Below, one piece after another: positions 1 through 64,000 of a stretch of 64,000 bases of DNA. Position numbers and translations under genes: made by a program. The notes beneath the pieces were generated by a model that was not told where the DNA came from, searched no databases, and was given only the letters and a program-made list of their open reading frames with translations. Positions within the stretch are counted from its first letter, which is position 1, and every line of letters begins with the position of its first letter. Where the stretch lies: NCBI GenBank assembly GCA_964460615.1, contig CAYWPX010000009.1, forward strand, positions 19,509 through 83,508, given 5' to 3'. Origin of the DNA: an uncultured Planctomycetia bacterium (lineage in GTDB: Bacteria > Omnitrophota > Gorgyraeia > CAYWPX01).

Positions 1-772
1 CCCGCCTGATAGAGTTATGTTTTTTTGTGATACTGCTCTCCCCGATCGTCTGGGTACCATCCTTATGTTCGGCAATTAATATGACTTTCTCCAGAGTTGA
101 TGGTATAACATTGCCTCTAATGGCCAGAACCTTACTGGATTCCTTTACAGCTTTTTCAAAATCCCCCGTTACCTTTGACATTGCAGTTATGAAAAGGTTG
201 CCAAAATTATGGCCCGCCAAACCTGATCCTTCTTCAAATCTGAACTGAAAAAGTTTGCCCATCAAAGGCTCTGCGTCGGCAAGTGCCACAAGGCAGTTTC
301 TAATATCTCCGGGAGGTAGAACATCTAATTCCTGCCTCAATCTACCCGAAGACCCTCCGTCATCTGCAACAGTAACAATAGCGGTAATATTAGTAGTAAA
401 TTGTTTGAGTCCGTGAAGAAGAACAGATAGTCCGGTACCGCCCCCAATTGTTACAATCTTAGGGCCTTGTTCCAAAAATCTTTTTGAATATAAAAGATCA
501 ATAAGCGAGCCTTCTCTTTCGGCAGGTATAAAAGCCGTTGAGAAAGACTTAATAAGCCTGGTTATACCTGTTATCGCTCCGGCTATTCCGAGTATTACTA
601 TGATACTGGCCCATAATCTGTTATTAGAACGTTGTTCCAATATTAAAACTGCAACTCCCATAGAAAACATGATCATGCTGAATGCAGTAAATAATATCCA
701 ACGCTTTACCCTCATACCAGGGTAAAACCATTTTATGGCCTTAACAAGTTTTTTTGAAAAAAATGACGGCAT
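1..772 (-). CDS. YvcK/CofD-like (UPF0052, gluconeogenesis factor family) protein, 3' end truncated by window edge; N-terminal predicted TM segments
   Basis: Reverse-strand translation starting at ATG (rc of 770-772) gives MPSFFSKKL...IVTIGGGTGLSVLLHGL...VADDGGSSGRLR...PPGDIRNCLVALAD...HNFGNLFITAM, the family-typical GGGTGL and DDGGSSGRL motifs. ORF runs off the window start. Adjacent to ptsN as in conserved ptsN/rapZ/yvcK loci. Confidence 0.7.
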   Translation of the reverse strand, partial: MPSFFSKKLVKAIKWFYPGMRVKRWILFTAFSMIMFSMGVAVLILEQRSNNRLWASIIVILGIAGAITGITRLIKSFSTAFIPAEREGSLIDLLYSKRFLEQGPKIVTIGGGTGLSVLLHGLKQFTTNITAIVTVADDGGSSGRLRQELDVLPPGDIRNCLVALADAEPLMGKLFQFRFEEGSGLAGHNFGNLFITAMSKVTGDFEKAVKESSKVLAIRGNVIPSTLEKVILIAEHKDGTQTIGESSITKKHNSIRR

Positions 773-794
773 TATAAATCTCTATATATTTATC

Positions 795-1259
795 TTAACT
801 TTTCTTTTCGTCTTCTTCGGAAACAATCTTAAGAATAGCTTTCTCATCTTTCGCGTCTTTCAGCATTTCGCGAAAATATTTGTCTTTTAGGAGTCTAGCT
901 ATTCGAGCAAGTGCCTTTAAATGCGGTCCTGCCGATTCTTCAGGAGCAACTAAAAGAAAAAAGATATAAACGGGTTCACCGTCGAGAGATTCAAAATCAA
1001 TGCCTTTTTTGGAGAGTCCGAATGCAGCAACTAATTCGGATACGTTCTTTGATTTGCCGTGGGGGATCCCGATCCCCTGACCTATTCCAGTAGAACCAAG
1101 CTTTTCTCTGGAAAGAAGAATATCTACAAGCTCCTCCTTGTCTTTTATCGCACCGGCCTTGTGGAGAAGCCCCACAAGCTCTTTGATCACTCCTTCTTTG
1201 TCAGTAGCCTTGAGACTGGCACTGACAGCTTTAGAGTTTAAAAAATCCATAATTTTCAT
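795..1259 (-). CDS. ptsN: PTS IIA-like nitrogen regulatory protein PtsN (EIIA-Ntr)
   Basis: 154 aa. GIGIPHGKS phospho-His motif, overall EIIA(Fru/Ntr) fold similarity. Confidence 0.8.
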   Translation of the reverse strand: MKIMDFLNSKAVSASLKATDKEGVIKELVGLLHKAGAIKDKEELVDILLSREKLGSTGIGQGIGIPHGKSKNVSELVAAFGLSKKGIDFESLDGEPVYIFFLLVAPEESAGPHLKALARIARLLKDKYFREMLKDAKDEKAILKIVSEEDEKKS

Positions 1260-1445
1260 CTGGTGTACTCCTTATTTTAGACTATCCATTAGTAAGCAAA
1301 AAATCATTTTAATTAGTTTAATTTGCTTTCTTGAATAATTTACTGAATACATTCTTATAAGAAAATTGTTTTCTGAAATTCTTGTTTTAGAATTTCCCTC
1401 CCGAACCCAAAAACTTGATGAGGGAGTACAAATTAATTTCAAATA

Positions 1446-1521
1446 TGGAGCGGGAGGCGGGATTCGAACCCGTGACATCAACCTTGGCAAGGTTGCGCTC
1501 TACCAGCTGAGCTACTCCCGC
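1446..1521 (-). tRNA. tRNA-Gly (anticodon GCC), encoded CCA
   Basis: rc reads GCGGGAGTAGCTCAGCTGGTAGAGCGCAACCTTGCCAAGGTTGATGTCACGGGTTCGAATCCCGCCTCCCGCTCCA. Cloverleaf with anticodon loop TTGCCAA. Confidence 0.85.
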
Positions 1522-1617
1522 GAAACAATCAAATGAACAAAAAAATTAACTTATTTAAGGTCCTTCAGTTGCTCCAGTTTGTCGCAACTTCAGGATCAAA
1601 TCTTGCTTCGCAAGATT

Positions 1618-1702
1618 TGGTGGGCAAGGAGAGAGTTGAACTCTCAAGGGTTACCCCATACGGTCCTAAGCCGTACGCGTATGCCAGTTCCGCCACTTGC
1701 CC
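1618..1702 (-). tRNA. tRNA-Leu (anticodon TAG), long variable arm, encoded CCA
   Basis: rc reads GGGCAAGTGGCGGAACTGGCATACGCGTACGGCTTAGGACCGTATGGGGTAACCCTTGAGAGTTCAACTCTCTCCTTGCCCACCA. Anticodon stem TACGG/CCGTA, loop CTTAGGA. Confidence 0.8.
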
Positions 1703-1763
1703 GATACAGAATTAGATAAAACTACCTTGATTTAATCGGGTAATTACCCTTATTCTCCTACCC

Positions 1764-2012
1764 TATCAAAAAATTTGGTACCCCCAACAGGGGTCGTCTA
1801 CTACGTTTCGCTGATTGCTCAACTGCGTAGACTCACCTCATTTGCTTACGCTCCGTGACTCGGAGCTTATCCTCGCCTGCCGTAAGGCGGCTCGGCGCAA
1901 ATTCGCTTCTGAAATTCTTTTTTTGAATTTCATCCCGAGATTGTTTGATATAAAACAATCGAGGGGGTATTCCTATCAGAATTATCAAATTTGGTACCCC
2001 CAACAGGGGTCG
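1764..2012. repeat. ~30-bp direct repeats (1764-1796 and 1983-2012) = duplicated 3' terminus of tRNA-Lys(CTT), flanking a ~190-bp non-coding insert
   Basis: tatcaaa(aa)atttggtacccccaacaggggtcg occurs twice. The second copy is the genuine tRNA 3' end (T-loop to CCA); the first is followed by unrelated hairpin-rich sequence. Confidence 0.8.
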
Positions 2013-2067
2013 AACCTGTGACACCCTGATTAAGAGTCAGGTGCTCTACCAACTGAGCTATGGGGGC
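1992..2067 (-). tRNA. tRNA-Lys (anticodon CTT), encoded CCA
   Basis: rc reads GCCCCCATAGCTCAGTTGGTAGAGCACCTGACTCTTAATCAGGGTGTCACAGGTTCGACCCCTGTTGGGGGTACCA. Anticodon loop CTCTTAA. Confidence 0.8.
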
Positions 2068-2354
2068 AACTACAAATCAAAAATTCAATTTAAAACATCA
2101 AAAACAGTATAAACTCATTAACCATAGCCCACTTACAATGAATCTTATGGCACAATAAGTATTATGAGCAAATTCCCTTAATAAATTGAAGCTAAATTAT
2201 AACAAAATATTAGATAAGAGTCAACTATGGTTTTAGAAATAATTTTTTGAGCAATTTCTAAATATAATTATAAAGAACAGGCGCTTCTAAGCATTTTTTA
2301 GCCTAATTTATGCCATTATAACTCAGATTCCCGGGTCTAAAGATTAAAAAAGAA

Positions 2355-2536
2355 CATCTTTATTAAATTCTGGCGCGCCCGGCAGCTTGTCCGCCAATGA
2401 ATTGTGGCGGAGAGTCGACATTCTTTACTAATTTCCTTTGAAACATCTAATTCTGGCGCGCCCGGCAGCTTGTCCGCCAATGAATTGTGGCGGAGAGTCG
2501 ACATTCTTTACTAATTTCCTTTGAAACATCTAATTC
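2355..2536. repeat. Tandem 83-bp repeat (2.2 copies); each unit begins with the 3'-terminal 18 nt of tRNA-Arg plus a hairpin (ccgccaatgaattgtggcgg). The last unit runs into the real tRNA.
   Basis: ttctggcgcgcccggcagcttgtccgccaatgaattgtggcggagagtcgacattctttactaatttcctttgaaacatctaa is present at 2368-2450 and 2451-2533, then ttctggcgcgcccggcag continues as tRNA-Arg. Confidence 0.85.
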
Positions 2537-2613
2537 TGGCGCGCCCGGCAGGAGTCGAACCTGCGACCAAGTGGTTCGAAGCCACCTACTCTATCCAGCT
2601 GAGCTACGGGCGC
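2537..2613 (-). tRNA. tRNA-Arg (anticodon TCG), encoded CCA
   Basis: rc reads GCGCCCGTAGCTCAGCTGGATAGAGTAGGTGGCTTCGAACCACTTGGTCGCAGGTTCGACTCCTGCCGGGCGCGCCA. Anticodon loop CTTCGAA. Confidence 0.75.
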
Positions 2614-2663
2614 AAAAATTACACACAAATTAATTTTACTACTCAATTGGATAGTTATACTTT

Positions 2664-2795
2664 AGTAGGTGGCTTAGAGCCACCTACTCCCTGCCTGCCG
2701 GCCCTCTGAAATCTAAAAGATTTCGAGGCCTTTAGTCCCGGAAATGCGTAGCATTTCACGGGGCAGGCAGGTATCCAGCTGAGCTACGGGCGCAA
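2664..2795 (-). pseudogene. tRNA-Arg-derived fragment (5' acceptor/D-arm and anticodon stem-loop, no T-arm) interrupted by an 82-bp palindrome-ended element
   Basis: rc reads GCGCCCGTAGCTCAGCTGGATA + [CCTGCCTGCC...GGCAGGCAGG] + GAGTAGGTGGCTCTAAGCCACCTACT. The first 22 nt are identical to the tRNA-Arg 5' end and no 3' half follows. Confidence 0.6.
2690..2771. mobile_element. MITE-like element: 12-bp terminal inverted repeats CCTGCCTGCCGG / (G)GGGCAGGCAGG enclosing ~58 bp with two internal hairpins; inserted in the pseudo-tRNA
   Basis: Termini match the dispersed 20-bp palindrome found at 47217, 47237, 52923 and 60007. Interior hairpins tgaaatct/agatttca and gaaatgc/gcatttc. Confidence 0.5.
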
Positions 2796-2844
2796 AAACA
2801 TTAAAATTCTATGGTGTTACTTAAAAAGATCCCTGATCCCAAGG

Positions 2845-3954
2845 TTATTGCTGCATTTTTTGCAACTGATTAATTATCTCATCCATAACGGCAAACCCGA
2901 TTGCATATTTGACCTTTGGCCCTATATTGATCGAGGGTTTTTCAACAGGTCCTTTTATTACAAAATCAAAAATTACCTCTCCTCTTCCTGACATAAGGTA
3001 TGGCTTTAGTTTATCCACTGCCACCTGTAAAAAGGTTGTTCCTTCCATCCCTTCTTTGATATCCAGTTCAAGTTTATTAAAGGTCATTGTTGTCAGAGAA
3101 TCTATATTGCCGCTATGCATGGCTATCTTTGTATCGGACCCAAACCTGGCCTCATGCACTAAAAAAGGGATCTTATTCTCAAAATAGGGTAAAAATTTCA
3201 TCAGATCAATATTGCCGGTAGTGATCGTACACTCGGTATCCACTCTATCGTTATGAATAGCCGCATTACCATTTACCAGAACATCACCATCTTCCGGTTC
3301 TTCAATAATATTAAAATTCAAAGAATATACCGTTTGGATAATATCATCGCTACCCAGGGTATTGGAAATTTCTGATGCAACATTTTTGCATATCAATAAA
3401 TCGGTCCCTTTGGCCAGATAATTATCTCTAAAATTTACAATTGAGTCTTTTATAGTGATTTTCTTTATACTTTTTAATGAATTATAAATTGAAGACGCTG
3501 AAGAGAAACCGGACTCCCCGGCATAAGCCAACCTAGACGGGTCTAAATTCAGAAGTTTCATCTTAGATTTATTTTGAACAAAATTAGCAATATTAAACCG
3601 GCCTTTATAATTCCGCTCGACATTCAATACGGCCTTTTGTATCAGAATTTCTTTAATAAAAAGCTTCTTTTCTTTTTCAAATTTTTCTTTATCAAAAGCA
3701 ATTGAACACAATTCTGCATTCAAAAGAGTCTTGTTTTCAAAATCCATCGTATCTGGTATGGTAAAACCCTTAAAATCCACCGTCCCTTTATCGAGGCTAA
3801 ATGAAATACTTTCAAATTTGAGAGGCCTACCCAAAATTTCACTTAATTTATCCTCAATAAGAACCTTTCCATAAAATTTCATATACAAAGCTATAGCCAA
3901 AACAATAGCTATGGCCAAAGCCAAAACTATGATGAAAATTTTTGAGTATTTCAT
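2845..3954 (-). CDS. AsmA-like outer-membrane assembly/biogenesis protein (N-terminal TM anchor)
   Basis: 369 aa. N-terminal hydrophobic anchor, and a C-terminal region (..GPVEKPSINIGPKV..) resembling AsmA-family C-termini. Length is shorter than canonical AsmA. Confidence 0.4.
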   Translation of the reverse strand: MKYSKIFIIVLALAIAIVLAIALYMKFYGKVLIEDKLSEILGRPLKFESISFSLDKGTVDFKGFTIPDTMDFENKTLLNAELCSIAFDKEKFEKEKKLFIKEILIQKAVLNVERNYKGRFNIANFVQNKSKMKLLNLDPSRLAYAGESGFSSASSIYNSLKSIKKITIKDSIVNFRDNYLAKGTDLLICKNVASEISNTLGSDDIIQTVYSLNFNIIEEPEDGDVLVNGNAAIHNDRVDTECTITTGNIDLMKFLPYFENKIPFLVHEARFGSDTKIAMHSGNIDSLTTMTFNKLELDIKEGMEGTTFLQVAVDKLKPYLMSGRGEVIFDFVIKGPVEKPSINIGPKVKYAIGFAVMDEIINQLQKMQQ

Positions 3955-3955
3955 G

Positions 3956-4123
3956 TTAGTTTTTATCGGTGTGGCTAGAAGTGCCGAACGAATAGTGCAT
4001 TAAGGTGTGTTCGATCATCCCCACTTTGTAATAAAGGTCTGACATTATAACACAGCTTCCAACAATATAGACCGCTAAGGCCGCTATAAGGAACTTAATA
4101 AAAATTGGGTTCGTTTTTTTCAT
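3956..4123 (-). CDS. small hydrophobic protein (55 aa), possible membrane peptide upstream of the asmA-like gene
   Basis: MKKTNPIFIKFLIAALAVYIVGSCVIMSDLYYKVGMIEHTLMHYSFGTSSHTDKN. GGAGA RBS 8 nt upstream. Stop is 2 nt before the asmA-like start. Not in the ORF track (<60 aa). Confidence 0.3.
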   Translation of the reverse strand: MKKTNPIFIKFLIAALAVYIVGSCVIMSDLYYKVGMIEHTLMHYSFGTSSHTDKN

Positions 4124-4159
4124 AAATATTCTCCATTAATATCATTTTCCCGTCGTCTA

Positions 4160-4188
4160 ATGTTATAATAAAGGCTATCCTTTGTCAA
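4160..4188 (-). promoter_or_regulatory. putative sigma70 promoter (TTGACA-17-TAACAT) for the small ORF/asmA-like operon
   Basis: rc of 4183-4188 = TTGACA, rc of 4160-4165 = TAACAT, 17-bp spacer, ~35 nt upstream of the ATG at 4123. Confidence 0.35.
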
Positions 4189-4227
4189 GGCAATAGTTAG
4201 TTAAAACCTAGCTTTCAGCAAAAAATA

Positions 4228-4617
4228 CTATTCCGCTTTTTCCTCATGAACCCCCATCTCATCTTCATCCTCGCCTACAGATCTTCCGGCCTCTGTTTCA
4301 GAGTGAACATCCATCTCACTATCGCTTTCCATAACAGATCTGCCCTTTTCCCATTCTGAGTGGCTGGTTATTGGATTTTTCGGCTCGGGGAAGTTCTCCT
4401 CATCCAAAAAGCCTTCTCCGGAGGCATTCTCATCAAGTGCTGCATCGGGGTCTTCTTCGCCTTCGGCTTTAATACCAAAATCATCATTTAAAACATCCGG
4501 AATTTCCGGGCTATCATACTCTGAGTTATCGTTTGAATCATCACAAAAAGAATAACCTGGATAAAACAATAACAAAAAGAGCCCCGCGATCATAAAATAA
4601 AAAAATTTATTTTTCAT
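4228..4617 (-). CDS. secreted acidic protein, hypothetical (signal peptide, Asp/Glu-rich, internal repeat)
   Basis: 129 aa. N-terminal hydrophobic signal peptide, internal repeat S/TE..GRSV.E.DSEMDVHSE. Confidence 0.45.
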   Translation of the reverse strand: MKNKFFYFMIAGLFLLLFYPGYSFCDDSNDNSEYDSPEIPDVLNDDFGIKAEGEEDPDAALDENASGEGFLDEENFPEPKNPITSHSEWEKGRSVMESDSEMDVHSETEAGRSVGEDEDEMGVHEEKAE

Positions 4618-4642
4618 GGCATATCTCCTGAATTTTCCCCTT

Positions 4643-4675
4643 AAAAAAAATACCCAAGCATATTTTGCTTGGGTA
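4643..4675 (-). terminator. rho-independent terminator after ORF 4743-4925
   Basis: Stem tacccaagca/tgcttgggta followed on the minus strand by T8. Confidence 0.7.
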
Positions 4676-4742
4676 ATAACAAATCAACCTGACCAGCTCA
4701 TAGTTTAACCAATAATGTATGCGCATGTAATTAAGGCATTAA

Positions 4743-4925
4743 CTAATTCTGACCTTCAGCACCCGTTTCGAAAACTTTTTGTGCTATCCTTCTTATTCTT
4801 TCAATATCTACATTCTTAAAAACTTCATGAACAGATTCTATAGCGTCTTCGCAATTTGCCTGAAACCAATGTCTTTCAAGCTTAAGCTTTTTTTCTATAT
4901 CCTCATCCGTTATATCATCTTTCAT
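4743..4925 (-). CDS. hypothetical small protein (60 aa)
   Basis: ORF with downstream terminator; no recognisable family. Confidence 0.4.
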   Translation of the reverse strand: MKDDITDEDIEKKLKLERHWFQANCEDAIESVHEVFKNVDIERIRRIAQKVFETGAEGQN

Positions 4926-5010
4926 TTTTCCACCTTTCGGTTTTATAGTTTAAGTATACACTAATTTCTTAGAAAATACACCTAAATTTATACTAATTTC
5001 AAAATTTAGC

Positions 5011-5391
5011 TTAGTATACATCCAAGTCATTCAGGCGTTTATCAGAGATCCCAAAATGATGGGCTATCTCATGCTGGAGAGTATGTTTGATCTCTTCATA
5101 AATGTCCAAAGAATTCTCTTTGCACTCCTTTTCAATATTTTGTTTGAACAGAGTTATCTTATCGGGCAAAACCATACCATAATAATGAGTCCTCTCTTTT
5201 AAAGGAACTCCGTGATATAAACCAAGAATGCGCCCTTTTCGGCTAAGCCCAAGGTCCCTGGCAAGCTTAGCATTAAACCTTTCTTCAATGACAACATCCA
5301 CATTGTCGAGTTTATCTTTATATGCCTTAGGCAGCTCTTCAAGAGCTTTTAAGACCAATTTTTCAAACTCAACACGAGTCATATGATCCAT
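5011..5391 (-). CDS. zincin-like minimal metallopeptidase (DUF1025/COG3824-like)
   Basis: 126 aa with C-terminal HEIAHHFG zinc-binding HExxH motif typical of this small family. Confidence 0.6.
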   Translation of the reverse strand: MDHMTRVEFEKLVLKALEELPKAYKDKLDNVDVVIEERFNAKLARDLGLSRKGRILGLYHGVPLKERTHYYGMVLPDKITLFKQNIEKECKENSLDIYEEIKHTLQHEIAHHFGISDKRLNDLDVY

Positions 5392-5644
5392 CTCATTCCC
5401 ATAAGATCATTAATAAATTTCTTACCTATTTACACTTTTAGGCTTCTCTAGCGTCCCTTATAGCTATTACAGAAAATTTATTTTGCATATACCACAAACC
5501 CCACCACTGATATACGGGGCTTTACAACCCCCCCCACAACCTCTTACGATCCAAGACAAAAACAACTTATCAATGACCGGCAATATTATCTTACGATAAT
5601 ATCATTTGAATGTCAAATCAACTAATGGCAGACTCATACTTAAC

Positions 5645-5690
5645 CAAAAAAAATGGCGCTAGTAAGCAATATCATTGCATACAAGCGCCA
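5645..5690 (-). terminator. rho-independent terminator after ORF 5709-6380
   Basis: GC stem tggcgc...gcgcca with nested hairpin, followed on the minus strand by T9. Confidence 0.7.
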
Positions 5691-5708
5691 CTTTGTATTA
5701 ACTTTAAA

Positions 5709-6380
5709 TTATTTTACCTGTTCGGATAAATCAGTCCAAGGCCAAGTGCTATCAAATGCGTATCCAGGGTTATCTTCCGGATTAGGCAATAAGAACATTG
5801 CCAGATTTCCTACTCCGTACGCTTCTCGGCTCAACCAGAACCACACACCTTTTCCAAACCCAACAAAAGGCTTGTCCTCTTTTGCGCCTTTTATTGCCTG
5901 GCCAGGAAGTTCGGCTATGCCCAAGAATGTATCAGCTGCACCACTAACAAGTTTTTTGCCTACAGGCATTACTAAACCTTCTTTAAGGTCCGGCTTAAAA
6001 ATATCATACTTTGTCCCTTTTTCCCAAGCATACTCTGCATCTAAAGGAACGCCTACGCCTTTATTATCTGCAGGGTTTGCCGTCCAAAATCCAAACAATT
6101 CCAATGCTCCCCAGCCTGTACGTCCGGCAGCATGGCTAATACCGCTAAATATACCGACGATCGCGCCGGTAGTCTTTGACAAAGCTTCATTTTCAATCGG
6201 TTCAATCCCGTTCTCCCAGCCCTTGTAGATCTGGACAGGGAGTTCTACTATGCCTGTCACTAAATTAATAAAACCTCTGACGGCTTTCTTGCCCATTCCC
6301 TGAGCAATAGTATCGTCAGCCGCACTTGCTGTTGATGCTATCATCATAATAGCAATGATGATTACCATTAACTTACGCAT
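5709..6380 (-). CDS. secreted protein with duplicated G-x-x-E-L-P-x-Q-x-x-K-G motif domain (resembles exosortase-associated small secreted protein families)
   Basis: 223 aa. Signal peptide ending SASA, internal duplication RGFINLVTGIVELPVQIYKG / SGAADTFLGIAELPGQAIKG. The overlapping + ORF 5653-6228 was judged spurious. Confidence 0.5.
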   Translation of the reverse strand: MRKLMVIIIAIMMIASTASAADDTIAQGMGKKAVRGFINLVTGIVELPVQIYKGWENGIEPIENEALSKTTGAIVGIFSGISHAAGRTGWGALELFGFWTANPADNKGVGVPLDAEYAWEKGTKYDIFKPDLKEGLVMPVGKKLVSGAADTFLGIAELPGQAIKGAKEDKPFVGFGKGVWFWLSREAYGVGNLAMFLLPNPEDNPGYAFDSTWPWTDLSEQVK

Positions 6381-6515
6381 TTACGCCTCCTTTGTTTTTA
6401 TTAATATATAAAGACTCATAGTATTCCCGTAGTTCCTAACAGAGTAGTTTACATTAGCATTATTTTAATGTCAAGAATTTATAATTTCAGATATAAAATT
6501 GTCATCTCAAAATCC

Positions 6516-6893
6516 TTATTCCCTGATCTCTTCAATTCTAACTTTTATAATGCCGGATTCTAGATCGGCAATTTGTGAAAATGCTGCTTTGCTAAGATCG
6601 ATTATTATACCTTTTTTATAAATGTGGCTCGCTGGGCCGAAATTATTATGCCTTACCACGACGCATTTGTTATTTTCGATATTACAGACTTTATATGATT
6701 TACCGAAATCGGTCTTACGCATTGCGCATGTAAGATCAAGTTCGTTAAATTTCTCCCCTGAAGCCGTTGATGTAGCTGTATACCAGGAAGCCATCCCTGC
6801 TTTGGGATAAGCTCCGGGAAAAGATGTGCTATTTAAACATCCGGAAATGCCTAAAAGATAAACCATAAATAAATTAAATACAATCTTATTCAT
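6516..6893 (-). CDS. rlpA: RlpA-like lipoprotein (double-psi beta-barrel domain)
   Basis: 125 aa. Lipobox LGISGC, and GMASWYTATSTASGEKF...VVVRHNNFGP...IDLSKAAFSQI, matching the RlpA DPBB signature. Confidence 0.7.
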   Translation of the reverse strand: MNKIVFNLFMVYLLGISGCLNSTSFPGAYPKAGMASWYTATSTASGEKFNELDLTCAMRKTDFGKSYKVCNIENNKCVVVRHNNFGPASHIYKKGIIIDLSKAAFSQIADLESGIIKVRIEEIRE

Positions 6894-6909
6894 TAAATTT
6901 TTACAAAAA

Positions 6910-7278
6910 TTATCCGATAAATTTTTTTATTTTAGCTATCAGGTCTTCTGCTTTAAACGGTTTTATCACACAATCGTCCGCGCACATATTCTTAGATTTT
7001 TCGGAAAGCATAAGACTGGAAATATTTGCAGTAAAAAAAATTATCGGTATGGGTTTAAACTTAACGTTACTCTTTAGTATTTTACAAAGCTCTTCACCTT
7101 GCATCCCCGGAAGCCGCAAATCCAATAATATCAGATCAGGCGGGGTTTTTTCTATCAAAGCCAATCCGTCTTCAGCAGTACCTGCCGATATGACTTTGTA
7201 ACCTAATCTTTCCAATCTTACGGTCACAATGATGCACATGTCCGGTTCATCGTCTATAATAAGAATATTTTTCGCCAT
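6910..7278 (-). CDS. single-domain response regulator (REC only)
   Basis: Start taken at MAKNILIIDDEPD (ATG rc 7276-7278) directly after the HK stop. DD...D(LILLD)...T...KPF receiver motifs. The longer ORF-track version overlaps the kinase. Confidence 0.8.
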   Translation of the reverse strand: MAKNILIIDDEPDMCIIVTVRLERLGYKVISAGTAEDGLALIEKTPPDLILLDLRLPGMQGEELCKILKSNVKFKPIPIIFFTANISSLMLSEKSKNMCADDCVIKPFKAEDLIAKIKKFIG

Positions 7279-7279
7279 T

Positions 7280-8725
7280 TTAAGTCCCACTTTTTTTAAT
7301 AGGTAAAGTAAAACTAAAACATGCGCCCTTTTCAAACTCGGATTCAGCCCAGATTTTGCCCTTATGCTTTTCAATGATATCCTTGCAAATAGCAAGCCCC
7401 AGACCAGTACCTCCGGACCTCTTATTGAGCTGAATAAATCTATCAAAAAGCTTAGGCATATCCTCTTTCTTTATCCCGAGACCGGTATCTTTGACGCTAA
7501 CCTTGATAAAACCATTATATAGCGATGTGCTGACTTCTATACTTCCGGATTCGGTAAATTTAAGCGAATTGTCTATCAGATTAACAAGAACCTGGGCGAC
7601 TTTGTCATGGTCAAATACTATCTTAGGCAAATTTTTATCGAGTTTAATCACAAAATCCAAATTTTTTTTCTTCACAAGCGATCCCATCATTTCATATATT
7701 TCACTGATAACATCATTTATATCGTTAATTTTCATCCTGAATTCCATTCTTCCTGACTCAAGCTTCTGAAAATCCAGAACTGCATTTACAAGCCTGGCAA
7801 GCCTGTCCATATTTCTATTGGCCAGACTAAGTAAATTCTTCTGCTCCTCATTTATCTCCCCGGTAACTTCATCAAAAACAATATCAATACCTGCCCTAAT
7901 AGCGGTCAGAGGTGTACGAAGTTCGTGAGAAACCATATCAATAAAATCGGCTTTTATCTTAATTGCCTTCTGCAATTCTTCATTTACCTTAGCCAGGTGT
8001 TCCTGATAACTTTTTAATTTCGCTTCTGTCTTTTTACGTTCTTCGATCTCTATCTGCAATTTCCTTAACGCTACTGCCATATCAGCCCGGGTGGCTTCGT
8101 CGCTTGAAAGAAGATTGTTGATCTCGTTTTCTATCGAACGCTTTGAAGGTTTTATGACAAATTCATCATAAGCATTCCCTTTTGAAACAAATTTCGTCTG
8201 AACTGCCCAGCAATTTGTTTTGAATAATAATGAGAAGTACCCTGCCATTTTCCCGGCCAGCATTCCGCTTCCCCATGAGACCCCTAATGCTTTTTGAAAT
8301 TCTCCCTCCCAGGAGTTCCTTATAGAGACAACTGCTGTTTTCTTTATTTTATCAAGTTTTTTAAGTTTCCAAGCGCCCCATCCGGCAACAGCGGCAATAT
8401 TAGCAATGGCTTTAAAGCCTTCCCTAAAATCCTTGTATTGTGAAATTACCTCCCAGTCATCCTTGCAGCTTGCTCGCCCCTGGCTCTGTTGGGCCAGGAA
8501 AAATCTCTTAGTCCCTACCATGGACTGAACTCCTGACATCAGGCCGGCAAGCGAAGAACCTATCCACATCATAATAACCGGTAGATCTTCAAAAGTCGTT
8601 GTGCCCTCTTTAACATTCCACCTAATATTAACATCTGAAACAATAGCCTTATTAATGCCGGTATTTTTGACTTTATATTTATCCAGACTTGGTTTTATAA
8701 TTTTAGAATATTTATTTGCTGCCAT
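7280..8725 (-). CDS. sensor histidine kinase (HisKA + HATPase_c) with ~220-aa N-terminal domain of unknown family, no obvious TM helices
   Basis: H-box SHELRTPLTAI; N, G1 (DTGLGI) and G2 (GGTGLGL) boxes; coiled-coil linker. Confidence 0.85.
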   Translation of the reverse strand: MAANKYSKIIKPSLDKYKVKNTGINKAIVSDVNIRWNVKEGTTTFEDLPVIMMWIGSSLAGLMSGVQSMVGTKRFFLAQQSQGRASCKDDWEVISQYKDFREGFKAIANIAAVAGWGAWKLKKLDKIKKTAVVSIRNSWEGEFQKALGVSWGSGMLAGKMAGYFSLLFKTNCWAVQTKFVSKGNAYDEFVIKPSKRSIENEINNLLSSDEATRADMAVALRKLQIEIEERKKTEAKLKSYQEHLAKVNEELQKAIKIKADFIDMVSHELRTPLTAIRAGIDIVFDEVTGEINEEQKNLLSLANRNMDRLARLVNAVLDFQKLESGRMEFRMKINDINDVISEIYEMMGSLVKKKNLDFVIKLDKNLPKIVFDHDKVAQVLVNLIDNSLKFTESGSIEVSTSLYNGFIKVSVKDTGLGIKKEDMPKLFDRFIQLNKRSGGTGLGLAICKDIIEKHKGKIWAESEFEKGACFSFTLPIKKSGT

Positions 8726-8755
8726 AACACACCTCTTTCATACGCAAATGATAGT

Positions 8756-8787
8756 TCTAAAAAGAAAACCCCATGCATTACCATGGG
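8756..8787 (-). terminator. hairpin ccccatg/catgggg followed by a T-tract on the minus strand
   Basis: Seen in sequence between the GIY-YIG gene and the HK gene. Confidence 0.45.
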
Positions 8788-8964
8788 GCAACGAAAATAT
8801 TCATCCTCATTCTTAAATAGAAGCCAGATAATTTTATCCTTAAGGAGTTCATAGGCTTATATCATTCTTTTTCAAGCTAATTGCTGCGTAGGAAAATAGG
8901 AGGAAAATAGGGACAGCGACCGTTAATTTTAAATTAAATTAGGCGAGACCCCTTTTTCCTTCAA

Positions 8965-9219
8965 TTAGGCTAATTGTGGACTAAAAAACTTTTCTTTAAT
9001 TCTCCGTCGCCCTGTAGTTGATTTGTAAAATTTTTCCTTCTGTCTAGCTTCCTTAAGCGTTTCGAACTCTTCTGTATGTATTATGTTATACGGTCGATAT
9101 GGGCGTGACGCTTTGACTCTCCCGGCATTATGCAACGCTAATCGCTTATTCACATCATCGGCAACGCCGGTATACGTTCTCGTTTTCCTTTCATTGAGCA
9201 AGATATAGACATAATGCAT
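8965..9219 (-). CDS. GIY-YIG nuclease superfamily protein (UPF0213/YhbQ-like)
   Basis: 84 aa from MHYVYILLNERKTRTYTGVADDVNKRLALHNAG...EEFETLKEA, matching the YhbQ/YazA family. The longer ORF-track version (to 9345) overlaps tRNA-Ser and is rejected. Confidence 0.75.
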   Translation of the reverse strand: MHYVYILLNERKTRTYTGVADDVNKRLALHNAGRVKASRPYRPYNIIHTEEFETLKEARQKEKFYKSTTGRRRIKEKFFSPQLA

Positions 9220-9300
9220 ATCTGTTTCTGTATGGCGGATCCGCCTCGCCAGCTTCGCTGGCAGGCGAGATTTCGCCATCTCGCCAACTTTGTTGGCGGA

Positions 9301-9390
9301 TGGCGGAGAGGGAGAGATTCGAACTCTCGGTACCTTGCGGTACACGCGCTCTCCAAGCGCGCGCCATAAACCGGACTAGGCGACCTCTCC
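9301..9390 (-). tRNA. tRNA-Ser (anticodon GGA), long variable arm, encoded CCA
   Basis: rc reads GGAGAGGTCGCCTAGTCCGGTTTATGGCGCGCGCTTGGAGAGCGCGTGTACCGCAAGGTACCGAGAGTTCGAATCTCTCCCTCTCCGCCA. Anticodon stem CGCGC/GCGCG, loop TTGGAGA. Confidence 0.75.
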
Positions 9391-9858
9391 TAGAAAATTG
9401 TGAAGCAATTTTCACTCTGAATTTTGACGAGAAAAATATCGAAGAAATTTTTCCGTCGTTATAAATTCAGAGTAATTCATAAAATTTCGTTGCATCTCGC
9501 CAAATTTTTGCTCTGGCGCAAAAATAATTAAATTTCATTCGTTATGGCGGCGCCGCTTGCTCCCTGCTCGGCTTGTTAAACTCAAAAGTCTTTTATCAAA
9601 TGAAATCCCGCGTTAGCGGGGTCTCCTCGCCACGGTCGCCAGCGGCATCTCGCCAAATTTTTGCTCTGGCGCAAAAATTTGGCGGAAGGTGAAGGATTCG
9701 AACCCTCGAAGGGATTACTCCCTTAACGGTTTTCAAGACCGCCGCATTCAACCGCTCTGCCAACCTTCCTAGAAATTGTGAAACAATTTCACTCTGAATT
9801 TTGACAAGAAAAATATCGAAGAGATTTTTCTGTCGGTTTAAATTCAGAGTTACCTTAT
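9391..9858. repeat. Tandemly duplicated tRNA-Ser unit: ~90-bp upstream segment with 11-bp inverted repeats (actctgaattt...aaattcagagt) + tRNA + downstream 13-bp-stem palindrome gccaaatttttgc-tctggc-gcaaaaatttggc
   Basis: 9391-9480 ~ 9770-9858 (~85% identity). gcatctcgccaaatttttgctctggcgcaaaaat occurs at 9493-9527 and 9648-9682. A degenerate version lies at 9270-9300. Confidence 0.8.
9680..9769 (-). tRNA. tRNA-Ser (anticodon TGA), encoded CCA
   Basis: rc reads GGAAGGTTGGCAGAGCGGTTGAATGCGGCGGTCTTGAAAACCGTTAAGGGAGTAATCCCTTCGAGGGTTCGAATCCTTCACCTTCCGCCA. Closely resembles canonical bacterial tRNA-Ser(UGA). Confidence 0.85.
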
Positions 9859-10066
9859 AATAAACTATTTTGCGGCTCCGCCGCATTTCCCTGACTCGCT
9901 TCGCTCGCTCCATGGGCGCCTCGCTAACGCTTCGGTAGCAACCGCCCCCTGCATTTTTCTTTCGCAAACCATGCGAAATAAAATAACCGCAGGGGCTCCG
10001 CTTCGCTTCGTCTGCCATTTCCCTATTTGCAAAAGTGTTTTATTATAACCTTAATGCCCTATTATG

Positions 10067-10738
10067 TCAACTGAGCGAAAGAAATTGATTAACAACCAGG
10101 ACATAAATATCTTTAGTCCTAGTATAAGAGTCCACCATAAAATCCTGGAAATTAAAACCATTAAATAGGAGACTTATTAAAAATCCCGTAATTGCCACAT
10201 TTACGGTAACCACAAGAACTGTCGCCAAAACCTGCCCCATACTTACAAGATCAGGCTGCTCAACCTTTAAAGTATCTATTGTCATAACCAGATGCATAGC
10301 AAACGTAAATCCCAACAGTCCCATAAAGATCGTAAGAATGCCGTCTAAGTTAAAAGAGGATATTAAAACAAAATATATTATTGCAAGTATTATAGGGATT
10401 ACCGGAATAAAATAAGGGCTGGTAGAAATAAACAGATTGTTCTTGGTGCCTGTAACGCTACCTCCCTTTTTAGTTACTTTAAACTTCTTCACCTTCCCCA
10501 GGCACAACCATATGGAAATAGCATGCACCAGCTCATGCCCGAATACATACAAATAGGTCGGTTTAAATAAAAATAAGTGCACGATGACATACAATACGAT
10601 ACCTAGGAAAAAAACCCTCTGCCCGGTGCTGTTAAAATCGGTGATATTATTGATCTGATAGATAAAAGCAACTGAGATACCCACGGCTATGGGTATTGCA
10701 ATGATCCCTATGAATAATTTTATAAATTTTCCGAACAT
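10067..10738 (-). CDS. polytopic membrane protein with HExxH motif (putative membrane zinc metalloprotease, DUF3267-like)
   Basis: 223 aa. ~6 hydrophobic segments, and HELVHA at the start of a TM helix. Confidence 0.45.
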   Translation of the reverse strand: MFGKFIKLFIGIIAIPIAVGISVAFIYQINNITDFNSTGQRVFFLGIVLYVIVHLFLFKPTYLYVFGHELVHAISIWLCLGKVKKFKVTKKGGSVTGTKNNLFISTSPYFIPVIPIILAIIYFVLISSFNLDGILTIFMGLLGFTFAMHLVMTIDTLKVEQPDLVSMGQVLATVLVVTVNVAITGFLISLLFNGFNFQDFMVDSYTRTKDIYVLVVNQFLSLS

Positions 10739-12022
10739 TTAAGGCGTTATCTTTTCCTTGCCGTCAAAATACTTCCGAAGCGCTTCCGGGATAGCAATAG
10801 ATCCGTCGATCTGTTGGTAATTTTCCATTATCGCTATCACCAGCCTCGCTAACGCCACTCCGGAAGCATTGAGCGTATGGACATATTCGGTTTTAGGTTT
10901 ACGGTTTTCGGTTTTGGATCTGAATCTAATATTAGCGCGCCTTGCCTGAAAATCTTCAAAGTTTGAACAACTCGAAACTTCCAAATTCATCTGGCTCCCT
11001 GGAGCCCATAACTCCAAGTCATAACATTTCGCAGCTGAAAACCCTATCCCTTGGGTGGAAAGGAGCACCACCCTATACGGAAGATTTAATAACTGTAAAA
11101 CTTTCTCAGCATTTTGTAATAGTTTCTCATGTTCATCATAAGACGTTTCGGGCTTTACAAATTTCACAAGCTCAATCTTATCAAACTGATGAACTCTCGT
11201 CATTCCTCTTGTCTCTTTACCGTAAGAACCGGCTTCTCTTCTGAAGCAGGCCGAATAGGCAGTATAGTAAATGGGTAGCTTTTCTTCATCGAGTATCTCA
11301 TCCCTAAAAATATTTGTTATGGGTACTTCGGCGGTAGGGATCAAAAATAAGTCGTCATATTTAAGGGTATACATATCTTCTTCAAATTTTGGCAGTTGGC
11401 CTGTACCTATCATACTGTTTCTATTTACCAAAAATGGAGGGAAAATTTCCGTATAACCATGCTCAGTTGTATGCAGATCAAGCATGAAGTTAATTAGCGC
11501 CCTTTCCAGCCTTGCTCCCATCCCTTTAAAAAGAATAAAGCTTGATGCAGTTATTTTGGTCGCTCTGGGAAAGTCAATAATATCCAATAACTCAGCTAGC
11601 TCCGTATGCGTCCTAGGCTTAAAGTCAAACTCCCTATGTTTTCCCCATTCCTTAACTACTTTGTTTGCTTCATGTTCTGAACCAATTGGCACAGATGAAT
11701 GCGGAATATTTGGGATAGTATATACAATATTAGCAATATTTTGGTCTAATTCCCCCACTCTTTTATCTAAAATCTCAATATTTTGGGATATCATTTTTAG
11801 ACCTTCTATCTTATCCTTAGCGTTGACCTTTTGAGCCATTAAACGGCCTATCTCTTCACTGGCCTTATTCTTTTGGCTCTTAAGGCTCTCGACCTCGGTT
11901 ACAATTTTACGCCTCTCTGAATCTAAGGATAAAAGCTCATCCAGATCCATTGTATAGTTTCTATTCTTAAGCGCCTCTTTTACTTTATCCGGATTTTCCC
12001 TAATAAATTTTATGTCTAACAT
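10739..12022 (-). CDS. serS: seryl-tRNA synthetase
   Basis: 427 aa. N-terminal coiled-coil arm, class II motifs 2 and 3 (FRRE..., GSGLA-like), full-length SerRS similarity. Confidence 0.95.
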   Translation of the reverse strand: MLDIKFIRENPDKVKEALKNRNYTMDLDELLSLDSERRKIVTEVESLKSQKNKASEEIGRLMAQKVNAKDKIEGLKMISQNIEILDKRVGELDQNIANIVYTIPNIPHSSVPIGSEHEANKVVKEWGKHREFDFKPRTHTELAELLDIIDFPRATKITASSFILFKGMGARLERALINFMLDLHTTEHGYTEIFPPFLVNRNSMIGTGQLPKFEEDMYTLKYDDLFLIPTAEVPITNIFRDEILDEEKLPIYYTAYSACFRREAGSYGKETRGMTRVHQFDKIELVKFVKPETSYDEHEKLLQNAEKVLQLLNLPYRVVLLSTQGIGFSAAKCYDLELWAPGSQMNLEVSSCSNFEDFQARRANIRFRSKTENRKPKTEYVHTLNASGVALARLVIAIMENYQQIDGSIAIPEALRKYFDGKEKITP

Positions 12023-12162
12023 TTACGATCCCCTTTTCAATCTGTACTGCGTCTTGAGTAGAGAGTACTGCGGTATATGCGCAATACACCGTACGCCGTA
12101 CGAAATACTATCCTTTAATCACACCTATTGCCTACCGCCTTTGGCGATACGGCCTGAAGCTA

Positions 12163-13626
12163 TCAACCCTTTATAACTCCTATTGGTCGCATCTTGCAGA
12201 CTCTTTTTGCGAGACCCGCCTCATGGACTACATTAACAACATCATTTACATCTTTATATGCTTCAGGCGCTTCTTCTAGTAATGTTTCTCTGCCTGTAGA
12301 TTTGACTATTATACCTTTATTTTCCAATTCGCGCGAGAGATTTCTTCCTTTTAGACTTCTGATCGCAGCACCCCTCGAAAGCATCCGTCCGGCACCATGA
12401 CAAGTAGAACCAAAGGTTTCATCTTCAGCCTTTTTTGTTCCGACTAATAAATACGAATTTCTACCCATATCTCCCGGTATTATAACCGGTTGGCCTATGG
12501 TTTTGTATTTAAGGGGAATATCAGGATGATTTGGCCCAAAGGACCTCGTCGCACCTTTTCTATGAACACATAATAATTTTTCTTTACCATTTATATTATA
12601 TTTTTCTAATTTAGCAATATTATGAGCAACATCATAAATAAGGTCCATACCAAGATCTCTGGAAGATTTTTTGAAAACTTTTTCAAATACATTTCGCGCT
12701 ATATGCATAAGGCACTGCCTATTGGCCCAGGCATAATTAGCTGCGCATCTCATAGCTCCCAGATATTTCTTTCCTTCCGGTGAATTCACCGGAACTGAGG
12801 CAAGCTGCCTATCGGGAACTTGAATATTGTACTTAGATAGTAAATGGATCATATCTTTAGCATATTCATCGCATATCTGATACCCCAACCCCCTTGAGCC
12901 TGAGTGGATCATTAGAACAACACTTCCGACTTCAATACCAAACACCTTGGCTGCAATTTTATCGAAAATTTCATCAACTACCTGCACTTCCATAAAATGG
13001 TTTCCCGAACCAAGAGTCCCTGACTGGTTCTTTCCTCTTTCGTAGGCTCTATCTGAAACTGCGGACGGATCCGCCCCTTCAATAAATCCGCCCGATTCGG
13101 TATATTCTATATCTTCTTTCCTTCCATAGCCTTTTTTCTCTATAACCCACCTTGAACCCTTTAAAAGAAGCTCCCTTTCTTCGAGCGCAGAGATCCTTAC
13201 ATCTCCTTTAGATCCAACGCCTGCAGGTACGTCGTTAAAAAGCGCATACACCAGATCCTTTAGAACCGGCCTGATATCATCTTCAAACAAATTTGTCCTA
13301 ACTAACCTTACCCCACAATTTATATCATAGCCCACTCCGCCGGGCGAAACTACTCCGCCGTTTTCTATATCTGTTGCAGCGACGCCTCCTATAGGAAAAC
13401 CATACCCCCAATGAATATCAGGCATAGCCAAAGAAGCGTTTACTATTCCGGGCAAAGTGGCTACATTTGCAACCTGCTCCATAGCCTTATCTTTAAAGAT
13501 ATCCTTGAGCATTCCTTCACTTGAATAGATAATACCCGGTACCCGCATGCCTTCTTTATAAGATTTTGGTATACGCCATCTGTAGTCGTCAATCTTTTCT
13601 ATGGGTATGTTTATTGTATCTGGCAT
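12163..13626 (-). CDS. rtcB: RNA-splicing ligase RtcB (3'-phosphate/5'-OH RNA ligase)
   Basis: 487 aa. GGVGYDINCGVR, HSGSRGLG, HNIA and CVHRKGATR motifs. Confidence 0.95.
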   Translation of the reverse strand: MPDTINIPIEKIDDYRWRIPKSYKEGMRVPGIIYSSEGMLKDIFKDKAMEQVANVATLPGIVNASLAMPDIHWGYGFPIGGVAATDIENGGVVSPGGVGYDINCGVRLVRTNLFEDDIRPVLKDLVYALFNDVPAGVGSKGDVRISALEERELLLKGSRWVIEKKGYGRKEDIEYTESGGFIEGADPSAVSDRAYERGKNQSGTLGSGNHFMEVQVVDEIFDKIAAKVFGIEVGSVVLMIHSGSRGLGYQICDEYAKDMIHLLSKYNIQVPDRQLASVPVNSPEGKKYLGAMRCAANYAWANRQCLMHIARNVFEKVFKKSSRDLGMDLIYDVAHNIAKLEKYNINGKEKLLCVHRKGATRSFGPNHPDIPLKYKTIGQPVIIPGDMGRNSYLLVGTKKAEDETFGSTCHGAGRMLSRGAAIRSLKGRNLSRELENKGIIVKSTGRETLLEEAPEAYKDVNDVVNVVHEAGLAKRVCKMRPIGVIKG

Positions 13627-13727
13627 TTTTAAATTCCTTTAGCTATAAGGCAATTAGATAATTGAGTGATTGGTTTAATTTTTTACCTAATCGCATTATA
13701 ACCTAATCACTATTTTTTATATACGAG

Positions 13728-14144
13728 CTACACATCAAAAATAATCTCTGCGCTATACATATCACCGGCCTTTGTTATCTTAAAATCGTGATATGTCACG
13801 CCCTTGACTTCGGCTTTAAGCACATGCCTTCTCTTATCAAAATCGTCACCAACAATTTCGGCAACGATCTCGCAATCAGCCAGTTTTTTTATTTTAATTT
13901 TTTTAATAAGAAATTCTCTGGAGGTATAAAAATAAAGGAGCTCGCTTAAAAAATTTATAAGCAGCTCCTCCAAGTTCGGGGCCTTGATAGAAACTTCTTT
14001 TTTCAAGGCCCCTTTAATTTTTTTTGTATCACTAAGAACATCAAATAAAGCTAAAGCCGAATTAGTAAAAAGCGTTTTAAGGGTTTTCCCATGCGCTCTT
14101 ACGCCTATGTCTGCAGTATGATCAAAATACTCAAAGCGCTTCAT
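13728..14144 (-). CDS. archease (RtcB activator)
   Basis: 138 aa. Signature FEYFDHTADIGVRAHG at the N-terminus; located immediately upstream of rtcB. Confidence 0.85.
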   Translation of the reverse strand: MKRFEYFDHTADIGVRAHGKTLKTLFTNSALALFDVLSDTKKIKGALKKEVSIKAPNLEELLINFLSELLYFYTSREFLIKKIKIKKLADCEIVAEIVGDDFDKRRHVLKAEVKGVTYHDFKITKAGDMYSAEIIFDV

Positions 14145-14155
14145 GAAAATTATTA

Positions 14156-15220
14156 CTAATCCTTTTTGACAATTGACTTAACCGCTTCCATTATCTCTAT
14201 GGGAACTGCAATTACGACTGTGTTTGAAGCTGTGGGCCCAAGGCCGTCAATCGTCTGCAACGTCCTAAGCTGCATAGCTCCCGGGGATTTTAGCATTGTC
14301 TCTGCCGCTGCAGCCAGATTTAAAGCTGCCAATTTATCACCTTCCGCTTTTGTAATTGTGGCGCGCTTTTCTCTTTCGGCGGAGGCCTGCCTTGACATCA
14401 TTTTCTTCAATTCTTCGGGCATATCTATATCCTGGATCTTTATTGTAGTTACCTCCAGGCCCCAGTTTTTGCTCTCTTTTTCCACAATACTCTCTATCTC
14501 TTTACCTATCTGCTCACGTTCGGTAAGAAGCTGATCCAACGACATCCCTCCGACAACGTCCCTTAAAGCAGCGAGAGCGTACTGGCTCATAGCATAAGAA
14601 TAATTTTGCACCTCTATAATAGCATCTTCTACTTTTATTACCTTGAAATATACAACTCCGTTAATAGAAACAGGTACATTATCTTTTGTAATAACCTGCT
14701 GTTTTGGTATATCAAGCGTGAGAACCCTTGTATCAACCATTGCCACATTGTCAACGACCGGAATAATGAAAAATAAACCAGGGCCTTTAATTCCTAAGAA
14801 TTTCCCCAATCTCAATACTATCCCTCTTTCCCACTGCGCAGCTATTCTTACAGCCGAAGAGGCCAAAATAGCCAGTAAAAAAGTTATAACAAAAAATAAA
14901 CCTCCTGTAAAATTATTCACCTGAAAAACCCCGAAGCTGAATATCCCTCCAAGTATCATTACAACAAAAAATATTAGTGTCGGTATACCGCTGAACATGA
15001 ACTCCTCCTTTTTTAATTGAACCTTATTTTTGATTTCATCCAATGAAACGGTTTTCAATAGATCCTGAAAACTACTGTTATCATTTAGGGAATTTTTTAA
15101 ATAATTTCTTATTGATTCATCACTTTCAGAAGCTTGTCGATTCTGGGATTTTGTTTTGGCGCTACTAACCGCTGAAATTATAAATATTACGACTATCAAT
15201 ACAAATATTAGGTCAAACAT
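14156..15220 (-). CDS. SPFH/band-7 (stomatin/HflC-like) membrane protein
   Basis: 354 aa. N-terminal TM segments, then an SPFH core (...YFKVIKVEDAIIEVQNYSYAMSQYALAALRDVVG...) and a coiled-coil tail. Confidence 0.8.
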   Translation of the reverse strand: MFDLIFVLIVVIFIISAVSSAKTKSQNRQASESDESIRNYLKNSLNDNSSFQDLLKTVSLDEIKNKVQLKKEEFMFSGIPTLIFFVVMILGGIFSFGVFQVNNFTGGLFFVITFLLAILASSAVRIAAQWERGIVLRLGKFLGIKGPGLFFIIPVVDNVAMVDTRVLTLDIPKQQVITKDNVPVSINGVVYFKVIKVEDAIIEVQNYSYAMSQYALAALRDVVGGMSLDQLLTEREQIGKEIESIVEKESKNWGLEVTTIKIQDIDMPEELKKMMSRQASAEREKRATITKAEGDKLAALNLAAAAETMLKSPGAMQLRTLQTIDGLGPTASNTVVIAVPIEIMEAVKSIVKKD

Positions 15221-15244
15221 ATTATAGCCAGATCCTTTTTAGGC

Positions 15245-16567
15245 TTATTTAGCCAATTTCGCTTCATCAAGCTCAGACATAAGGTACTTAACCTTTGCCA
15301 CTAAAATATAATAATCCTTGGTAAATTTAAGCAGATTGAACTGAGATCTCATATAGTTAAAATTTGAATCAATAATATCGCTCTGATCAACATCGCCTCT
15401 TTGATAAAGTGTAAATGACATATTAAGCGCCTCGTCTGCATCGCTAAACACAGAGCGCTGGCTTGATAATAATTTCTTTGTCTTCTCCAGATTTGCCGTG
15501 GCTTCTTCAAGGTCAAGTCGGATCTCATCCTTTATAAATCTTTCTACGGTCTCTAAGCGCGAATATTCGGACCTTAGCTGTGAAATTTGGGATGAATTAT
15601 CAAACCCGTCAAACAACGGAAGCTTAAAGTTGAGCACCAAAGACCAGTTATACTCATATGACCCGCCTAGATTAAATTTATTTGAGCTTTCGTAAAATGT
15701 GCTTTTCAAGCTTGCTTGGGGAGCATAACGCGAATACGCGGCATTAAGGGCCTGCTTACCGATCTTACTGGAGAGCTCCGCGACTTTTACGGTTAAATTG
15801 GTATTATAAACTTTATTGGACAGATCTTTTATATCATAATTGGTCATATTCTTCTCTTCGGGACAAACCAACTCCCCGATCACTGAAATTGTTTCGGGGC
15901 CGGGGATCATAAGTAATTTTTTTAATCTAGTTTCAAGGGTCTTTTTCTCCTTTTCAAAATTCAGAGAATCGGATTCAAGATTTTCGACCTCGATCTTTGA
16001 TCTCAGGATCTCGTATTTATGTACCTCCCCGGTCTTACTCATCCCCATAAGGTTGGAAGAGTAGCCTTCCATCCTGTTAATTGCCCTGGCGTTTAATTCC
16101 TCGAGTTTTTCATTCAAAAGAAGCTCATAATAAGTATTGATTATATCGTATATGATCTTGTTGCGCTTCTCATAATAAGCCTGCAGCTCTTTTTCAAGTG
16201 AGAGTCGGGCTTTTAAATAGTTGTAATAACTTTCTCCGCCTTTAAAAAGGTCCTGATTGATCTGGATATTCCCAACACTAGGCGCCTGCAAGAATGTCTC
16301 ATCCGCGACTCTCCCGGCCCCCGGAGAATCAGCCGAAATATAATTATAATTAGCATATATTTTCGGTAAAAATGCCGAAAAATTCTGTAATAGGTAGGCC
16401 CTGGCTTTTTTTACGTTTTCTTTGGCGATCTTAAGATCGGTATTTCTCGATAGCCCGGTTTCAATACATGCTTTCAGATTTAAGGGCTCTTTAAACTCCT
16501 CACCGGATACGGAATTAATTTTTAGAACGAATATAAAAACAACAAAAAATAAAAGGATTTTTTTCAT
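15245..16567 (-). CDS. TolC-like outer membrane efflux/channel protein (OEP family)
   Basis: 440 aa. Signal peptide, two tandem OEP-type repeats with coiled-coil and beta signatures. Confidence 0.6.
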   Translation of the reverse strand: MKKILLFFVVFIFVLKINSVSGEEFKEPLNLKACIETGLSRNTDLKIAKENVKKARAYLLQNFSAFLPKIYANYNYISADSPGAGRVADETFLQAPSVGNIQINQDLFKGGESYYNYLKARLSLEKELQAYYEKRNKIIYDIINTYYELLLNEKLEELNARAINRMEGYSSNLMGMSKTGEVHKYEILRSKIEVENLESDSLNFEKEKKTLETRLKKLLMIPGPETISVIGELVCPEEKNMTNYDIKDLSNKVYNTNLTVKVAELSSKIGKQALNAAYSRYAPQASLKSTFYESSNKFNLGGSYEYNWSLVLNFKLPLFDGFDNSSQISQLRSEYSRLETVERFIKDEIRLDLEEATANLEKTKKLLSSQRSVFSDADEALNMSFTLYQRGDVDQSDIIDSNFNYMRSQFNLLKFTKDYYILVAKVKYLMSELDEAKLAK

Positions 16568-16571
16568 ATTT

Positions 16572-17876
16572 TTATCTATACTCCGGCCTGTTGTCCCAAA
16601 CTTTTTTGGGCAAATAATTACTTCTCAAAAATGACATTCTAAAAAATTCAAGAAGATACGCAAACATACTGACCGCCCTCAAAAATAAGCTGTAGAAAAA
16701 AAAGATCGGGGAATATAATACAAACACCCAGTCCCTGCCCGGATCATCCGAAAGAAGAGCCACAATAGTAAATTGGATAAAATTCATAATAGTATAATAC
16801 AACAGCGTTACTATAACTATAAAAGGAAAAATCTGGGGAAAAAATATTGCTATCAAAATAAAATACAAAGGAAAAATGAATAAAAGCACAAGATTAAAAA
16901 AAAGATCCAAAACGCCTGCGATAAAATCACCTATTTTAAACGAATGAAAATCAAGAAGATTTCTGTGTTTTCTTAAATTTATACTCACATAACATCTGTC
17001 CCAACGTATCCTCTGCTTGGCCAGTCTAATCCACGTATCAGGGACTTCTGTCAACGCTATGGCCTTGGGCGCAAACGCAACTTTAAACCCGAGCTTTCTT
17101 GTCTTTATTGTTAAATCAAGGTCCTCGCCTGTCTCCGGGTCAGCCCCTTTCAGGTCAGTCATTACTTCGCGCCTATAGCTCGAAAAAGCACCTGAGGCGA
17201 TCTGAAGCAAATCCGTAAAAGCAAGCCATCTTCTCGAAATACTAATACACATGCCGTACTCAGCGGCCTGAAGGCGCGTAACAAGATTCTCTTTGTCATT
17301 ATACACCTTCAAATTGCCGCTTACTACACCAACCCTCTTATCTCTAAACGGCTTCACGGCTTCGGATATCGCATTACGATGTACCAGAGTATCGCCGTCA
17401 AAACCCATGATAATTTCTCCTTTAGAGAAATTTAAACCATAATTTATAGCTGAGGGCTTTCCCCCTCTTTCGGTTTTACGGAAAAATTTTATCAATCCCT
17501 TAGACTCAAAATTTCTGCAAATTTCGGGAGTATTATCTTCGGATTTATCATCAACAACAATTATTTCAAAGTTCGGGTAGTCATTCTCTAAAAAAGAATT
17601 TATGGTATTCTTTAGCCTTATACCTTCATTGTAAACGGGCAAAATAACACTCACAAAAGGCTTGTATTCTAACGAGCTCTCTTCATCCTTCTTTTCGCTT
17701 CCGAAAATCTCCAAAAAAAGAATTATTGAATTTCCGATATAATAACGCGTGGTATCAAATAATAGCGCCGGTCCAAAAAGAAAGACTATCTCGAATGGAG
17801 AGCGCGACATAACATTATCTATAGAAAATGCTATGTATTCACCGACCAAATTTATAAAATCAAAAATTATATGCAT
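16572..17876 (-). CDS. processive family-2 glycosyltransferase (PgaC/cellulose/hyaluronan-synthase-like), membrane-embedded
   Basis: 434 aa. VILPVYNEG, VVDDKSED, DGDT and the processive-synthase QRIRW motif. One N-terminal and ~4 C-terminal TM helices. Confidence 0.85.
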   Translation of the reverse strand: MHIIFDFINLVGEYIAFSIDNVMSRSPFEIVFLFGPALLFDTTRYYIGNSIILFLEIFGSEKKDEESSLEYKPFVSVILPVYNEGIRLKNTINSFLENDYPNFEIIVVDDKSEDNTPEICRNFESKGLIKFFRKTERGGKPSAINYGLNFSKGEIIMGFDGDTLVHRNAISEAVKPFRDKRVGVVSGNLKVYNDKENLVTRLQAAEYGMCISISRRWLAFTDLLQIASGAFSSYRREVMTDLKGADPETGEDLDLTIKTRKLGFKVAFAPKAIALTEVPDTWIRLAKQRIRWDRCYVSINLRKHRNLLDFHSFKIGDFIAGVLDLFFNLVLLFIFPLYFILIAIFFPQIFPFIVIVTLLYYTIMNFIQFTIVALLSDDPGRDWVFVLYSPIFFFYSLFLRAVSMFAYLLEFFRMSFLRSNYLPKKVWDNRPEYR

Positions 17877-18595
17877 TATTTAAATATTTTACAGTGGACC
17901 GACATGCCAAACTTAAAATATTTATTAAAATCATCTGATGCATCAAGCGGGAATATCCTGACTTTAAAAACTTTCTCCGGTAAATAATAGTACCTTGAAA
18001 ACATTTTGGGCATTTGATCTATCTCGGCATAAACAAACTCTATCTTACCCTTAATTTTTTTGTCTTTAATGCTCGACCAGACCTCGGCCTCCTGCCCCAC
18101 TCTCACGTTATTGATAAAGCGAGCAGGAACAAATGCATCTATCCAATACCGTTTGGGTTTTGTAACACTATAAATCACATCTCCTTTGTTAACTATATCC
18201 CCAACGGATTTATTTTTTTTGACTATCACCATTTCATAGCTTGCCCTTATGTCTTTGGATAATCCTCCGGCTTCGTCAGAAGCTTTGATGAGAGCAATCG
18301 TACTCCCCTCTTCAACCCTTGCGCCTGTTTCAGCATAAAGCTGGCTTATCTTTCCGTCTATAGGGGAAGTAATGCTAGATAGATCCATATTCTCCATTTC
18401 TAGCTGCATTGGACCCATTACTACACCATTAACAAATAAAGTATCCAATGTCAAAAACCTCCAAACAACAAATGGTGTAGCTAAAAATATTATAAAGAAT
18501 ACAAACTTGACTATTTTCGGCAGACCCTTCTTAGGGCTTTGACGTTCGGCTTGAGCCTTATTTACAGTAAACGCCTCTATCTTTCTTAGTCTCAT
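17876..18595 (-). CDS. HlyD-like periplasmic adaptor / membrane-fusion protein (short form)
   Basis: 239 aa. N-terminal TM anchor, biotin-lipoyl-like SPIDGKISQLYAETGARVEEG and a beta-barrel domain. 1-nt overlap with the GT2 gene. Confidence 0.55.
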   Translation of the reverse strand: MRLRKIEAFTVNKAQAERQSPKKGLPKIVKFVFFIIFLATPFVVWRFLTLDTLFVNGVVMGPMQLEMENMDLSSITSPIDGKISQLYAETGARVEEGSTIALIKASDEAGGLSKDIRASYEMVIVKKNKSVGDIVNKGDVIYSVTKPKRYWIDAFVPARFINNVRVGQEAEVWSSIKDKKIKGKIEFVYAEIDQMPKMFSRYYYLPEKVFKVRIFPLDASDDFNKYFKFGMSVHCKIFK

Positions 18596-20049
18596 ATAGT
18601 TTTCCCTGACATATTAATTAGTTTATTTAATAGCTCTTCATCAGTTCTGCCATCCTCAGGGTAAGAAACTGACGATACTTTAACGTTAATATGCTCCCTA
18701 CTGGTATACTCATTAAGCTTTTTATTTATAAAACGTTCCAGCTCCAGGGCCTTAGATTTATCGGCCTCCGGAAGAAGAGTAATTAAAGCGCTCTTGTCGT
18801 AACGGGCGTGTATGTTTATTTTCCAGAGATTCTCCTTTAGAAGGGTCGCTATGTCATTAAGCATCCTCCTGGCTCCACTAAAACCGGCCTTTTTGGTCAA
18901 TTCATCAAAATTGAGGACATTCACCATAACAATGGAAAAATGCTCTTTGAATTTTTCAGCACGGTCTAACTCCTCATCAAGTCTTTTCTTAAAATACCGG
19001 TTACTATATACCTCAACATCAGTATCAAGCAGTATCTGGTCCATGTTCAAATCTATAAATCTCCCCGACTCTACAACACCAGCCGCATCTTCGGTAATAG
19101 GATATTTAAATATATCCTGCCTCATAGCATTATCGATCTCAAATATTTTTTTGCAATTCCTGCATTGAGCGCTTACATCCGGTTCGGTGAACTTTTCTCC
19201 GTTATCATTACATACGAAACTTTGCCCCGGCTTATCATAATCCACCCCTATCTGCTTTAATTCATGCTCGCATTTTGGGCAGATGTACTGCGTCCCCTTT
19301 TTAAATTCTTCTTCAATGCCGGTATAGCCGCACCTGAAATGGTGGATCATTTCAACTATTGATATATTTGCGCTATGGGTAGTCGGACACGTCTCTCTGA
19401 TATTTATATCGTGATGCATGCAATATGGGCATAGAAGGACCCTGTCAAAAAATCTTTTTTCAAAACACCCTTTATTAACCAAAAATTCGATATGATCTAT
19501 TTCGCTTCCGTCATTGACTTTAAAAAAATTTGCGGCAATTGGATAGCCATAACCGCTCAGGGAATTCATATTATATTCCGGGATCAATTCCTTAATGTTA
19601 TTATCCAGCATACTTTTCAGGAAATCCACTCTCAACTTGTCTTCTTTGGATATGACCGGAGGTTGAGTGGTTTTTTTAGCCCTCCTCAAAACAACTTCTA
19701 TCCTGGCTATAAGCTCCTGGGCATCATAGGGTTTGGTTATGTAATCATCTATACCGAATTTAAAAAATTTTACCTTATCTTCCATACCGGATCTCGCGGT
19801 AAGGGCAATGGCAGGAATAGCTGATTTTTTGGCATCGGCATGCAACTTCTGAAGGACTTCAAATCCATCCATCCCGGGCATCATAATATCAAGGAGTATC
19901 AAATCCGGAGTATTGGTATCCGTATAGAGCAGAGCTTCTTTGCCGCTTAAAACACTATGAACATTGAACCCCGCGTTTTCCAATCTCATAGTTAAAAGCC
20001 GGCTAACATCCGGTTCATCATCTACAATAAGAATATTCCCTTTTGCCAT
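18592..20049 (-). CDS. response regulator: REC + Cys-rich (zinc-ribbon-like) middle domain + degenerate GGDEF domain
   Basis: 485 aa. REC motifs (VDDE, LILLDIMMPGMDG, ALTA, KPY). CPYC..C..C..CPKC..C..CRNC cluster. C-terminal GGDEF fold with RYDKSAL replacing RYGGDEF and no RxxD I-site. Confidence 0.75.
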   Translation of the reverse strand: MAKGNILIVDDEPDVSRLLTMRLENAGFNVHSVLSGKEALLYTDTNTPDLILLDIMMPGMDGFEVLQKLHADAKKSAIPAIALTARSGMEDKVKFFKFGIDDYITKPYDAQELIARIEVVLRRAKKTTQPPVISKEDKLRVDFLKSMLDNNIKELIPEYNMNSLSGYGYPIAANFFKVNDGSEIDHIEFLVNKGCFEKRFFDRVLLCPYCMHHDINIRETCPTTHSANISIVEMIHHFRCGYTGIEEEFKKGTQYICPKCEHELKQIGVDYDKPGQSFVCNDNGEKFTEPDVSAQCRNCKKIFEIDNAMRQDIFKYPITEDAAGVVESGRFIDLNMDQILLDTDVEVYSNRYFKKRLDEELDRAEKFKEHFSIVMVNVLNFDELTKKAGFSGARRMLNDIATLLKENLWKINIHARYDKSALITLLPEADKSKALELERFINKKLNEYTSREHINVKVSSVSYPEDGRTDEELLNKLINMSGKTI

Positions 20050-20070
20050 ATTTTTATCCTCTGGTAAATG

Positions 20071-21456
20071 CTATTGTTTTATATTTAATTCTTCCGGATG
20101 GTTTGTATAATATTTTTTCATTTTAATCAAAATATCATCCATTGAAGTGGAAGGTATAAAATTTAAAATTCTTTCAAGCTTCCTCAGATCAGGAATGCGC
20201 TTTCTTATATCCTCAAAATTGGTCCCATAATATTTTTCGTAATCTTCAAATTTTATTTGCGAAGAACTTCCGGTAATATTTATTATACGCTGGGCAAGGT
20301 CACTTATGGTTATATTATTATTACTTCCGAGATTTATCAGCTGACCGTTTGCATCTTTGGAATTAGCAAGTCTTATGATTATCTCTACGGCGTCTTCAAC
20401 ATATGTAAAACACCTGGACTGTTTCCCGTCCCCGTAAATAACAAGCGGTTTATTATTAAAGGCGTTATAAAAGAATCTCGGTATAACCATTCCAAAATTC
20501 CCGACCTGACCCGGGCCTACTATATTAAAAAGCCTTACCACAACAACCGGGAGATTCCTTTCCTTATGATACGCTATCGTGAGAAATTCATCAAGTAATT
20601 TTGAACAAGCATAGCTCCACCTGTTAACATCAGGGGGCCCGATAACGACATCATTATCCTCTCTAAAAGGAAGCTGGTCGGATTTGCCGTAGACTTCGGA
20701 GGTTGAGGTGAGAAAAACCTTGATATGTTTTTGTGAAGCATATTTCAGGACTAACTCAGTCCCGTAAGTATCATTTATTATGGTATCAAGAGGCCTGTCG
20801 ACAACATTTTTAACTCCTACCGTAGCCGCTAAGTGATATATCATATCGACTTTATCTATCAGTTTACTTATAAGCGCTTCATCAGTAACAGATCCTCTCG
20901 TTAAATTAAAATTTTTTAAACCTGCCATATCCTCAATATTTTTTTCTCTGCCCGTAGAAAAATCATCTAATACATAGACGTTATATTTCATTTTTACAAG
21001 CACCCTTGCCAAATGCGAGCCTATAAAACCGGCCCCACCGGTAACAAGAATATTATTAATGGTATTTTTGGCGGCATCCTTTGACCTTCGTAAGACTGCA
21101 TTAACTCTGCTTATGAATTCCTCTGCCTCAAATGGCTTTGTTATATAATCATCCGCTCCCAGATCAAGGCATTTAACCATGTTTGACGACGATTGATCCG
21201 CCGTAAGCATTATAACCGGGATAAAAGCGGTTTTTCTATCAGAGCGGATCTTTGCCAATAGAGTATACCCGTCCATATCAGGCATCTCGATATCCATAAT
21301 GATAATATCGGGGATCTCTTTTTTTAAATATTCCAGGGCATCAATCCCGCTTGCGACTGCGGAAGCAATAAAGCCGGATTTATTTAAGCGCGGCAGAAGC
21401 ACCTTGCCGACTTCCCTTTCATCATCGATTATTAATACTTTTGGTACTGGCGACAT
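20071..21456 (-). CDS. REC domain fused to NAD-dependent sugar-nucleotide epimerase/dehydratase (extended SDR, UDP-glucuronate decarboxylase/UXS-like)
   Basis: 461 aa. N-terminal REC (IDDE, IIIMDIEMPDMDG, MLTA, KPF), then VTGGAGFIGSH Rossmann, catalytic SxS...YACSK (YxxxK). Confidence 0.85.
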   Translation of the reverse strand: MSPVPKVLIIDDEREVGKVLLPRLNKSGFIASAVASGIDALEYLKKEIPDIIIMDIEMPDMDGYTLLAKIRSDRKTAFIPVIMLTADQSSSNMVKCLDLGADDYITKPFEAEEFISRVNAVLRRSKDAAKNTINNILVTGGAGFIGSHLARVLVKMKYNVYVLDDFSTGREKNIEDMAGLKNFNLTRGSVTDEALISKLIDKVDMIYHLAATVGVKNVVDRPLDTIINDTYGTELVLKYASQKHIKVFLTSTSEVYGKSDQLPFREDNDVVIGPPDVNRWSYACSKLLDEFLTIAYHKERNLPVVVVRLFNIVGPGQVGNFGMVIPRFFYNAFNNKPLVIYGDGKQSRCFTYVEDAVEIIIRLANSKDANGQLINLGSNNNITISDLAQRIINITGSSSQIKFEDYEKYYGTNFEDIRKRIPDLRKLERILNFIPSTSMDDILIKMKKYYTNHPEELNIKQ

Positions 21457-21461
21457 ACGTC

Positions 21462-22802
21462 CTATCTCCTATTCTTTCTATCCAGGATGATCCTTCTGAT
21501 TTCAGCCCTGATCTTATCCGGATCGTGACGGACTACTTCTGTTTCATTTGCTATATCGGCTATAACAATACGAGCTTTAGTAATTTTTTTGATTTCGTTG
21601 ATATCATTAATAAAGACGGGGAATTGATTTTTTTTGGAATATTTTTTTACTGAACTCTTGGATAATTTATTTGTATCGTTTATTAATATATAATCCAAGC
21701 TATCCGATTTAAGATATTTTATAATTTCGCTGATATGATTAGCCGCATCAAACCCGTAAGTTTCACCCGGTTTTGTCATAAGATTGCATATATACACCTT
21801 AACTGCGGGCGAATCTATTATAGCATCTCTTATGGCTTTAACTAATAAATTTGTTATAATACTGGTAAACAGATCTCCCGGGCCGATTGTAACCATATCA
21901 GAATTAATGATCGACGAACAAGCGCCTGTATCGGCTTTCGAAGGAGGCTCGTGCCAGCAATCGATGATCTTCAGGGATTTGTCCCGCCCAACCCCAAGAT
22001 CAATATTGCTTTCGCCTTTAATAACTTTACCATTTTCAAATTTTGCACATAAGGTAGGATTTGTTATTGTGGCAGGATTTACTATCCCTTTAATATTAAG
22101 TATGTCGCCCATGGCCCTGACCGCTTCAGGCATCGAGCCGGTAATATCGGATAAGGCAGTGATAAGCAAATTACCTAAGCTATGACCGCTAAGGCCCGGG
22201 GCCTTTTTAAATCTGTACTGCATTACTTTATCCATTAGATCCGGAGTGGTGGATAGAGCGACCAGATTCCTTCTTATGTCTCCCGCCGGGATCCCGCCAA
22301 AAGCCGCCTTAAGCCTTCCCGACGAACCGCCATCATCACTGGTGCTTACTATGGAGGTCAAAAATACATCATCGAGTTCCTTTAACCCCATTAAGAGATT
22401 AAATAATCCCGTCCCTCCCCCAATAGATGAGACCCTGTACTTTTTTTCAAATACTGCTTTGACTTTTAATAGGATCTCCCTGTGGTTAAAAGGCTTGGAC
22501 AAAAAGTCCTTGGAGCCGTATTTTTGAAAATCAAAGACATCCTCCAGGCTTTCGGAGAGAGAAGAAATAAAAAAAGGGATTTTAGAAACTTCAACAATAT
22601 TAAGGTTTTTTTGGAATAATACAGGATTGCTTTTGTAGGAATCTTTATCAAATACTATAATGTCCGGCGAGAAATCGATCAATGCAGATTTCAAAGTTTC
22701 GAAATCAAATACTCTTTTAACCTCTAAAACAAGTTTTGATAGAAAAGGCTTGATATCTTCTACAAACTTATCGTTTCCAATCAATAAAAATCTTTTATTC
22801 AT
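21462..22802 (-). CDS. REC-like receiver domain fused to YvcK/CofD-like (UPF0052) domain
   Basis: 446 aa. N-terminal ~125 aa with receiver pattern (LIGND, IIVFDKD, FFISS, SKPF), then IGGGTGLFNLL, DDGGSSGRL and PAGDIRRNLVALS motifs of the YvcK family. Confidence 0.75.
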   Translation of the reverse strand: MNKRFLLIGNDKFVEDIKPFLSKLVLEVKRVFDFETLKSALIDFSPDIIVFDKDSYKSNPVLFQKNLNIVEVSKIPFFISSLSESLEDVFDFQKYGSKDFLSKPFNHREILLKVKAVFEKKYRVSSIGGGTGLFNLLMGLKELDDVFLTSIVSTSDDGGSSGRLKAAFGGIPAGDIRRNLVALSTTPDLMDKVMQYRFKKAPGLSGHSLGNLLITALSDITGSMPEAVRAMGDILNIKGIVNPATITNPTLCAKFENGKVIKGESNIDLGVGRDKSLKIIDCWHEPPSKADTGACSSIINSDMVTIGPGDLFTSIITNLLVKAIRDAIIDSPAVKVYICNLMTKPGETYGFDAANHISEIIKYLKSDSLDYILINDTNKLSKSSVKKYSKKNQFPVFINDINEIKKITKARIVIADIANETEVVRHDPDKIRAEIRRIILDRKNRR

Positions 22803-22871
22803 TAAGATTTTTCCTATGAAAATTGTTGTGTAGATGATTGGAGCAAATTTTGCAACTTTTAATCAGATTGA

Positions 22872-22900
22872 AATATTTGCTTTAAGTATTTATCTGTCAA
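22872..22900 (-). promoter_or_regulatory. candidate promoter (TTGACA-17-AATATT) upstream of the REC-fusion operon
   Basis: rc of 22895-22900 = TTGACA; -10-like AATATT at 22872-22877; ~70 nt upstream of the ATG at 22802. Weak -10. Confidence 0.3.
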
Positions 22901-23079
22901 ACAATTATATCATAGGGCATTGATATTTCAATATAAATATAAATGGCCAATAATGACACAAGCTGTAGCTATTTCAATGCATTCAAATGACCCATTTCGG
23001 TCTAAAAACAAAAAAATATGGCAAAGATGCATAGAAGCAAACAAATACTTTTCTTCCAAAATCTTTGCCATTAAAGCTC

Positions 23080-23190
23080 TTATTTTTTACAGACACATTC
23101 ACTCGCTTTCTTTTTGCATCCGCTGCAAACCCCTTTTTCGATTGGCTTGCCACAATTCTTACACGGTGTACACCCGCAAACTTCGCACAT
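23080..23190 (-). CDS. small Cys-rich peptide (36 aa, 11 Cys), metallothionein-like or precursor-peptide-like
   Basis: MCEVCGCTPCKNCGKPIEKGVCSGCKKKASECVCKK. GGGGGTGA Shine-Dalgarno 6 nt upstream. TATAAT-like -10 ~70 nt upstream. Not in the ORF track (<60 aa). Confidence 0.4.
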   Translation of the reverse strand: MCEVCGCTPCKNCGKPIEKGVCSGCKKKASECVCKK

Positions 23191-23411
23191 GTTAATCACC
23201 CCCGCTCTAAGATCTTTCTATATGGAATTGCCAAAAAAATGTTAAAAATTAATATTAATTATACAGCATATTAAAAAAAAGAAAATTGGCAGATTCTATT
23301 ACTATTTGACTTTTTTCTACCTATAGATAATTTAGAATGTTTTGCATATGCTCTTAATAGGGGTAAGCACATATTCTTAAGATATTGTAAAATTCCATAA
23401 TTTTAGAATCC

Positions 23412-23965
23412 AAAATTAAGAAATTTTAGCAACAATCGCATGGACAAAAAATAAACCTCTTATTTTTTTAAGAGGTTTTAATTGAATTTTGCCCCTCGTT
23501 TTGCCTAAATTGCTTCTTCTCGACGCAATTTACGGCAACTCGGGATTGGTGAGCCGCCCGTGACTCTCCCGACGCAATCCTTTGGATAGGTCGGGATTCC
23601 GACTTACCTGTTTTATGGGTAACGTCGGAAGAACACGGCGTATCTACCAATGAATAAAATTGAAAGACTGAGAGGGTATATGTCCATGCGCTTAAAATAG
23701 TACTAAAATTCCTTAATTTTCAAGAACACAAAATTAAGAAATTTTAGTATTAATCGCATGGACAAAAAATAAACCTCTTATTTTTTTAAGAGGTTTTAAT
23801 TGAATTTTGCCCCTCGTTTTGCCTAAATTGCTTCTTCTCGACGCAATTTACGGCAACTCGGGATTGGTGAGCCGCCCGTGACTCTCCCGACGCAATCCTT
23901 TGGATAGGTCGGGATTCCGACTTACCTGTTTTATGGGTAACGTCGGAAGAACACGGTGTATTTGG
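23412..23965. repeat. Two ~232-bp direct repeats (23412-23643 and 23731-23960, period ~319 bp). Each contains a bidirectional terminator hairpin and the 3'-terminal 20 nt of tRNA-Lys(TTT).
   Basis: Near-identical blocks. tggtgagccgcccgtgactc at 23548-23566 and 23865-23884 equals the tRNA 3' end at 24143-24162. ORFs 23468-23650 and 23786-24001 lie inside the repeats and are likely spurious. Confidence 0.85.
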
Positions 23966-24103
23966 TATTAACGGTATCGGGATTGGGGGGCTATTACGCA
24001 CATGCTCTTAAAGAGAAATGCCGATATTCTTAAGATATTGTAAAAATTCCTTAATTTTAATTACAAAATTAAGGAATTTTTACAATAAGAATATGGACCA
24101 AAA

Positions 24104-24142
24104 TAAAAAATCATTCTTAATTTTAAGAATGATTTTTTATTT
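24104..24142. terminator. bidirectional rho-independent terminator abutting the tRNA-Lys(TTT) 3' end
   Basis: aaaaaatcattcttaa-tttt-aagaatgatttttt: perfect 11-bp stem flanked by A- and T-tracts. Confidence 0.7.
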
Positions 24143-24218
24143 TGGTGAGCCGCCCGTGACTCGAACACGGCACAACCACATTAAAAGTGTGGTGCTCTAC
24201 CTGATGAGCTAGCGGCCC
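24143..24218 (-). tRNA. tRNA-Lys (anticodon TTT), encoded CCA
   Basis: rc reads GGGCCGCTAGCTCATCAGGTAGAGCACCACACTTTTAATGTGGTTGTGCCGTGTTCGAGTCACGGGCGGCTCACCA. Anticodon loop CTTTTAA. Confidence 0.85.
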
Positions 24219-24566
24219 ACGTTAAACTTAAATCTAAATTTCAATACTAGGCAATCTGACTGATGTCGCTTTGTTGATGTCCCAAAAAACTTAAGTTTTT
24301 TGGGATGAATTAGCTCTTGATCCTTAAAAACTCGTTTTTCTGCCTGCTGCCTTAGGGCAGTCAGGCAGTAATCATGATCTAATTCTACGGCCCACGTTAA
24401 ACTTAAATCTAAATTTCAATACTAGGCAATCTGACTGATGTCGCTTTGTTGATGTCCCAAAAAACTTAAGTTTTTTGGGATGAATTAGCTCTTGATCCTT
24501 AAAAACTCGTTTTTCTGCCTGCTGCCTTAGGGCAGTCAGGCAGTAATCATGATCTAATTCTACGGC
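24216..24566. repeat. Tandem 175-bp repeat x2 (+ partial third) between frr and tRNA-Lys(TTT). Each unit carries a perfect 24-bp palindrome cccaaaaaacttaagttttttggg and an imperfect GC hairpin ctgcctgctgcc-ttag-ggcagtcaggcag.
   Basis: Units 24216-24390 and 24391-24565 are near-identical; the unit boundary includes the first nt of the tRNA 5' end (cggccc). Confidence 0.85.
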
Positions 24567-24588
24567 CCCCTTTAATTCAAAATCTAAA

Positions 24589-25149
24589 CTATATCGCTGT
24601 TAGTTCTTTTTCTTTTGCAGCTAAAACCTGATCAACTTCTTTTATAGTCTTATCTGTAAGCTTCTGGATATCGTCCTGACCCTTGAAGCTGTCATCTTCT
24701 GTGATGAGGTGGTCTTTTTCACCTTTTTTAATATGTTCATTTGCATCGCGTCTGATCGCCCTAAGAGAAACCCTGGCGTCTTCTGCCAGTTTCTTAACAA
24801 CCTTTGTAAGTTCTTCGCGCCTTTCCTGTGTAAGCTGTGGTATTGAGATCCTTACAACTTTGCCATCATTGATTGGATTAGCTCCGAGATCTGATTTCTG
24901 GATAGCTTTTTCAATCTCTCCTAAAGCATTCAAGTCCCAAGGCTGAATGACAATAAGTTTCGGATCGGGAGCAGAAATATTGCCAAGCTGCTTTATCGGA
25001 GTCATAGTCCCGTAATAATCGACCTTTATGCTTTCAACTAAAGATGCCGACGCCCGGCCGGTACGAACAGTAGATAGATCCCTGTGTAATACTTCCATGG
25101 TCTTTTTCATCTTCATTTCTGTATCGTGGATAATATCTTTTACCGACAT
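24589..25149 (-). CDS. frr: ribosome recycling factor
   Basis: 186 aa, full-length RRF similarity. Confidence 0.95.
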   Translation of the reverse strand: MSVKDIIHDTEMKMKKTMEVLHRDLSTVRTGRASASLVESIKVDYYGTMTPIKQLGNISAPDPKLIVIQPWDLNALGEIEKAIQKSDLGANPINDGKVVRISIPQLTQERREELTKVVKKLAEDARVSLRAIRRDANEHIKKGEKDHLITEDDSFKGQDDIQKLTDKTIKEVDQVLAAKEKELTAI

Positions 25150-25151
25150 AT

Positions 25152-25868
25152 TTACCCCCTCACAAGAGTTCCAATTTTTTCACCGGTTAAAACTTTTTTG
25201 ATATTTCCGTGCTTTGTCAAATTAAACACTATTAACGGCAACCCGTTATCCATACAGAGGCTTATAGCAGTTGAATCCATAACCTTTAAGCCTTTTTTGA
25301 GTACGTCTATATATTTAACCTCTTTAAAAAATTTCGCATTTTTATATTTCATAGGATCCTGTGAGTAAACACCGTCAACCTTTGTCGCTTTAAGTATTAC
25401 ATCGGCATTAATCTCAACAGCCCTTAAAACTGCCGTAGTGTCAGTAGTAAAATAAGGATTGCCTGTTCCGGCTACAAAGATCACTATCCTTCTTTTTTCT
25501 AAATGTCTGATAGCTCTCCGCCTAATATACGGCTCGGCGACCTGCTGAATATTTATTGCAGTCATTACTCTGGTATACGTCCCAAGCTTTTCCAATGAAT
25601 CCTGCAGAGCCAATCCGTTTACAACCGTAGCAAGCATACCCATATAATCCGCAGTAGAACGGTCTATACCGAGCTTTTCAAGTGTTGCGCCTCTGACTAT
25701 ATTGCCGCCGCCAATAACAACCGCAACCTGAATACCAAGGTCATGGACCTCTTTGATCTGCTTACAAATAGAATTAACTGTTTTGGGATCAATTCCGTAA
25801 CCAAGATTTCCCTGGAGGGCTTCACCACTGAGTTTTATTACGATTCTTTTATATGCAGCTTTTGCCAT
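25152..25868 (-). CDS. pyrH: UMP kinase
   Basis: 238 aa. KLSGEAL and GGGNIVRG motifs. Confidence 0.95.
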
Positions 25869-25935
25869 TGATTGTAGCTCATAGTTCAGAGCTCATGGCT
25901 CATAGAAAAATCTACAAGCCATTAGCTTAAGTTTT

Positions 25936-26538
25936 TTATTCGCCTAATTGGAATCTTACAAATCTCTTTATCAGGATATTCTCGCCGATCTTACCTACTA
26001 AGACGCTCAAAAGATCCTTTATTTTAATTGCCTGATCTTTAATAAAAGGCTGCTCTAATAAACAAACCTCTTCATAATATTTTGATAATCTTCCCTGAAC
26101 GATCTTCTCTACAACTGCATCGGGCTTGCCTTTTGCTGCGCCTTCTTTGGCCTGAACCGTCAAGATCTCGATTTCCCGATCAATAGAAGCCTGAGGGACC
26201 TCATCCTTTTTGACATAAAGAGGATTTGCTGCGGCAACCTGCATAGCTACATCTTTGACAAATCTCTTAAAGTCCTCATTTTTTGCAACAAAATCCGTTT
26301 CGCAGTTAACTTCAACCAATACGCCTATTTTCCCGCCAAGGTGTATATAGCTTTCGATTACACCCTGCTTTGCTTCTCGGGTGGCTTTCTTTTCGGCTTT
26401 AGCTGCGCCTTTTTTTCTTAGTATCTCAATAGCCTTCTCTTCATTGCCGCCTGCTTCTTTAAGGGCTTCCTTGCAATCCATCATTCCGGCGCCCGTTCTT
26501 TCTCTTAATTGTTTAACTAAATTTGCATCTATATTCAT
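25936..26538 (-). CDS. tsf: elongation factor Ts
   Basis: 200 aa. LRERTGAGMMDCKEAL signature. Confidence 0.95.
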   Translation of the reverse strand: MNIDANLVKQLRERTGAGMMDCKEALKEAGGNEEKAIEILRKKGAAKAEKKATREAKQGVIESYIHLGGKIGVLVEVNCETDFVAKNEDFKRFVKDVAMQVAAANPLYVKKDEVPQASIDREIEILTVQAKEGAAKGKPDAVVEKIVQGRLSKYYEEVCLLEQPFIKDQAIKIKDLLSVLVGKIGENILIKRFVRFQLGE

Positions 26539-26542
26539 TTTA

Positions 26543-27436
26543 TTACCTCTTTTTAGTTTTTCTGTCCTTTAAAGAAGAATCTGCGGCAGTCTTGACCTTT
26601 TTCTTGCCTTTACCTATCTTCTCCACACCTTCACCTTCGGTCAAATCTGCCCCGATAAGCTTTTCAACAATGGTCTCATCAACATTAATATGAGATTCCT
26701 CTTCCATATCTTTATCTGATTCGATCTGCTCTGAAGACTTAGCAAAGTTGGTTCTGCCTTCCAGTACAGAATCGCTGATCAAAGAAGTGATAAGCTTTAT
26801 TGATTTGATAGCATCATCATTACCCGGTATAGGATAATCAATTATGTCCGGGTCGCTATTGGTATCAACCAGCGCAACTACAGGTATGCCAAGTTTTTTG
26901 GCTTCTTTTACAGCAATCTCTTCATTTTTAGCATCAATTATGAATATAGCGGATGGGAGAGTGGCTATATTCTTAACGCCTTCAAGATTTTTCTTAAGTT
27001 TATTGAGTTCCTTATTTAGCTGGGATTCTTCTTTTTTGGAATAAAGCTTGATTGAACCGTCTTCCTTCATCCCCTCAATTTCCTTCATTCTTTTGATGCT
27101 CTTTCTCACCGTCTGGAAATTAGTTAAAAGGCCTCCGAGCCATCTCTGGTTTACATAGAACATGTTGCATTTCATGGCTTCGGTCTTGATTATTTCCTGA
27201 GACTGTCTTTTGGTGCCTACAAAAAGGATATTGCCGCCTTTACTAGCGACATCCTTTAGAAAATTGCAAGCTTTCATAAGAAGCCCTGTTGTCTTCTGAA
27301 GATCTACTATATATATCCCATTTCGTTCCCCGAAAATGTATGGCTTCATCTTGGGATTCCATTTCTTTGTCTGATGACCAAAATGCACCCCTGCCTCCAG
27401 AAGTTGTTTCATTAGTTCTGTTTCCTGAATATTCAA
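26543..27436 (-). CDS. rpsB: 30S ribosomal protein S2 (with Lys/Glu-rich C-terminal extension)
   Basis: 297 aa. S2 core; the rpsB-tsf-pyrH-frr order is conserved. Confidence 0.95.
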
Positions 27437-27551
27437 CTCTAATCCTCCTTAGTTACTTATCATTATTTGTGATATATCTTTATTCGGCTATTGCCAAATT
27501 TTCATGAATTTCTTATTATACCAAATATTTCTCATATTTCAACTAGTTTTT

Positions 27552-29381
27552 TTAAATTTTATTGTCCATGGCATCGGCAAACTGAATATGATAAAGCTTC
27601 TTGTAAAGCCCCCCTTTTTGGACCAAGTCATCATGAATACCCTCTTCAACAATGGTGCCTCTTTCAAGGACTATTATACGGCTGGCATTTTTGACGGTTG
27701 AAAGCCTATGCGCTATGACAAAGACGGTCCTATTCCTTATCAGTTTATCTATTGCGTCCTGAACCAGCTTCTCTGATTCGCTGTCAAGCTGGCTGGTGGC
27801 CTCGTCGAGGATCAATATAGGAGGATTTTTTAAAAGAGCCCTTGCAATCGCAAGCCTCTGTTTTTCACCCCCGGAAAGCCTGAAACCCCTTTCGCCAATC
27901 ATAGTATCGTAACCTTTTGGAAGTTTAGCTATAAAATCATGCGCATTTGCGGTTTTGGCTGCATTTATTATAGCCTCTATGGGATACTCTCTATTGCCAT
28001 ACGAAATATTCGCTGCGATCGTATCGTTGAACAAGAAGGTATCCTGGGTAACTATGCCTATCTGCCTTCTTAACGACTTTAGGTTCACCTCTTTTACATT
28101 AAACCCATCAACCTCCAGAATACCCTCAGTAACATCATAAAACCTCGGTATCAGATTAACCAGCGTAGTCTTGCCGACTCCGCTTGGCCCTACTATGGCA
28201 ATCACCTCACCGGCTTTTACGTTAAGATTTATATTCTTAAGAACCTCTGTTTTATCATATTTGAAACCTACATTTTTAAATCCCACTTCGCCTTTTATTT
28301 TATCAAGAACCCTGGCGTTATCTTTCTCAACTATAGTAGAAACCTCATCTAAAACTTCATATATCCTAGTACTCGCTGCTGTGGCCATCTCTATAGCCCC
28401 GTATATTTTACTTAAGGCCTTAAAAGGCTTCAATAGGAGCAGTATGGACGTAATTATCGTAACCAAGGCGCCTGCGGTAATAGTATTGTTTATAATTGCC
28501 CTCCCGCCGAACCACACAAGGATCGCTATACAGAATATGGACATTGCTTCAGTAAGGGGGTTTATTGCGGTCATCCTTTTTACGGATTTCATGGTAAGTT
28601 TATAAAAAGCCCTATTCTGATCAGCAAATCTCCTTTCCTCTTCCGTCTCATTCGCAAAGGCCTTAACTATCAGGTTTCCTGCTATGGTCTCATATAGGGT
28701 TGTGTTTATATCTGCCATCTTCTCCTGAGTCTGCTGGCTGATCTTTCTAAGGTGTTTGCCAATTCTTATGACCGGGTACATTATTGCGGGAACAAGCGCG
28801 ATGCTGAATAAAATAAGCCACCATGGGATCGAGTAAAAGTACTTAACGCCTATGACAACAACAATATAGGTGATAATATCTATGGGTTGCTTAAAAAGGT
28901 TCGCTACAGAATCAGAAATAGTGTCTCTGACAAGAGTCGCATCATATGTCACGCGGGAAACCAGTTTTCCAGTAGGATTTTTGGAATAATAGTCAAGAGG
29001 AAGGCTTAAGAGTTTCTTATATATCTTATTTTTTAGGTCCCTTATGACCCTTTCGGAAACGTCTCTCATAAGGTATGTCTGCCAAAAAGTAAAAAATTCC
29101 CTTAAAAATAAGGAAATTATCACAAATAGAAGCATAAAATTCAATAGGTCGAGTTTCGGGATATCATTGATCTTATCAATGAAAGCCACGGCGAACTGGG
29201 GGATCTTGATCGAAGAGCTTATCTCTATCTTGCTGTTAGATACAACCCTGTCCACAAGCGGTATTATGGTCCAGAGTGAAATACCGCTAAAAAGCGAACT
29301 CAAGATCATACACAGAACAGCGCTTAAAAATATACCTATATGGGCCCTAAGAAGGCCTATTAACCTAAAATAATCTTTCAT
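27552..29381 (-). CDS. msbA: ABC transporter permease/ATPase fusion, MsbA-like lipid exporter
   Basis: 609 aa. 6-TM domain + Walker A GPSGVGKT, signature LSGGEKQR, Walker B ILILDEATS. Confidence 0.8.
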   Translation of the reverse strand: MKDYFRLIGLLRAHIGIFLSAVLCMILSSLFSGISLWTIIPLVDRVVSNSKIEISSSIKIPQFAVAFIDKINDIPKLDLLNFMLLFVIISLFLREFFTFWQTYLMRDVSERVIRDLKNKIYKKLLSLPLDYYSKNPTGKLVSRVTYDATLVRDTISDSVANLFKQPIDIITYIVVVIGVKYFYSIPWWLILFSIALVPAIMYPVIRIGKHLRKISQQTQEKMADINTTLYETIAGNLIVKAFANETEEERRFADQNRAFYKLTMKSVKRMTAINPLTEAMSIFCIAILVWFGGRAIINNTITAGALVTIITSILLLLKPFKALSKIYGAIEMATAASTRIYEVLDEVSTIVEKDNARVLDKIKGEVGFKNVGFKYDKTEVLKNINLNVKAGEVIAIVGPSGVGKTTLVNLIPRFYDVTEGILEVDGFNVKEVNLKSLRRQIGIVTQDTFLFNDTIAANISYGNREYPIEAIINAAKTANAHDFIAKLPKGYDTMIGERGFRLSGGEKQRLAIARALLKNPPILILDEATSQLDSESEKLVQDAIDKLIRNRTVFVIAHRLSTVKNASRIIVLERGTIVEEGIHDDLVQKGGLYKKLYHIQFADAMDNKI

Positions 29382-29528
29382 TGTTTTCCTTTTTGTATCT
29401 TAAAGAATACTTATATTAACACAAAATATTACTTCCTACAAGGAAAATTTATCTTGCGAAATCCCCCTTAGAATGCTATAATTTTAAGAATTATATAACT
29501 ATTAATTAAGTACTAAATAAGGAACAAT

Positions 29529-30464
29529 TTGGTGGAAAACAAATTAAGAGTCGGTGTGGTAGGCCTCGGCCACTTGGGCGCCCATCATGCAAGGGTATAT
29601 TCCTTACTTCCTAATGCGAGCCTCGTAGGCTGCTCGGATATAAATCAGGAATTAGCCGAAAATATAGCTAAAAAATTCCATTCAAAGGCATTTACTAACT
29701 ACAAAGATCTATTTGGGAAGGTTGATGCGGTAAGCATCGTTACTCCCACTGCTTTACACTATCAGATAGCTAAAGACTTCCTTGAGGCAGGCATCAATGT
29801 CTTGATCGAAAAACCTATTACCAAATCTCTTGAAGAAGCTGACAAGCTCCTGGAGATCCAAAAAAATAAGAACCTTATTCTCCAGGTCGGGCATATCGAA
29901 AGGTTCAACCCCGCCATTAGCGCAATAGCTGACGTGATAAATGAGCCCATATTTATCGAATGCCACAGGCTTAGCACATATCTAAAAAGAGCTATTGAAG
30001 TGGGCGTAGTACTGGACCTTATGATACATGATATCGATATAATACTCGAACTGATCAACTCCGACGTGGAATCGATAGAAGCAATCGGCGGGAATATACT
30101 CTCTAAGACAGAGGATGTTGCCAATGTAAGGATCAAATTCAAAAATGGCGCCGTGGCCAATATTACTGCCAGCCGCATGGCCTATCAGGCAAAAAGAAAA
30201 ATACGGATCTTTCAAAAAGATGCCTATATCGTACTGGATTATATCAACCAAGGCGCTTATCTGTTCAAAAAAGAAGGCGATAAGATCACAAGGCACAAAC
30301 TAGACGCTGAAAAAATCGAACCTCTCAAAAAAGAACTAGAATCTTTCGTTGACTGTGTAATAAACAAAAAAAGGCCTATTGTTTCCGGCGAAGAAGCCAG
30401 AAAGGCCCTTGCCGTAGCGATCGACATCACAAAAAAGATCCAATCCCTAAAATATGGCAACTAA
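29529..30464 (+). CDS. Gfo/Idh/MocA-family NAD(P)-dependent oxidoreductase
   Basis: 311 aa. N-terminal Rossmann VGVVGLGHLGAHHA, EKP motif; overlaps the lpxB start by 11 nt. Confidence 0.8.
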   Translation: MVENKLRVGVVGLGHLGAHHARVYSLLPNASLVGCSDINQELAENIAKKFHSKAFTNYKDLFGKVDAVSIVTPTALHYQIAKDFLEAGINVLIEKPITKSLEEADKLLEIQKNKNLILQVGHIERFNPAISAIADVINEPIFIECHRLSTYLKRAIEVGVVLDLMIHDIDIILELINSDVESIEAIGGNILSKTEDVANVRIKFKNGAVANITASRMAYQAKRKIRIFQKDAYIVLDYINQGAYLFKKEGDKITRHKLDAEKIEPLKKELESFVDCVINKKRPIVSGEEARKALAVAIDITKKIQSLKYGN

Positions 30465-31593
30465 AAAAATCCTCATAATCGCCCCCGAGCCTTCAGGCGA
30501 TCTTCATGGATCAAATCTTATAATAAATCTTAAAAAAATAATGCCTGAATGTCTTTTTTATGGCATCGGCGGCAAATTGATGAAAAATGCCGGCGTAAAT
30601 ATTCTATTTGAATCCGATATAGCCGTTGTAGGCATATCCGAAATAGCAAAACACATCTTTGAAATAAAACGAGTATTTAAGGGCCTGGTCAAAAGCCTTG
30701 AAGAGTATAAATTCGATCTGGTTATACTTGTTGATTTCCCCGGGTTCAACCTAAAATTTTCTTCGGAAGTCAATAAAAGAAATATACCGCTAATTTATTA
30801 TATCAGCCCTCAGGTCTGGGCCTGGGGGAAAAATAGGATTAAAGTTATCAAAAGGAATGTTGATAAAATTATCGTATTTTTCAAGTTCGAGGAAGAGCTT
30901 TATAAAAAATACGGCATAAACGCAGAATTTGTCGGCCATCCGCTGATCGATGTTGTTAAGCCCAACACAACTAGAATTGAATGGCGGAAAACCAACAACC
31001 TTCCGCTAGATAAGACCCTTATATCGCTATTACCCGGGTCCAGGACCAGGGTAATTGAACATCTTCTCCCTTTAATGCTCAAAAGTGCCGAGCTAATAAA
31101 AAAGGAACTGCCTAACACCGAATTTCTTGTCCTGAAATTCCCTGATATCAACCGGGAACTTTACGATAAATTCATAAATAATTCTTCTCTTAACATTAAG
31201 ATTGTCGAAGGCGATCTTTTTAATGCGCTCAATGCCTCGGATTTTAGCATCGGAGCATCCGGGACCTCAAGCCTCGAAACTGCCATCATAGGTACTCCTA
31301 TGGTTATAACATATAAGTTCTCGAATCTTTCATTTTTACTAATTAGAATAGCGGCGAGAATTAATTTTATCGGGCTTCCGAATATCATAGCTAATAAACT
31401 GATAGTTAAGGAGTTTCTGCAGCTAAACGCAACCCCTCGGAAAATCTCTAAAGAGGTAATAAGCACTCTGAAAGACCCCCAGAAAATCTCGACAATAAAG
31501 AATGACCTCGAGAAAGTACGCCTTAGCCTTGGCGAGCCCGGGGCAAGTGTCAAAGCAGCTAAAGCAATCCAAGCATTCTTAAATAAAAAATAA
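30454..31593 (+). CDS. lpxB: lipid-A-disaccharide synthase
   Basis: 379 aa. Full-length LpxB similarity (APEPSGDLHG, ISPQVWAW). Confidence 0.9.
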   Translation: MATKKILIIAPEPSGDLHGSNLIINLKKIMPECLFYGIGGKLMKNAGVNILFESDIAVVGISEIAKHIFEIKRVFKGLVKSLEEYKFDLVILVDFPGFNLKFSSEVNKRNIPLIYYISPQVWAWGKNRIKVIKRNVDKIIVFFKFEEELYKKYGINAEFVGHPLIDVVKPNTTRIEWRKTNNLPLDKTLISLLPGSRTRVIEHLLPLMLKSAELIKKELPNTEFLVLKFPDINRELYDKFINNSSLNIKIVEGDLFNALNASDFSIGASGTSSLETAIIGTPMVITYKFSNLSFLLIRIAARINFIGLPNIIANKLIVKEFLQLNATPRKISKEVISTLKDPQKISTIKNDLEKVRLSLGEPGASVKAAKAIQAFLNKK

Positions 31594-31755
31594 TGCGATC
31601 ATAATTTCAAATTAATCGCATAATGACAAATAATATAATTATTTAATTGCCTTAAGACAGGCTTTTTTATTCCTAGATTCCCGCCTAATGCTTGCGGGAA
31701 TGACAGCTTTTTTTAAAATTTGGAGTTAACCGAGAGATAAAAGCTTTTGGGATTT

Positions 31756-32562
31756 TTAAATTATTATAACGGAGATATTGTTCTGATCGGCAAGTTTTAT
31801 GAGGGCTTCTTTATCAATAAGGTAGGTCTTCTTTCTCTCAAGCGCAAGCACTGACGCCTTGGCCTGTATAAGGCTTTCTATGGTCTTAATACCGACTAAC
31901 GGAACATCAAAACGCATATCCTGTTTCGGGCGGGCAACTTTAATTATTACGGCTCCAGGGCCGCAAAGACTTCCGCCGCGCTTAATTGTTTCATCGGTGC
32001 CTTCTACTCCTTCGACTGTAACTATAGATTTATTTTTCACCACTATGGTTTGCCCGATATCAAGCCCGGCGACTTTTTTGGCGATCTTATAGCCAAACTT
32101 GATATCACTAAGCTCTTCTTTTGAAGGAATTCTTTTTGTAAGAACTCCTTTTTCTGGAATTAATTCCTTAAGGTAATCGGTAGGTTTTTTTAAATAAAGA
32201 CCGAGCCACCACAACTTATTAGCAGCGCTCTTAAGGAGCGTTTCATCGCGTTTATCGCGGCTAGTTTTTAAAACTTCCTCCGCCAATTTGTCTTTAATTA
32301 TATCTTTGTATAAATGAGTTTTTTTGACCCATCCGAGCATAACAAGATCCCTTACGCCTTCCGATTTAAAGATGTTTATGACCTTCTCGGGCTCTCCGAT
32401 AGAAACCCAGTAAGTCTTATCGGAGACTTTTTCGATCTCAGGAGATGCCATGCCATTAAGTGCAACGGTGATCACATTAATCCCTTTATTTTTTACAATA
32501 TTTGTAAAAATGATCGGAAGATCTCCGCCGCCGGATATTAAACCAATTTTTTTCTTTGACAT
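31756..32562 (-). CDS. lpxI: UDP-2,3-diacylglucosamine hydrolase LpxI (DUF1009)
   Basis: 268 aa. N-terminal IGLISGGGDLP and overall LpxI-family similarity; located in the lipid A cluster. Confidence 0.7.
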   Translation of the reverse strand: MSKKKIGLISGGGDLPIIFTNIVKNKGINVITVALNGMASPEIEKVSDKTYWVSIGEPEKVINIFKSEGVRDLVMLGWVKKTHLYKDIIKDKLAEEVLKTSRDKRDETLLKSAANKLWWLGLYLKKPTDYLKELIPEKGVLTKRIPSKEELSDIKFGYKIAKKVAGLDIGQTIVVKNKSIVTVEGVEGTDETIKRGGSLCGPGAVIIKVARPKQDMRFDVPLVGIKTIESLIQAKASVLALERKKTYLIDKEALIKLADQNNISVIII

Positions 32563-32576
32563 TTTTTATGATTTTA

Positions 32577-33899
32577 TTAGGCTGATACGCCAAACATAAG
32601 CTCAGCTTCAACGACAACCTGTCCGTCAACTTTGCCTTTGGCGCTCACTTGGGCAATTCGTGAACGGGCTTTTAAAATTTCCACTTCCATGATCAGCTGA
32701 TCGCCCGGGAGAACCGGTTTTCTGAATTTTGCTTTATCTATGGCCATGAAAAAAGCGAGTTTTCCGATATTCTCAGTTCTTGATAATAAAAGCAGACCTC
32801 CTACCTGAGCCATAGCTTCTATCATAAGTACGCCGGGCATAATAGGATTGCCGGGAAAATGCCCCTGAAAAAAAGGCTCATTCATGGTAACATTCTTAAC
32901 TCCGACAACTCGTTTTTCTTTTTCTATCTCAATGATCTTATCGACAAGTAAAAAAGGATACCTATGAGGAAGAACTCTTCTGATCTCATTAATGTCAATA
33001 GTCCCTTTGGAAAGATCAAGAGGCCTTGGCCCCTCCTTAAGAAGTCCGGATTGAGCTATAATTTTTTCCACCAATTTCATATTAGTATGATGCCCGCTCT
33101 TAACTGCAATAAAATTACCTTTAAGAGGTGCACCTAAAATATAGAGGTCCCCTAACAGGTCCAAGACCTTGTGCCTTACATATTCGTCGTTAAATCTAAG
33201 AGAATTTTTTATAGGCAGGCCATCTTTACCGATAACAAGGTTATTGTCATAATTACCGCCCTTTCCCATCCCTTTAAGCTGTATCTTCTCTACATCATCA
33301 TCAAAACAAAAGGTCCTGGCCGAAGATATCTCTTTTTCAAAGATCGCTTCCCTATTCTTCAGGTCGCCAAAATCAATACTTAAATACTGAGAGCCGACAT
33401 TATTCCTGTTAAAACTCATCAGATATGAGAGTTTAAAAGTATCAGATGGAAAGGCCTGGATAGTGGCCGTCGGGGTGTCTATAATAAAAGGCTCTTTTAT
33501 CTCTAAGATTTTTTTTGGTTCATCAAATTCTTTTTTTCCGGCCTTCTTTAGGGCTTCAAGGATCTCCTTAGAGCTGCCGTCCATTATGGGGAACTCTTCA
33601 GAATCTATCTCAATAATAATATCATCTATGCCAAATGCCCATAAGGATGCCAATAGATGCTCGATAGTGCTCACTCTAGCGCTATCTTTTACCAGATTTG
33701 TCTGCATGGATTCAAGCTTAAGCTTTTCAACATTTAAAAAACTTAAGTCGACCTCAGTCTTACCCGGCAGGTCTACTCTGATGAATTTTATTCCTGAATT
33801 AACCGTAGCAGGGATCAATTTAACGGATACCTTTTTGCCGCTATGTATTCCTATTCCTTTAAGAAATGCTTCATTTAAAATAGTGGCTCTTTTCTCCAT
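32577..33899 (-). CDS. lpxC: bifunctional UDP-3-O-acyl-GlcNAc deacetylase / 3-hydroxyacyl-ACP dehydratase (LpxC-FabZ fusion)
   Basis: 440 aa. N-terminal LpxC fold (HTNMKL region); C-terminal FabZ hot-dog (RYPFLLVDKI..., GHFPG). Confidence 0.9.
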   Translation of the reverse strand: MEKRATILNEAFLKGIGIHSGKKVSVKLIPATVNSGIKFIRVDLPGKTEVDLSFLNVEKLKLESMQTNLVKDSARVSTIEHLLASLWAFGIDDIIIEIDSEEFPIMDGSSKEILEALKKAGKKEFDEPKKILEIKEPFIIDTPTATIQAFPSDTFKLSYLMSFNRNNVGSQYLSIDFGDLKNREAIFEKEISSARTFCFDDDVEKIQLKGMGKGGNYDNNLVIGKDGLPIKNSLRFNDEYVRHKVLDLLGDLYILGAPLKGNFIAVKSGHHTNMKLVEKIIAQSGLLKEGPRPLDLSKGTIDINEIRRVLPHRYPFLLVDKIIEIEKEKRVVGVKNVTMNEPFFQGHFPGNPIMPGVLMIEAMAQVGGLLLLSRTENIGKLAFFMAIDKAKFRKPVLPGDQLIMEVEILKARSRIAQVSAKGKVDGQVVVEAELMFGVSA

Positions 33900-34936
33900 T
33901 AAACTTTTTCCTCTTCTATCTTTTTGATCCTATCCCTAAGCTCTTTAACCTCTTTATTAAGATCCCCTAATCTCGAGATATAAGCCAATGTCCTTCTGAC
34001 TTCCCCTGCCGGCTTTGCCGGACTCCATAAAACTATCTGATTTGGCTCAAGGGATTTAGTAACACCGGCCTGCGAGCCCACGACTACATTTTCGCCTATT
34101 GTGATATGCCCATTAATGCCTGCCTGGGCAGCTATGATACAATTATCCAGAATCTTTGCGCTTCCGGCAATGCCGGCCTGCCCGATCACAAGACAATTTT
34201 TGCCGATCTTGACATTATGCGCGATCTGGACAAGATTATCTATCTTTGTCCCTCTTCCGATCACAGTCGAATCAAACCGGGCTCTATCGATGCTGACATT
34301 TGAACCGATCTCCACATCGTCCTCGATAATCACTGTGCCGATCTGAGGTATCTTTTTATGCATCCCATCGATCTGCGCATAACCAAACCCGTCACTCCCC
34401 ACCACCGTACCGGAGTGAATAATACAATTATTGCCGATCAAAACATTTTCCCTTATTGTGACATTCGGATAAATTAAAACATTGGCTCCGATTTTTGTAT
34501 TTTTCCCTATGTAGACCAAAGGATAGATAATAGACCCATCACCTACCGCTGCCCCATCTTCAATGATAGAATTTGCCCCCACCGAAACGCTTTTACCAAG
34601 CTTTGCGCCCGGGGAGATAACTGCACTTTTATTTATCCCGTTTACAGGATGATTAAACTGCGCTTTAGCAAACCTCTCCATCACCAGGCTAAAACCCAAT
34701 GAAGGATTCTCGACCTTTAAGAGCGCTGCCTTGGCAGTACCGGTAAAATTCTTGGACACAATAACACAGGCGGCTCCGGTAGTACTAAGGAACGATTCAT
34801 ATCTCGGGTTACCTAAAAAAGTAATTTCATTGGCCCCTGCATCCTCAATACTGGAAGCGCCCTCTATGACAATATTCTCATCGCCAACAATTTCACCGTT
34901 GATCAGATTTGCTATTTCTTTAAGTTTAAAAGACAT
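33899..34936 (-). CDS. lpxD: UDP-3-O-acylglucosamine N-acyltransferase
   Basis: 345 aa. Left-handed beta-helix hexapeptide repeats; LpxD N-terminal domain. Confidence 0.9.
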   Translation of the reverse strand: MSFKLKEIANLINGEIVGDENIVIEGASSIEDAGANEITFLGNPRYESFLSTTGAACVIVSKNFTGTAKAALLKVENPSLGFSLVMERFAKAQFNHPVNGINKSAVISPGAKLGKSVSVGANSIIEDGAAVGDGSIIYPLVYIGKNTKIGANVLIYPNVTIRENVLIGNNCIIHSGTVVGSDGFGYAQIDGMHKKIPQIGTVIIEDDVEIGSNVSIDRARFDSTVIGRGTKIDNLVQIAHNVKIGKNCLVIGQAGIAGSAKILDNCIIAAQAGINGHITIGENVVVGSQAGVTKSLEPNQIVLWSPAKPAGEVRRTLAYISRLGDLNKEVKELRDRIKKIEEEKV

Positions 34937-35484
34937 TATTTTTTAACGTCCTTTTTTGCTTTAGGAAGGCTATTATTTTTATACCCGTCGTTCAATAATT
35001 TAATAACAGGATCCGTAAGATTACCGGCATCGTCCCCATAAAGAAGGGCTTCGGAATCTATGATCATGCTGTAGCCTTGTTTCTTGGCATAATCATTTAT
35101 AACTCCCTCAATATCATCCAGCACTTCGCCGCTCGATGAGCTGCCTTCTTTTGCTATCTCTTCTTTGGTCTTAGTGTCAAATTCCTGCAAAGTTCTTATC
35201 TTATCGTCGATAACGGGGTCCTTCTCGCTTTTTGCCTTATCGCTTAAAAGTTCTGCTTCGTCCTTCAAACGCTTAATGTCATCGACCATTCTTTTTCTTT
35301 CAGAATCTTTAAGCTTGGCCTTATCCTCAAGGCTCTTTTTAAGTTCTTTTGATTTTTCATATTCAAAAAATACTCTTGTCAGATTAACATATCCGACCTT
35401 CTGCTGGCCTTCTGCAAACGTAACCGATATCGGCGCTATCAGGCCTATAACTAATGTTGTTACCAAAATTTTTGCATATTTCAT
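34936..35484 (-). CDS. skp: periplasmic chaperone Skp/OmpH
   Basis: 182 aa. Signal peptide, coiled-coil-rich OmpH family; between bamA and lpxD as usual. Confidence 0.75.
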   Translation of the reverse strand: MKYAKILVTTLVIGLIAPISVTFAEGQQKVGYVNLTRVFFEYEKSKELKKSLEDKAKLKDSERKRMVDDIKRLKDEAELLSDKAKSEKDPVIDDKIRTLQEFDTKTKEEIAKEGSSSSGEVLDDIEGVINDYAKKQGYSMIIDSEALLYGDDAGNLTDPVIKLLNDGYKNNSLPKAKKDVKK

Positions 35485-35570
35485 TGTACTCTCCTTGTAA
35501 TTTTTTATCTTTATTCTATGTACTGTGTACTAAGAACTGTGTACCTGCCTCGCCGGCAGGCGGGCTGCTT

Positions 35571-37997
35571 TTAGAATCCCCTGCTTACGCTAAAATAAAA
35601 TCTCGGCTTCTTCTTTTCTCCTTCAAGATTACTTAAAGGATACCCTAGATCTAGGCTGACCGGGCCGATCGGCGTCTTTACCCTTACGCCAACACCGGTC
35701 CCATATTTTAGGCTCGAGGAAGCAAAGTTGCTGGCCTTTTCCCAGACATTACCGCCGTCAAAAAATACAGCGCCTTTTAAAAGCTTCTCATATATAGGAA
35801 AAGTTACCTCAGCATTTGCTACAAACATAGAATTACCACCAACAAAATCTCCGGTAAGAGGGTCTTTCGGGCCGACGCTTCTTTCCTTATAACCTCTGAT
35901 AGTATACTGGCCTCCGGCAAAAAATCTTTCATAAATAGGAACGTCGTTTGAACCGCTGAATTTATTGGCAAATCCACCTTGCCCTTTAAGCTGGAAAACA
36001 ATCTTTTCAAAAAGGCTGTAGTAGTATTCTCCCGAAGCAAAATATTTATAAAAATTCTTGTCGCCTCCAAGAAAACCTCCGGTCTCCTGAAATGAAGTGG
36101 CCAAATAATAACCTCTTGTGGGATTATATATATTGTCCCTTTTATCATACGACAATGAAGGGATAAGGCTGCTGATAGTATTCTTTCCTTCTTCATTCAA
36201 AAGTGCCTGCGATGCGCCGGAATCTATATCGTTGATATTCACCTCTTCGAGCTTGTACGTCAAATTGCCTCTAAAAGCATCCGTAAACTCCTTACCGAGC
36301 CTTACGTCTCCGCCGGTTGTGGTCTCATTATAGGCATAACCAACTGCCTTATCATGCATTCTTCTATAGGCATCAAAACCAAATTCGTAAGGGAACCCCA
36401 ACACCCAGGGGTCCGTCCAGCTAAGTTCATAATTCTGCCTGACAGTACTTACCTCGGCTCTAATATTCAAGCGCTGTCCGGCTCCGGTAAAGGTAGGGAA
36501 ATTCAATAGATCAAAATTTTTCTGGGCCACTTCAGCAAAACCAAGGAACGCATCCACTGAACTATAGCCACCACCAAAGCTAAATTCACCCGTCTTAGTC
36601 TCTTTTACATTTACTATAAGATTTTTTTTGTTAGGCTCACTGCCTGATTCGGTGTCAAAAGATACCTCGTCAAAATAACCCAGATTATAAAGTCTTTCTT
36701 TAGATCTTCTTATTTTCGAACCGTCAAATTTTTCCCCGGGGAAAAACCTTAATTCACGCCTGACTACGACATCTTTTGTCCTGATGTTACCCTTTATCTT
36801 TATCTTATCGATGTACGTAAGGTCATTCTCAACAACTGAATAAAAGATCTCGATCTTGGCATTGTCTTTATCTACCGCTATGTCAGAGTTCAGCTCACAA
36901 GACATGTAACCCCTGTCATAATAATATTGCTGGAGATAATCAATATCCATTCTCATACCTTCGTTTGAGAAAGGCTTACCCTCTTTCATCTTAATGTGTT
37001 TCCTGATATCTGACTCAGGAAAAATTTTATTTCCGGTAATATTTACTTTTTTGACAGTATATTTTTTGCCTTCCGTCACATTAATAGTTACGAAAAGCAG
37101 GTCCTTTTTTTCATTATATTTTAAGTCAGGGTCTATCATGACATCCAGATACCCGGCGCTTTCATAGAAGGCCTTCAGCTTATCAATATCCGCCTCAAAA
37201 ACCTCTTCTTTGAAGAATCCTGATATCCAAAGCCAATGCGGCCTTGTTGTCATGACCTTTAGAAGTTCTTTGGATCTGATCGCCTTATTCCCTTTGAAAG
37301 TTATTGATTTTACGATAACCTTGGACTTTTCATCAATAATAATATGAATAGCCGCTCTGTTAGTCTCTTCATTTAGTTTAACTTCATAATTTATGTCCGT
37401 AAGCGGAAAACCCTTCTTTTCATATAATTTCTTAAGCTCTATTATGTCTGACTTCAACTTCCCAAGGTCCAACATCTCTTCAGGCGCGGACTTCATCTCT
37501 TTTTTTAAGACCTTCTCCTTTATCGCCCTATTGCCTTCGAACACTATGGAATCAATAACCGGTTTTTCCGTTACCTTAAAAATTACCTTGATACCGTCAT
37601 CAAAATCAGAGACATCTATTGCAATATCCGTAAAATACCCCAAATTATACAACCTTTTAAGGTCATCATTAAGAATGTCCTGTGAAAAAACATCCCCGGG
37701 CCTGATCTTTATTTTTGCTATTATAGTGCTGGAAGAGATAGACTTGTTGCCGTCAACATCGACAACCTTGATGATTTTAACTTGAGGTTTTTTTGTTTCA
37801 ATTAAGTTAGAACTCTCGTTACCATTGGAAGTTGCCTCTGATGAGTTCACAGGCTTAGGGTTATCGGCCTTAGCGCCCAGGTTAATGTCATTAGCACTAT
37901 TATTATTTAATTGCGCTGAATCTTCAGAGAAGGAGTTTGTGCTTAAGCTAAAAAATATGAATATACCTGTTACAATTGCAAAAAACTTTTTTCCCAT
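35571..37997 (-). CDS. bamA: outer membrane protein assembly factor BamA
   Basis: 808 aa. Signal peptide, five POTRA repeats, C-terminal Omp85 beta-barrel ending in aromatic F. Confidence 0.9.
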   Translation of the reverse strand: MGKKFFAIVTGIFIFFSLSTNSFSEDSAQLNNNSANDINLGAKADNPKPVNSSEATSNGNESSNLIETKKPQVKIIKVVDVDGNKSISSSTIIAKIKIRPGDVFSQDILNDDLKRLYNLGYFTDIAIDVSDFDDGIKVIFKVTEKPVIDSIVFEGNRAIKEKVLKKEMKSAPEEMLDLGKLKSDIIELKKLYEKKGFPLTDINYEVKLNEETNRAAIHIIIDEKSKVIVKSITFKGNKAIRSKELLKVMTTRPHWLWISGFFKEEVFEADIDKLKAFYESAGYLDVMIDPDLKYNEKKDLLFVTINVTEGKKYTVKKVNITGNKIFPESDIRKHIKMKEGKPFSNEGMRMDIDYLQQYYYDRGYMSCELNSDIAVDKDNAKIEIFYSVVENDLTYIDKIKIKGNIRTKDVVVRRELRFFPGEKFDGSKIRRSKERLYNLGYFDEVSFDTESGSEPNKKNLIVNVKETKTGEFSFGGGYSSVDAFLGFAEVAQKNFDLLNFPTFTGAGQRLNIRAEVSTVRQNYELSWTDPWVLGFPYEFGFDAYRRMHDKAVGYAYNETTTGGDVRLGKEFTDAFRGNLTYKLEEVNINDIDSGASQALLNEEGKNTISSLIPSLSYDKRDNIYNPTRGYYLATSFQETGGFLGGDKNFYKYFASGEYYYSLFEKIVFQLKGQGGFANKFSGSNDVPIYERFFAGGQYTIRGYKERSVGPKDPLTGDFVGGNSMFVANAEVTFPIYEKLLKGAVFFDGGNVWEKASNFASSSLKYGTGVGVRVKTPIGPVSLDLGYPLSNLEGEKKKPRFYFSVSRGF

Positions 37998-38026
37998 ATT
38001 TTCCTTTGGTAATATTATTAAAAGTC

Positions 38027-39373
38027 TTACATCTCTCTTTTTGAAAGATTCTCAAATCTTGTAAATTCATTTATAAATGCTAATTTTACGGTTCCTACCG
38101 GGCCATTACGCTGTTTTGCTATTATCGCTTCAGCAAGTCCTTTATTCTCTTCGGTAGGATTGTAATACTCTTCTCTTAATAAAAACACTACGAGGTCCGC
38201 ATCCTGTTCAATTGCCCCTGATTCCCTCAGGTCGGAAAGCTGCGGCCTATGACCCTCTCTGGATTCTACGCCTCGTGAAAGCTGGCTTACCGCGATTACC
38301 GGAACTTTGATCTCTCTTGCTAAAGCCTTAAGGGAGCGGGTGATATCGGATATCTCCTGCTGCCTATTTTCGGATCTTTGTTTTCCCTGTAACAACTGCA
38401 AATAGTCAAGGATCAATAACTGAATATCATATTGAGCTTTAAGCCGCCTTGCTTTGGCCCGAAGCTGTAACACTGTTACATTGGAGCTATCGTCAATATA
38501 AATAGGAGCTTCGGAAAGCTTGCCTGCGGCATTGACCAGGCGAGGCCAGTCGGATTGGCTAAGAAAACCGGTCCTGACCTTATGAGCGTTTACTTTCGCA
38601 TGTGAACAGAGCATCCTCTGAACCAGCTGTTCTTTTGACATTTCAAGGCTGAAAAAAGCGATCGGTTTTTTTTCAACAACCCCGGCAAATTCCGCCATGC
38701 ATGTAACAAAAGCTGACTTACCCATGGATGGCCTTCCCGCTACTATCACTAGATCAGATGGTTGTAAGCCGGCTGTCATGATATCAAACTCATGAAAACC
38801 GGTCGCAATACCTGTAATATTTTCTTTTCTCTGGTAAAGATTGTCTATGGACTCAATGCTGTCTTTTATAATATCTTTTATCGAAGCAGCATTATTCTCG
38901 ATGGTGCGACTCGTGATATCAAAGATCATCTGTTCAGCCTTGTCCAAAAGGCCGTCAACCTCTTTCTCCGTCTCAAAAGCATCGGTAACAATCTGCGTGG
39001 CGGTCGAAATTAGGTGTCTAAGGATATATTTTTCTTTGATTATCTGGGCGTAATGCTCAATATTGGCGGCTGTAGGTACGCTGGAGACAAGACTTGTAAG
39101 GTATGAGGCCCCTCCGATATCTTCGAGTGAGCCTGATTTTTTGAGCTCTTCGATAAGAGTAACAAGATCTACTGCTTTGCTTTTTAGATAAAGACTGGTT
39201 ATAGCAAGAAAAATTCTGCGGTGGGCTTCTTTATAGAAAACCTTTTCGTCAATAACCTCTATGGCTTTCCCGATGGCCTCCTCCTCTATGAGCATAGACC
39301 CTAAAACCGCGATCTCTGCCTCAATACTCTGAGGAGGAACTTTATCTAACTTATTTTCTAAAATTGACTCCAT
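38027..39373 (-). CDS. dnaB: replicative DNA helicase
   Basis: 448 aa. Walker A GRPSMGKS, DnaB N-terminal and C-terminal domains. Confidence 0.95.
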   Translation of the reverse strand: MESILENKLDKVPPQSIEAEIAVLGSMLIEEEAIGKAIEVIDEKVFYKEAHRRIFLAITSLYLKSKAVDLVTLIEELKKSGSLEDIGGASYLTSLVSSVPTAANIEHYAQIIKEKYILRHLISTATQIVTDAFETEKEVDGLLDKAEQMIFDITSRTIENNAASIKDIIKDSIESIDNLYQRKENITGIATGFHEFDIMTAGLQPSDLVIVAGRPSMGKSAFVTCMAEFAGVVEKKPIAFFSLEMSKEQLVQRMLCSHAKVNAHKVRTGFLSQSDWPRLVNAAGKLSEAPIYIDDSSNVTVLQLRAKARRLKAQYDIQLLILDYLQLLQGKQRSENRQQEISDITRSLKALAREIKVPVIAVSQLSRGVESREGHRPQLSDLRESGAIEQDADLVVFLLREEYYNPTEENKGLAEAIIAKQRNGPVGTVKLAFINEFTRFENLSKREM

Positions 39374-39432
39374 AGTATTAAAAAAAATTCCTCGAGGGAC
39401 TGGCCTGTTTAACCAAAAAGTTTAAATATCGA

Positions 39433-39876
39433 TCAACCCTTGACTACCCAGAACTTCAAGTCTGCAGTAACTTCAGGATGTAGTTTAATTTTTGCTTCGT
39501 ATTCACCAAGCTTATTTACTGAATCAGGAACGGAGATCTGCTTCTTATCAACTTTGATCCCCTCGCTTAAAAGCGCTTTCGCGATATCATCTGAGGTAAC
39601 AGAACCGTATATCTTATCTTCTTCACCGACACTGGCCTGAATAGTGCAAGAGATGCCGGCCAATTTTGTAACTACTAAAAGCGCGTTCTCTTTTTCCTTG
39701 GCCTTCTGGATGTCTCTTCTTTTCTTTTCAGCTTCAATTACCTTAAGATTTTCAGCGGTCGCAAGCATGGCTAATTTATTAGGAATAAGATAATTTCTGG
39801 CGAAACCATCCTTAACGTCTACTACCTCCCACGCCTTGCCAATGCTTTTTATATCATCTTTTAGAATAACTTTCAT
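39433..39876 (-). CDS. rplI: 50S ribosomal protein L9
   Basis: 147 aa, L9 N-terminal and C-terminal domains. Confidence 0.9.
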   Translation of the reverse strand: MKVILKDDIKSIGKAWEVVDVKDGFARNYLIPNKLAMLATAENLKVIEAEKKRRDIQKAKEKENALLVVTKLAGISCTIQASVGEEDKIYGSVTSDDIAKALLSEGIKVDKKQISVPDSVNKLGEYEAKIKLHPEVTADLKFWVVKG

Positions 39877-39886
39877 GTCTTGCCCC

Positions 39887-40156
39887 CTATTCCGCTACAA
39901 AAGGCAAAAAAGCGACCATTCTTGAGATCTTAATAGCTCGAGCTATCATTCTCTGGTGTTTCGCGCAATTGCCGGAGATTCTCGATGGAAGGATTTTCCC
40001 TCTTTCGGTTACAAACTTCTGGATTCTTGCAGTATCTTTATAGTCAACACTATGTACCTTATCCTGGCAGAATCTGCAGAATTTTTTCTTAAAGACCTTT
40101 TTTTCTCTGGCCTTCTTAAATTTTGTTTTATCTTTAAAATCTTTTTTTACGAACAT
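39887..40156 (-). CDS. rpsR: 30S ribosomal protein S18
   Basis: 89 aa, S18 signature region. Confidence 0.9.
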
Positions 40157-40279
40157 TATTCCTCCATTTTACTTTTACTATTGCCTCTAATTCATTCTAC
40201 TCAACTAGAATACCCTTGATCAAAATCAGGTATCATTTATTTTATCGGCCCCCGCCTCATTTGAAAATTCGCAGGGCCC

Positions 40280-40738
40280 TTAAAAAGGAATTTCATCCTT
40301 AGAGCTATCTTTAGAAGACCCTTCTTCGAGCGGAATATCTTCAGACATGTCAATAGAATCGCTTGAAGCGTCACTTGCTGGCGCTTTTGCTCCCTGCTGA
40401 GCTCCTTGAGCCCTGCCTAAAAATTGGATCCTATCGGCCCTGACCTCAAGAGTGCTCCTTTTTTCACCGTTGGCGCCGTCCCATGCTCTATACATAAGCC
40501 TGCCTTCAATGAATATGGGGCTTCCCTTTGAGAGATACTCTCCGCAAAGCTCAGCAGTCCTGCCCCAAGCAACTACTCTGATAAAACAGGTCTCCTGTTT
40601 CTTCTCACCCTGTTGGGTATTGTAAATGCTGTTGACAGCCAGTCCAAGCGTTGCTACCGCTGTACCGCTGGGCACATAACGAAGCTCAGGGTCTCTGGTT
40701 AAATTTCCGATCAAAAGAACCTTGTTCAAATTAGCCAT
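40280..40738 (-). CDS. ssb: single-stranded DNA-binding protein
   Basis: 152 aa. OB fold, acidic C-terminal tail ending DEIPF. Confidence 0.95.
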   Translation of the reverse strand: MANLNKVLLIGNLTRDPELRYVPSGTAVATLGLAVNSIYNTQQGEKKQETCFIRVVAWGRTAELCGEYLSKGSPIFIEGRLMYRAWDGANGEKRSTLEVRADRIQFLGRAQGAQQGAKAPASDASSDSIDMSEDIPLEEGSSKDSSKDEIPF

Positions 40739-40820
40739 AATACACCTCTTTTTACGAACACAACTATTACTTATCTCAATCTCTATTTATTGTAACAACA
40801 TAAAGAATAGCGATGTAATA

Positions 40821-41117
40821 TTATGCCGTAACTTCTTCTTTAGCTATTATAATAAACCTTATGATATTTATATTAAGGTAGAGCGCTTTCTTCAGCTCCG
40901 CTACTAATGAAGTCTTTGAATCAAACTCTATCCTATAATAATTTCCTTCACGGCATTTTTTGATCTTATAGGCAAGTTTTCTTTTGCCCATCTTCTCGGA
41001 ATTGACTATATTGCCGGAACCTTTTTTAATAAGCTCCATAATCCCGGAGAATATATCATCCGCATCTTTATCATTTAAAGCCGGATTTACGATAAATATT
41101 CCTTCATAAGCTTTCAA
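40821..41117 (-). CDS. rpsF: 30S ribosomal protein S6
   Basis: 98 aa, S6 family. Confidence 0.9.
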   Translation of the reverse strand: MKAYEGIFIVNPALNDKDADDIFSGIMELIKKGSGNIVNSEKMGKRKLAYKIKKCREGNYYRIEFDSKTSLVAELKKALYLNINIIRFIIIAKEEVTA

Positions 41118-41176
41118 CTCTAATCACCTCACTTTTTTATCCTATCACAGAATCCTGTTTCCTGCAATATTAACTA

Positions 41177-41752
41177 TTAGATTTCTATTTTATGGCCGTT
41201 ATACTTGGCCATACTCTCTTTGATCCCCTCTTTGATCCATAAGCTGATCGCATCGGTCGAAACGTCAAGTACGCTATCCAGGATCTTCAGCTCGCTTTTC
41301 TTAAAATTCTCAAGCACAAAATCGCTTAAGTCCATTTTTTCCGGTTTTGGGCCGACTCCGATCCTTAGCCTTGAAAAATCATCACTGCCAATGGTTGCTA
41401 TAACGGACTTTAGCCCGTTATGACCGCCTGCCGAGCCGCTTTCCCTGAGCCTCAAAGTACCGAGCTCAATGTGAATATCATCAGAGATTATAAGAAGGTC
41501 CTCTAAATTTATTCCTTCTTTAACAATAAGCTGCTTAACGGCATTTCCCGATAAGTTCATAAAAGTTAACGGGAAAAGAAGTATAATATCTTCTCCGTCA
41601 AATTTCGTTTTTGCAAAGATCGAATTGTATCTCGTTTTATTTAAAGGTACTTCATAACGTTCGGCAAACCTTGCCACTGCCAAAAAACCAGCGTTGTGCC
41701 TCGTATGCAGATAATCTTTGCCCGGATTTCCTAGGCCTATAAGAGCTTTCAC
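41177..41752 (-). CDS. pth: peptidyl-tRNA hydrolase
   Basis: 191 aa. GLGNPG...HNAGF motifs. Confidence 0.95.
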   Translation of the reverse strand: MKALIGLGNPGKDYLHTRHNAGFLAVARFAERYEVPLNKTRYNSIFAKTKFDGEDIILLFPLTFMNLSGNAVKQLIVKEGINLEDLLIISDDIHIELGTLRLRESGSAGGHNGLKSVIATIGSDDFSRLRIGVGPKPEKMDLSDFVLENFKKSELKILDSVLDVSTDAISLWIKEGIKESMAKYNGHKIEI

Positions 41753-42465
41753 TATTTCTTCTCTTCTTTTGCCTCTGGCTTTTTCTTTTCTTCTTCGCCT
41801 TCTTCGCCTTCTTTAGCAACTTTTTCTTTCCTGATAAGTTCCGGCTCGACTGCGCCCTCGACAACTTCTTCTTTCGGTTTTTCAACGATCGGATGCTCGA
41901 CCATCAATACCCTGATCTCAGGATCATTCAAGATCTTAATTGAATCTTTTACTTTGAGGTCCTTTACAAATATCGAATCACCGATCTTCAATTGAGCTAT
42001 ATCAACTTCTATCTTTTCCGGTATCTCCGTAGGTAAGCATTCAACATGTACTTTCCAAAGCAGTTTCTCGAGTATACCTTTATCCTGAGTGACACCTATC
42101 GCTTCGCCTCTTGTAACAATCGGGACTTCAACCTTGATACGCTCGCTAAGAGATATCTCTATAAAATCCACATGAAGCACCAGGTCCTTAAAAGGATGGC
42201 GCTGTATATCTTTTATAAGAACAGTCTTATCGGCAATTTTACTTTTTGTTTCTTTGGAAGGTTCCAGTTTAAGGTCTATGATCGCATTGGACCCGGCTTT
42301 GGTGTGCGTCACTTTAGCAAAGTCCTTTGGATCAAGTTGAATACTAAGCGCCTCTTCGCCGCCCTTGTAAACAACGGCAGGAATAATATTCTGCGCCCTT
42401 AAGGTCTTGACACCTTTTTTCCCTTTTAGATCACGTACTTCGGCTTTTAATTGCAATCGTTCCAT
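41752..42465 (-). CDS. rplY: 50S ribosomal protein L25 / general stress protein Ctc (with Lys/Glu-rich C-terminal tail)
   Basis: 237 aa. L25 N-terminal beta-barrel + Ctc C-terminal domain. Confidence 0.9.
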   Translation of the reverse strand: MERLQLKAEVRDLKGKKGVKTLRAQNIIPAVVYKGGEEALSIQLDPKDFAKVTHTKAGSNAIIDLKLEPSKETKSKIADKTVLIKDIQRHPFKDLVLHVDFIEISLSERIKVEVPIVTRGEAIGVTQDKGILEKLLWKVHVECLPTEIPEKIEVDIAQLKIGDSIFVKDLKVKDSIKILNDPEIRVLMVEHPIVEKPKEEVVEGAVEPELIRKEKVAKEGEEGEEEKKKPEAKEEKK

Positions 42466-42493
42466 TTAATTTGTTCCTCCAATCAACGTTTCT

Positions 42494-43444
42494 TTAAATA
42501 GATGAATCAAATAAACTGCTTATCGATTCCTCATTATGAATTCTCTTTATCGCCTCACCTAGAAGCGGAGCTATTGAGAGAACTTTTATTTTTGGGTCCT
42601 TTTTTGTATCATCAAGTGGTATGGTATTGCAAACCACGAGTTCTTTTAGGTCTGATTTCCTCACTCTTTCCATCGCAGGCCCGGATAATATCGGGTGAGT
42701 AATAGCGGCATAAATATCTTTGGCGCCGTGTTTTTTCAAGGCAGCAGCAGCCTCTACCAGGGATCCTGCCGTAGCGACGATATCGTCAACTATCACTACG
42801 TTCCTATTTTTCACTTCACCCATAATATTCATTACTTCAATTTCGGCATCATTCATCCTTCTTTTGTCTACGACAGCCAGATCTGATTTAAATTTTTTTG
42901 CAAACGCCCTTGCGGTCTTCACCCCGCCGACATCCGGAGAAACAACTACGAGGTCCTTTAACTGCAGTTTTGAAAAATAATCAAAAAATACATTCGACGC
43001 AAATAGGTGGTCTAATGGTATGTCAAAAAAACCCTGCAACTGCGGGGCATGGAGATCTATCGTTAAAACCCTATGCGCGCCAGCAGCCGTAATAATATTG
43101 GCTACCAATTTCGCCGTTATAGGGACCCTTGGCTGGTCCTTTCTGTCTTGCCTTGCATAACCAAAATACGGGAGCACTGCCGTGATCCTTTTTGCCGACG
43201 CCCTTCTTAAAGCATCGATCATAATAAGGAGCTCCATAATATTTTCATTAACCGGCGGGCATGTCGGCTGTACTAAAAAAACATCCTTGCCTCTTACGTC
43301 CTGATTCAGCTTAACCCTGATCTCTCCCTCGCTAAACCTATCTACCATTGCATCTCCGAGAGGGATACTAAGATAATCGCATAGCTCTTTAGCTAAAGCC
43401 CTGTTTCCATTCCCGCTAAAAACCAATAGTCCGTTAAATTTCAT
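42494..43444 (-). CDS. prs: ribose-phosphate pyrophosphokinase
   Basis: 316 aa. PRPP-binding DLHAPQ and VVSPDVGG motifs. Confidence 0.95.
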   Translation of the reverse strand: MKFNGLLVFSGNGNRALAKELCDYLSIPLGDAMVDRFSEGEIRVKLNQDVRGKDVFLVQPTCPPVNENIMELLIMIDALRRASAKRITAVLPYFGYARQDRKDQPRVPITAKLVANIITAAGAHRVLTIDLHAPQLQGFFDIPLDHLFASNVFFDYFSKLQLKDLVVVSPDVGGVKTARAFAKKFKSDLAVVDKRRMNDAEIEVMNIMGEVKNRNVVIVDDIVATAGSLVEAAAALKKHGAKDIYAAITHPILSGPAMERVRKSDLKELVVCNTIPLDDTKKDPKIKVLSIAPLLGEAIKRIHNEESISSLFDSSI

Positions 43445-43474
43445 AAATTTGTCCTTTTTATTATGGAAAAATTA

Positions 43475-44737
43475 TTATCTCTTTTTTTTAATGGGTTTAG
43501 CGGGTATACCGACTACTATTCCGCCGTTTGGAACATTTTTATTCTTTGTCACAACTGACCCGGCGCCGGTTACGGCACTTTTTCCTATTTTGACCGGCGC
43601 GATCAAAACTGTACCGCTTCCGATGAAAGAATTATCGCCTATTTCTGTTTTGGATTTATTCTTTCCGTCATAATTGGCAACTATAGTCCCGCATCCGATG
43701 TTAACGGAATTCCCGACTTCAGCATCGCCAAGATAGGTATGATGCTTAACTTTTGAATTCTCGCCGACCTTAGTCCTTACAACTTCAACAAAATTTCCTA
43801 TTTCGGAATTATCCGCAATGGATGAGCCCGGCCTGATCCTTGCAAAAGGCCCTATCTTGCAATTTTTCCCTATTATTACTCCCGATTCTATGATGGTATG
43901 AGAATAAATAATGGAATCTATGCCGATCTTAACATTACTGGCGATATAGGTATTAGCCGGATCTTTTATTGTAACACCGCTAAGCATGAAGGAATCGAGG
44001 ACCCTGCGCCTTGTAACGCTCTCTGCCTTTGCTAACTCAATACGCGAATTTATACCTATGATCTCATCAGTATCTTTTGTTGTATATGTCTCGATCTTTT
44101 TACCGGATCTAGCAATTATACCGATAGTATCGGTAAGAAAATATTCGTTCTTTTTATTATTATTTTTAACCATTGAAAGGGCCTTAAATAGGTCCTTTGA
44201 CTTATAAAAATAAGCCCCTACATTTATCTCTTCAATGGCCTTTTCAAAAATAGTTGCGTCTAACTCTTCGGTGATCTTTATAACTCTGCCCTCATCGTCC
44301 CTGACGATCCTCCCGTAGCTGGTAGGATCTTTTAAAAAAGTAGTGAGAATTGTGCAAGAACTTTTGGTTGACCTGTGGGCATTGAGTAATTCTCTGATAG
44401 TCTCTTCTTTTACGAGAGGCGCATCACCGCAAAGAACCAGAACATCCCCATCAAAATCCGACAGCTCCGACTTTGCCTGATTCACGGCATCGCCTGAACC
44501 AAGAAGCGATCTCTGGATTACAAATTTAACATTATCCTTAATGGCCTTTTTTACAACTTCGTGCTTATACCCCAGCACTACAATGGTCTTTGCCGCGCCT
44601 ACAGCCTTAGGAAGATCAAGAACATAATCAATCATCGGACGCTCCAATATCTCATGAAGTATTTTAGGCACTTCCGATCTCATTCTTGTCCCACGTCCGG
44701 CAGCAAGTATTACACAGGCTAAAGTCTTATCGTTCAT
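43475..44737 (-). CDS. glmU: bifunctional GlcNAc-1-P uridyltransferase / GlcN-1-P acetyltransferase GlmU-like
   Basis: 420 aa. N-terminal LAAGRGTRM nucleotidyltransferase + C-terminal hexapeptide LbH; glmU-prs order is conserved. Confidence 0.8.
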   Translation of the reverse strand: MNDKTLACVILAAGRGTRMRSEVPKILHEILERPMIDYVLDLPKAVGAAKTIVVLGYKHEVVKKAIKDNVKFVIQRSLLGSGDAVNQAKSELSDFDGDVLVLCGDAPLVKEETIRELLNAHRSTKSSCTILTTFLKDPTSYGRIVRDDEGRVIKITEELDATIFEKAIEEINVGAYFYKSKDLFKALSMVKNNNKKNEYFLTDTIGIIARSGKKIETYTTKDTDEIIGINSRIELAKAESVTRRRVLDSFMLSGVTIKDPANTYIASNVKIGIDSIIYSHTIIESGVIIGKNCKIGPFARIRPGSSIADNSEIGNFVEVVRTKVGENSKVKHHTYLGDAEVGNSVNIGCGTIVANYDGKNKSKTEIGDNSFIGSGTVLIAPVKIGKSAVTGAGSVVTKNKNVPNGGIVVGIPAKPIKKKR

Positions 44738-44739
44738 AA

Positions 44740-46017
44740 TTAGGCGATCTTTTTCTTTTTATCTTTTTTTACAATCAATTCGATCTTTTTTGTATTATTA
44801 ATGATCTTTTCGTCCACAATGCACTCCGTGATACCGCTCTCAGAAGGAAGTTCATACATGGCCTCCAGCATGATTTCCTCCACGATCGACCTAAGGCCTC
44901 TGGCACCGGTTTCTTTATTAATAGCTTCGGTGGCAATCGCCTCTAGCGCATCATCAGTAAATGAAAGTTTTATATTTTCCATTTCAAAGAATTTCTTATA
45001 CTGAGAAACCAGTGAATTTTTTGGTTCAGTAAGAATCTTTATAAGATCATTTTTAGAAAGCGCGCTGAGGGTAGCTATGACAGGGAATCTTCCGATAAAT
45101 TCCGGGATCATGCCGAACTTTACAACATCCCTCGGGTCAACCTTCAAAAGCGCCTCGGCCTGATCAATTTTTTTATTAAGCGCCTTGGCGCCAAACCCTA
45201 TCTCGCCTTTTCCAAGCCTTTTCTCTACGATCTTGTCCAATCCGTTAAAGGTACCGCCGCATATAAAAAGAATATTAGATGTATCAACCTGAATGTACTC
45301 CGCCTGCGGATGCTTTCTCCCTCCGGTAGGAGGAACATTGGCAGTTGTGCCTTCTATGATCTTTAAAAGAGCCTGCTGAACTCCCTCTCCGGATACGTCT
45401 CTTGTGATTGAGACATTCTCCTGGGTCTTGCCTATCTTATCGATCTCATCTATATAAACAATGCCGATCTCGGCTTTCTTGACATCGTTATCCGCAGCCT
45501 GTAAAAGCCTGAGTATTACATTTTCCACATCCTCCCCGACATATCCAGCCTGGGTAAGACTAGTGGCGTCGCTAATGGCAAACGGCACATTCAATATCTT
45601 GGCTAAAGTTCTGGCTAAAAGTGTTTTCCCTGAGCCTGTAGGGCCGATCAAAAGTATATTGGATTTCTCAAGCTCAACATCATCACCCGATTTAGAAGAC
45701 TTTGAAACGATCCTTTTATAATGATTGTAAACTCCTACGGAAAGCTGTCTTTTCGCCCTGTCCTGCCCGACAATATATTTATCGAGTATATTTTTAATTT
45801 CAGAAGGTTTTGGAACATTAGTAAAAAGCGGCTCGGAATCCTTTTTAAGAGGTTTTTCATCTTTAATGAGGATCTTATTGCATAGCTTTACGCAAGCTTC
45901 GCATATAAGTCCTGATTGGCCCTTAAAAAATTTACCGGCTTCATTTTTTGTTCTTCCGCAGAACGAGCATTTTTCCTGTATCATTTGAATATTTACCTCA
46001 TTTCCCTTAATGTCCAA
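44740..46017 (-). CDS. clpX: ATP-dependent Clp protease ATP-binding subunit ClpX
   Basis: 425 aa. N-terminal C4 zinc finger (CSFCGR...CEAC), Walker [12 protein letters not shown]-like loop region. True start may be the internal Met ([11 protein letters not shown]). Confidence 0.95.
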
Positions 46018-46150
46018 AAATCTTTTCTAGCTTTCTTAGTAGTAAATTTAAAGGTAAATTCGTTCATTGATTGAAGCCATTCAAGTTTTTTCTTTGGAGA
46101 TATTTTCATAAATTTCAATAAGCGTTCTTTTTCACTTGCATCTTTCAAAA

Positions 46151-46648
46151 TCATCTCATTTCCCTTATCTTTTTTATCTTCTTCAAATTTTCAACGTCGA
46201 CTTTGTCAATGAGACGCCCTGTATTTTTCTTCATCAATATAAGATCATCTAACGATATAACCGGTAAAGCAATGTCACCGCTTTTAATAACCAAACTATT
46301 CTTTTTAGCCTTTTCGTAAGAAAGAGGGGATTTTATTATAATATCAACTTCTTTTAATTCATCTTCTTTATAAAAATTAAAAGCTTTTAAATGTTTATTT
46401 TTAATCCAATCTTCCCGTGTTTTTTTATCCGCCAAACCCATAGGTTCAACGGGTTGTTTAACAATATAACCGTTCTTCTTCAGGATAGTTACAACTTTTG
46501 CAAGATTATCATCACTCATTTCTACAAGTATATCCATATCAAGCGTGCTTCTTAAATATCCCAAAAGATTCAGAGCTATGCCCCCCACTAAAACATACTT
46601 TACTTTCTTTTTCTGAAATGCACGTAATATATTTTCGTAGATTATCAC
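46151..46648 (-). CDS. minimal nucleotidyltransferase-fold protein (MNT-like; G-x12-D-x-D)
   Basis: 165 aa. YVLVGGIALNLLGYLRSTLDMDILV matches the Pol-beta-superfamily NTase core of antitoxin-type MNT proteins. Confidence 0.5.
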   Translation of the reverse strand: MIIYENILRAFQKKKVKYVLVGGIALNLLGYLRSTLDMDILVEMSDDNLAKVVTILKKNGYIVKQPVEPMGLADKKTREDWIKNKHLKAFNFYKEDELKEVDIIIKSPLSYEKAKKNSLVIKSGDIALPVISLDDLILMKKNTGRLIDKVDVENLKKIKKIREMR

Positions 46649-46664
46649 AGCTCTTATTCCTCTA

Positions 46665-46976
46665 CTAATTCCTATTTATTTTATCTAATTCAACTCTAAT
46701 TCTAGATAAAACTAAACTTGTTACGGCGCGTATTTTCCTCAGCTCTTCTATTCTAAAAGATATAAGCGAGTTATCGTTCCAATCCTCCTTAGACAAAAGC
46801 AATCCTTGATGTGCAATTTTATTTCTATCTGGTTTGATGTTTTTTAATTCTCTTATTAAACGATCATTATTACTTAATTTCTCAAATTTAGTGATTAATT
46901 GTCCTAAAGAATCCTCTTCTATCCATTTTTGAGTACATTTAAAAGGAACTGCTCCAGAAAGCTTGTTTCTTATCAT
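46665..46976 (-). CDS. HEPN-like small protein (Rx4H motif)
   Basis: 103 aa. PDRNKIAHQG resembles the HEPN/HepT RNxxxH catalytic motif; immediately upstream of the MNT-like gene. Confidence 0.35.
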   Translation of the reverse strand: MIRNKLSGAVPFKCTQKWIEEDSLGQLITKFEKLSNNDRLIRELKNIKPDRNKIAHQGLLLSKEDWNDNSLISFRIEELRKIRAVTSLVLSRIRVELDKINRN

Positions 46977-47216
46977 CTTTATAGCAACTGTTATGTATGT
47001 TTTTAATGCAAATTCTATGAGTTAAAAATTATATAAAGTAGGAATAATTTCATCAATATATTCTTTATAATTGTTTTTTTCATTTTTCCTTATAACAATA
47101 TAACAATTAAAATTTATAAGAACTGTACCTATTTTTGCTTATTCTATTGTTCTATTGCTCAATTTTCAATTGCTCTACCAAAATTTGCCAAAAACAAATT
47201 CTGGTTGCCCGGTAAG

Positions 47217-47256
47217 CCTGCCTGCCGGCAGGCAGGCCTGCCTGCCGGCAGGCAGG
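47217..47256. repeat. two tandem copies of the perfect 20-bp palindrome CCTGCCTGCCGGCAGGCAGG, inserted inside a duplicated copy of the tRNA-Gln 3' end
   Basis: tggttgcccggtaag|PAL|PAL|gattcgg versus the genuine tRNA 3' end tggttgcccggtaaggattcg at 47392-47412. Confidence 0.9.
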
Positions 47257-47391
47257 GATTCGGCGCCCTTCGTACGGCTTCGCTTACGCTACGCCAGTTA
47301 CTACGGGTCGGCCACCCGCCTCATCTACATATTCTCCTTTTCGTCGAATATATGAGGCTCCCTTCGAATCCTTACTTGTAGTTAATAATTT

Positions 47392-47465
47392 TGGTTGCCC
47401 GGTAAGGATTCGAACCTTAACGCTCAGACCCAAATTCTGATGTGCTACCATTACACTACCGGGCA
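47392..47465 (-). tRNA. tRNA-Gln (anticodon TTG), encoded CCA
   Basis: rc reads TGCCCGGTAGTGTAATGGTAGCACATCAGAATTTGGGTCTGAGCGTTAAGGTTCGAATCCTTACCGGGCAACCA. Anticodon stem TCAGA/TCTGA, loop ATTTGGG. Confidence 0.75.
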
Positions 47466-47585
47466 ATAAAGTTTTTTGAATGAGCTTATCTTATTAAGTC
47501 ATGCGATCATGATGATCCATAAAAGATCTGGTTCACCGCACTACCGGGCAATGTCAAGGTTCCTTCACACCAATAATACTATTTC

Positions 47586-47632
47586 AAAAAAAGACATTTT
47601 AGGCAGTACCATGTATCTGATACTGCCTAAAA
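47586..47632 (-). terminator. rho-independent terminator downstream of spoVG
   Basis: 12-bp perfect stem ttttaggcagta/tactgcctaaaa, T-tract 4 nt after the hairpin on the minus strand. Confidence 0.55.
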
Positions 47633-47670
47633 TTTAATTGCTTTTATATTAAAGCTTATAACTTAAAATG

Positions 47671-48135
47671 TTAAAGCTCTATATCGCCTTCTGTATCCAT
47701 CCCATGGTCAACGCTGATAGGCTTATTGCCGATACTAGATTCGCTTTTAGGCTCCTTTTTCTCCTGTTCATATGCATCCAAAACCTTCTTCTGGATGTAT
47801 TCCCTGCATTCAAGAGTAATAGGATGAGCAATATCTTTATGTTCGGACTGTCTGGCCGATTCATCCTGAGCGGTAATATGAGTCTTTTGCTCAATCACCG
47901 GCAGACTTGCGCCGCACTGGTTGCAGAACTTGCTGCGAACAGTATTTTTATAATTACATTTTGGGCATGGCTCTTTAACTTTCCTTGATGGCATAGCTAC
48001 AAAAAGCCCTTTATTGCCTTCGATAACTTTAATATTCCTTACGACGAAAGCATTATCGATAGTTATCGTCGCATAAGCTTTCAATTTTTTATCTGCACCG
48101 CTTTTTAAAAAAACCCTAACTTCCGTAATTTCCAT
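47671..48135 (-). CDS. spoVG: SpoVG-family protein with inserted C4 zinc-ribbon
   Basis: 154 aa. MEITEVRVF...ATITIDNAFVVRNIKVIEGNKGLFVAMPSRK ... DIAHPIT matches the SpoVG core. ~45 aa with CPKC...CNQC inserted between AMPSRK and DIAHPI. Confidence 0.75.
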   Translation of the reverse strand: MEITEVRVFLKSGADKKLKAYATITIDNAFVVRNIKVIEGNKGLFVAMPSRKVKEPCPKCNYKNTVRSKFCNQCGASLPVIEQKTHITAQDESARQSEHKDIAHPITLECREYIQKKVLDAYEQEKKEPKSESSIGNKPISVDHGMDTEGDIEL

Positions 48136-48156
48136 TTGAAAAATACTCCTTTCATT

Positions 48157-49044
48157 CTAAGATGTAACTTTAGTCTTTGCTAATATAAATCTCCAATCGT
48201 CCTGCCTCTTATAGCAAGCCTCGTATCTCTTAATAAGGCTCCTCGCCACCTCCTTGTTTTCAACAATACCAAAAATTGTGGGGCCACTTCCTGTTATCCT
48301 GGCCCCTAAGGTATTTAAAGAAAGCTCTCTAAGAGCCTCCTTAATTTTTGCATCTTCTTTAATAACAACCGATTCCAGATCGTTAAAAAGAGATTTTGCC
48401 AATAGCTTTAGGTCAAATTGTTCTAAATTACGACGTGTTATTTTAACATTGCTACTCTGGTTTGTCAAGCCTAAATTAAGCTTATTATATATATCTTTTG
48501 TAGCCTTTTTTGATGGCCTAAAAAGAAGAATTAGCCAGAATTCCTTGGTACAATTTATCTCTTCTAGCACTTCTCCTATGCCTTTAGCCAATGCATAGGG
48601 TTTGTCATATACAAAAAAAGGAACATCTGCGCCCAATTTGACTGAAATGGAGATTAATTCATCTTTATTGATACCCATTTCAAACAACTTATTGATCCCA
48701 ATTAGCGTTGCAGCCGCATCTGAGCTTCCCCCTCCTAATCCGCTAGCTAAAGGAATGTTCTTTTTTACGAATATATCAACGCCTTTATCTCTGATCCCCT
48801 TTAAATCAAAAAGCATTTTTGCGGCTTTATAGCACAAATTATCTGATATCTCTAAATTATTAAGAGCTTGATCGTTTGAATTAACGGTTATTAATCTATC
48901 ATTTCTAATTTTTAAGGAAATTTCATCGGAAAGGTCAAGTTTGGCAAAAATTGTCTCAATTTCATGATATGAATCGGGCCTTTTGCCTATTACTTTCAGG
49001 CAAAGATTGATTTTGGCGGGAGCGAGTAAGGTAATGCTTTCCAT
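48157..49044 (-). CDS. ispE: 4-diphosphocytidyl-2-C-methyl-D-erythritol kinase
   Basis: 295 aa. PAKINL and PLASGLGGGSSDAAA GHMP-kinase motifs. Confidence 0.9.
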   Translation of the reverse strand: MESITLLAPAKINLCLKVIGKRPDSYHEIETIFAKLDLSDEISLKIRNDRLITVNSNDQALNNLEISDNLCYKAAKMLFDLKGIRDKGVDIFVKKNIPLASGLGGGSSDAAATLIGINKLFEMGINKDELISISVKLGADVPFFVYDKPYALAKGIGEVLEEINCTKEFWLILLFRPSKKATKDIYNKLNLGLTNQSSNVKITRRNLEQFDLKLLAKSLFNDLESVVIKEDAKIKEALRELSLNTLGARITGSGPTIFGIVENKEVARSLIKRYEACYKRQDDWRFILAKTKVTS

Positions 49045-49146
49045 AGTATGAATTAATTTCTTATAGCTTCAGGCTGCGAGCTTCAGGCCGCATACAAAAA
49101 TCATATCCTTAAGGATTTTAGGCTTGAAGCTAGTGGCTTGGAGCCT

Positions 49147-50103
49147 CTAAGTCTTTTTTTCCTTGCCCTTAGTGAGGGCAACCAGTTCTTTGGCTTTATT
49201 GACAATATTTTCTTCAGTGAGATTAAATACCTTGAAAAGTTCTTCAAGTTCTCCGGATTCCCCGCACCTATCTTTGATCCCGATAAATGTCATTGGCACC
49301 GGATAGTTCTGTGATACAACTTCGCTCACGGCACTTCCTAGCCCCCCGTAAACCGTATGCTCTTCACATGTCAAAATGCATCCGGTTTTCTTGGCAGATT
49401 CTAAAATCAATTTTTCATCGAGAGGACGTAGCGTATGAATATTAATGACCCTTGCTTCAATGCCGGACTTAAGAAGCTCTTCTCTGGCCTTAAGCGCATA
49501 GTAACACATATTCCCGCAACTCGTTATCGTAATATCCTTGCCATCAGCAAGTATCGTACCTTTGCCGATCTCAAAATCGTCTTCTTCTTTAGTGATAACA
49601 GGGACATTTGACCTTCCCAGCCTTATATAGACAGGGCCCGGAAATTCCGCCGCTTTAATAGTTGCTTTCTTTGCTTCGATAAAATCGCACGGAACGATCA
49701 TCGTCATATGCGGAAGCGCTCTCATAAGCGCTATCTCTTCTATCGCCTGATGCGTATATCCATCAGGGCCTGTAGCAATGCCGCCATGCGTCCCGATAAT
49801 CTTTACATTTAACTTCATATAAGAAATAGATACTCTTATCTGATCCCAAGCGCGGCCGCTGGCAAAAACGCCAAAAGTGGCAGCAAAGGGAATTTTCCCG
49901 CAAAGAGCCATTCCGGCTGCCGTAGAGAACATATCTTGTTCGGCGACGCCCATCCCGAAAAACCTGTCAGGAAATTCTTTCTGAAACCATGATGCTCTGG
50001 TCGAATCTGTCAAGTCGGCGCACAGCACAACTACGTCTTTATTTTTCTTTGCCGCTTCTATAACTCCTTTTCCAAATCCATCTCTAGTAGGGATCATTTC
50101 CAT
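49147..50103 (-). CDS. tkt: transketolase, C-terminal (pyrimidine-binding) subunit
   Basis: 318 aa; split transketolase. Confidence 0.9.
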   Translation of the reverse strand: MEMIPTRDGFGKGVIEAAKKNKDVVVLCADLTDSTRASWFQKEFPDRFFGMGVAEQDMFSTAAGMALCGKIPFAATFGVFASGRAWDQIRVSISYMKLNVKIIGTHGGIATGPDGYTHQAIEEIALMRALPHMTMIVPCDFIEAKKATIKAAEFPGPVYIRLGRSNVPVITKEEDDFEIGKGTILADGKDITITSCGNMCYYALKAREELLKSGIEARVINIHTLRPLDEKLILESAKKTGCILTCEEHTVYGGLGSAVSEVVSQNYPVPMTFIGIKDRCGESGELEELFKVFNLTEENIVNKAKELVALTKGKEKKT

Positions 50104-50215
50104 GTTATATCCTTTAAATTATGTCTCAAGTCACAGGTCTGCCTGCAAAGCAGGCGATGTCACAGGTTAAATAATCATATAATAACCTGAGACATGCGAC
50201 TTGCAACATGAAACA

Positions 50216-51052
50216 TTACAATTTTTTCTCAGCTTCTTCCAATTCCTTTAAAGCCTTTTCCAATTCATCTTTCTTTGGCGCAATACCGTGCCATTCGGCT
50301 TTGTTTTCAACAAATGATACGCCTTTACCTTTTACAGTATGAGCGATTATTACTGTGGGCTTTCCTTTGATCTCGTCAGCCTTATCCAAAGCAATCATAA
50401 GATCTTTGACGTTATGTCCATCGACTTCGATAGTATGCCATCCGAAAGCCTTCCATTTTTCAGTCATAGAAGTCATATCCTTCACATCGCAGCAAAACCC
50501 GTCTATCTGAAGCCTGTTAAAATCTATGATCCCGCATACATTATCAAGCTTGTAATGACTGGATGTCATAGCAGCTTCCCAGATCTGGCCTTCATTGGTT
50601 TCACCGTCGCCCATAAGGCAATAAACTTTATATTTCAATTTATCAAGCCTGGCTGCAAAAGCCATGCCATTAGCCAGCGATAGACCCTGACCAAGTGATC
50701 CGGTAGATGCTTCAATACCCGGCAGGCCGATATATGGGTGGCCCTGAAGCCTTGAGCCTATCTTTCGAAGCGTTGAAAGCTCCTCTTTTGGAAAAAACCT
50801 TAAGCTAGAAAGCACCGCATAAAGCGCCGGACAGGCATGACCTTTAGATAAAACAAATCTATCCCTGTCGGTCATTTTTGGATTTTTCGGGTCCACGTTC
50901 ATCTTGTAATAATAAAGTGCTATCAATATCTCCACTATAGAAAGCGACCCGCCGGTATGCCCGCTTTTTGCTAAAAATAACATATTAAGGATATCTTTTC
51001 TTATTGAAAAAGCTAAACGCTCAAGATCTTTTATATCAACATTTTTTTTCAT
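50216..51052 (-). CDS. tkt: transketolase, N-terminal (TPP-binding) subunit
   Basis: 278 aa. GHTGGSLS and GDGETNEG TPP-binding motifs. Confidence 0.9.
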   Translation of the reverse strand: MKKNVDIKDLERLAFSIRKDILNMLFLAKSGHTGGSLSIVEILIALYYYKMNVDPKNPKMTDRDRFVLSKGHACPALYAVLSSLRFFPKEELSTLRKIGSRLQGHPYIGLPGIEASTGSLGQGLSLANGMAFAARLDKLKYKVYCLMGDGETNEGQIWEAAMTSSHYKLDNVCGIIDFNRLQIDGFCCDVKDMTSMTEKWKAFGWHTIEVDGHNVKDLMIALDKADEIKGKPTVIIAHTVKGKGVSFVENKAEWHGIAPKKDELEKALKELEEAEKKL

Positions 51053-51068
51053 AAAATATTTTCTTTTT

Positions 51069-52739
51069 TTAAGGCTTTTGGCCTAAAGATTGAAGTTTTT
51101 CCTTAACTTTCAAATTGGTTGGGTCCAGTTTCAAAGACTTTTCCCAGCACTCTTTTGCTTTTATCGGATCACCCTTTTTTAAATATATATCCCCCAGATG
51201 CTCCATTATAACCGGATCATCCATGATTTTTGACGCCTTATCTATTTCAACAAATGCGTCGTCGATCTTATCCATTTTATAATACACCCACCCCAATGAA
51301 TCCAGGTATGCAGCGTTTTGAGGGTCTAGTTGTAATGCCTTCATAATAAATTTAAGAGCTTCGTCCAGATTTTTCCCTTCTTCAGCCCATGCATATCCCA
51401 GATAATTATATGCATCTGCAAAACTCGGGTCAAGTTCAATTACCTTTTTAAAAGTTTGCTCAGATTCTGTTTTCCTATTTAATTTGTCCAACGAAACAGC
51501 TATAAAAAAATATATCCTTGGATCCTCAGGATATTTAAGTTTGCCTTTATTGTATGTATCAAGAGCTGTTTTATCATCTTTAAGGGACGAATAACAATAA
51601 CCCAGCGATAGATATAACGAAGGGTCTTCTAGGCCGTTATTAAGAGCCTGGTTCAATTCCTTTATAGCACCTAGATAATTCTTTTCTTTAATGTATACTT
51701 GAGCAACTCCCACATACCCATTTACAGCCTTTGGATCTAATTTTAGGATAAGTTCGAATGATTTTAAGGCTTCATCTAATCTATCGGTATCATAGTAGAC
51801 CTGGCCCAGCTTTTCATGTATCTTATAATTCAAAGGGTCCATCTCAATAGCCTTTTCGTAAAACTTAATAGCACCCTCCGGATTTTTTTTAGTCTCCTCA
51901 AGAATCCCAAGCGCCAGGTATGCCTCAACATAAGAAGGATCCAGCTTTATAGCTTCATTAAAATATTTGGAAGCTAATTCTATGTTATTAATTTTAGTGT
52001 AAAGGATCCCGAGATTAAACCTTATATCAGCAGAATTGGCATCGAGATCAAGAAGCTTTTCAAAGATCAAAACAGCTTCGCTGTTCTTGTTTTGCACAAC
52101 ATATAAATCAGCAAGAGATCCGAGTGCATCCTTATCGTCAGGATGTTTCTTCAGGACCTCTTTGTATATCTTTACCGCTTCATCGTACTTTTTTTCAGTC
52201 AGATAAGTAAGGGCAATAAGAAAGTCTATTTTTGTATCTTCCGGAGAGATCTTCTTAGCCAGGCCAAACTCTTCGATAGCCTTATCAAACTCCCCTAAAA
52301 CAAGATAGGCTGTCCCTACTTTTGTATGAGGCCTGGGACTCTCGGGATCAAAAAATGAAGCCTTGTAAAATTCACCGACTGCGCTTTTATAATCTCCGGC
52401 ATTTTCATAAAAATTACCCATCAGATAATGACTAATCGCTTTTGAGAGAGTCCTGTCCTTTTGAGTAAAAATATCGGAATCTGACAGATATAATTCTTTG
52501 ATCTGAAGCAGCTCTTCGCTTTTTCTTTGGGCAGGCTTTATAATAAAATCATCTATGGCTTTAGTTACACTCTGACCCGAGGCAGATATTTTGTCAAATA
52601 TCCCCCTAAAAGTACCCGCCAAAGGCATATTTGCCTTTGGCGGAGCTTTTGAAACTATTGCCTTTGCAAGAACACCTGCTAAAATCAATAGCAGGAATAT
52701 CACTGCAATGACTATTGTTTTCTTATTCTTTAACTTCAC
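51069..52739 (-). CDS. TPR-repeat protein with N-terminal TM anchor
   Basis: 556 aa; >10 tetratricopeptide repeats. Confidence 0.8.
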   Translation of the reverse strand: MKLKNKKTIVIAVIFLLLILAGVLAKAIVSKAPPKANMPLAGTFRGIFDKISASGQSVTKAIDDFIIKPAQRKSEELLQIKELYLSDSDIFTQKDRTLSKAISHYLMGNFYENAGDYKSAVGEFYKASFFDPESPRPHTKVGTAYLVLGEFDKAIEEFGLAKKISPEDTKIDFLIALTYLTEKKYDEAVKIYKEVLKKHPDDKDALGSLADLYVVQNKNSEAVLIFEKLLDLDANSADIRFNLGILYTKINNIELASKYFNEAIKLDPSYVEAYLALGILEETKKNPEGAIKFYEKAIEMDPLNYKIHEKLGQVYYDTDRLDEALKSFELILKLDPKAVNGYVGVAQVYIKEKNYLGAIKELNQALNNGLEDPSLYLSLGYCYSSLKDDKTALDTYNKGKLKYPEDPRIYFFIAVSLDKLNRKTESEQTFKKVIELDPSFADAYNYLGYAWAEEGKNLDEALKFIMKALQLDPQNAAYLDSLGWVYYKMDKIDDAFVEIDKASKIMDDPVIMEHLGDIYLKKGDPIKAKECWEKSLKLDPTNLKVKEKLQSLGQKP

Positions 52740-52922
52740 TACTAACCACCTAAAAGCTGTAGATTTTCTTAAAAAATCACTATCTTTCTCTCTTTTTATG
52801 TCTATCTCTTCTCAATCTTTTTTTTCTTTTATGCTTAGCCATTTTTTTGCGTTTTCTTTTTCTTCCGCAAGGCATGCTGTACCCCTTTCTATTTAGCTCT
52901 TGGCTCATAGTTACCTATGAGC

Positions 52923-52942
52923 CCTGCCTGCCGGCAGGCAGG
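52923..52942. repeat. 20-bp perfect palindrome CCTGCCTGCCGGCAGGCAGG flanked by TATGAGC direct repeats; adjacent hairpin ggctcatag-ttac-ctatgagcc
   Basis: Identical to the copies at 47217, 47237 and 60007. Confidence 0.9.
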
Positions 52943-52954
52943 TATGAGCTCGTA

Positions 52955-53827
52955 TTAATCTATAACCTTATTTAACGGATATTCTATTATCCCCTGGGCC
53001 CCGGCTTTCTTGAGACGGGGGATAAGTATCTTAACCTCTTTTTCATCGATAATAGTATCTACATCACACCACTTATCATCCGAAAGATTTGAAATGGTCG
53101 GTTTTTTCATAGCCGGCAATAAGTCAAGTACATCTTTGAGTTTAGATTTTTCGATATTCATTTTAAGCCCGACTTTTGATTCGGATAGAAGCGCCCCTTC
53201 AAGCAAAAGGGCAATGCTGTCAATCTTGAACTTTTTATCCGGATCTTTATACGCTTCATTATTGGCCACCAAACATGTAGATGACTCACAAACAGTTTCA
53301 ACTATCCTGAGTTTGTTTGCCCTTAGCGACCTCCCGGTCTCAGTGAGCTCTACAATAGCATCCACTAACCCCGCGCTGACCTTAACCTCGGTAGCGCCCC
53401 AGCTAAATTCAACCTCAGCCGTAACCCCGTTTTTTTTCAAGAAATCCTTTGTTACCTTTACCAATTCCGTCGCGATCATTTTCCCTTCAAGATCCTTTAC
53501 GAATTTGATGTCGGAGCTTTCGGGAACAGCTATAACCCACTTCACAGAACCAAGGCCCTGTTTAGCATAGTGAAATGTCTTCACCACCGTTACCTTGGAT
53601 CCATTCTCTTTTATCCAGTCTGCCCCGGTTAAACCGCAGTCAAGAGCCCCATGTTCAACATACCTTGACATCTCCTGAGCCCTCAAAAGAATAGGGTCGA
53701 TCTGGTCATCATCAATAGAAGGAAAATAAGACCTATCCCCGACCGATACCTTGAAACCAGCCTTTTTGAACATATTGAACGTAGCTTCCTGAAGGCTGCC
53801 CTTTGGAAGCCCTAATTTTAATTTCAT
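52955..53827 (-). CDS. hisG: ATP phosphoribosyltransferase (long form with C-terminal regulatory domain)
   Basis: 290 aa. [10 protein letters not shown]-terminus and HisG-long architecture. Confidence 0.8.
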
Positions 53828-54025
53828 ACTTTATCCTTTTCACATTAAATTATTAAGTAATGCACTAAATTTTAACTCATTTACCCCTACATTGTCAAGG
53901 CAATTATTAAGGCAAAGTAGCTACAAATTATAAAAATCGATAACAACTTTTGTTTATACATAAAAGAAAATAAGAGCATTATAAGATGAAAAATCTTACT
54001 GCCCATTTTACGGTTTGACAATAGG

Positions 54026-54054
54026 CCTATTTAGTGATATAAAATATAAGGAGG
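54026..54054 (+). promoter_or_regulatory. sigma70-type promoter for rubrerythrin (TTGACA-17-TATAAA)
   Basis: TTGACA at 54026-54031, TATAAA at 54049-54054, ~50 nt upstream of the ATG. Nearby inverted repeat TAAGAT-N5-ATCTTA (53992-54008). Confidence 0.5.
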
Positions 54055-54105
54055 TACTCCTAAACATAAGGTCATCTATTAGCAAGCAAACTATGGGAGA
54101 AATTT

Positions 54106-54750
54106 ATGACTATAAAGAATAACTTTTTGGTAATTTGCGCTGTTTTATTCATGTCTTTATTTCTGATCACCGGAATTTCAGCGGCTCTTAACACAGATGA
54201 GACCACAGAACGATCAGTAACCACTTTGGACAACCTATTGACAGCTTATAACGGCGAAAGCAACGCCCAGCAAAAATATCTTGATTTTGCCAAAAAGGCC
54301 GATGAAGAAGGTTATGGAAAGATTGCCAGCCTCTTTAGAGCGGCAGCACAAGCCGAGCAGGTCCACTTAGAGCGCCACGCCAAAATAATAAAAAAACTGG
54401 GCGGCACGCCAGTTGCCGTAATAGCCCCAACTGAGGTCAGATCAACAAAAGAAAATCTTGAAAACGCGTTTGATGGCGAGACTTACGAAAACACAAAAAT
54501 GTATCCGGAATTTCTTTCCCAAGCAAAAATCGAAAAAGTAACTGATGCTATAGATGCTTTTGAAGATGCCGCGGCTTCTGAGAAAGTCCATGCTCAGCTT
54601 TATGCAGGCGCCCTAAAAGAAATGGGCAGCTGGAAAACAAAAACCGATTTTTATGTATGCCCGGTATGCGGAAATGTTGTTGAAAAGCTTCCAGGCCAAT
54701 TCTGCCCGATATGCATGGCAGAGACATATAAGTTTGTTACTGTAAATTGA
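54106..54750 (+). CDS. rbr: rubrerythrin (ferritin-like diiron domain + C-terminal rubredoxin-like CxxC...CxxC) with N-terminal signal-peptide-like segment
   Basis: 214 aa. E...EXXH diiron ligand pattern; CPVCGNV...CPICMAE. Confidence 0.8.
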   Translation: MTIKNNFLVICAVLFMSLFLITGISAALNTDETTERSVTTLDNLLTAYNGESNAQQKYLDFAKKADEEGYGKIASLFRAAAQAEQVHLERHAKIIKKLGGTPVAVIAPTEVRSTKENLENAFDGETYENTKMYPEFLSQAKIEKVTDAIDAFEDAAASEKVHAQLYAGALKEMGSWKTKTDFYVCPVCGNVVEKLPGQFCPICMAETYKFVTVN

Positions 54751-54773
54751 TCTAATAAAAAATATTTTACATA

Positions 54774-54810
54774 AGAAATGGGCGTTAAATTCACGCCCAT
54801 TTCTTATTTT
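54774..54810 (+). terminator. rho-independent terminator after rubrerythrin
   Basis: gaaatgggcgt-taaattc-acgcccatttc followed by ttatttt. Confidence 0.7.
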
Positions 54811-54895
54811 ATAAGCTTTCATAAACAGTTTGAAAAATAATCCTTAATATACTATAATAAACCGAACCTAAACTTATTTTATAAGGAGTTATGGC

Positions 54896-56806
54896 ATGTT
54901 AAAATTTTTAAGAAACAAAAAGGTAATGAGAAGAGTTTTTTGGGGATTGGCCATCATCATAATACCTGCATTCACTCTCTGGGGCGTCGGTTCTATGGGT
55001 GACAAATCTGAAAGAAAAAGCAAAAATCTTACATACGCCGGTAAAATCTACAACAAAAAAATATCAATTAGAGATTACCAGGATGCTTACCGCGAAACCG
55101 AGATACAGGCAAAGCTGGCTTATGGCGATAAATTTAATGAGGTCCGAAAATTCTTAAATATAGGCGATCAGGCCTGGGATAGGATTCTTCTTCTGGATGA
55201 ATGCCAAAAAAATAAAATTTCTGTTTCGGATAAAGAGTTGTCTCAAAAGATCGCTTCTTTTAAATTCCTTGAAAGAAAAGGTAAATTTGACATTGAAGTT
55301 TATGAAAGGTTTTTGAAATATTTCTTACAGGTTAACGCCCCATTTTTTGAGAATACAATCCGAAACAGCATAAAGATAACAAAACTTCTTGATATGAAAA
55401 AACCGACCGGCGATATCAAAGAAGAAGAACTTAGAAAATTATATAAAGAAGAAAATGAAAAAGCAAAGATCTCCTATATCTTGTACGACACCAATTCTTT
55501 TAAGAACGATATAAAGATTACGGATGATGAGATAAGTAAATACTATGAATTTAACAAAGACGACTACAAAGTCCCGCCACAACTAAGCATAGATTATCTT
55601 GAGTTTAAATTCTCCGATTTTAATAAGGACATAAAGATCACGGATGATGATATTAAATACTATTATGATTCGCATTTAAATGAATTCAAAAAGCCCGAAG
55701 AGGTCCATGCCAGGCATATACTCGTAAAGACCGAAGCAGAAGCCAAAGAGATACTTGATACTATAAAAGCAAAGAAAAGAACTTTTGAAGACCTGGCCAA
55801 AGAGAAATCCGAGGATCCGGGATCTAAAAGCCAGGGCGGGGATCTGGGTTTTTTTGCTAAAGGCCAAATGGTCAAGGAATTTGAAGATGAATCATTCAGG
55901 CTGAAGCCCGGCGAGATTAGCGAACCCATAAAAACCAACTTTGGCTACCATATAATAAAGGTTGAAGAAAAAAAAGATGCATACACCGAAGACCTTAACA
56001 CCGTTAAAGAAAGGATCCGCGGCGAGATTTTAAACGAAAGATCAAGGGAATCGGCAATCAGTAAAGCCAATGAGGTCTCAAATAAGATACAGGAAAACCC
56101 TGATAATTTTGAAGAGGTCATAAAAGAGAACAAGCTGGAGCTTAAAACCGCCGGTCCCTTTTCCAAAGAAGGAGTAATACCCAATTTAGGATACAATCCC
56201 CTTATACAGGAAGAGGCCTTTAAAATGAATGTAGGTACTATAAGCAAGGTGTTAGCTCAAGACGATCCGAAAGCAGGCCAGGCAGCATATATAATAAGGC
56301 TAAAGGAAAAATTCAAACCCAGGATAAAAAACCTTAGCGAAGTAAAAGAAGAAATTAAAAATACGCTTGTTAATAAAAAAGCCAGCGAACTAGCTCACAA
56401 AAAAGCCAGCGATGACTATGAAGCGATCAAGATAATGCTTGAAGATAATAAGCAATTGGATAGTGTCTCTGATGTGCTGGATGTAGAAGTAAAAAAATCC
56501 AATGAGTTTACAAAAAACTCATTTGTTAACGGCCTTGGCATGGCCAGCGAAATATCAGGGGTGGTTTTTTCGCTTAAGGTAGGAGAGCTGTCCAAACCAT
56601 TTGATATAAAAAGAGGCACACTGATTATAACGCTTGATGAGCTTAGCGGCATAGATGAGAAAAAGTTTAAAGAGGAATCCGAAGAATTCAAAAAACGCCA
56701 GCTTCAGACCAGGGAAAATACATTCGTTGAAGATTACCTTAAAGAACTGCGCGGAAAATCTAAGATAGAAATGAATATTACTTCTTTGGAAGAATTATAT
56801 GAATAA
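54896..56806 (+). CDS. ppiD: periplasmic chaperone/peptidyl-prolyl isomerase PpiD-like (N-terminal TM anchor, parvulin domain)
   Basis: 636 aa. SurA-N-like region, parvulin signature HARHILVK...GGDLGFF...FGYHIIKV. Confidence 0.8.
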   Translation: MLKFLRNKKVMRRVFWGLAIIIIPAFTLWGVGSMGDKSERKSKNLTYAGKIYNKKISIRDYQDAYRETEIQAKLAYGDKFNEVRKFLNIGDQAWDRILLLDECQKNKISVSDKELSQKIASFKFLERKGKFDIEVYERFLKYFLQVNAPFFENTIRNSIKITKLLDMKKPTGDIKEEELRKLYKEENEKAKISYILYDTNSFKNDIKITDDEISKYYEFNKDDYKVPPQLSIDYLEFKFSDFNKDIKITDDDIKYYYDSHLNEFKKPEEVHARHILVKTEAEAKEILDTIKAKKRTFEDLAKEKSEDPGSKSQGGDLGFFAKGQMVKEFEDESFRLKPGEISEPIKTNFGYHIIKVEEKKDAYTEDLNTVKERIRGEILNERSRESAISKANEVSNKIQENPDNFEEVIKENKLELKTAGPFSKEGVIPNLGYNPLIQEEAFKMNVGTISKVLAQDDPKAGQAAYIIRLKEKFKPRIKNLSEVKEEIKNTLVNKKASELAHKKASDDYEAIKIMLEDNKQLDSVSDVLDVEVKKSNEFTKNSFVNGLGMASEISGVVFSLKVGELSKPFDIKRGTLIITLDELSGIDEKKFKEESEEFKKRQLQTRENTFVEDYLKELRGKSKIEMNITSLEELYE

Positions 56807-56833
56807 ATTTTAAAATAAGGACCTGAGCTATAT

Positions 56834-56867
56834 AAAAAAAGACGCCTTTATAGAGGCGTCTTTTTTT
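56834..56867. terminator. bidirectional rho-independent terminator between convergent ppiD-like and DUF1189-like genes
   Basis: aaaaaaa-gacgccttta-tagaggcgtc-ttttttt. Confidence 0.8.
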
Positions 56868-56890
56868 ATTAAATATTCTAGGCTGTGTGA

Positions 56891-57664
56891 CTAGGAGGCG
56901 GACATTTCAGATTTGGTATTGGTTATTCCCATAATAATATAGATCATATAAACACCGCAATAAATAATCCAGAAAAATGGAATATACAATTTGAATATTG
57001 TATTTATTACTCCTAATATTATGCTCGGAGTTAAGGCATAAATACCTATATTAAAAAGATTTTTGTACTTAAGATTTGCTCCGACCGAAACATTCATTAT
57101 TAAAGAAAAAAGGCTGACAAGAAAGACTTGAAAAAATTTAGCAACCATTGCTCCGATGTATACCCCTATAAACATAATCAGACATGCTAAAACAAAAAGC
57201 ACATCCTTTAACCTAGTAAAAATAGTTTTGTCTACAACTAAGTGTTCCGTTCTTGAAAGATCATAAGTATTTACCTGCCCGGATTTATCTTTATAATAGA
57301 GCTTATCTTTTGTAAATAATAATCCCCAATCCCCTTCGACTGAACTGGTTTTCCCCGTGGTATCAATACCAAAGGTAAAGCCGTATCTTTGGGTTTGAAA
57401 AGGCTGTGGCTTGTCAAAAACAACCTTCCCTTTTTGGATTTCAATTTTTCCGATAGTCTGATCATACCACTTAATAGAATTATCTATAAATTGGCTAAAA
57501 TCAACACTGTACCTGACTATTAGTAAAAGCGCTACACATAAAATAAGCACAGAAAGATAACCGATGCTCTTTGAAACGGGCTGATTAGATATCTCTTTAT
57601 AAAAACCGAAATTTACGATTGATTTATAAATACTATTAAAAAAACCGATCTTGGCCTGCGACAT
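56891..57664 (-). CDS. polytopic membrane protein (DUF1189-like)
   Basis: 257 aa. Two TM clusters separated by a soluble ~110-aa domain. Confidence 0.4.
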   Translation of the reverse strand: MSQAKIGFFNSIYKSIVNFGFYKEISNQPVSKSIGYLSVLILCVALLLIVRYSVDFSQFIDNSIKWYDQTIGKIEIQKGKVVFDKPQPFQTQRYGFTFGIDTTGKTSSVEGDWGLLFTKDKLYYKDKSGQVNTYDLSRTEHLVVDKTIFTRLKDVLFVLACLIMFIGVYIGAMVAKFFQVFLVSLFSLIMNVSVGANLKYKNLFNIGIYALTPSIILGVINTIFKLYIPFFWIIYCGVYMIYIIMGITNTKSEMSAS

Positions 57665-57679
57665 GTTTCCCTCCTGAAA

Positions 57680-58129
57680 TTAAGTAAGAAGATCCTTTAA
57701 TTCTCTCATGAATTGATTTATATCTTTAAACTGCCTGTATACGGATGCAAACCTGACATAAGCAATCTCATCCAGGTCTGCCAAAGACTTCATAATAAGC
57801 TCCCCTATCGCCTCACTGGGAACTTCCCTGTCATAATTCTTCTGCAAGGCCCTCTCCAGCGAATCAACGAGTTTTTCGATCTTTTCTACGCTGACAGGCC
57901 TCTTTTCGCAGGCCTTCATAAGCCCTGAAACTATTTTATTTCTATCATAAGGTTCACGCCTGCCGTCTTTTTTTATGACCATCAGAGAAACTTTTTCGAC
58001 ATATTCATAAGTGGTAAAACGTTTTTTGCACTTGAGGCATTCCCGTCTGCGACGGATACTGGTATCAGAGGAATTTGACCTTGAATCTACAACCTTATCC
58101 CTACCGGATCCGCAAAAAGGACATTTCAT
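57680..58129 (-). CDS. nrdR: transcriptional repressor NrdR
   Basis: 149 aa. N-terminal CPFC...CLKC zinc ribbon + ATP-cone. Confidence 0.95.
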
Positions 58130-58149
58130 AGGCTATCGTCTCTTTTCTT

Positions 58150-58617
58150 TTATTTCAATACTCTTACTTTTATTCCTGCTTCGTCAAGAAATTCTTCAGC
58201 CATGCTGTCAGGGTAGCAATCCTGGATAATGATCTCTTTTATACCGGCATTTATCAACATCTTTGCGCATATTATACATGGCTGGTTAGTACAATAGATA
58301 ACGGAATCCTTTAAGCTAACACCGTATAAAGACGCCTGAAGCAAAGCATTCTGTTCAGCATGCAGCCCTCTGCACAGCTCATGGCGCTCGCCTGAAGGGA
58401 TTTTTAGCTTAGTCCTGATACATCCAACCTCAGAACAGTGCTTTATATTGGTAGGAGCCCCATTATACCCGGTAGATAAGAGTCTTCTGTCTTTTACTAT
58501 AACTGCTCCGACCTTGCGTCTTAAACATGTAGAACGGCTAGATACAAGTTTTGCTATCTCAAGAAAATATTGGTCCCAACTGGGCCTGGTATCCGAATGT
58601 TTTTTAGGCATTTTCAA
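58150..58617 (-). CDS. dCMP deaminase (ComEB-like cytidine/deoxycytidylate deaminase)
   Basis: 155 aa. HAEQNAL and PCIICAKML zinc-binding motifs. Confidence 0.9.
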
Positions 58618-59929
58618 TTTCCTTTATCAGTTCCTTATAAAGCGGAAATTTATCAGTAAGCTTGTTTATTTCATCTTTTACAAATTCTATTGTGCTTCCA
58701 TCGCTGGGCCTCGTGATAACGGCATCAATTAAGCCCGCTATTTTTTCCATCTCAGCTTCTTTCATACCGCGGCTGGTAACAGCAGGAACACCTATTCTTA
58801 TACCGCTAGTAACAAACGCGCCCCTTTTATCAAAAGGTATAAGGTTCTTATTAACGGTGATACTCGCTATATCAAGCGCCGTTGCAGCGTCACGGCCGGT
58901 AATCCCTTTTTCTGTAAGGTCGACCAGCATAAGATGGTTATCCGTCCCGCCCGAGACTATCCTGTATCCGTGGGATTGCAGGGCAGATGAAAGAGTCTTA
59001 GCATTTTTGATGATCTGCTTCTGGTAGTTTTTGAATTCATTTGTCATAGCCTCTTTAAAACATACCGCTTTTGCGGCGATCACGTGCATCAAAGGCCCGC
59101 CCTGAATACCAGGAAAAATCTCAGAATCTATTTTTTTTGCATATTCCTTTTTAGAAAGTATCATTCCGGCTCTCGGGCCTCTCAGGGTCTTATGAGTAGT
59201 AGTTGTAACAAAATGCGCATACTCGACCGGGTTTGGATGAAGGCCCGCGGCTACCAACCCTGCAAAATGCGCCATATCGACAAATAGATACGCGCCGGAC
59301 TTATCACAGATCTTTCTCAATTTCTCAAAGTCTATTACCCTTGGATAAGCGCTTGCGCCTGCAAGGATCATTTTTGGATGATGCTCTTTGGCTAGGTCGG
59401 CGATCTCATCATAATCCAGGCATTCGTCCTTCCTTGAAACACCGTAAGAAATAACATTAAAATATCTTCCTGAAAAATTATGGCTGTGCCCGTGCGTCAG
59501 ATGCCCCCCGCACGCAAGATCCATAGCCAAAACCGTATCTCCGATACTAAGCATGGCAAAATATACGGCCATATTGGCTGTCGAACCGGAATGAGGCTGG
59601 ACATTGGCATGTTCTGCGCCAAAAAGTTTTTTGGCGCGTTCTATAGCAAGCGTCTCTATCTCATCTACATATTCGCATCCATTATACCAACGCGCTTTGG
59701 GATACCCTTCGGCATATTTATTAGTTAATGATGAACCTTGGGCTTCAAGAATAGCTTCGGAAACAAAATTTTCACTGGCAATAAGCTCAATCTTTGCATT
59801 TTGTCTTTTTGTCTCTTCTAAAATCAAACTAAAAACTTCCGGATCTGTTGCTTTAAGTCGACGCATCCTAGTTCGCTCCTTTAAAATTATCCCAGATTTT
59901 GAAATTAAATCTTTTGTCTGTAGTTCCAT
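58604..59929 (-). CDS. glyA: serine hydroxymethyltransferase
   Basis: 441 aa. PLP site [12 protein letters not shown]. Confidence 0.95.
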
Positions 59930-60006
59930 TTATTTGATTGATATATTAAATTAGAGCTCTAAATTATTTTACTTTTGGTAGTAATGTTTTTTCTTTAGCT
60001 ATGAGC

Positions 60007-60026
60007 CCTGCCTGCCGGCAGGCAGG
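60007..60026. repeat. 20-bp perfect palindrome CCTGCCTGCCGGCAGGCAGG flanked by TATGAGC direct repeats (glyA-rpiB intergenic)
   Basis: gctatgagc|PAL|tatgagctat. Confidence 0.9.
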
Positions 60027-60037
60027 TATGAGCTATT

Positions 60038-60487
60038 TTATTTAAACTCTTTTCTTTCAATATCTTCTATCTGGCTAACTCTTTTTTTATGCCTATCCTC
60101 GGATATATTTGCTTCTAGCCATACATCAACACATTTTTGTGCTTCCTCTAAAGTTATAAAATTCGCTCCAAAAACAATTACATTGCAGTCATTATGTTCT
60201 CGCATTGATCTGGCAACCTCTTCAAATTGGCAAACTGAGGCCCTTATACCCTTAACCTTATTGGCAACTATCGAAAACCCGACTCCGGTTTTGCAGATAA
60301 GAATACCTCTTTCGCATTTACCGTTAGAAACGGCCTTCCCGACCTCGTATCCTATAGGCGGGTAATCACAGCTAAGAGTATTTTTTGTGCCGAAATCCAT
60401 CACATCAATTTTTTTTGATTTAAGATATTCTACCAGTTTTTCCTTAAGCTCAAATCCGCCATGATCGGCTCCGATTGCAATGCGCAT
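60038..60487 (-). CDS. rpiB: ribose-5-phosphate isomerase B
   Basis: Start taken at MRIAIGADHGGF (AAGGAG RBS 7 nt upstream) rather than the longer ORF-track start. RpiB/LacAB family. Confidence 0.9.
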   Translation of the reverse strand: MRIAIGADHGGFELKEKLVEYLKSKKIDVMDFGTKNTLSCDYPPIGYEVGKAVSNGKCERGILICKTGVGFSIVANKVKGIRASVCQFEEVARSMREHNDCNVIVFGANFITLEEAQKCVDVWLEANISEDRHKKRVSQIEDIERKEFK

Positions 60488-60544
60488 CAAAAACTCCTTA
60501 ATATTTTTATGAGGACAACTTTTTTTAAATTTTCTTAGGGTCAA

Positions 60545-61027
60545 TTAGATCTTTATTATTGCAACCAGCTTATCTATATAAGATTTTATCTGGTCAAAAA
60601 TTTTTTTATAAAATTCTACCGAGTGCCCTATCGGATCAGGGATCTCATGAATATTATCTGAAGCAGTTGAAACATATTCGCCGAAAAGATAGACCTTATC
60701 TTTTGTCTCAGGGTAATTCTCCAAGATCTGCATCTTATGCAGATTTGACATAGTAAGGATCAGATCGGCCTTAGATACCAGCTCTTTTGTCAATTCGCTC
60801 GATTTTTCTTTCGAAACATCTATGCCATGCTCTTTCATTACTTCAATAGTCTCTTCAGTGGGAGATAGCCCGTCTACAGCAAGAGTTCCGGCAGAAAGAA
60901 CCTTTATATCCTTTAAACCTGCCTGTGTTAATTCTTTTGATAAGATCCCCTTAGCCATTACGCTTCTGCAGGTATTACCCGTACAGACAAATAAAATTGA
61001 TTTAGGACGTATTTTTTTATGGCTCAT
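60545..61027 (-). CDS. low-molecular-weight protein-tyrosine phosphatase
   Basis: 160 aa. CTGNTCRS P-loop; DP motif near the C-terminus. Confidence 0.9.
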   Translation of the reverse strand: MSHKKIRPKSILFVCTGNTCRSVMAKGILSKELTQAGLKDIKVLSAGTLAVDGLSPTEETIEVMKEHGIDVSKEKSSELTKELVSKADLILTMSNLHKMQILENYPETKDKVYLFGEYVSTASDNIHEIPDPIGHSVEFYKKIFDQIKSYIDKLVAIIKI

Positions 61028-61034
61028 AATGTTA

Positions 61035-61652
61035 TTATGCTCTGGAGCAAATTTCAGCGACCTCGTGCTTTGAAATTGCTCCCTCCCTTAAAATCTTATA
61101 ATCATCAAAAGTAAAGTCCACAACCGTTGATTCTACCCCAAGCTCTGCTTGACCGGCATCTAAAACTACATCTACCTTATCGCCTAAATCCCGTATGGCC
61201 GTTATAGCATCGGTTGGCGGAACCTTGCCTGATAAGTTTGCACTCGGCGCAACGACAGGAACGCCTGATCCTTCAATAAGCTTTAATGCCACATTATGCT
61301 TTGGCATCCTGAACCCGATACTCTCATCGCCTGAGCTTTTAAGCACCACAGTAAGAGGGCCCGGCCAAAATTTTTCTATAAGTCTATCGGCACTAGGCGG
61401 GATGCTGCATCCTAAATGCTTGATCATCCCCAGATCAGAAATATGTACAGTGAGTTTTTTGCTCACAGGCCTTTTTTTAATTTCATAGATTCTTTTTATA
61501 GCAAAATCATCTAGATAATTTGCTCCTAAACCATACACAGTTTCCGTAGGAAAAATAACTAAGCCGCCGTTTCTTATTACCAAGGCTGCAGTTCTAATAA
61601 TCTTATCGTCAGGAAATTCAGGGTCCAGCTTAAAAACCTTTGCACTAGGCAT
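61035..61652 (-). CDS. tsaC: L-threonylcarbamoyladenylate synthase (TsaC/YrdC/Sua5 family)
   Basis: 205 aa. YrdC fold (FPTETVYGLGA, PSAN). Confidence 0.9.
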   Translation of the reverse strand: MPSAKVFKLDPEFPDDKIIRTAALVIRNGGLVIFPTETVYGLGANYLDDFAIKRIYEIKKRPVSKKLTVHISDLGMIKHLGCSIPPSADRLIEKFWPGPLTVVLKSSGDESIGFRMPKHNVALKLIEGSGVPVVAPSANLSGKVPPTDAITAIRDLGDKVDVVLDAGQAELGVESTVVDFTFDDYKILREGAISKHEVAEICSRA

Positions 61653-61656
61653 AATA

Positions 61657-62163
61657 TTATTTGTTTCTTTCTTTCAAAGACCTATTTTTTTCTTTTACAG
61701 AATCCGCCAGAGACTTTTTATAGGATTCAAGCTTGTTTTCCAAGATCTGATTTGATAAAGCAAGAATCTGAGCGGCCAAGATCCCCGCATTTTTAGCTCC
61801 GGCTTTCCCAATAGCCATTGTCGCCACAGGTATCCCTCCGGGCATCTGGACTATTGAAAATAAAGAGTCAAGGCCTTTCAGGGATCCTGATTCCATTGGC
61901 ACGCCAATAACAGGAAGAGTCGTAAGAGATGCCACTACTCCCGCCAGATGGGCGGCCCCTCCGGCACCGGCAATAATGACCTGTACACCTTTTAACTTTG
62001 CCGTTTTAGCGAATTCAGCTGTTTCATTCGGAGATCTGTGGGCGGAAAGAATGCTTATTTCATAGGGCACAGAAAATTCTTCTAATATTTTCGAAGCCTC
62101 TTCCATTACCTCCAGGTCCGAATCACTTCCCATTATGATACTTACTAAAGGTCTTTTTTTCAT
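61657..62163 (-). CDS. purE: N5-carboxyaminoimidazole ribonucleotide mutase
   Basis: 168 aa. IMGSDSD and AGGAAHL motifs. Confidence 0.95.
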
Positions 62164-62180
62164 ATTCTCTTCTCTTATTT

Positions 62181-63464
62181 TTAGCTATGAGCTAGTTTCA
62201 ATCCTTTTTTCCCGATATCAGTCCTGTAATGCATATTTTCAAAACGAATGAGCCCGCAAGCTTTGTAACAATTTTTTATAGCTTGGGCTAGCGTATCGCC
62301 AAAAGCTGTGACATTTAAAACTCTTCCGCCGTTAGTTACAGCTGATCCTGTTTTATCCAATTTTGTCCCGGCGTGGAACACCATAACATCCTTAAGCTTA
62401 AGTGCTTCCTCAAGGCCTTCGATGGCTTTGCCTGTCTCATATTGCCCGGGGTAGCCTCCTGAAGCAAGCACTACTGTAACCGAGGGCCTTTTATCCCAAA
62501 TAAGCGCTTTATTCTCAAGTTTTCCGTCAATACTGTTCAAGATCGCTTCCACAAAATCGCTTTTTAAGCGCGGTAACACAGCCTGGGTTTCAGGGTCGCC
62601 CAGCCTGACATTAAACTCAAGAACCTTAGGCCCGGAAGTCGTCACCATAATTCCGGCATAAAGGATGCCTTTATAAAATTTATTCTCTTTAGACAATCCT
62701 TCCATCATAGGCTTTACGACCGAATTTTCTATCTCTTTAAAAAGGTTCCTATCAATAATGGGTGCCGGTGAATACGCGCCCATGCCTCCCGTATTAGGCC
62801 CTAGATCGTTATCAAAAATCCTCTTATGGTCCTGGCTGGAGTCTAACATTATATAATTTTTACCGTCACAAAGAACCAGTATCGAAGCCTCTTCGCCGAC
62901 AAGCATCTCTTCGATGATCACTTTATCGCTATTTGAGCCAAAGATCTTTTTTACCATCATATCGTTAATAGCTGCTTCAGCCTCTGCATAATTTTTAGCT
63001 ATAACAACTCCCTTGCCGGCACAAAGGCCGTCAGCCTTTACAACAAGAGGAAATTTTGATGTCTTAAGATAATTTTTCGCAGCTTCAGCTTTGTCAAAAA
63101 CTTCAAAAGAAGCCGTAGGGATGTTGAATTTCCTCATCATCTCCTTGGCAAAAAGTTTACTCCCCTCAAGATTAGCCAGTTCTTTAGTAGGGCCGAAAAT
63201 CTTAAGATTATTTTTATTGAATAGGTCCACTATCCCGAGGACCAGGGGGGTCTCGGGGCCCACTATAGTAAGGTCTATTGAATTATTTTTGGCAAATGTT
63301 AAAAGCCCATCTATGTTATCGGCTTTTATATCAATGCATTTGGCTACTTTGCACATCCCGCCATTGCCCGGAGCTGCGAAGATCATATCCACCGATTTGC
63401 TCTTACTGACCTGATCGCATATTGCATGTTCTCTGCCGCCGGAACCGATAACTAATACTTTCAT
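62181..63464 (-). CDS. purD: phosphoribosylamine--glycine ligase
   Basis: 427 aa. ATP-grasp, full-length PurD similarity. Confidence 0.95.
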
Positions 63465-64000
63465 ATGATTAAACTTTTTTTACCTTTTACGACTTTACCG
63501 ATAACATAATTTTCTATCGATAGTCCGTTTAAAGTTTTAGAAACCTCGCCGACAAATTTCGGATCAATTATTAAGGCCATACCGATCCCCATATTAAATG
63601 TCCTGTACATGTCAGTTTCGGGGACGCAACCGGTTTTTTGGATAACACGAAAAATCTGAGGAACCTCCCATGAAGTTTTATCTACCGCTACGCTCAATCC
63701 CTTACCCTTCGGAAGCACTCTCGGAAGTTTATCGTAAAAAGCTCCTCCGGTTATATGAGAAATACCTTTAATGGCTTTGGTCTTTGAATTCAATTTTTCC
63801 AATAAACATAGAACCGGCTTAACATAAATCTTTGTAGGTTTAATAAGTGCCGTCCCAAACTTTTTAAGGCCCCTTTCGCCCAAAACTTTTCTGGCTAAAG
63901 AATATCCGTTTGAATGTAGCCCGGATGAAGCCAGGCCTATAATTATGTCATTGGGCCTAATATCCTTACCATCTACCAGTTTATTTTTGTCAACAACCCC
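63461..64000 (-). CDS. purM: phosphoribosylformylglycinamidine cyclo-ligase (5' end outside window)
   Basis: C-terminal PurM domain (HITGGAF...FNMGIGMALI). ORF is open to the window end. Confidence 0.9.
   Translation of the reverse strand, partial: GVVDKNKLVDGKDIRPNDIIIGLASSGLHSNGYSLARKVLGERGLKKFGTALIKPTKIYVKPVLCLLEKLNSKTKAIKGISHITGGAFYDKLPRVLPKGKGLSVAVDKTSWEVPQIFRVIQKTGCVPETDMYRTFNMGIGMALIIDPKFVGEVSKTLNGLSIENYVIGKVVKGKKSLII

Follow-up and report, generated by a model that had tools for sequence, protein, structure and literature searches.

We describe here a protein in which a receiver-type domain is joined to a YvcK/CofD-like domain, encoded in the window, i.e., the whole stretch of 64,000 nucleotides of DNA that was analysed. 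Judged by its sequence, the fusion protein is an atypical response regulator, in which a pseudo-receiver is joined to a complete YvcK/GlmR domain. The original prediction had proposed a receiver-YvcK fusion gated by phosphorylation. The fusion as such proved to be real, as follows from the NCBIfam model TIGR01826, a family profile and the predicted fold, whereas the phosphorylation-gating logic did not hold in the proposed form. In the literature searched, no published description of a receiver-YvcK fusion was found. The features discussed below are collected in Table 1.

Table 1. Features of the pseudo-receiver-YvcK/GlmR gene, its operon and the second paralogue (positions in the window)
Feature	Coordinates	Strand	Basis
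Pseudo-receiver-YvcK/GlmR fusion gene, 446 aa	21462..22802	-	ATG-to-stop ORF, stop codon 21462-21464; Pfam, NCBIfam, relatives, AlphaFold2 (AF2)
Predicted pseudo-receiver domain, residues 1-120, (beta-alpha)5 CheY-like fold, nearest OmpR/PhoB-type receivers	22443..22802	-	Profile, AF2, Foldseek
Codons G9-N10, at the canonical Mg2+-binding acidic pair (CheY D12-D13)	22773..22778	-	Translation; alignments to CheY and PDB receivers
Codons F51-D52-K53-D54: Asp at the phospho-acceptor position (D52) and conserved Asp (D54)	22641..22652	-	Translation; family conservation
YvcK/GlmR (CofD-like, UPF0052) domain, residues 122-446	21465..22439	-	TIGR01826, PDB 2o2z, conserved residues
Promoter-like site TTGAAA-16-(TG)TATAAT	22904..22931	-	About 100 nt 5' of the fusion-gene start codon; consensus match only
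REC-SDR: canonical receiver and nucleotide-sugar enzyme of the SDR type, most like UDP-glucuronate decarboxylase (UXS)	20071..21456	-	5 nt downstream of the fusion gene
Receiver-TackOD1 (Cys-rich)-degenerate GGDEF protein	18592..20049	-	Pfam
Membrane-anchored HlyD/MFP-like periplasmic adaptor, 239 aa	17876..18595	-	Pfam HlyD_3, HlyD_D23; one N-terminal hydrophobic segment
Processive membrane GT2 synthase, PgaC/NodC/hyaluronan-cellulose synthase class	16572..17876	-	Pfam Glycos_transf_2
TolC-like outer-membrane factor (OEP)	15245..16567	-	Pfam OEP, E 2e-41; top NCBIfam TolC family, below cutoff
Second YvcK paralogue, with a membrane anchor of two helices and its C-terminal end lost at the window edge	1..772	-	Pfam CofD, E 8e-64; TIGR01826, 218 bits

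The fusion gene is preceded by an AGGA sequence about 9 nt 5' of its ATG, and the sigma-70-like site TTGAAA-16-TATAAT obtained the top score (11/12) in a 12.6-kb scan. An Rfam scan of the intergenic region 5' of the gene found tRNA-Lys alone, with no riboswitch or leader. The encoded protein is made of two domains, receiver-like (residues 1-120) and full YvcK/GlmR (residues 122-446). In its AF2 model (pLDDT 92.7, pTM 0.92), helix alpha5 ends at residue 118 and the first YvcK strand starts from residue 122, so that, according to the model, the two domains are rigidly coupled, being joined without a linker. Relatives that are full-length (about 440 aa) and have the same junction number at least 120 and are encoded on independent contigs, which, together with the linker-free model, rules out a mis-joined assembly.

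The C-terminal part is covered by Pfam CofD (PF01933) over residues 126-406 (E 2e-80), and the YvcK model TIGR01826 gave 304.6 bits vs. a cutoff of 196, matching at profile positions 1-309 of 310. With this score above the cutoff, the protein falls into the same family as GlmR/YvcK of B. subtilis and L. monocytogenes and the B. halodurans protein BH3568 of known structure (PDB 2o2z). The latter is 39% identical to the fusion YvcK domain in sequence (E 1.6e-58) and matches the AF2 model by fold (Foldseek target TM 0.92, rmsd 2.0 A). The 2-phospho-L-lactate transferase CofD/FbiA shares the Pfam family and the superfamily fold (Foldseek E about 1e-10), but the identity is only 14%, no F420 genes lie near the fusion gene, and the CofD/F420 enzyme identity is rejected by the TIGR01819 score (only 20.7 bits vs. 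a cutoff of 257.45).

The alignment to B. halodurans 2o2z was used to map equivalent residues. The fusion YvcK domain has kept the motifs GGGTG (T131) and DDGGSSG (D156, D157), as well as N318, N340, Y388 and R425. T131, N340, Y388 and R425 are the equivalents of T14, N218, Y265 and R301, which serve UDP-GlcNAc binding in B. subtilis YvcK (PMC5482804), and are conserved in 115-120 of the 120 relatives; D156, D157 and N318 correspond to Listeria D40, D41 and N198, the proposed GlcNAc-1-P uridyltransferase residues (PMC10128056), and are conserved in 112-120 of the 120. The original prediction had left it to an alignment with YvcK structures to decide whether the UDP-sugar-binding residues are kept, and the answer is positive: as shown by the aligned sequences, every residue needed for UDP-GlcNAc binding in Bacillus or for uridyltransferase activity in Listeria is retained. 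The Firmicute PrkC phospho-site T304, in contrast, is represented by Pro in the fusion protein and by Ser in most relatives.

As for the N-terminal domain, Pfam Response_reg (PF00072) gave 19.4 bits, under its gathering score of 30.2, and a precomputed PF00072 match was present in about one third of the relatives (34/120). A profile built from 45 family N-domains matched solved PDB receiver domains with E 1e-13, and residues 4-118 of the AF2 model form a (beta-alpha)5 unit that Foldseek placed on the MicA and VicR receivers (1nxp, 8fk2) with a target TM of 0.81-0.85. The profile search and the fold match rule out the view, suggested by the sub-threshold Pfam score, that the domain is not a receiver; it is a true CheY-like receiver homologue.

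The five-residue catalytic set of this homologue is incomplete: the acidic pair is lost, and D52, S81 and K103 are present. Among the relatives, the first position of the pair is never acidic (0/120) and is Gly in 113, and the second is acidic in 17/120, varying among Ser, Asn, Asp and Gly. The phospho-acceptor position, D52, is occupied by Asp in 110 of the 120 relatives, position 81 by Ser or Thr in all 120, and position 103 by Lys in 95 and Arg in 16, the acceptor Asp, Ser/Thr and Lys being jointly retained in 91. An Asp at D+2 to the acceptor (D54), which is unusual, is found in 114/120, and the switch aromatic position 100, Phe in the fusion protein and Tyr in most relatives, is Tyr or Phe in 112/120. 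The beta3-alpha3 loop motif MPxxDG is replaced in the fusion protein and the loop is variable in length within the family, and G96, D99, P104, R108 and E109 in the alpha4-beta5-alpha5 block are each at least 90% conserved among the relatives. Thus, the acceptor Asp of the 'VFD' sequence and the Lys, to which the original prediction had drawn attention, are in place on alignment; its Asp/Lys constellation is not lacking, because D52, Ser81 and Lys103 are all found and are conserved in the family. A phosphorylation-gated YvcK is nevertheless not supported as originally stated, with G9-N10 at the Mg2+ pair and the MPxxDG loop gone. When D12 or D13 of CheY is substituted, phosphorylation is lost or falls severely. 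With both metal-binding acidic residues missing, it is doubtful that the domain works by simple phosphorylation gating. [quoted passage not shown]

In having an incomplete catalytic set, the domain resembles the pseudo-receivers and atypical response regulators ChxR, BldM/WhiI and ShkA (REC1), and, like their class, it is closest to the OmpR/PhoB-type receivers. The commonest pseudo-receiver defect, a non-acidic second DD position (PMC12632262), is shared by the fusion N-domain. Unlike in the named examples, both DD positions are lost yet the Asp, Ser and Lys are kept, the output is an enzyme/metabolite-binding YvcK domain and not a DNA-binding or kinase domain, and the receiver subtype was found, in the representative search described below, only joined to YvcK. 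The receiver-enzymes of the CheB, PleD and RpfG type likewise bear a receiver-type domain N-terminal to an enzyme, but there the receiver is catalytically complete and its phosphorylation is a demonstrated switch, whereas the fusion protein is without the metal site. The neighbouring REC-UXS-like gene, with its canonical receiver, is a genuine receiver-enzyme of this kind.

Every named relative among the at least 120 belongs to Candidatus Omnitrophota; the relatives are annotated simply as YvcK and are present in many Omnitrophota MAGs. The fusion architecture is therefore a conserved Omnitrophota family and not a peculiarity of this window. A search of 1.84 billion representatives with the N-domain profile did not find the same receiver subtype in other architectures: only the fusion family and its truncated fragments ranked above ordinary multi-receiver proteins. 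At the level of 50%-identity representatives, about one full-length cluster plus fragments carry the subtype.

The window also contains a second YvcK paralogue, predicted earlier as a membrane-anchored protein next to ptsN. Its Pfam match, the hydrophobic segments at residues 24-46 and 52-76 and the gene for a PTS EIIA(Ntr)-type protein (ptsN, 795-1259), which immediately precedes it, agree with this prediction. BLASTP aligned the paralogue locally with the fusion protein over 260 residues, at an overall identity of 35% that is visibly exceeded within the shared YvcK part.

The fusion gene lies between tRNA-Lys and frr on the 5' side and the REC-SDR gene on the 3' side. It is the first gene of an operon whose members are closely packed (intergenic distances of -4 to 24 nt) and include a processive GT2 synthase, so that its predicted place at the head of an exopolysaccharide (EPS)-type operon is upheld. 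REC-SDR combines Pfam Response_reg (102 bits) with Epimerase/GDP_Man_Dehyd and matches the UXS structure 4lk3 (E 4e-50); its receiver has the DD/D/T/K quintet, complete in all distinct homologues aligned at those columns. In the next protein, as read directly from the sequence, RYDKSA replaces the RxGGDEF motif and the RxxD I-site is absent. The synthase has PgaC_IcaA as its top NCBIfam model (166 bits, under its cutoff), matches hyaluronan and cellulose synthases in the PDB, and bears a QRIRW motif (residue 288) and hydrophobic helices in its C-terminal part. Since the synthase is processive (QRIRW) and PgaC/NodC-like, its sequence makes a UDP-GlcNAc-type donor plausible. In the window, no kinase gene lies directly upstream of the fusion gene, the nearest one being at 7280-8725.

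Related loci were obtained by a contig scan with 10 closer N-domain sequences, which biases the sampling to one subclade. Of 20 informative loci, 16 have a UXS-like (REC-)SDR gene, usually with a canonical receiver, directly downstream of the fusion gene, and a GT2 synthase then follows in 10/10 distinct loci of sufficient length. A large sensor kinase is encoded upstream of the fusion gene in nine loci, in one of which (L002) the kinase gene overlaps the YvcK start codon; small receivers are also found upstream. The degenerate GGDEF protein is confined, among the loci compared, to the variant of the cassette present in the window. In four of the 20 loci (L003, L004, L011 and L012), neither SDR nor synthase follows the fusion gene, and in L004 it lies amid housekeeping genes. 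Because of these four loci, the role of the fusion protein may be general and not operon-specific.

Given about an even chance, our preferred reading is that the fusion protein serves the EPS synthase as a module by which UDP-GlcNAc is supplied or sensed, tied to the two-component system by protein contacts and not by its own phosphorylation. The YvcK domain would make or sense UDP-GlcNAc or a related UDP-sugar, and would in this way adjust the supply of precursors to what the polysaccharide synthase of the operon requires. The pseudo-receiver, probably unphosphorylated, would act as a docking and allosteric module, whose alpha4-beta5-alpha5 face (GAxDYIxKPYNxRE) may pair with phosphorylatable OmpR/PhoB-like receivers (REC-SDR or single-domain) or with the kinase, such that the signal of the two-component system would be relayed to the enzyme on the level of proteins and not via transcription. 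It is the sequence similarity to OmpR/PhoB-type receivers from which we infer a possible heterodimer pairing with the neighbouring receivers. More tentatively, and with a clearly smaller chance of being right, one sensor kinase might, in a design specific to Omnitrophota, control polysaccharide output post-translationally: the phosphorylated receivers, free or UXS-fused, and the pseudo-receiver of a GlmR-type uridyltransferase or sensor of UDP-GlcNAc would form a phosphorylation-dependent metabolon switching on precursor supply and modification at the synthase. If this is true, the pseudo-receiver would be a "receiver-for-a-receiver" adaptor on a metabolic enzyme, the first of its kind known.

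The conservation of D52, S81 and K103, along with D54, is hard to explain if the pocket is inert, so that phosphorylation with an alternative metal ligand, or the binding of a ligand, keeps some probability. True phospho-gating, where the operon kinase would phosphorylate D52 and a switch of Ser81 and aromatic 100 would alter YvcK activity or UDP-GlcNAc affinity, draws on the same conservation, including that of positions 100 and 103, on the D+2 Asp, which could conceivably stand in for the lost metal ligand, and on the kinase genes located directly upstream in nine loci, with an overlap in L002. We nevertheless find it unlikely: both Mg2+ positions are non-acidic, the first being mostly Gly and the second variable, a pattern that speaks against selective pressure to bind metal; in place of MPxxDG there is a loop of varying length; the CheY substitutions show what such a loss entails; and the same operons encode fully canonical receivers, the obvious targets of the kinase.

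It seems equally improbable that the protein is merely the housekeeping cytoplasmic GlmR of Omnitrophota, its pseudo-receiver being a relic for stability or oligomerisation and its polysaccharide neighbours reflecting a shared use of UDP-GlcNAc. The wide presence of the family under the plain name YvcK would fit this, as would the purely housekeeping surroundings in L004, the absence of the cassette in L011 and L012, and the fact that many pseudo-receivers are constitutive dimers (PMC12632262). However, the window encodes a further YvcK paralogue, whose regulatory setting beside ptsN is conserved; the switch residues, like the alpha4-beta5-alpha5 face, are strongly constrained; and in most loci the gene is flanked by a kinase with receivers on one side and by receiver-fused enzymes on the other. 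Least probable of all is a ligand-binding pseudo-receiver, whose pocket (D52, D54, S81, K103 and the Gly-rich beta1-alpha1 loop) would bind a sugar phosphate, a nucleotide or c-di-GMP and allosterically set YvcK activity: the pocket residues are conserved despite the lost metal site, there are precedents such as c-di-GMP binding by the ShkA pseudo-receiver (PMC12632262), and the operon in the window has a degenerate GGDEF protein, but the pseudo-receiver has no recognisable ligand motif, the GGDEF protein is restricted to the cassette variant of the window, and the idea is inferential throughout.

In Firmicutes, phosphorylation is an established means of YvcK regulation and proceeds via the Ser/Thr kinase PrkC. 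To our knowledge, the controls described for GlmR/YvcK are feedback by ligand, phosphorylation at Ser/Thr and acetylation, and the work on all of them was done in Gram-positive bacteria. The fusion protein shares with Firmicute GlmR, besides its UDP-GlcNAc-site (T, N, Y, R) and proposed uridyltransferase (D, D, N) residues, a link to UDP-GlcNAc-consuming envelope/polysaccharide synthesis. Unlike Firmicute GlmR, the fusion protein carries an N-terminal pseudo-receiver, and it occurs in a Gram-negative-type candidate phylum alongside a second, membrane-anchored paralogue. Its gene is not part of a yvcJ(rapZ)-glmR-whiA operon but of a two-component/nucleotide-sugar/synthase operon, and no RapZ or WhiA family matches were found among the scanned neighbours in the window and the related loci. 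The yvcJ/rapZ and whiA synteny has been reported for Firmicutes and Actinobacteria and is lineage-typical, not strictly defining.

As a regulator and accessory enzyme of UDP-GlcNAc synthesis, GlmR/YvcK is under active debate, and its conserved fusion to a receiver-type domain, amid a sensor kinase and sugar enzymes fused to receivers, suggests another mode of control. With a pseudo-receiver and canonical receivers side by side in one operon, the system offers a clean natural test case for the role of a pseudo-receiver that has kept the Asp, Ser and Lys but lost the metal site. As the organisms are uncultured, its immediate practical use is limited. In this uncultivated phylum, a two-component system may act directly on the nucleotide-sugar supply for exopolysaccharide.

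The original prediction had placed a receiver-YvcK fusion at 21462-22802, and an open reading frame of 446 codons on the minus strand spans exactly this interval. The C-terminal part of its product clearly belongs to the YvcK/GlmR family: residues 126-406 match CofD (PF01933) in Pfam at E 2e-80, and TIGR01826 "UDP-GlcNAc-binding protein YvcK" of NCBIfam scores 304.6 bits, above its cutoff of 196. The F420 enzyme identity (TIGR01819) was rejected at 20.7 bits against a cutoff of 257. The nearest solved structures by sequence are the B. halodurans YvcK proteins 2o2z and 2hzb (E ~1e-58). An AlphaFold2 model built from 75 family sequences was very confident (mean pLDDT 92.7, pTM 0.92), and its C-terminal part resembled 2o2z in a Foldseek search against PDB (target TM 0.92, rmsd 2.0 Å, 39% identity). 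To map the UDP-GlcNAc site, we combined the published correspondence of B. halodurans T13/N217/Y264/R300 to B. subtilis T14/N218/Y265/R301 (PMC5482804) with a HMMER alignment to 2o2z. The four B. subtilis residues fall on T131 (GGGTG), N340 (CNLMT), Y388 (KKYSK) and R425 (VRHD), thus indicating that the UDP-sugar-binding residues are kept, a point that the prediction had marked for checking. Listeria GlmR D40, D41 and N198, whose triple mutation lowers uridyltransferase activity ~100-fold (PMC10128056), correspond to D156 and D157 (DDGGSSG) and N318 (TNLLV), and each of the seven mapped residues is conserved in 112-120 of 120 relatives. At the position equivalent to B. subtilis T304, which PrkC phosphorylates (PMC13046274), the fusion protein has Pro and the family mostly Ser.

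The N-terminal domain is a receiver in fold and ancestry, not in catalytic equipment. The Pfam Response_reg match to residues 15-114 remains sub-threshold (19.4 bits vs. a gathering score of 30.2); residues 3-118 match solved receiver domains at ~2e-5 in a single-sequence search, and a profile built from 45 diverse N-domains of the family does so at E 1e-13 and below, with the OmpR/PhoB-type receivers of KdpE, PhoP, VicR, MicA and PmrA as the best matches. The model shows five strands (4-8, 27-31, 48-52, 77-81, 99-102) and five helices (11-21, 34-43, 60-73, 86-94, 107-118), and Foldseek aligned this part with the receivers of MicA and VicR at a target TM of 0.81-0.85. Among solved proteins in PDB, it found none that combines a receiver-type with a YvcK part. 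Since alpha5 ends at 118 and the first YvcK strand (122-128) follows directly, the model predicts no flexible linker between the domains.

Alignments to CheY, two canonical receivers of the same operon and PDB receivers placed the catalytic residues. The acidic pair (CheY D12, D13) is replaced by G9 and N10, the first position being Gly in 113 of 120 relatives and acidic in none, the second Ser, Asn, Asp or Gly (acidic in 17/120). D52 at the phospho-acceptor position (Asp in 110/120), S81 (Ser in 116 and Thr in the other 4), F100 at the aromatic switch position (Tyr in most relatives) and K103-P104 (Lys in 95, Arg in 16) are present, and 91 of the 120 relatives have Asp, Ser/Thr and Lys jointly. 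The MPxxDG loop after beta3 is exchanged for a segment of variable length, and the beta5-alpha5 block is strongly conserved (G96, D99, P104, R108 and E109, each at least 90%). In a truncated 243-aa family representative, the whole beta3 "FDxD" segment is apparently missing while the rest of the pseudo-receiver is kept; should this gap be genuine and not stem from faulty assembly or gene calling, some lineages can do without the acceptor-position Asp. In CheY, substitutions of D12 and D13 abolish or cripple phosphorylation. The proposed phosphorylation-gated YvcK holds up only in part: signal coupling of some form is likely, and direct phosphorylation is doubtful with G9-N10 in place of the Mg2+ ligands. 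Genuine phospho-gating through an unconventional metal site, for which the conserved D+2 Asp (D54, Asp in 114/120) is the main argument, appears improbable. As a receiver fold in which at least one of the five catalytic residues is missing, the N-domain falls under the published definition of a pseudo-receiver, and proteins that bear one are termed atypical response regulators (PMC12632262).

At least 120 full-length relatives (433-464 aa, 45-56% identity) are present in the protein database, which rules out an assembly artefact. All source-named ones among those listed come from Candidatus Omnitrophota/Omnitrophica; their entries read "YvcK" or "cofD-like" and pass over the N-domain, and about one-third bear a precomputed PF00072 hit. 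Scanning one genome per GTDB species yielded seven loci of the family, each in an Omnitrophota MAG; one of these MAGs carries the label Planctomycetia. Among 1.84 billion 50%-identity representatives, the N-domain profile gave only three matches below 1e-30, a full-length representative plus two truncated fragments of the family. A few more truncated family fragments came next, and below them ordinary multi-receiver proteins. Among these representatives the pseudo-receiver subtype thus occurs only in the YvcK fusion, which is a lineage-specific invention.

As predicted, the fusion gene is the first of an operon with a GT2 synthase; the operon lies on the minus strand and is tightly spaced (gaps of -4 to 24 nt). 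An AGGA lies ~9 nt 5′ of its ATG, and the top sigma-70-like consensus match in 12.6 kb scanned is located ~100 nt upstream. Band7, archease and RtcB genes come after the TolC-like gene. The synthase gene is bordered by the HlyD-like and TolC-like genes (15245-18595 for all three), an arrangement suggesting that the polymer is exported in tripartite-efflux style and not by a route of BcsB/BcsC or PgaA/PgaB type. The region further upstream holds a tRNA-Lys flanked by unusual repeats. Rfam matched nothing there beyond the tRNA-Lys, and the repeats resemble serial duplications of an att site or tRNA fragment left by integrations.

Features of the window bearing on the fusion gene
Feature	Position	Strand	Remarks
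Second YvcK paralogue	1-772	-	first 257 residues; 218 bits vs TIGR01826
EIIA(Ntr)-type gene and second paralogue	1-1259	-	
Nearest kinase-receiver pair	6910-8725		
Archease-RtcB RNA ligase pair	12163-14144	-	directly 3′ of Band7 gene; end of same gene string
TolC-like outer-membrane factor	15245-16567	-	operon gene
GT2 synthase	16572-17876	-	QRIRW; C-terminal membrane helices; best matches PgaC/IcaA, NodC, hyaluronan, cellulose synthases
HlyD-like adaptor	17876-18595	-	operon gene; short membrane-fusion protein, membrane-anchored
Receiver-TackOD1-degenerate GGDEF	18592-20049	-	RYDKSA replacing GGDEF; no RxxD I-site
Canonical receiver + SDR enzyme	20071-21456	-	closest to UDP-glucuronate decarboxylase, E 4e-50
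Pseudo-receiver-YvcK	21462-22802	-	ORF and Pfam
Intergenic region	22803-24588		85-nt element three times
Sigma-70-like match	22931-22904	-	TTGAAA-16-TATAAT with TG extension
36-codon ORF, 9 cysteines	23080-23190	-	MCEVCGCTPCKNCGKPIEKGVCSGCKKKASECVCKK; between repeats and YvcK promoter region; preceded by ribosome-binding-like GGGGGTG
239-nt repeats, 97% identity	23405-23643, 23723-23961		each with tRNA 3′ end copy, then terminator-like hairpin
tRNA-Lys(ttt)	24143-24218	-	
175-nt tandem repeats, perfect	24213-24387, 24388-24562		each starts with first bases of tRNA-Lys

The cassette recurs in related loci. Across 20 of them, non-redundant and informative in their downstream sequence (a sample biased to one subclade by the exact peptide patterns used in the scans), an SDR gene lies immediately 3′ of the fusion gene in 16, its product bearing a receiver in all but locus L002, and a GT2 synthase lies further downstream in all ten distinct loci long enough to show one. 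In nine loci the order is a single receiver, an unknown 277-aa protein, a HEAT-repeat protein and the synthase; the window has its own variant, and only there is the receiver-TackOD1-degenerate GGDEF protein found. Canonical receiver plus UDP-glucuronate-decarboxylase (UXS)-like SDR is itself an unusual receiver-enzyme architecture, seen also at 11329-12711 of L005, 7385-8767 of L006 and others, directly downstream of the fusion in most related loci. Unlike the fusion N-domain with its G9-N10, this receiver has retained DD, D, T/S and K in all distinct homologues that align at the catalytic columns. Nine loci encode a large dCache/PAS/HisKA sensor kinase directly upstream, separated from the fusion gene by up to three single receivers or by none, and in L002 the kinase stop overlaps the start codon of the fusion gene; the window has no kinase at this place. 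Exceptions are L003, where a UDP-GlcNAc 2-epimerase and a Bcs-like cluster precede the fusion gene, L004, where it sits among housekeeping genes, and L011 and L012, which lack the cassette. That the protein is a housekeeping GlmR bearing a structural relic is unlikely.

Taken together, the protein joins a complete GlmR-type domain rigidly to a pseudo-receiver, and the genes around its own encode a sensor kinase, canonical receivers, a UDP-sugar enzyme fused to a receiver and a processive synthase. By analogy with GlmR, an accessory uridyltransferase, GlmS stimulator and UDP-GlcNAc sensor, the YvcK domain may serve the synthase by supplying or gauging UDP-GlcNAc or a related UDP-sugar. The pseudo-receiver itself would stay unphosphorylated because the Mg2+ ligands are missing, and would link the enzyme to the phosphorelay via protein contacts, most plausibly by heterodimerization with phosphorylated OmpR/PhoB-like receivers of the neighbours or by docking to the kinase. 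We give this scheme as a whole about an even chance; that the pseudo-receiver instead binds a ligand is very unlikely.

The window does hold a second YvcK paralogue, as predicted. It has two N-terminal hydrophobic helices, its gene directly follows the EIIA(Ntr)-type gene, and a BLASTP local alignment with the fusion protein shows 35% identity across all of its 260 residues, the match being visibly better where the two share YvcK sequence. In Proteobacteria, rapZ follows ptsN at the equivalent position; no RapZ family match was found among the window proteins scanned.

Both domains of the fusion come from well-known families, and relatives are already named YvcK by PGAP. The new elements are the pseudo-receiver-YvcK architecture, of which we found no description in the searchable literature, its restriction to Omnitrophota, and its conserved association, under a sensor kinase, with a synthase and a UXS-like enzyme that bears a receiver. 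The fusion is a good, testable natural case for how pseudo-receivers work and for GlmR control outside Gram-positive bacteria.

Follow-up and report, generated by a model that had tools for sequence, protein, structure and literature searches.

A conserved short gene of an uncultured bacterium belongs to an unnamed family of nine-cysteine mini-proteins with a putative metal-thiolate role

The DNA analysed here, a 64,000-nucleotide stretch from an uncultured Planctomycetia bacterium (GCA_964460615.1; CAYWPX010000009.1:19509-83508; hereafter the window), contains a short ORF, referred to as the Cys9 ORF, in the intergenic DNA between a tRNA gene and three REC-type genes. On the minus strand the ORF was found to be preceded by rpsB, tsf, pyrH, frr, tRNA-Lys(UUU) and two tandem repeat units of about 300 nt, and to be followed by REC-like/CofD, REC-epimerase and REC-TackOD1-GGDEF genes, after which genes for HlyD, a family-2 glycosyltransferase and an outer-membrane efflux protein were present. 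An earlier sequence-only reading had placed the ORF in a repeat-rich stretch between a REC operon and tRNA-Lys, and this location was shown to be correct, with the tRNA and the repeats on one side and the REC-type genes on the other. The RpsB protein encoded in the window showed 100% identity to a database protein, and its named close relatives were all from Candidatus Omnitrophota, which assigns the window to a genome of that phylum. The features at the locus were as follows:

24218-24143, minus strand: tRNA-Lys(UUU), 5′ of the repeat array
23258..23263, minus strand: TATAAT hexamer, a possible -10 element by its sequence, 68 nt upstream of the ATG
23196..23203, minus strand: Shine-Dalgarno sequence GGGGGTGA, with a 5-nt spacer (TTAAC) before the ATG
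23080..23190, minus strand: Cys9 CDS of 36 codons (ATG 23190-23188, TAA 23082-23080), supported by translation, homologues, purifying selection and a chance simulation
23002..23071, minus strand: intrinsic-terminator-like hairpin (23071-23018) followed by AUAUUUUUUUGUUUUU, directly 3′ of the stop codon
22904..22931, minus strand: sigma-70-like promoter TTGAAA-16-TATAAT with TG, detected by promoter scan (11 of 12 matches) and predicted to serve the REC-like/CofD gene
22802-21462, minus strand: REC-like/CofD (YvcK-type) gene, the first of the three REC-type genes

Translation confirmed a 36-aa ORF on the minus strand at 23080-23190, the exact product of which was MCEVCGCTPCKNCGKPIEKGVCSGCKKKASECVCKK. 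This peptide was shown to contain nine cysteines, at positions 2, 5, 7, 10, 13, 22, 25, 32 and 34 (25% of its 36 residues), and not the 11 that had been counted before; the motifs listed in the earlier reading (CxxCxC, CxxC, CxxC and CxC) also sum to nine. Besides, the peptide contains eight lysines and no histidine, and no signal peptide was detected in it. The GC content of the ORF was 43% compared to 27% in its flanks. A start at GTG 23199 was rejected, as this codon lies inside the Shine-Dalgarno sequence and the homologues all begin at ATG-Cys. A reading of the locus as an RNA gene was likewise dropped, as an Rfam scan of positions 20000-26000 matched the tRNA alone.

The signals around the ORF are those of an expressed gene of its own, in part as previously described. 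The strong Shine-Dalgarno sequence reported earlier was found, with a spacer of 5 nt and not 6, and a AGGAGGTG-like motif was present 5-9 nt 5′ of the same ATG in nearly all of 79 homologous loci. The -10 element, previously described as TATAAT-like, is a perfect hexamer at 23263-23258; however, no acceptable -35 was seen for it and the promoter scan made no call there, so that it stands as a possible -10 element only. Homologues in Thermodesulfobacteriota were shown to share a strong promoter of their own, TTGACA-N17/18-(TG)nCAATACT. Downstream of the window's ORF, the RNA of the hairpin had a folding energy of -22.2 kcal/mol (z = -3.0), which was reached in 0 of 200 shuffled sequences; a hairpin with a T-run was found within 110 nt 3′ of the stop in 33 of 78 homologous loci (about 42%). 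Because of the terminator-like hairpin and the separate near-consensus promoter of the next gene, the Cys9 gene looks like a separate, mono-cistronic transcription unit. As judged from these signals, it is independently transcribed and efficiently translated, with its own ribosome-binding site and terminator.

Relatives of the peptide were found in large numbers. A query in which the Cys9 peptide was padded with seven upstream in-frame residues retrieved a 37-aa metagenomic protein with 78% identity, and when 1.84 billion cluster representatives were searched exhaustively with phmmer, 18 clusters were obtained at E < 1e-3. A profile search of a 5.8-billion-cluster collection gave 94 proteins, all named 'hypothetical protein' in their sources except for one with an obviously spurious label. 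When one genome per species was scanned by pattern, 222 stretches were found to encode a relative, in Omnitrophota, Planctomycetota (anammox genera among them), Thermodesulfobacteriota, Nitrospirota and further lineages. Among the best 80 of these 222 genomic loci, all of them from metagenome-assembled genomes and assigned by their record titles, 35 were from Planctomycetota (Brocadia, Jettenia, Pirellulales, Phycisphaerae and Sedimentisphaerales included), 20 from Thermodesulfobacteriota or 'Deltaproteobacteria', 13 from Omnitrophota, five from Nitrospirota and seven from other lineages, Nitrospinota included. Family motif strings (e.g., CGCTPCK and MCQSCGC) occurred in no paper of the literature searched, and a search on Omnitrophota together with cysteine-rich small proteins returned nothing relevant.

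The members share the signature MCxxCGC[TSA]PCxxCGxx[IV]xxx[VL]CxxCx6CxC followed by a variable tail (in short form, MCxxCGC[TSA]PCxxCGx7CxxCx6CxC), which describes a core of 34 residues with fixed length and nine invariant cysteines; MCQACGCTPCKTCGKPIEKGVCSGCSKESSSCTCKRKA is an example of a family homologue. In an alignment of 63 sequences, M1, all nine cysteines, G6, P9 and G14 were invariant, and every copy was shown to start exactly at Met-Cys. Exactly nine cysteines were present in 76 of 77 distinct genomic sequences, the exception (L049) having 13 through duplication of its C-terminal VCSGCx6CxC unit. Variants that have lost cysteines are scattered singletons, such as P0008 without C2 and C10 and P0102 without C13, and were too few for the co-loss of cysteines to be used as a guide to how the residues are partitioned between sites. 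Homologues from different phyla were 53-86% identical to the window peptide, and this degree of identity over the 34-residue core points to a constrained and probably ancient function. Cys9 is a conserved, unnamed and sharply defined family of cysteine-rich mini-proteins.

That the window's ORF is a member of this family and a real, conserved protein-coding gene can be taken as almost certain. For a spurious ORF, an unconserved frame or a non-coding substitution pattern at homologous loci had been expected in the sequence-only reading, which also proposed that retention of the cysteine pattern in relatives be checked; instead, all nine cysteines and the exact start were kept across phyla, and mean pS was 0.89 (saturated) vs a mean pN of 0.19 against the window's codons. 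Column entropy was 0.53, 0.42 and 1.40 at the first, second and third codon positions. With synonymous sites saturated and few non-synonymous changes, the gene appears to be translated and under strong purifying selection. The repeat-rich location, the similarity (19 of 22 positions) of the 3′ end of the ORF to the terminator loop of the adjoining repeats, and the lack of any record of the exact 36-aa or 39-aa product in the gene-call collection might suggest that the ORF arose by chance in intergenic DNA rich in AT, or is a piece of the repeat array associated with tRNA-Lys. However, when the window was simulated 200 times with a second-order Markov model, no ORF of up to 60 aa had nine or more cysteines (the maximum per simulation averaged 4.8 and never exceeded 8), which excludes chance, and among the other short ORFs of the window the richest in cysteine has five. 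Given also that the 222 homologous stretches keep the frame, the start, the Shine-Dalgarno sequence and the cysteine pattern, and that substitutions follow a coding pattern, a non-gene origin of the ORF is next to impossible.

The tail of the protein behaves differently from the core. Lysine-rich tails as in the window were the commonest form, and those of Pirellulales members were long poly-D/E stretches ending in an aromatic residue, so that net charge across the family ranged from +7 to -26. As the charge of the tail varies so widely, the conserved functional unit is likely to be the Cys9 core and not the basic tail, and the same range led us to reject a ribosomal or nucleic-acid-binding basic peptide as the general function. 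A mobile-element origin was also rejected, since no relatives were found in plasmid, phage and viral collections, where the BLAST low-complexity filter may hide weak matches.

Genomic context was compared across the 79 family loci. The 149 immediately adjacent genes fell into 142 Pfam families, which rules out a conserved operon partner, and in about three quarters of the loci the neighbours were unrelated genes. In 20 of the 79 loci, belonging to four phyla, a gene for rubredoxin, desulforedoxin, rubrerythrin, flavodiiron protein, SOD or WrbA was present beside the Cys9 gene; this rubredoxin/desulforedoxin-type association does not extend to the window, where none of the oxygen-defence genes that recur beside the family was found, nor to most loci. 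When only canonical SOD, rubrerythrin, flavodiiron protein, rubredoxin, desulforedoxin and hemerythrin were counted, 16 of the 79 loci remained. Fe/Mn SOD and WrbA/FMN reductase were found at six loci each, a metallophosphoesterase-rubrerythrin fusion at four (always as the adjacent gene), an SthA-like flavoprotein at four, flavodiiron protein at three and hemerythrin at one, and a re-scan that included genes shorter than 70 aa placed a rubredoxin within 1.5 kb at six loci. Some of these arrangements are very close: a rubredoxin gene lies just 60 nt upstream of the Cys9 gene in L038, and a desulforedoxin-like gene lies 49-50 nt upstream in both L011 (Omnitrophota) and L032 (Thermodesulfobacteriota), preceded in both by the rubrerythrin fusion. 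The order Cys9, WrbA, rubredoxin, flavodiiron protein was shared by L037, L039 and L063. By gene rank, 22 of 413 ORFs at ranks 1-3 matched the redox families vs 1 of 351 at ranks of 4 and above, a comparison that carries ascertainment bias because the families were picked for their recurrence near the gene. Many of the loci are related by descent, and the arrangements that are independent number roughly eight.

A second kind of neighbour was seen in Omnitrophota, where one stand-alone REC orthogroup was found on the same strand within 32 nt of the Cys9 gene in five loci (L001, L022, L077, L075 and L009). Its members showed 45-68% mutual identity vs about 30% to other REC domains. No orthologue of this orthogroup was found in the window, the best match showing 36% identity. 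Orthologues of the window's own REC-CofD protein in metagenomes were at most 47-51% identical to it, and no Cys9 ORF was detected near them; thus, the position of the Cys9 gene upstream of the REC-CofD operon is not conserved. Regulators of the ArsR, MerR and CsoR families were not among the 25 most frequent Pfam families of the 149 adjacent genes, and metal exporters did not recur among the neighbours. Neither a radical-SAM enzyme or other maturase, nor a protease or exporter, was conserved beside Cys9 genes; a B12-binding radical-SAM gene about 1 kb away was seen in two Omnitrophota loci only (L006 and L033). The earlier statement that the window has no radical-SAM or other modification enzyme agreed with our results, none being found beside the Cys9 ORF.

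No Pfam or NCBIfam model matched the window peptide or the 63 members above threshold, in scans that ran to E ≤ 10 (NCBIfam) for the window peptide and to E ≤ 1 (NCBIfam and Pfam) for the members. The sole Pfam match of the window peptide was the sub-threshold zf_C2H2_13 (E 0.18), and the commonest sub-threshold match among the members was a zinc-finger model (21 members, best E 0.03); one member matched Metallothio_Euk at E 0.66, also below threshold. No match to the rubredoxin (PF00301) or desulforedoxin (PF06397) models was obtained for the window peptide or the 63 members. The true rubredoxins and desulforedoxin of 42-53 aa that adjoin some Cys9 genes scored E 2.6e-25, 2.7e-24 and 1.1e-18 with the same library, and shortness therefore does not explain the negative profile result. 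A sequence-profile search of the PDB gave sub-threshold matches to the zinc ribbons of eL37, bL32 and MutM and a weak match to a miniaturised rubredoxin (E 0.29), the zinc-ribbon-type matches reaching E 0.02-0.2 only.

An AlphaFold2 model of the peptide (mean pLDDT 80) contained strands at residues 17-18 and 21-22, which form a predicted beta-hairpin between two CxxC knuckles, and structure searches gave no significant fold match. The invariant C10xxC13 and C22xxC25 flank the predicted hairpin, which is a trait of zinc ribbons, although neither profile nor fold comparison gave an above-threshold match to a described zinc-ribbon family. The central part of the peptide resembles the paired knuckles of a zinc ribbon or of rubredoxin. 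The zinc ribbons of eL37 and bL32 and of Pfam Zn_Ribbon_1 have the same C10xxC13G-x8-C22xxC25 arrangement around a hairpin; the Cys9 family differs from them in its five additional invariant terminal cysteines and in that its 34-residue core stands alone instead of forming part of a larger protein.

Such a peptide is most naturally read as having a metal-thiolate role, and on sequence evidence it is very probable that the Cys9 protein binds metal through its cysteines. The C10xxC13G and C22xxC25 knuckles around the predicted hairpin would form a tetrahedral M(Cys)4 site of the zinc-ribbon or rubredoxin type, and the terminal C2xxC5xC7 and C32xC34 would meet, either to hold a second metal or to join the first in a small thiolate cluster; the five terminal cysteines may accordingly provide either a second tetrahedral site or the remaining ligands of a small joint cluster. 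Nine cysteines are more than two tetrahedral sites need, a point against the proposed reading. The gene would give rise to an abundant cytoplasmic mini-protein with one or two metal ions, or a small cluster, bound by its nine thiolates.

As to function, the network with which anaerobes defend themselves against oxygen and ROS includes rubredoxin, desulforedoxin, rubrerythrin, flavodiiron protein, SOD and WrbA, and the Cys9 protein may belong to it as a metal/thiol module that is redox-active or redox-sensitive. It could serve there as a partner in electron transfer, or it could buffer or sense thiols and metals, and in Omnitrophota it may signal via a dedicated single-domain response regulator. 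The lack of oxygen-defence genes in the window and the unrelated neighbours of most loci speak against this role. The full statement, a cytoplasmic metal-thiolate mini-protein tied to redox and oxygen-stress defence, is in our estimate about evenly balanced between being right and being wrong. It allows for several sub-models: a redox-sensitive Zn/thiol buffer or sensor, an electron carrier with Fe-thiolate centres, a metallothionein that sequesters metal, and a zinc finger that serves REC proteins as an adaptor. In the way it would work, the Cys9 protein is, on the comparisons made, most like rubredoxin and desulforedoxin or a small metallothionein, and it is a member of none of these sequence-defined families.

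The narrower reading as a mini iron-thiolate electron carrier with one or two Fe(Cys)4 centres, passing electrons from NAD(P)H-flavin reductases (WrbA) to rubrerythrin, flavodiiron protein or superoxide-reducing enzymes, draws on several features shared with rubredoxin, which has about 52 aa, and with the 36-aa desulforedoxin. The Cys9 protein falls in the same size class (36-53 aa), its two CxxCG knuckles are as in rubredoxin, and its C2xxC5 and C32xC34 resemble the CxxC and CC motifs of desulforedoxin. The weak profile match to miniaturised rubredoxin points in the same direction, as do the restriction of the family to anaerobic or microaerophilic lineages, the adjacency to rubrerythrin, flavodiiron protein, SOD and WrbA genes, and the same-strand clusters Cys9-WrbA-rubredoxin-flavodiiron protein and metallophosphoesterase/rubrerythrin-desulforedoxin-Cys9. 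However, rubredoxin and desulforedoxin have four cysteines and not nine, and their Pfam models, which recognise the true neighbours at E 1e-18 to 1e-25, do not match Cys9 members. Rubredoxins have a conserved aromatic core, whereas the Cys9 core has no aromatic residue. Most loci lack a redox neighbour, a terminator-like hairpin separates the Cys9 gene from WrbA in L037 and L063, and in several loci a rubredoxin or desulforedoxin is already encoded alongside, where a further electron carrier would be redundant. On balance, we consider the carrier unlikely. A functional metallothionein, i.e., a buffer sequestering Zn(II), Cd(II) or Cu(I) in an M3Cys9-type thiolate cluster, seems improbable to a similar degree. 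The mammalian metallothionein beta-domain has nine cysteines and M3Cys9 stoichiometry, and the cyanobacterial SmtA also has nine, in a zinc-finger-like fold with a Cys9His2 ligand set. The Cys9 peptide has their count, its cysteine positions are invariant, it has no signal peptide, and it shares with SmtA/BmtA and the beta-domain a small size, a predicted cytoplasmic location, about 25% cysteine and both CxC and CxxC motifs. The resemblance to bacterial metallothioneins that had been proposed from the cysteine spacing did not hold at the level of a family: neither the window peptide nor the 63 members matched PF02069 (Metallothio_Pro), the model of SmtA/BmtA, the best metallothionein match of any kind being that of the one member to Metallothio_Euk, and no histidine is available as a metal ligand in the window peptide or forms a conserved core column. 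Metallothioneins vary outside their cysteines, whereas the non-cysteine residues of the Cys9 core are unusually conserved between phyla. Besides, no ArsR/SmtB, MerR or CsoR regulators or metal exporters recur nearby, and such neighbours as do recur suggest oxygen defence and not metal resistance.

Another possibility is that the Cys9 protein performs no redox chemistry and is a structural zinc-finger adaptor that binds and modulates a partner, as other small zinc-finger proteins do; in Omnitrophota the partner would be the adjacent single-domain response regulator or the REC-fused enzymes. The five Omnitrophota loci with one REC orthogroup within 32 nt on the same strand speak for it, the Cys9 gene precedes three REC-type genes in the window, and highly conserved surface residues would suit a conserved partner. 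The peptide also falls under the operational definition of the C(P)XCG zinc-finger micro-proteins of Haloferax volcanii, such as HVO_2753 and HVO_0758, which are shorter than 70 aa and contain two or more C(P)XCG motifs (PMC11241148); these are usually encoded by stand-alone genes, their roles are regulatory or pleiotropic, and zinc binding is absent in some of them (PMC11241148, PMC10716476). The window peptide has two such motifs, C2EVC5G6 (CEVCG) and C10KNC13G14 (CKNCG), with CSGC in addition, which places it in a motif class and does not imply homology: the Haloferax class is archaeal and operationally defined, whereas the Cys9 family is bacterial, has extra CxC motifs and shows no detectable sequence similarity to it. 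Against an adaptor for REC proteins, the pairing occurs in a single phylum, an orthologue of the REC protein in question is lacking from the window, REC-CofD orthologues elsewhere have no Cys9 gene near them, and the range of tail charge is hard to reconcile with a nucleic-acid or protein surface common to all tails. This role is distinctly unlikely. A precursor of a SCIFF/ranthipeptide-like thiol-rich RiPP, also suggested in the sequence-only reading, is very improbable. Such precursors are likewise short, cysteine-rich and present in anaerobes, and the B12-binding radical-SAM gene of two Omnitrophota loci might be taken for a maturase. Yet the genes around it include no conserved maturase, protease or exporter, and no maturase lies beside it in the window, there is no leader, as conservation begins at residue 2 with the first cysteine, and no NCBIfam model matched, presumably including the SCIFF peptide model as part of that library. 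In addition, the length and sequence of the core are conserved across phyla far beyond what would be expected for a RiPP core.

Returning to the proposed link of the Cys9 protein with redox and oxygen-stress defence, its most far-reaching form would make the family a third class of mini metal-thiolate redox protein, beside rubredoxin and desulforedoxin, that takes part in O2- and ROS-detoxifying electron transfer and in Omnitrophota also serves as the sensory partner of a REC protein. We regard this form as tentative and rather unlikely.

Gene callers routinely overlook small proteins, and the Cys9 gene, described as unannotated in the sequence-only reading, appears to have been left uncalled in the source data. 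By the present comparison, an anonymous 111-nt ORF gains a place in a family that a simple signature defines and that occurs in at least 222 representative species genomes, mostly of uncultivated anaerobes, and so far without a name, a Pfam model or an NCBIfam model. Small cysteine-rich 'hypothetical proteins' are common, and the Cys9 family is not a new principle and has brought no mechanistic surprise so far; on the other side, it is unusually conserved for its size and confined to poorly studied anaerobes, anammox bacteria among them, and the peptide is short enough for chemical synthesis. The placement of Cys9 genes beside oxygen-defence genes leads to a hypothesis on how oxygen and metal stress may be handled in strict anaerobes such as anammox bacteria and Omnitrophota. 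Were the third-class reading true, the Cys9 protein and the response regulator of Omnitrophota would make up a two-gene redox- or metal-sensing module, and the hosts of the new class would be uncultivated anaerobes of the Omnitrophota, anammox and other Planctomycetota, Thermodesulfobacteriota and Nitrospirota.

Two features follow one another on the minus strand upstream of the Cys9 gene, which encodes the 36-aa nine-cysteine mini-protein:

24218-24143, minus strand, tRNA-Lys(UUU), upstream of the repeat array
23385-24110, minus strand, repeat region just downstream of tRNA-Lys(UUU)

In the window, the repeat region was shown to contain two tandem units (23405-23643 and 23723-23961; 97% identity, spacing 318 nt). 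In each unit the final 20-21 nt of tRNA-Lys (GAGTCACGGGCGGCTCACCA) are repeated exactly; the unit further comprises a unique stretch of ~95 nt, a terminator hairpin (AAACCTCTTAAAAAAATAAGAGGTTT followed by a T-run) and a palindrome, rich in AT, that is also found 3′ of the real tRNA-Lys. No match to the units was found in Rfam. The units look like either repeated att-type scars from integration at tRNA-Lys or a duplicated tRNA-derived small RNA. In a public assembly of this genome, a break falls exactly at this array.

The 3′ end of the Cys9 gene, with its final codons and stop (TCTGTAAAAAATAAGAGCTTTA, 23072-23093), matched 23452-23473 and 23770-23791 at 19 of 22 positions, and the matched part of the repeat units corresponds to the loop and 3′ arm of their terminators (repeat family D4). 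This similarity could be due to chance in AT-rich DNA, or it could be a trace of the arrival of the Cys9 gene at this site.

The window contains three consecutive genes with N-terminal receiver-type domains fused to enzymes, followed by genes for HlyD, a glycosyltransferase of family GT2 and OEP:

18592-22802, minus strand, the three receiver-enzyme genes:
REC-like+CofD/YvcK (REC part not detected by Pfam)
REC+NAD-epimerase/dehydratase
REC+TackOD1+GGDEF

The combination of receiver-enzyme fusions with HlyD, GT2 and OEP suggests an operon for polysaccharide synthesis and export under phosphorelay control.

Stand-alone REC (receiver) proteins of ~125 aa form a distinct orthogroup (mutual identity 45-68%), and in Omnitrophota a member directly adjoins the Cys9 gene and shares its strand; no orthologue was found in the window. 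Members at Cys9 loci of other genomes (L-numbers) were:

L001:5584-5973, stand-alone REC
L022:3882-4256, stand-alone REC
L077:5595-5966, stand-alone REC
L075:6131-6550, stand-alone REC
L009:5461-5838 and 5859-6236, stand-alone REC, two copies

The conserved C-terminal motif, IPIIAMTG(F/Y)...C(G/A)IKKCLKKPF, includes two cysteines in most members.

A conserved gene order, a metallophosphoesterase-rubrerythrin fusion, a desulforedoxin-like gene (40-50 aa; PF06397, E 1e-18) and the Cys9 gene, was shared by two loci:

L011:510-2038, three-gene cluster, Omnitrophota
L032:4572-6111, three-gene cluster, Thermodesulfobacteriota (ORM2a)

The fusion protein seems unusual, and in L032 a hemerythrin-domain gene comes next after the cluster.

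Although gene neighbourhoods otherwise differ, the Cys9 upstream regions of 11 loci (L028, L034, L037, L039, L043, L045, L059, L063, L065, L073, and L080) have kept a common near-consensus promoter, TTGACA-N17/18-(TG)nCAATACT, which precedes the Shine-Dalgarno sequence by 35-45 nt. Its spacer is partly conserved (CCTCC[A/G]ATT) and could be an operator.

Cys9 family members from Pirellulales (Planctomycetota), among others P0009, P0015, and P0021-P0031 and those of loci L029, L058, and L062, have tails of 10-60 residues made up of poly-Asp/Glu; these nearly always finish with an aromatic residue (..DYS, ..DYN, ..DW, ..EW) and bring the net charge as low as -26. A Phycisphaerales member (L049:6001-6153) contains 13 cysteines, the additional ones arising because its C-terminal unit, VCSGCx6CxC, is duplicated in tandem; this hints that the four-cysteine C-terminal half is a semi-autonomous module.

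Follow-up and report, generated by a model that had tools for sequence, protein, structure and literature searches.

Behind its tRNA-Lys(TTT) gene, an uncultured Candidatus Omnitrophota bacterium carries the last 20 nucleotides of that same gene twice more, in tandem units for which a sequence-only reading had proposed serial integration at a tRNA att site or amplification of the tRNA 3' flank. Are these units genes, scars or products of assembly? The window (the whole stretch of DNA analysed) covers 64 kb of a short-read MAG, so that copy numbers are uncertain. The ribosome recycling factor (RRF) of the host, encoded by frr at 24589-25149, has its next relatives among Omnitrophota proteins, with at most 75% identity. 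On the minus strand, the gene order is that of a housekeeping region, with rpsB, tsf, pyrH and frr followed by tRNA-Lys(TTT) and then by the units, beyond which lie a small Cys-rich ORF, a response-regulator/CofD-like gene and more envelope genes. We see about an even chance that the units are non-functional scars, not genes, produced by T-loop-directed insertion, hairpin insertion and amplification through unequal crossing-over.

Anatomy of the tRNA-Lys(TTT) locus

The 3'-terminal 20-mer of tRNA-Lys(TTT), GAGTCACGGGCGGCTCACCA, occurs exactly three times in the window, always on the minus strand (exact matches at 23547-23566, 23865-23884 and 24143-24162), and shuffled sequences gave none, so that its reported presence in three places is confirmed. 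Only the third copy belongs to a full tRNA, as had also been stated: the intact tRNA-Lys(TTT) gene lies at 24143-24218 on the minus strand and encodes its CCA (ARAGORN; Rfam RF00005, 59.1 bits). The direct repeats, first put at about 232 bp, measure 239 nt (23405-23643 and 23723-23961) and are 97% identical at a spacing of 318 nt, with a perfect 205-nt core (23434-23638, identical to 23752-23956). Each of them contains the 20-mer, but the 20-mer sits inside the repeated block and not at its border, where the units had been thought to end. Successive 20-mers are 278 and 318 nt apart, and no supported ORF lies between the repeats; the ORFs predicted within them overlap tRNA-derived sequence and have no Pfam or NCBIfam match, so that they are probably artefacts, as had been suspected.

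Each dead copy represents tRNA positions 48-76 (29 nt), split into 9 and 20 nt by a 64-nt insert between T-loop positions 56 and 57. On the tRNA strand a unit reads ATAC-(G/A)CCGTGTTC, 64 nt and GAGTCACGGGCGGCTCACCA, where the tRNA itself reads GCCGTGTTC-GAGTCACGGGCGGCTCACCA. Over both strands (128 kb), the octamer CCGTGTTC has just three occurrences, one within the tRNA and one at a distance of exactly 64 nt on the upstream side of each dead 20-mer. In unit 1, all on the minus strand, GCCGTGTTC (tRNA positions 48-56, exact) occupies 23631-23639, the insert 23567-23630 and tRNA positions 57-76 the stretch 23547-23566. The corresponding minus-strand parts of unit 2 are the T-stem 5' strand with the first three T-loop bases at 23949-23957 (ACCGTGTTC; positions 48-56, one mismatch), the hairpin-rich T-loop insert (TTCCGACG...CGTCGGGA) at 23885-23948, which has the same sequence as that of unit 1, and positions 57-76 (GAGTCACGGGCGGCTCACCA) at 23865-23884. 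Upstream of the dead fragments, no significant homology to tRNA positions 1-47 was found (p = 0.6 and 0.9), and this lack of decayed tRNA homology rules out that the units are whole decayed tRNA genes.

In the predicted fold, the 64-nt insert, whose terminal inverted repeats TTCCGACG and CGTCGGGA match at seven of eight positions, stacks on the T-stem as one 16-bp helix with three small hairpins within. The fold energy of the insert is -30 kcal/mol (z = -5.6), that of the fragment -40.7 kcal/mol (z = -4.3) and that of the post-CCA hairpin segment, which we call ext, -22.8 kcal/mol (z = -4.3). Ext is located on the minus strand at 23479-23546 in unit 1 and at 23797-23864 in unit 2 (alignment) and contains about 57 nt that are missing after the CCA of the real tRNA; its first 30 nt (AATCCCGAG...ATTGCGTCGAGAAG) and the closing 33 nt of the 64-nt insert (AATCCCGAC...ATTGCGTCGGGAGAG) are paralogues. 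Searches of the window with blastn-short and nhmmer located the insert in the two units only, exact-pattern scans of genome, metagenome and viral collections gave no match to its core, and no clear target-site duplication is present at the insert.

RtcB and Archease are encoded in the window. Despite this, a tRNA intron or split tRNA was rejected: in the predicted fold, the insert borders face each other in one continuous 16-bp helix and therefore form no bulge-helix-bulge, there is no tRNA body and the organism is bacterial.

The fragments are 100% identical to the tRNA, whereas the adjoining flank modules are only 67-76% alike, and homology between the flank of the real tRNA and the flanks of the units is restricted to an AT-rich palindrome and a terminator region. 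Directly 3' of the tRNA, the hairpin T3 (24097-24146) is a perfect inverted repeat with 24-nt arms (100% complementary), the stem of which takes in the tRNA's own ACCA (-25.9 kcal/mol, z = -10.6); in its sequence it looks like a bidirectional terminator. It is followed by P3 (24036-24087), a perfect AT-rich palindrome with 23-nt arms (inverted repeat; z = -10.0) in which a promoter scan located TTGTAA-18-TACAAT on the minus strand. The counterparts in unit 2 are T2 (23771-23796), a terminator-like hairpin (10-bp stem) that is preceded by an A-tract and followed by a T-tract, and P2 (23698-23752), an AT-rich palindrome with 23-nt arms that are 91% complementary and a promoter-like TTGAAA-18-TATTTT. 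In unit 1, T1 (23453-23478) equals T2 in sequence, and P1 (23383-23432) is the AT-rich palindrome in degenerate form; the tail behind it is homologous to that behind P3. Successive cores are joined end to start by a unique segment, P2-tail2.

Perfect terminator hairpins and an AT-rich promoter-like stretch had been assigned to every unit. The hairpins are real, and terminator-like sites are enriched (9 versus 1.7 +/- 1.4 expected); the stems of T1 and T2 are 10 bp long, and the arms of T3 and P3 are perfect. Promoter-like hexamers do occur in P2 and P3, but at 11 versus 8.3 +/- 3.1 expected they are no more frequent than by chance. The hairpins may nevertheless terminate transcription, and the palindromes may serve as weak promoters. 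What had been described as a third partial unit, which consists of the tRNA and its flank, has in common with the others only a hairpin terminator and an 85-nt AT-rich palindrome region of 76% identity. Repeat-family comparison gives moderate evidence of a decayed third CCA/post-CCA junction at 23965-23991 on the minus strand (GCCCCCCAATCCCGATACCGTTAAT versus GCTCACCAATCCCGAGTTGCCGTAAAT), and all five occurrences of AATCCCGA in the window fall within the tRNA-Lys(TTT) locus.

The 5' side of the gene has also been rebuilt. At tRNA position 6/7, two perfect 175-nt units (24213-24562, minus strand; period perfect over 24213-24568) each end in a leader plus GGGCCG, the first six bases of the tRNA, by which the tRNA 5' end is restored, and each contains two hairpins and a weak promoter-like stretch. 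The ancestral leader plus GGGCCG, identified by repeat-family analysis and comparison with L002 and L003, remains beside the frr stop codon (24563-24588, minus strand) and shares 77% identity with the terminal parts of the 175-nt units. Since the distance from the frr stop to the tRNA start is 9 nt in L002, the closest relative (RRF 75% identical), and 12 nt in L016, the 175-nt units represent an insertion at position 6/7; the contigs of L002 end inside or right after the tRNA, so that the comparison with it covers the 5' side. Each 175-nt unit brought 149 nt of new DNA, which has no donor copy in the window and cannot come from simple duplication of local sequence. These 5'-side repeats, the 64-nt T-loop insert, the post-CCA hairpin and the three other affected tRNA genes described below were absent from the sequence-only reading.

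Fragments at other tRNA genes and the state of the site in relatives

Each of the eight tRNAs of the window was compared with the whole window, and the flanks were then read. Flanking fragments were found at four of the eight genes: tRNA-Lys(TTT), tRNA-Lys(CTT), tRNA-Arg(TCG) and tRNA-Gln. The last 21 nt of tRNA-Lys(CTT) recur about 200 nt downstream of it (1796-1776). Behind tRNA-Arg(TCG), an 83-nt unit that includes the last 15 nt of the tRNA is present in 2.24 perfect copies, and within this unit TCGACTC, a 26-nt hairpin and CTGCC... follow one another, that is, the T-loop/T-stem junction is split by a hairpin. Upstream of the same gene, a copy of its first 22 nt is separated from positions 23-34 by an 82-nt insert with palindromes at its borders, and a perfected palindrome, AGTAGGTGGCT-CTA-AGCCACCTACT, closes the series. 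The tRNA-Gln gene is preceded by its own first 12 nt and followed, 17 nt after its end, by an inverted 13-nt copy of its T-arm, beyond which lie CGAATC, two 20-nt palindromes and the last 15 nt of tRNA-Gln.

Including that of the related genome L014 described below, there are five independent 3' fragments, all of them with starts between positions 48 and 63, within the T-loop or next to it (48/57 in Lys-TTT, 56 in Lys-CTT, 55/63 in Arg, 55/60 in Gln and 56 in L014), and three of the five carry a palindromic hairpin insertion in or beside the T-loop. Among the 5' fragments, the end points differ (6, 9, 12 and 34). An all-against-all comparison of the segments inserted at different tRNAs revealed no common family; shared among them are only the palindrome CCTGCCTGCC and short GC-rich motifs of the GCGAAGCGAG type. 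The genome palindrome CCTGCCTGCCGGCAGGCAGG has also landed in the tRNA-Gln and tRNA-Arg fragments.

Across Omnitrophota, the order of frr and then tRNA-Lys(TTT) is conserved, and it is ancestral. The comparison with related genomes that the sequence-only reading had called for disclosed empty sites, with frr and tRNA-Lys and no fragments, in L005, L007, L012/L013, L016 and L017; the tRNA follows frr after about 60-110 nt in L007, L012/L013 and L017, and the spacer of L005 is hidden by a run of N. A similar layout at the same tRNA was found in one further Omnitrophota genome, L014 (GCA_041643075.1), an independent and unrelated assembly. There, a 9-nt remnant of the tRNA start (GGGCCGCTA) lies 13 nt after frr and is followed by an insertion of about 770 nt, with a MazE-like ORF and a 92-aa partner, and by the intact tRNA; on the 3' side, 150 nt of GC-rich DNA and a hairpin precede CGAGTCCTGCGCGGCTCA-TCA, a decayed fragment starting from position 56. 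The CCA has been lost in favor of TCA, which shows the L014 fragment to be in neutral decay.

Scans with the 20-mer returned one Omnitrophota genome (L005), the metagenome contig L007 with a clean frr-tRNA-Lys-tRNA-Glu order and L006, an unrelated high-GC contig in which the match is probably due to chance. Homologues of the units were absent from the genome, metagenome, viral, phage and plasmid collections and from the related loci; in blastn searches against phages and plasmids the tRNA alone matched, and the three att-like 20/21-mers were absent from viral contigs.

Origin of the units

The earlier proposal of serial integration at an att site finds support in the T-loop starts, the exactness of the fragments and the empty sites of relatives, and judged from their sequences an att-like origin of the fragments is plausible; on the other side stand the gene-less intervals of only 278-318 nt and the outcome of the recommended search for a cognate integrase, in which no integrase, transposase or phage domain was found among the about 62 ORFs of the 64-kb window. 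We favor a course of three steps. First, short modules would have been inserted into tRNA-Lys(TTT) by recombination directed at its T-loop-coding DNA, each module bringing its own tRNA 3' part and so rebuilding the gene, and the old 3' part (positions 48-76) would have been pushed outward together with the old flank as an attR-like fragment. The favored agent would be a site-specific recombinase acting in trans, and such recombinases are reported to occur commonly in the hypervariable loci that Omnitrophota possess (bioRxiv 10.64898/2026.06.07.730766). Insertion of modules with a replacement gene end is argued from the exact fragments, the T-loop starts, the new intervening DNA and the empty sites of relatives. 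Second, the displaced copy, whose present anatomy is observed, would have gained the 64-nt hairpin at T-loop position 56/57 and the related hairpin of about 57 nt right after the CCA. Third, a 318-bp block was duplicated in tandem, and recently so since its 205-nt core is perfect and the linking segment P2-tail2 is present, which demonstrates the postulated amplification of the tRNA 3' flank; its simplest route would be unequal crossing-over between repeats. The same kind of event would have rebuilt the 5' end in 175-nt units and affected the three other tRNA genes of the window. Counting against insertion, the modules of 83-318 nt have no cargo and are far below the size of known integrative elements, and the varied 5' end points (6, 9, 12 and 34) are unlike one recombinase site.

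The rival that survives best, which we judge somewhat unlikely, dispenses with an integrase: breaks or stalls would occur at hairpin-forming, highly transcribed tRNA genes and would be followed by microhomology-mediated template switching. The breaks could stem from a nuclease that cuts T-loop-coding DNA, and their repair could yield partial direct and inverted duplications, templated hairpins and tandem amplification. Several features are explained by break-repair with template switching as well as by serial integration. The inverted copies and perfected palindromes at tRNA ends suggest template switching rather than a recombinase, examples being the Arg anticodon arm, where the perfected palindrome ends the tRNA-Arg 5' fragment, the inverted T-arm copy after tRNA-Gln, and T3 including ACCA, a case of the tRNA's own NCCA being built into terminator palindromes. 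Junctions at loop/stem borders (12/13, 22/23, 34/35, 56/57, 59/60 and 62/63) and the perfect tandem units of 83 and 175 nt point in the same direction, and the hairpins in three of the five 3' fragments suggest that hairpin insertion is tied to fragment formation, a tie which the insertion model leaves unexplained.

A precedent for break-repair is SegB, a GIY-YIG endonuclease of phage T6 (PMC13096335), and the window itself contains a GIY-YIG ORF (8968-9219) 82 nt after tRNA-Ser(GGA). It is a lead only. The ORF is 14 kb away from the tRNA-Lys(TTT) locus and encodes, in 84 aa, a bare UPF0213-type domain (PDB matches 1ywl and 1zg2) with no PHROG or NCBIfam match. Local copying, moreover, leaves unexplained the 149 nt of each 175-nt unit, the 64-nt insert and the toxin-antitoxin-like genes of L014, and fragments of 100% identity beside flanks of 67-76% fit imported homeologous modules better.

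That the metagenome assembler created the tandem order or copy number out of repeats or mixed strains is quite unlikely. The MAG was built from short reads, its repeats (205, 175 and 83 nt) show no mismatch, and independent Logan contigs of the same sample (L003 and L004) stop at repeat borders; but they break about one k-mer past the point where the contexts diverge, as true repeats predict. The shared 20-29-mers are shorter than the final assembly k-mers, and the unit-specific flanks are unique, as seen in the joins of tail3 to fragment and of P2-tail2 to fragment and in the P1 flank in L004. In addition, no strain's functional allele could yield a T-loop-interrupted fragment, and a similar layout is present in the unrelated assembly L014. 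Misassembly can alter the copy number of the units but hardly their existence.

Least probable, and in our estimate very unlikely, is that the units are small RNA genes transcribed from the AT-rich palindrome promoter to T1/T2 as an RNA of about 250 nt, which with its extended T-arm helix, tRNA-like 3' strand to the CCA and further hairpin could be a mimic or decoy of the tRNA end: each unit has promoter-like hexamers upstream and strong terminators downstream, insert, fragment and ext fold very stably, and the core is perfectly conserved between units whose flanks differ, but the promoter-like sites are not above chance, palindromic insertions fold stably without any function, the L014 counterpart fragment lacks the CCA, the units are missing from all related genomes examined, no homologue in the collections searched offers covariation, and Rfam at E <= 5 returned tRNAs alone over 21000-27000 and 1-10200, other Rfam results at the locus having E > 0.1 and lying far under the gathering threshold. 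Nothing points to a selected RNA product of the units.

Two further candidates were rejected. A casposon-like 15-bp target duplication, brought to mind by the 15-nt repeats at tRNA-Arg and tRNA-Gln, is discounted by the absence of TIRs and of Cas1 and by the length of the other repeats (20-21 nt), and a retroelement primer-binding site on the plus strand was dismissed, the copies being plainly local duplicates.

Relation to known systems and significance

The T-loop is reportedly a classic sublocation class of integrase att sites (Williams 2002, cited in PMC9897764), and modules that bring a replacement gene end follow the logic of such sites. Like the attL/attR tRNA duplications of tyrosine-integrase prophages, islands and ICEs, the locus has exact 3' copies behind an intact tRNA in the same orientation, blocks that extend from at or near the T-loop to the CCA, empty sites in relatives and tandem stacking. 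Unlike them, it has 83-318 nt and not kilobases between the copies, no integrase or cargo, fragments interrupted by hairpins, fragments of the 5' end as well and, within 64 kb, four affected tRNA genes out of eight. CIMEs and accretion arrays, which are remnants without integrase that have att sites at both ends and are mobilised in trans (streptococcal tRNA-Lys is one example; PMC5704250), likewise consist of integrase-less segments between att-like repeats in tandem beside a tRNA gene; they are, however, kilobase-sized and lie beside a cognate ICE or IME, whereas no such element lies within the 64-kb window.

The 64-nt insert resembles REP/MITE elements in its 7/8 terminal inverted repeats and stacked hairpins and differs from them in having no further copy in the window or the collections searched and no clear target-site duplication. 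With respect to break-repair, the reverse complement of the SegB recognition motif is GTTCSAWTY, which we take to be the T-loop consensus. SegB of phage T6 cuts inside tRNA genes at RAWTSGAAC, and the cut leads to recombination-dependent tandem amplification (PMC13096335). The locus shares with this amplification in T-even phages the borders in tRNA genes, T-loop DNA as the likely break point and a GIY-YIG ORF beside a tRNA; in contrast, what SegB amplifies in a phage are entire tRNA genes along with segB, whereas here the amplified parts are dead 3' fragments only, in a bacterial chromosome, and the GIY-YIG ORF of the window encodes a domain-only UPF0213 protein away from the amplified locus.

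The stacked gene ends, most likely scars, are real and lineage-specific. Such scars are known in kind, and those described here are unusual in being miniature, hairpin-decorated and two-sided and in recurring at several tRNA genes. A bolder proposal, which we regard as rather improbable, is that Omnitrophota harbor a class of miniature modules (about 60-320 bp), hairpin-rich and gene-less, which would home to T-loop position 56/57 and to the first 6-12 bases of tRNA genes, carry the displaced gene end, stack as scars and be mobilised in trans by a T-loop-directed recombinase or nuclease, the 64-nt insert being one such module in a dead copy.

If the units are ordinary scars, they mark the tRNA-Lys(TTT) gene behind frr as a hotspot for insertions in Omnitrophota, explain why assemblies break at this site and warn annotators of spurious ORFs in the units; interest would then be modest unless a dedicated T-loop-directed mechanism were demonstrated. 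If the pattern of small modules that rebuild both gene ends, fragments that start at the T-loop and hairpins placed exactly in the T-loop proves to be general, it would suggest that an uncultured phylum has a process of insertion or break-repair directed at tRNA genes.

Insertions around tRNA-Lys(TTT) and its neighbors

In relatives, the tRNA gene lies directly 3' of frr. In the window, position 6/7 of tRNA-Lys(TTT) is the insertion site of two perfect 175-nt units in tandem (window 24213-24588), both of which end in GGGCCG; the ancestral leader and GGGCCG remain adjoining the frr stop within this same interval. A locus in another Omnitrophota genome (10569-11570 of JBGGHH010000301.1, GCA_041643075.1) carries a 9-nt tRNA-Lys 5' remnant 3' of frr, followed by an insertion of ~770 nt encoding a MazE-like ORF and a 92-aa ORF, then an intact tRNA-Lys and a decayed 3' fragment, with a gene for a large AAA/WD40 protein farther 3' of that fragment.

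Just 3' of unit 1, the dead tRNA-Lys(TTT) 3' copy farther from the gene, is a small Cys-rich ORF (MCEVCGCTPCKNCGKPIEKGVCSGCKKKASECVCKK; 23080-23199, minus strand) that is preceded by a good Shine-Dalgarno sequence as well as by an extended -10 box, and for which searches of Pfam and NCBIfam returned no match. Separately, genes with N-terminal response-regulator receiver domains stand in a row at window 18592-22802 (minus strand), their unusual fused outputs comprising a CofD/YvcK-like domain, an NAD-dependent epimerase, and TackOD1 with GGDEF.

The two tRNA-Ser genes

In their flanks (window 9391-9680 and 9770-9850), both tRNA-Ser genes share an upstream palindromic block of 64 nt, the copies of which are 92% identical, and a repeated TTTTTGCGCCAGAGCAAAAATTTGGCGAGATGC. 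The stem of the hairpin 3' of tRNA-Ser(TGA) incorporates GCCA from the tRNA itself; the hairpin resembles in this respect T3, the perfect hairpin directly after tRNA-Lys(TTT), each stem including the 3' end of its own tRNA. Downstream of tRNA-Ser(GGA) by 82 nt lies a stand-alone GIY-YIG (UPF0213-like) ORF of 84 aa (window 8968-9219, minus strand), and in the intervening segment the terminal TCCGCCA of the tRNA is repeated three times. A cluster of RtcB RNA ligase, Archease and seryl-tRNA synthetase genes adjoins the two tRNA-Ser genes (window 10739-14144, minus strand); in a related genome, frr is followed by the same trio (Archease-RtcB-SerRS).

Fragments and palindromes at other tRNA genes

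At tRNA-Arg(TCG) (window 2366-2551 and 2650-2793), an 83-nt unit present in 2.24 perfect copies runs into the last 15 nt of the gene. A fragment of positions 1-22 on the 5' side is interrupted by an 82-nt insert (CCTGCCTGCC...GGCAGGCAGG) and has at its end a perfect palindrome surrounding an anticodon-like loop, CTCTAAG. The last 21 nt of tRNA-Lys(CTT) recur ~200 nt downstream of that gene (window 1776-1796); a hairpin, CTACG...CGTAG, together with a GC-rich segment lies directly upstream of the copy. The tRNA-Gln locus (window 47202-47550) harbors a copy of the gene's first 12 nt 85 nt upstream and an inverted copy of its T-arm 17 nt downstream (47363-47375). Farther 3' (47202-47262) are CGAATC, a pair of 20-nt palindromes and a copy of the gene's final 15 nt.

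The REP-like palindrome CCTGCCTGCCGGCAGGCAGG occurs within the tRNA-Gln and tRNA-Arg fragments and also in intergenic DNA (window 52923-52942 and 60007-60026), where it is flanked by TATGAGC direct repeats. Allowing at most one mismatch, 15 matches were found versus 1.9 expected.
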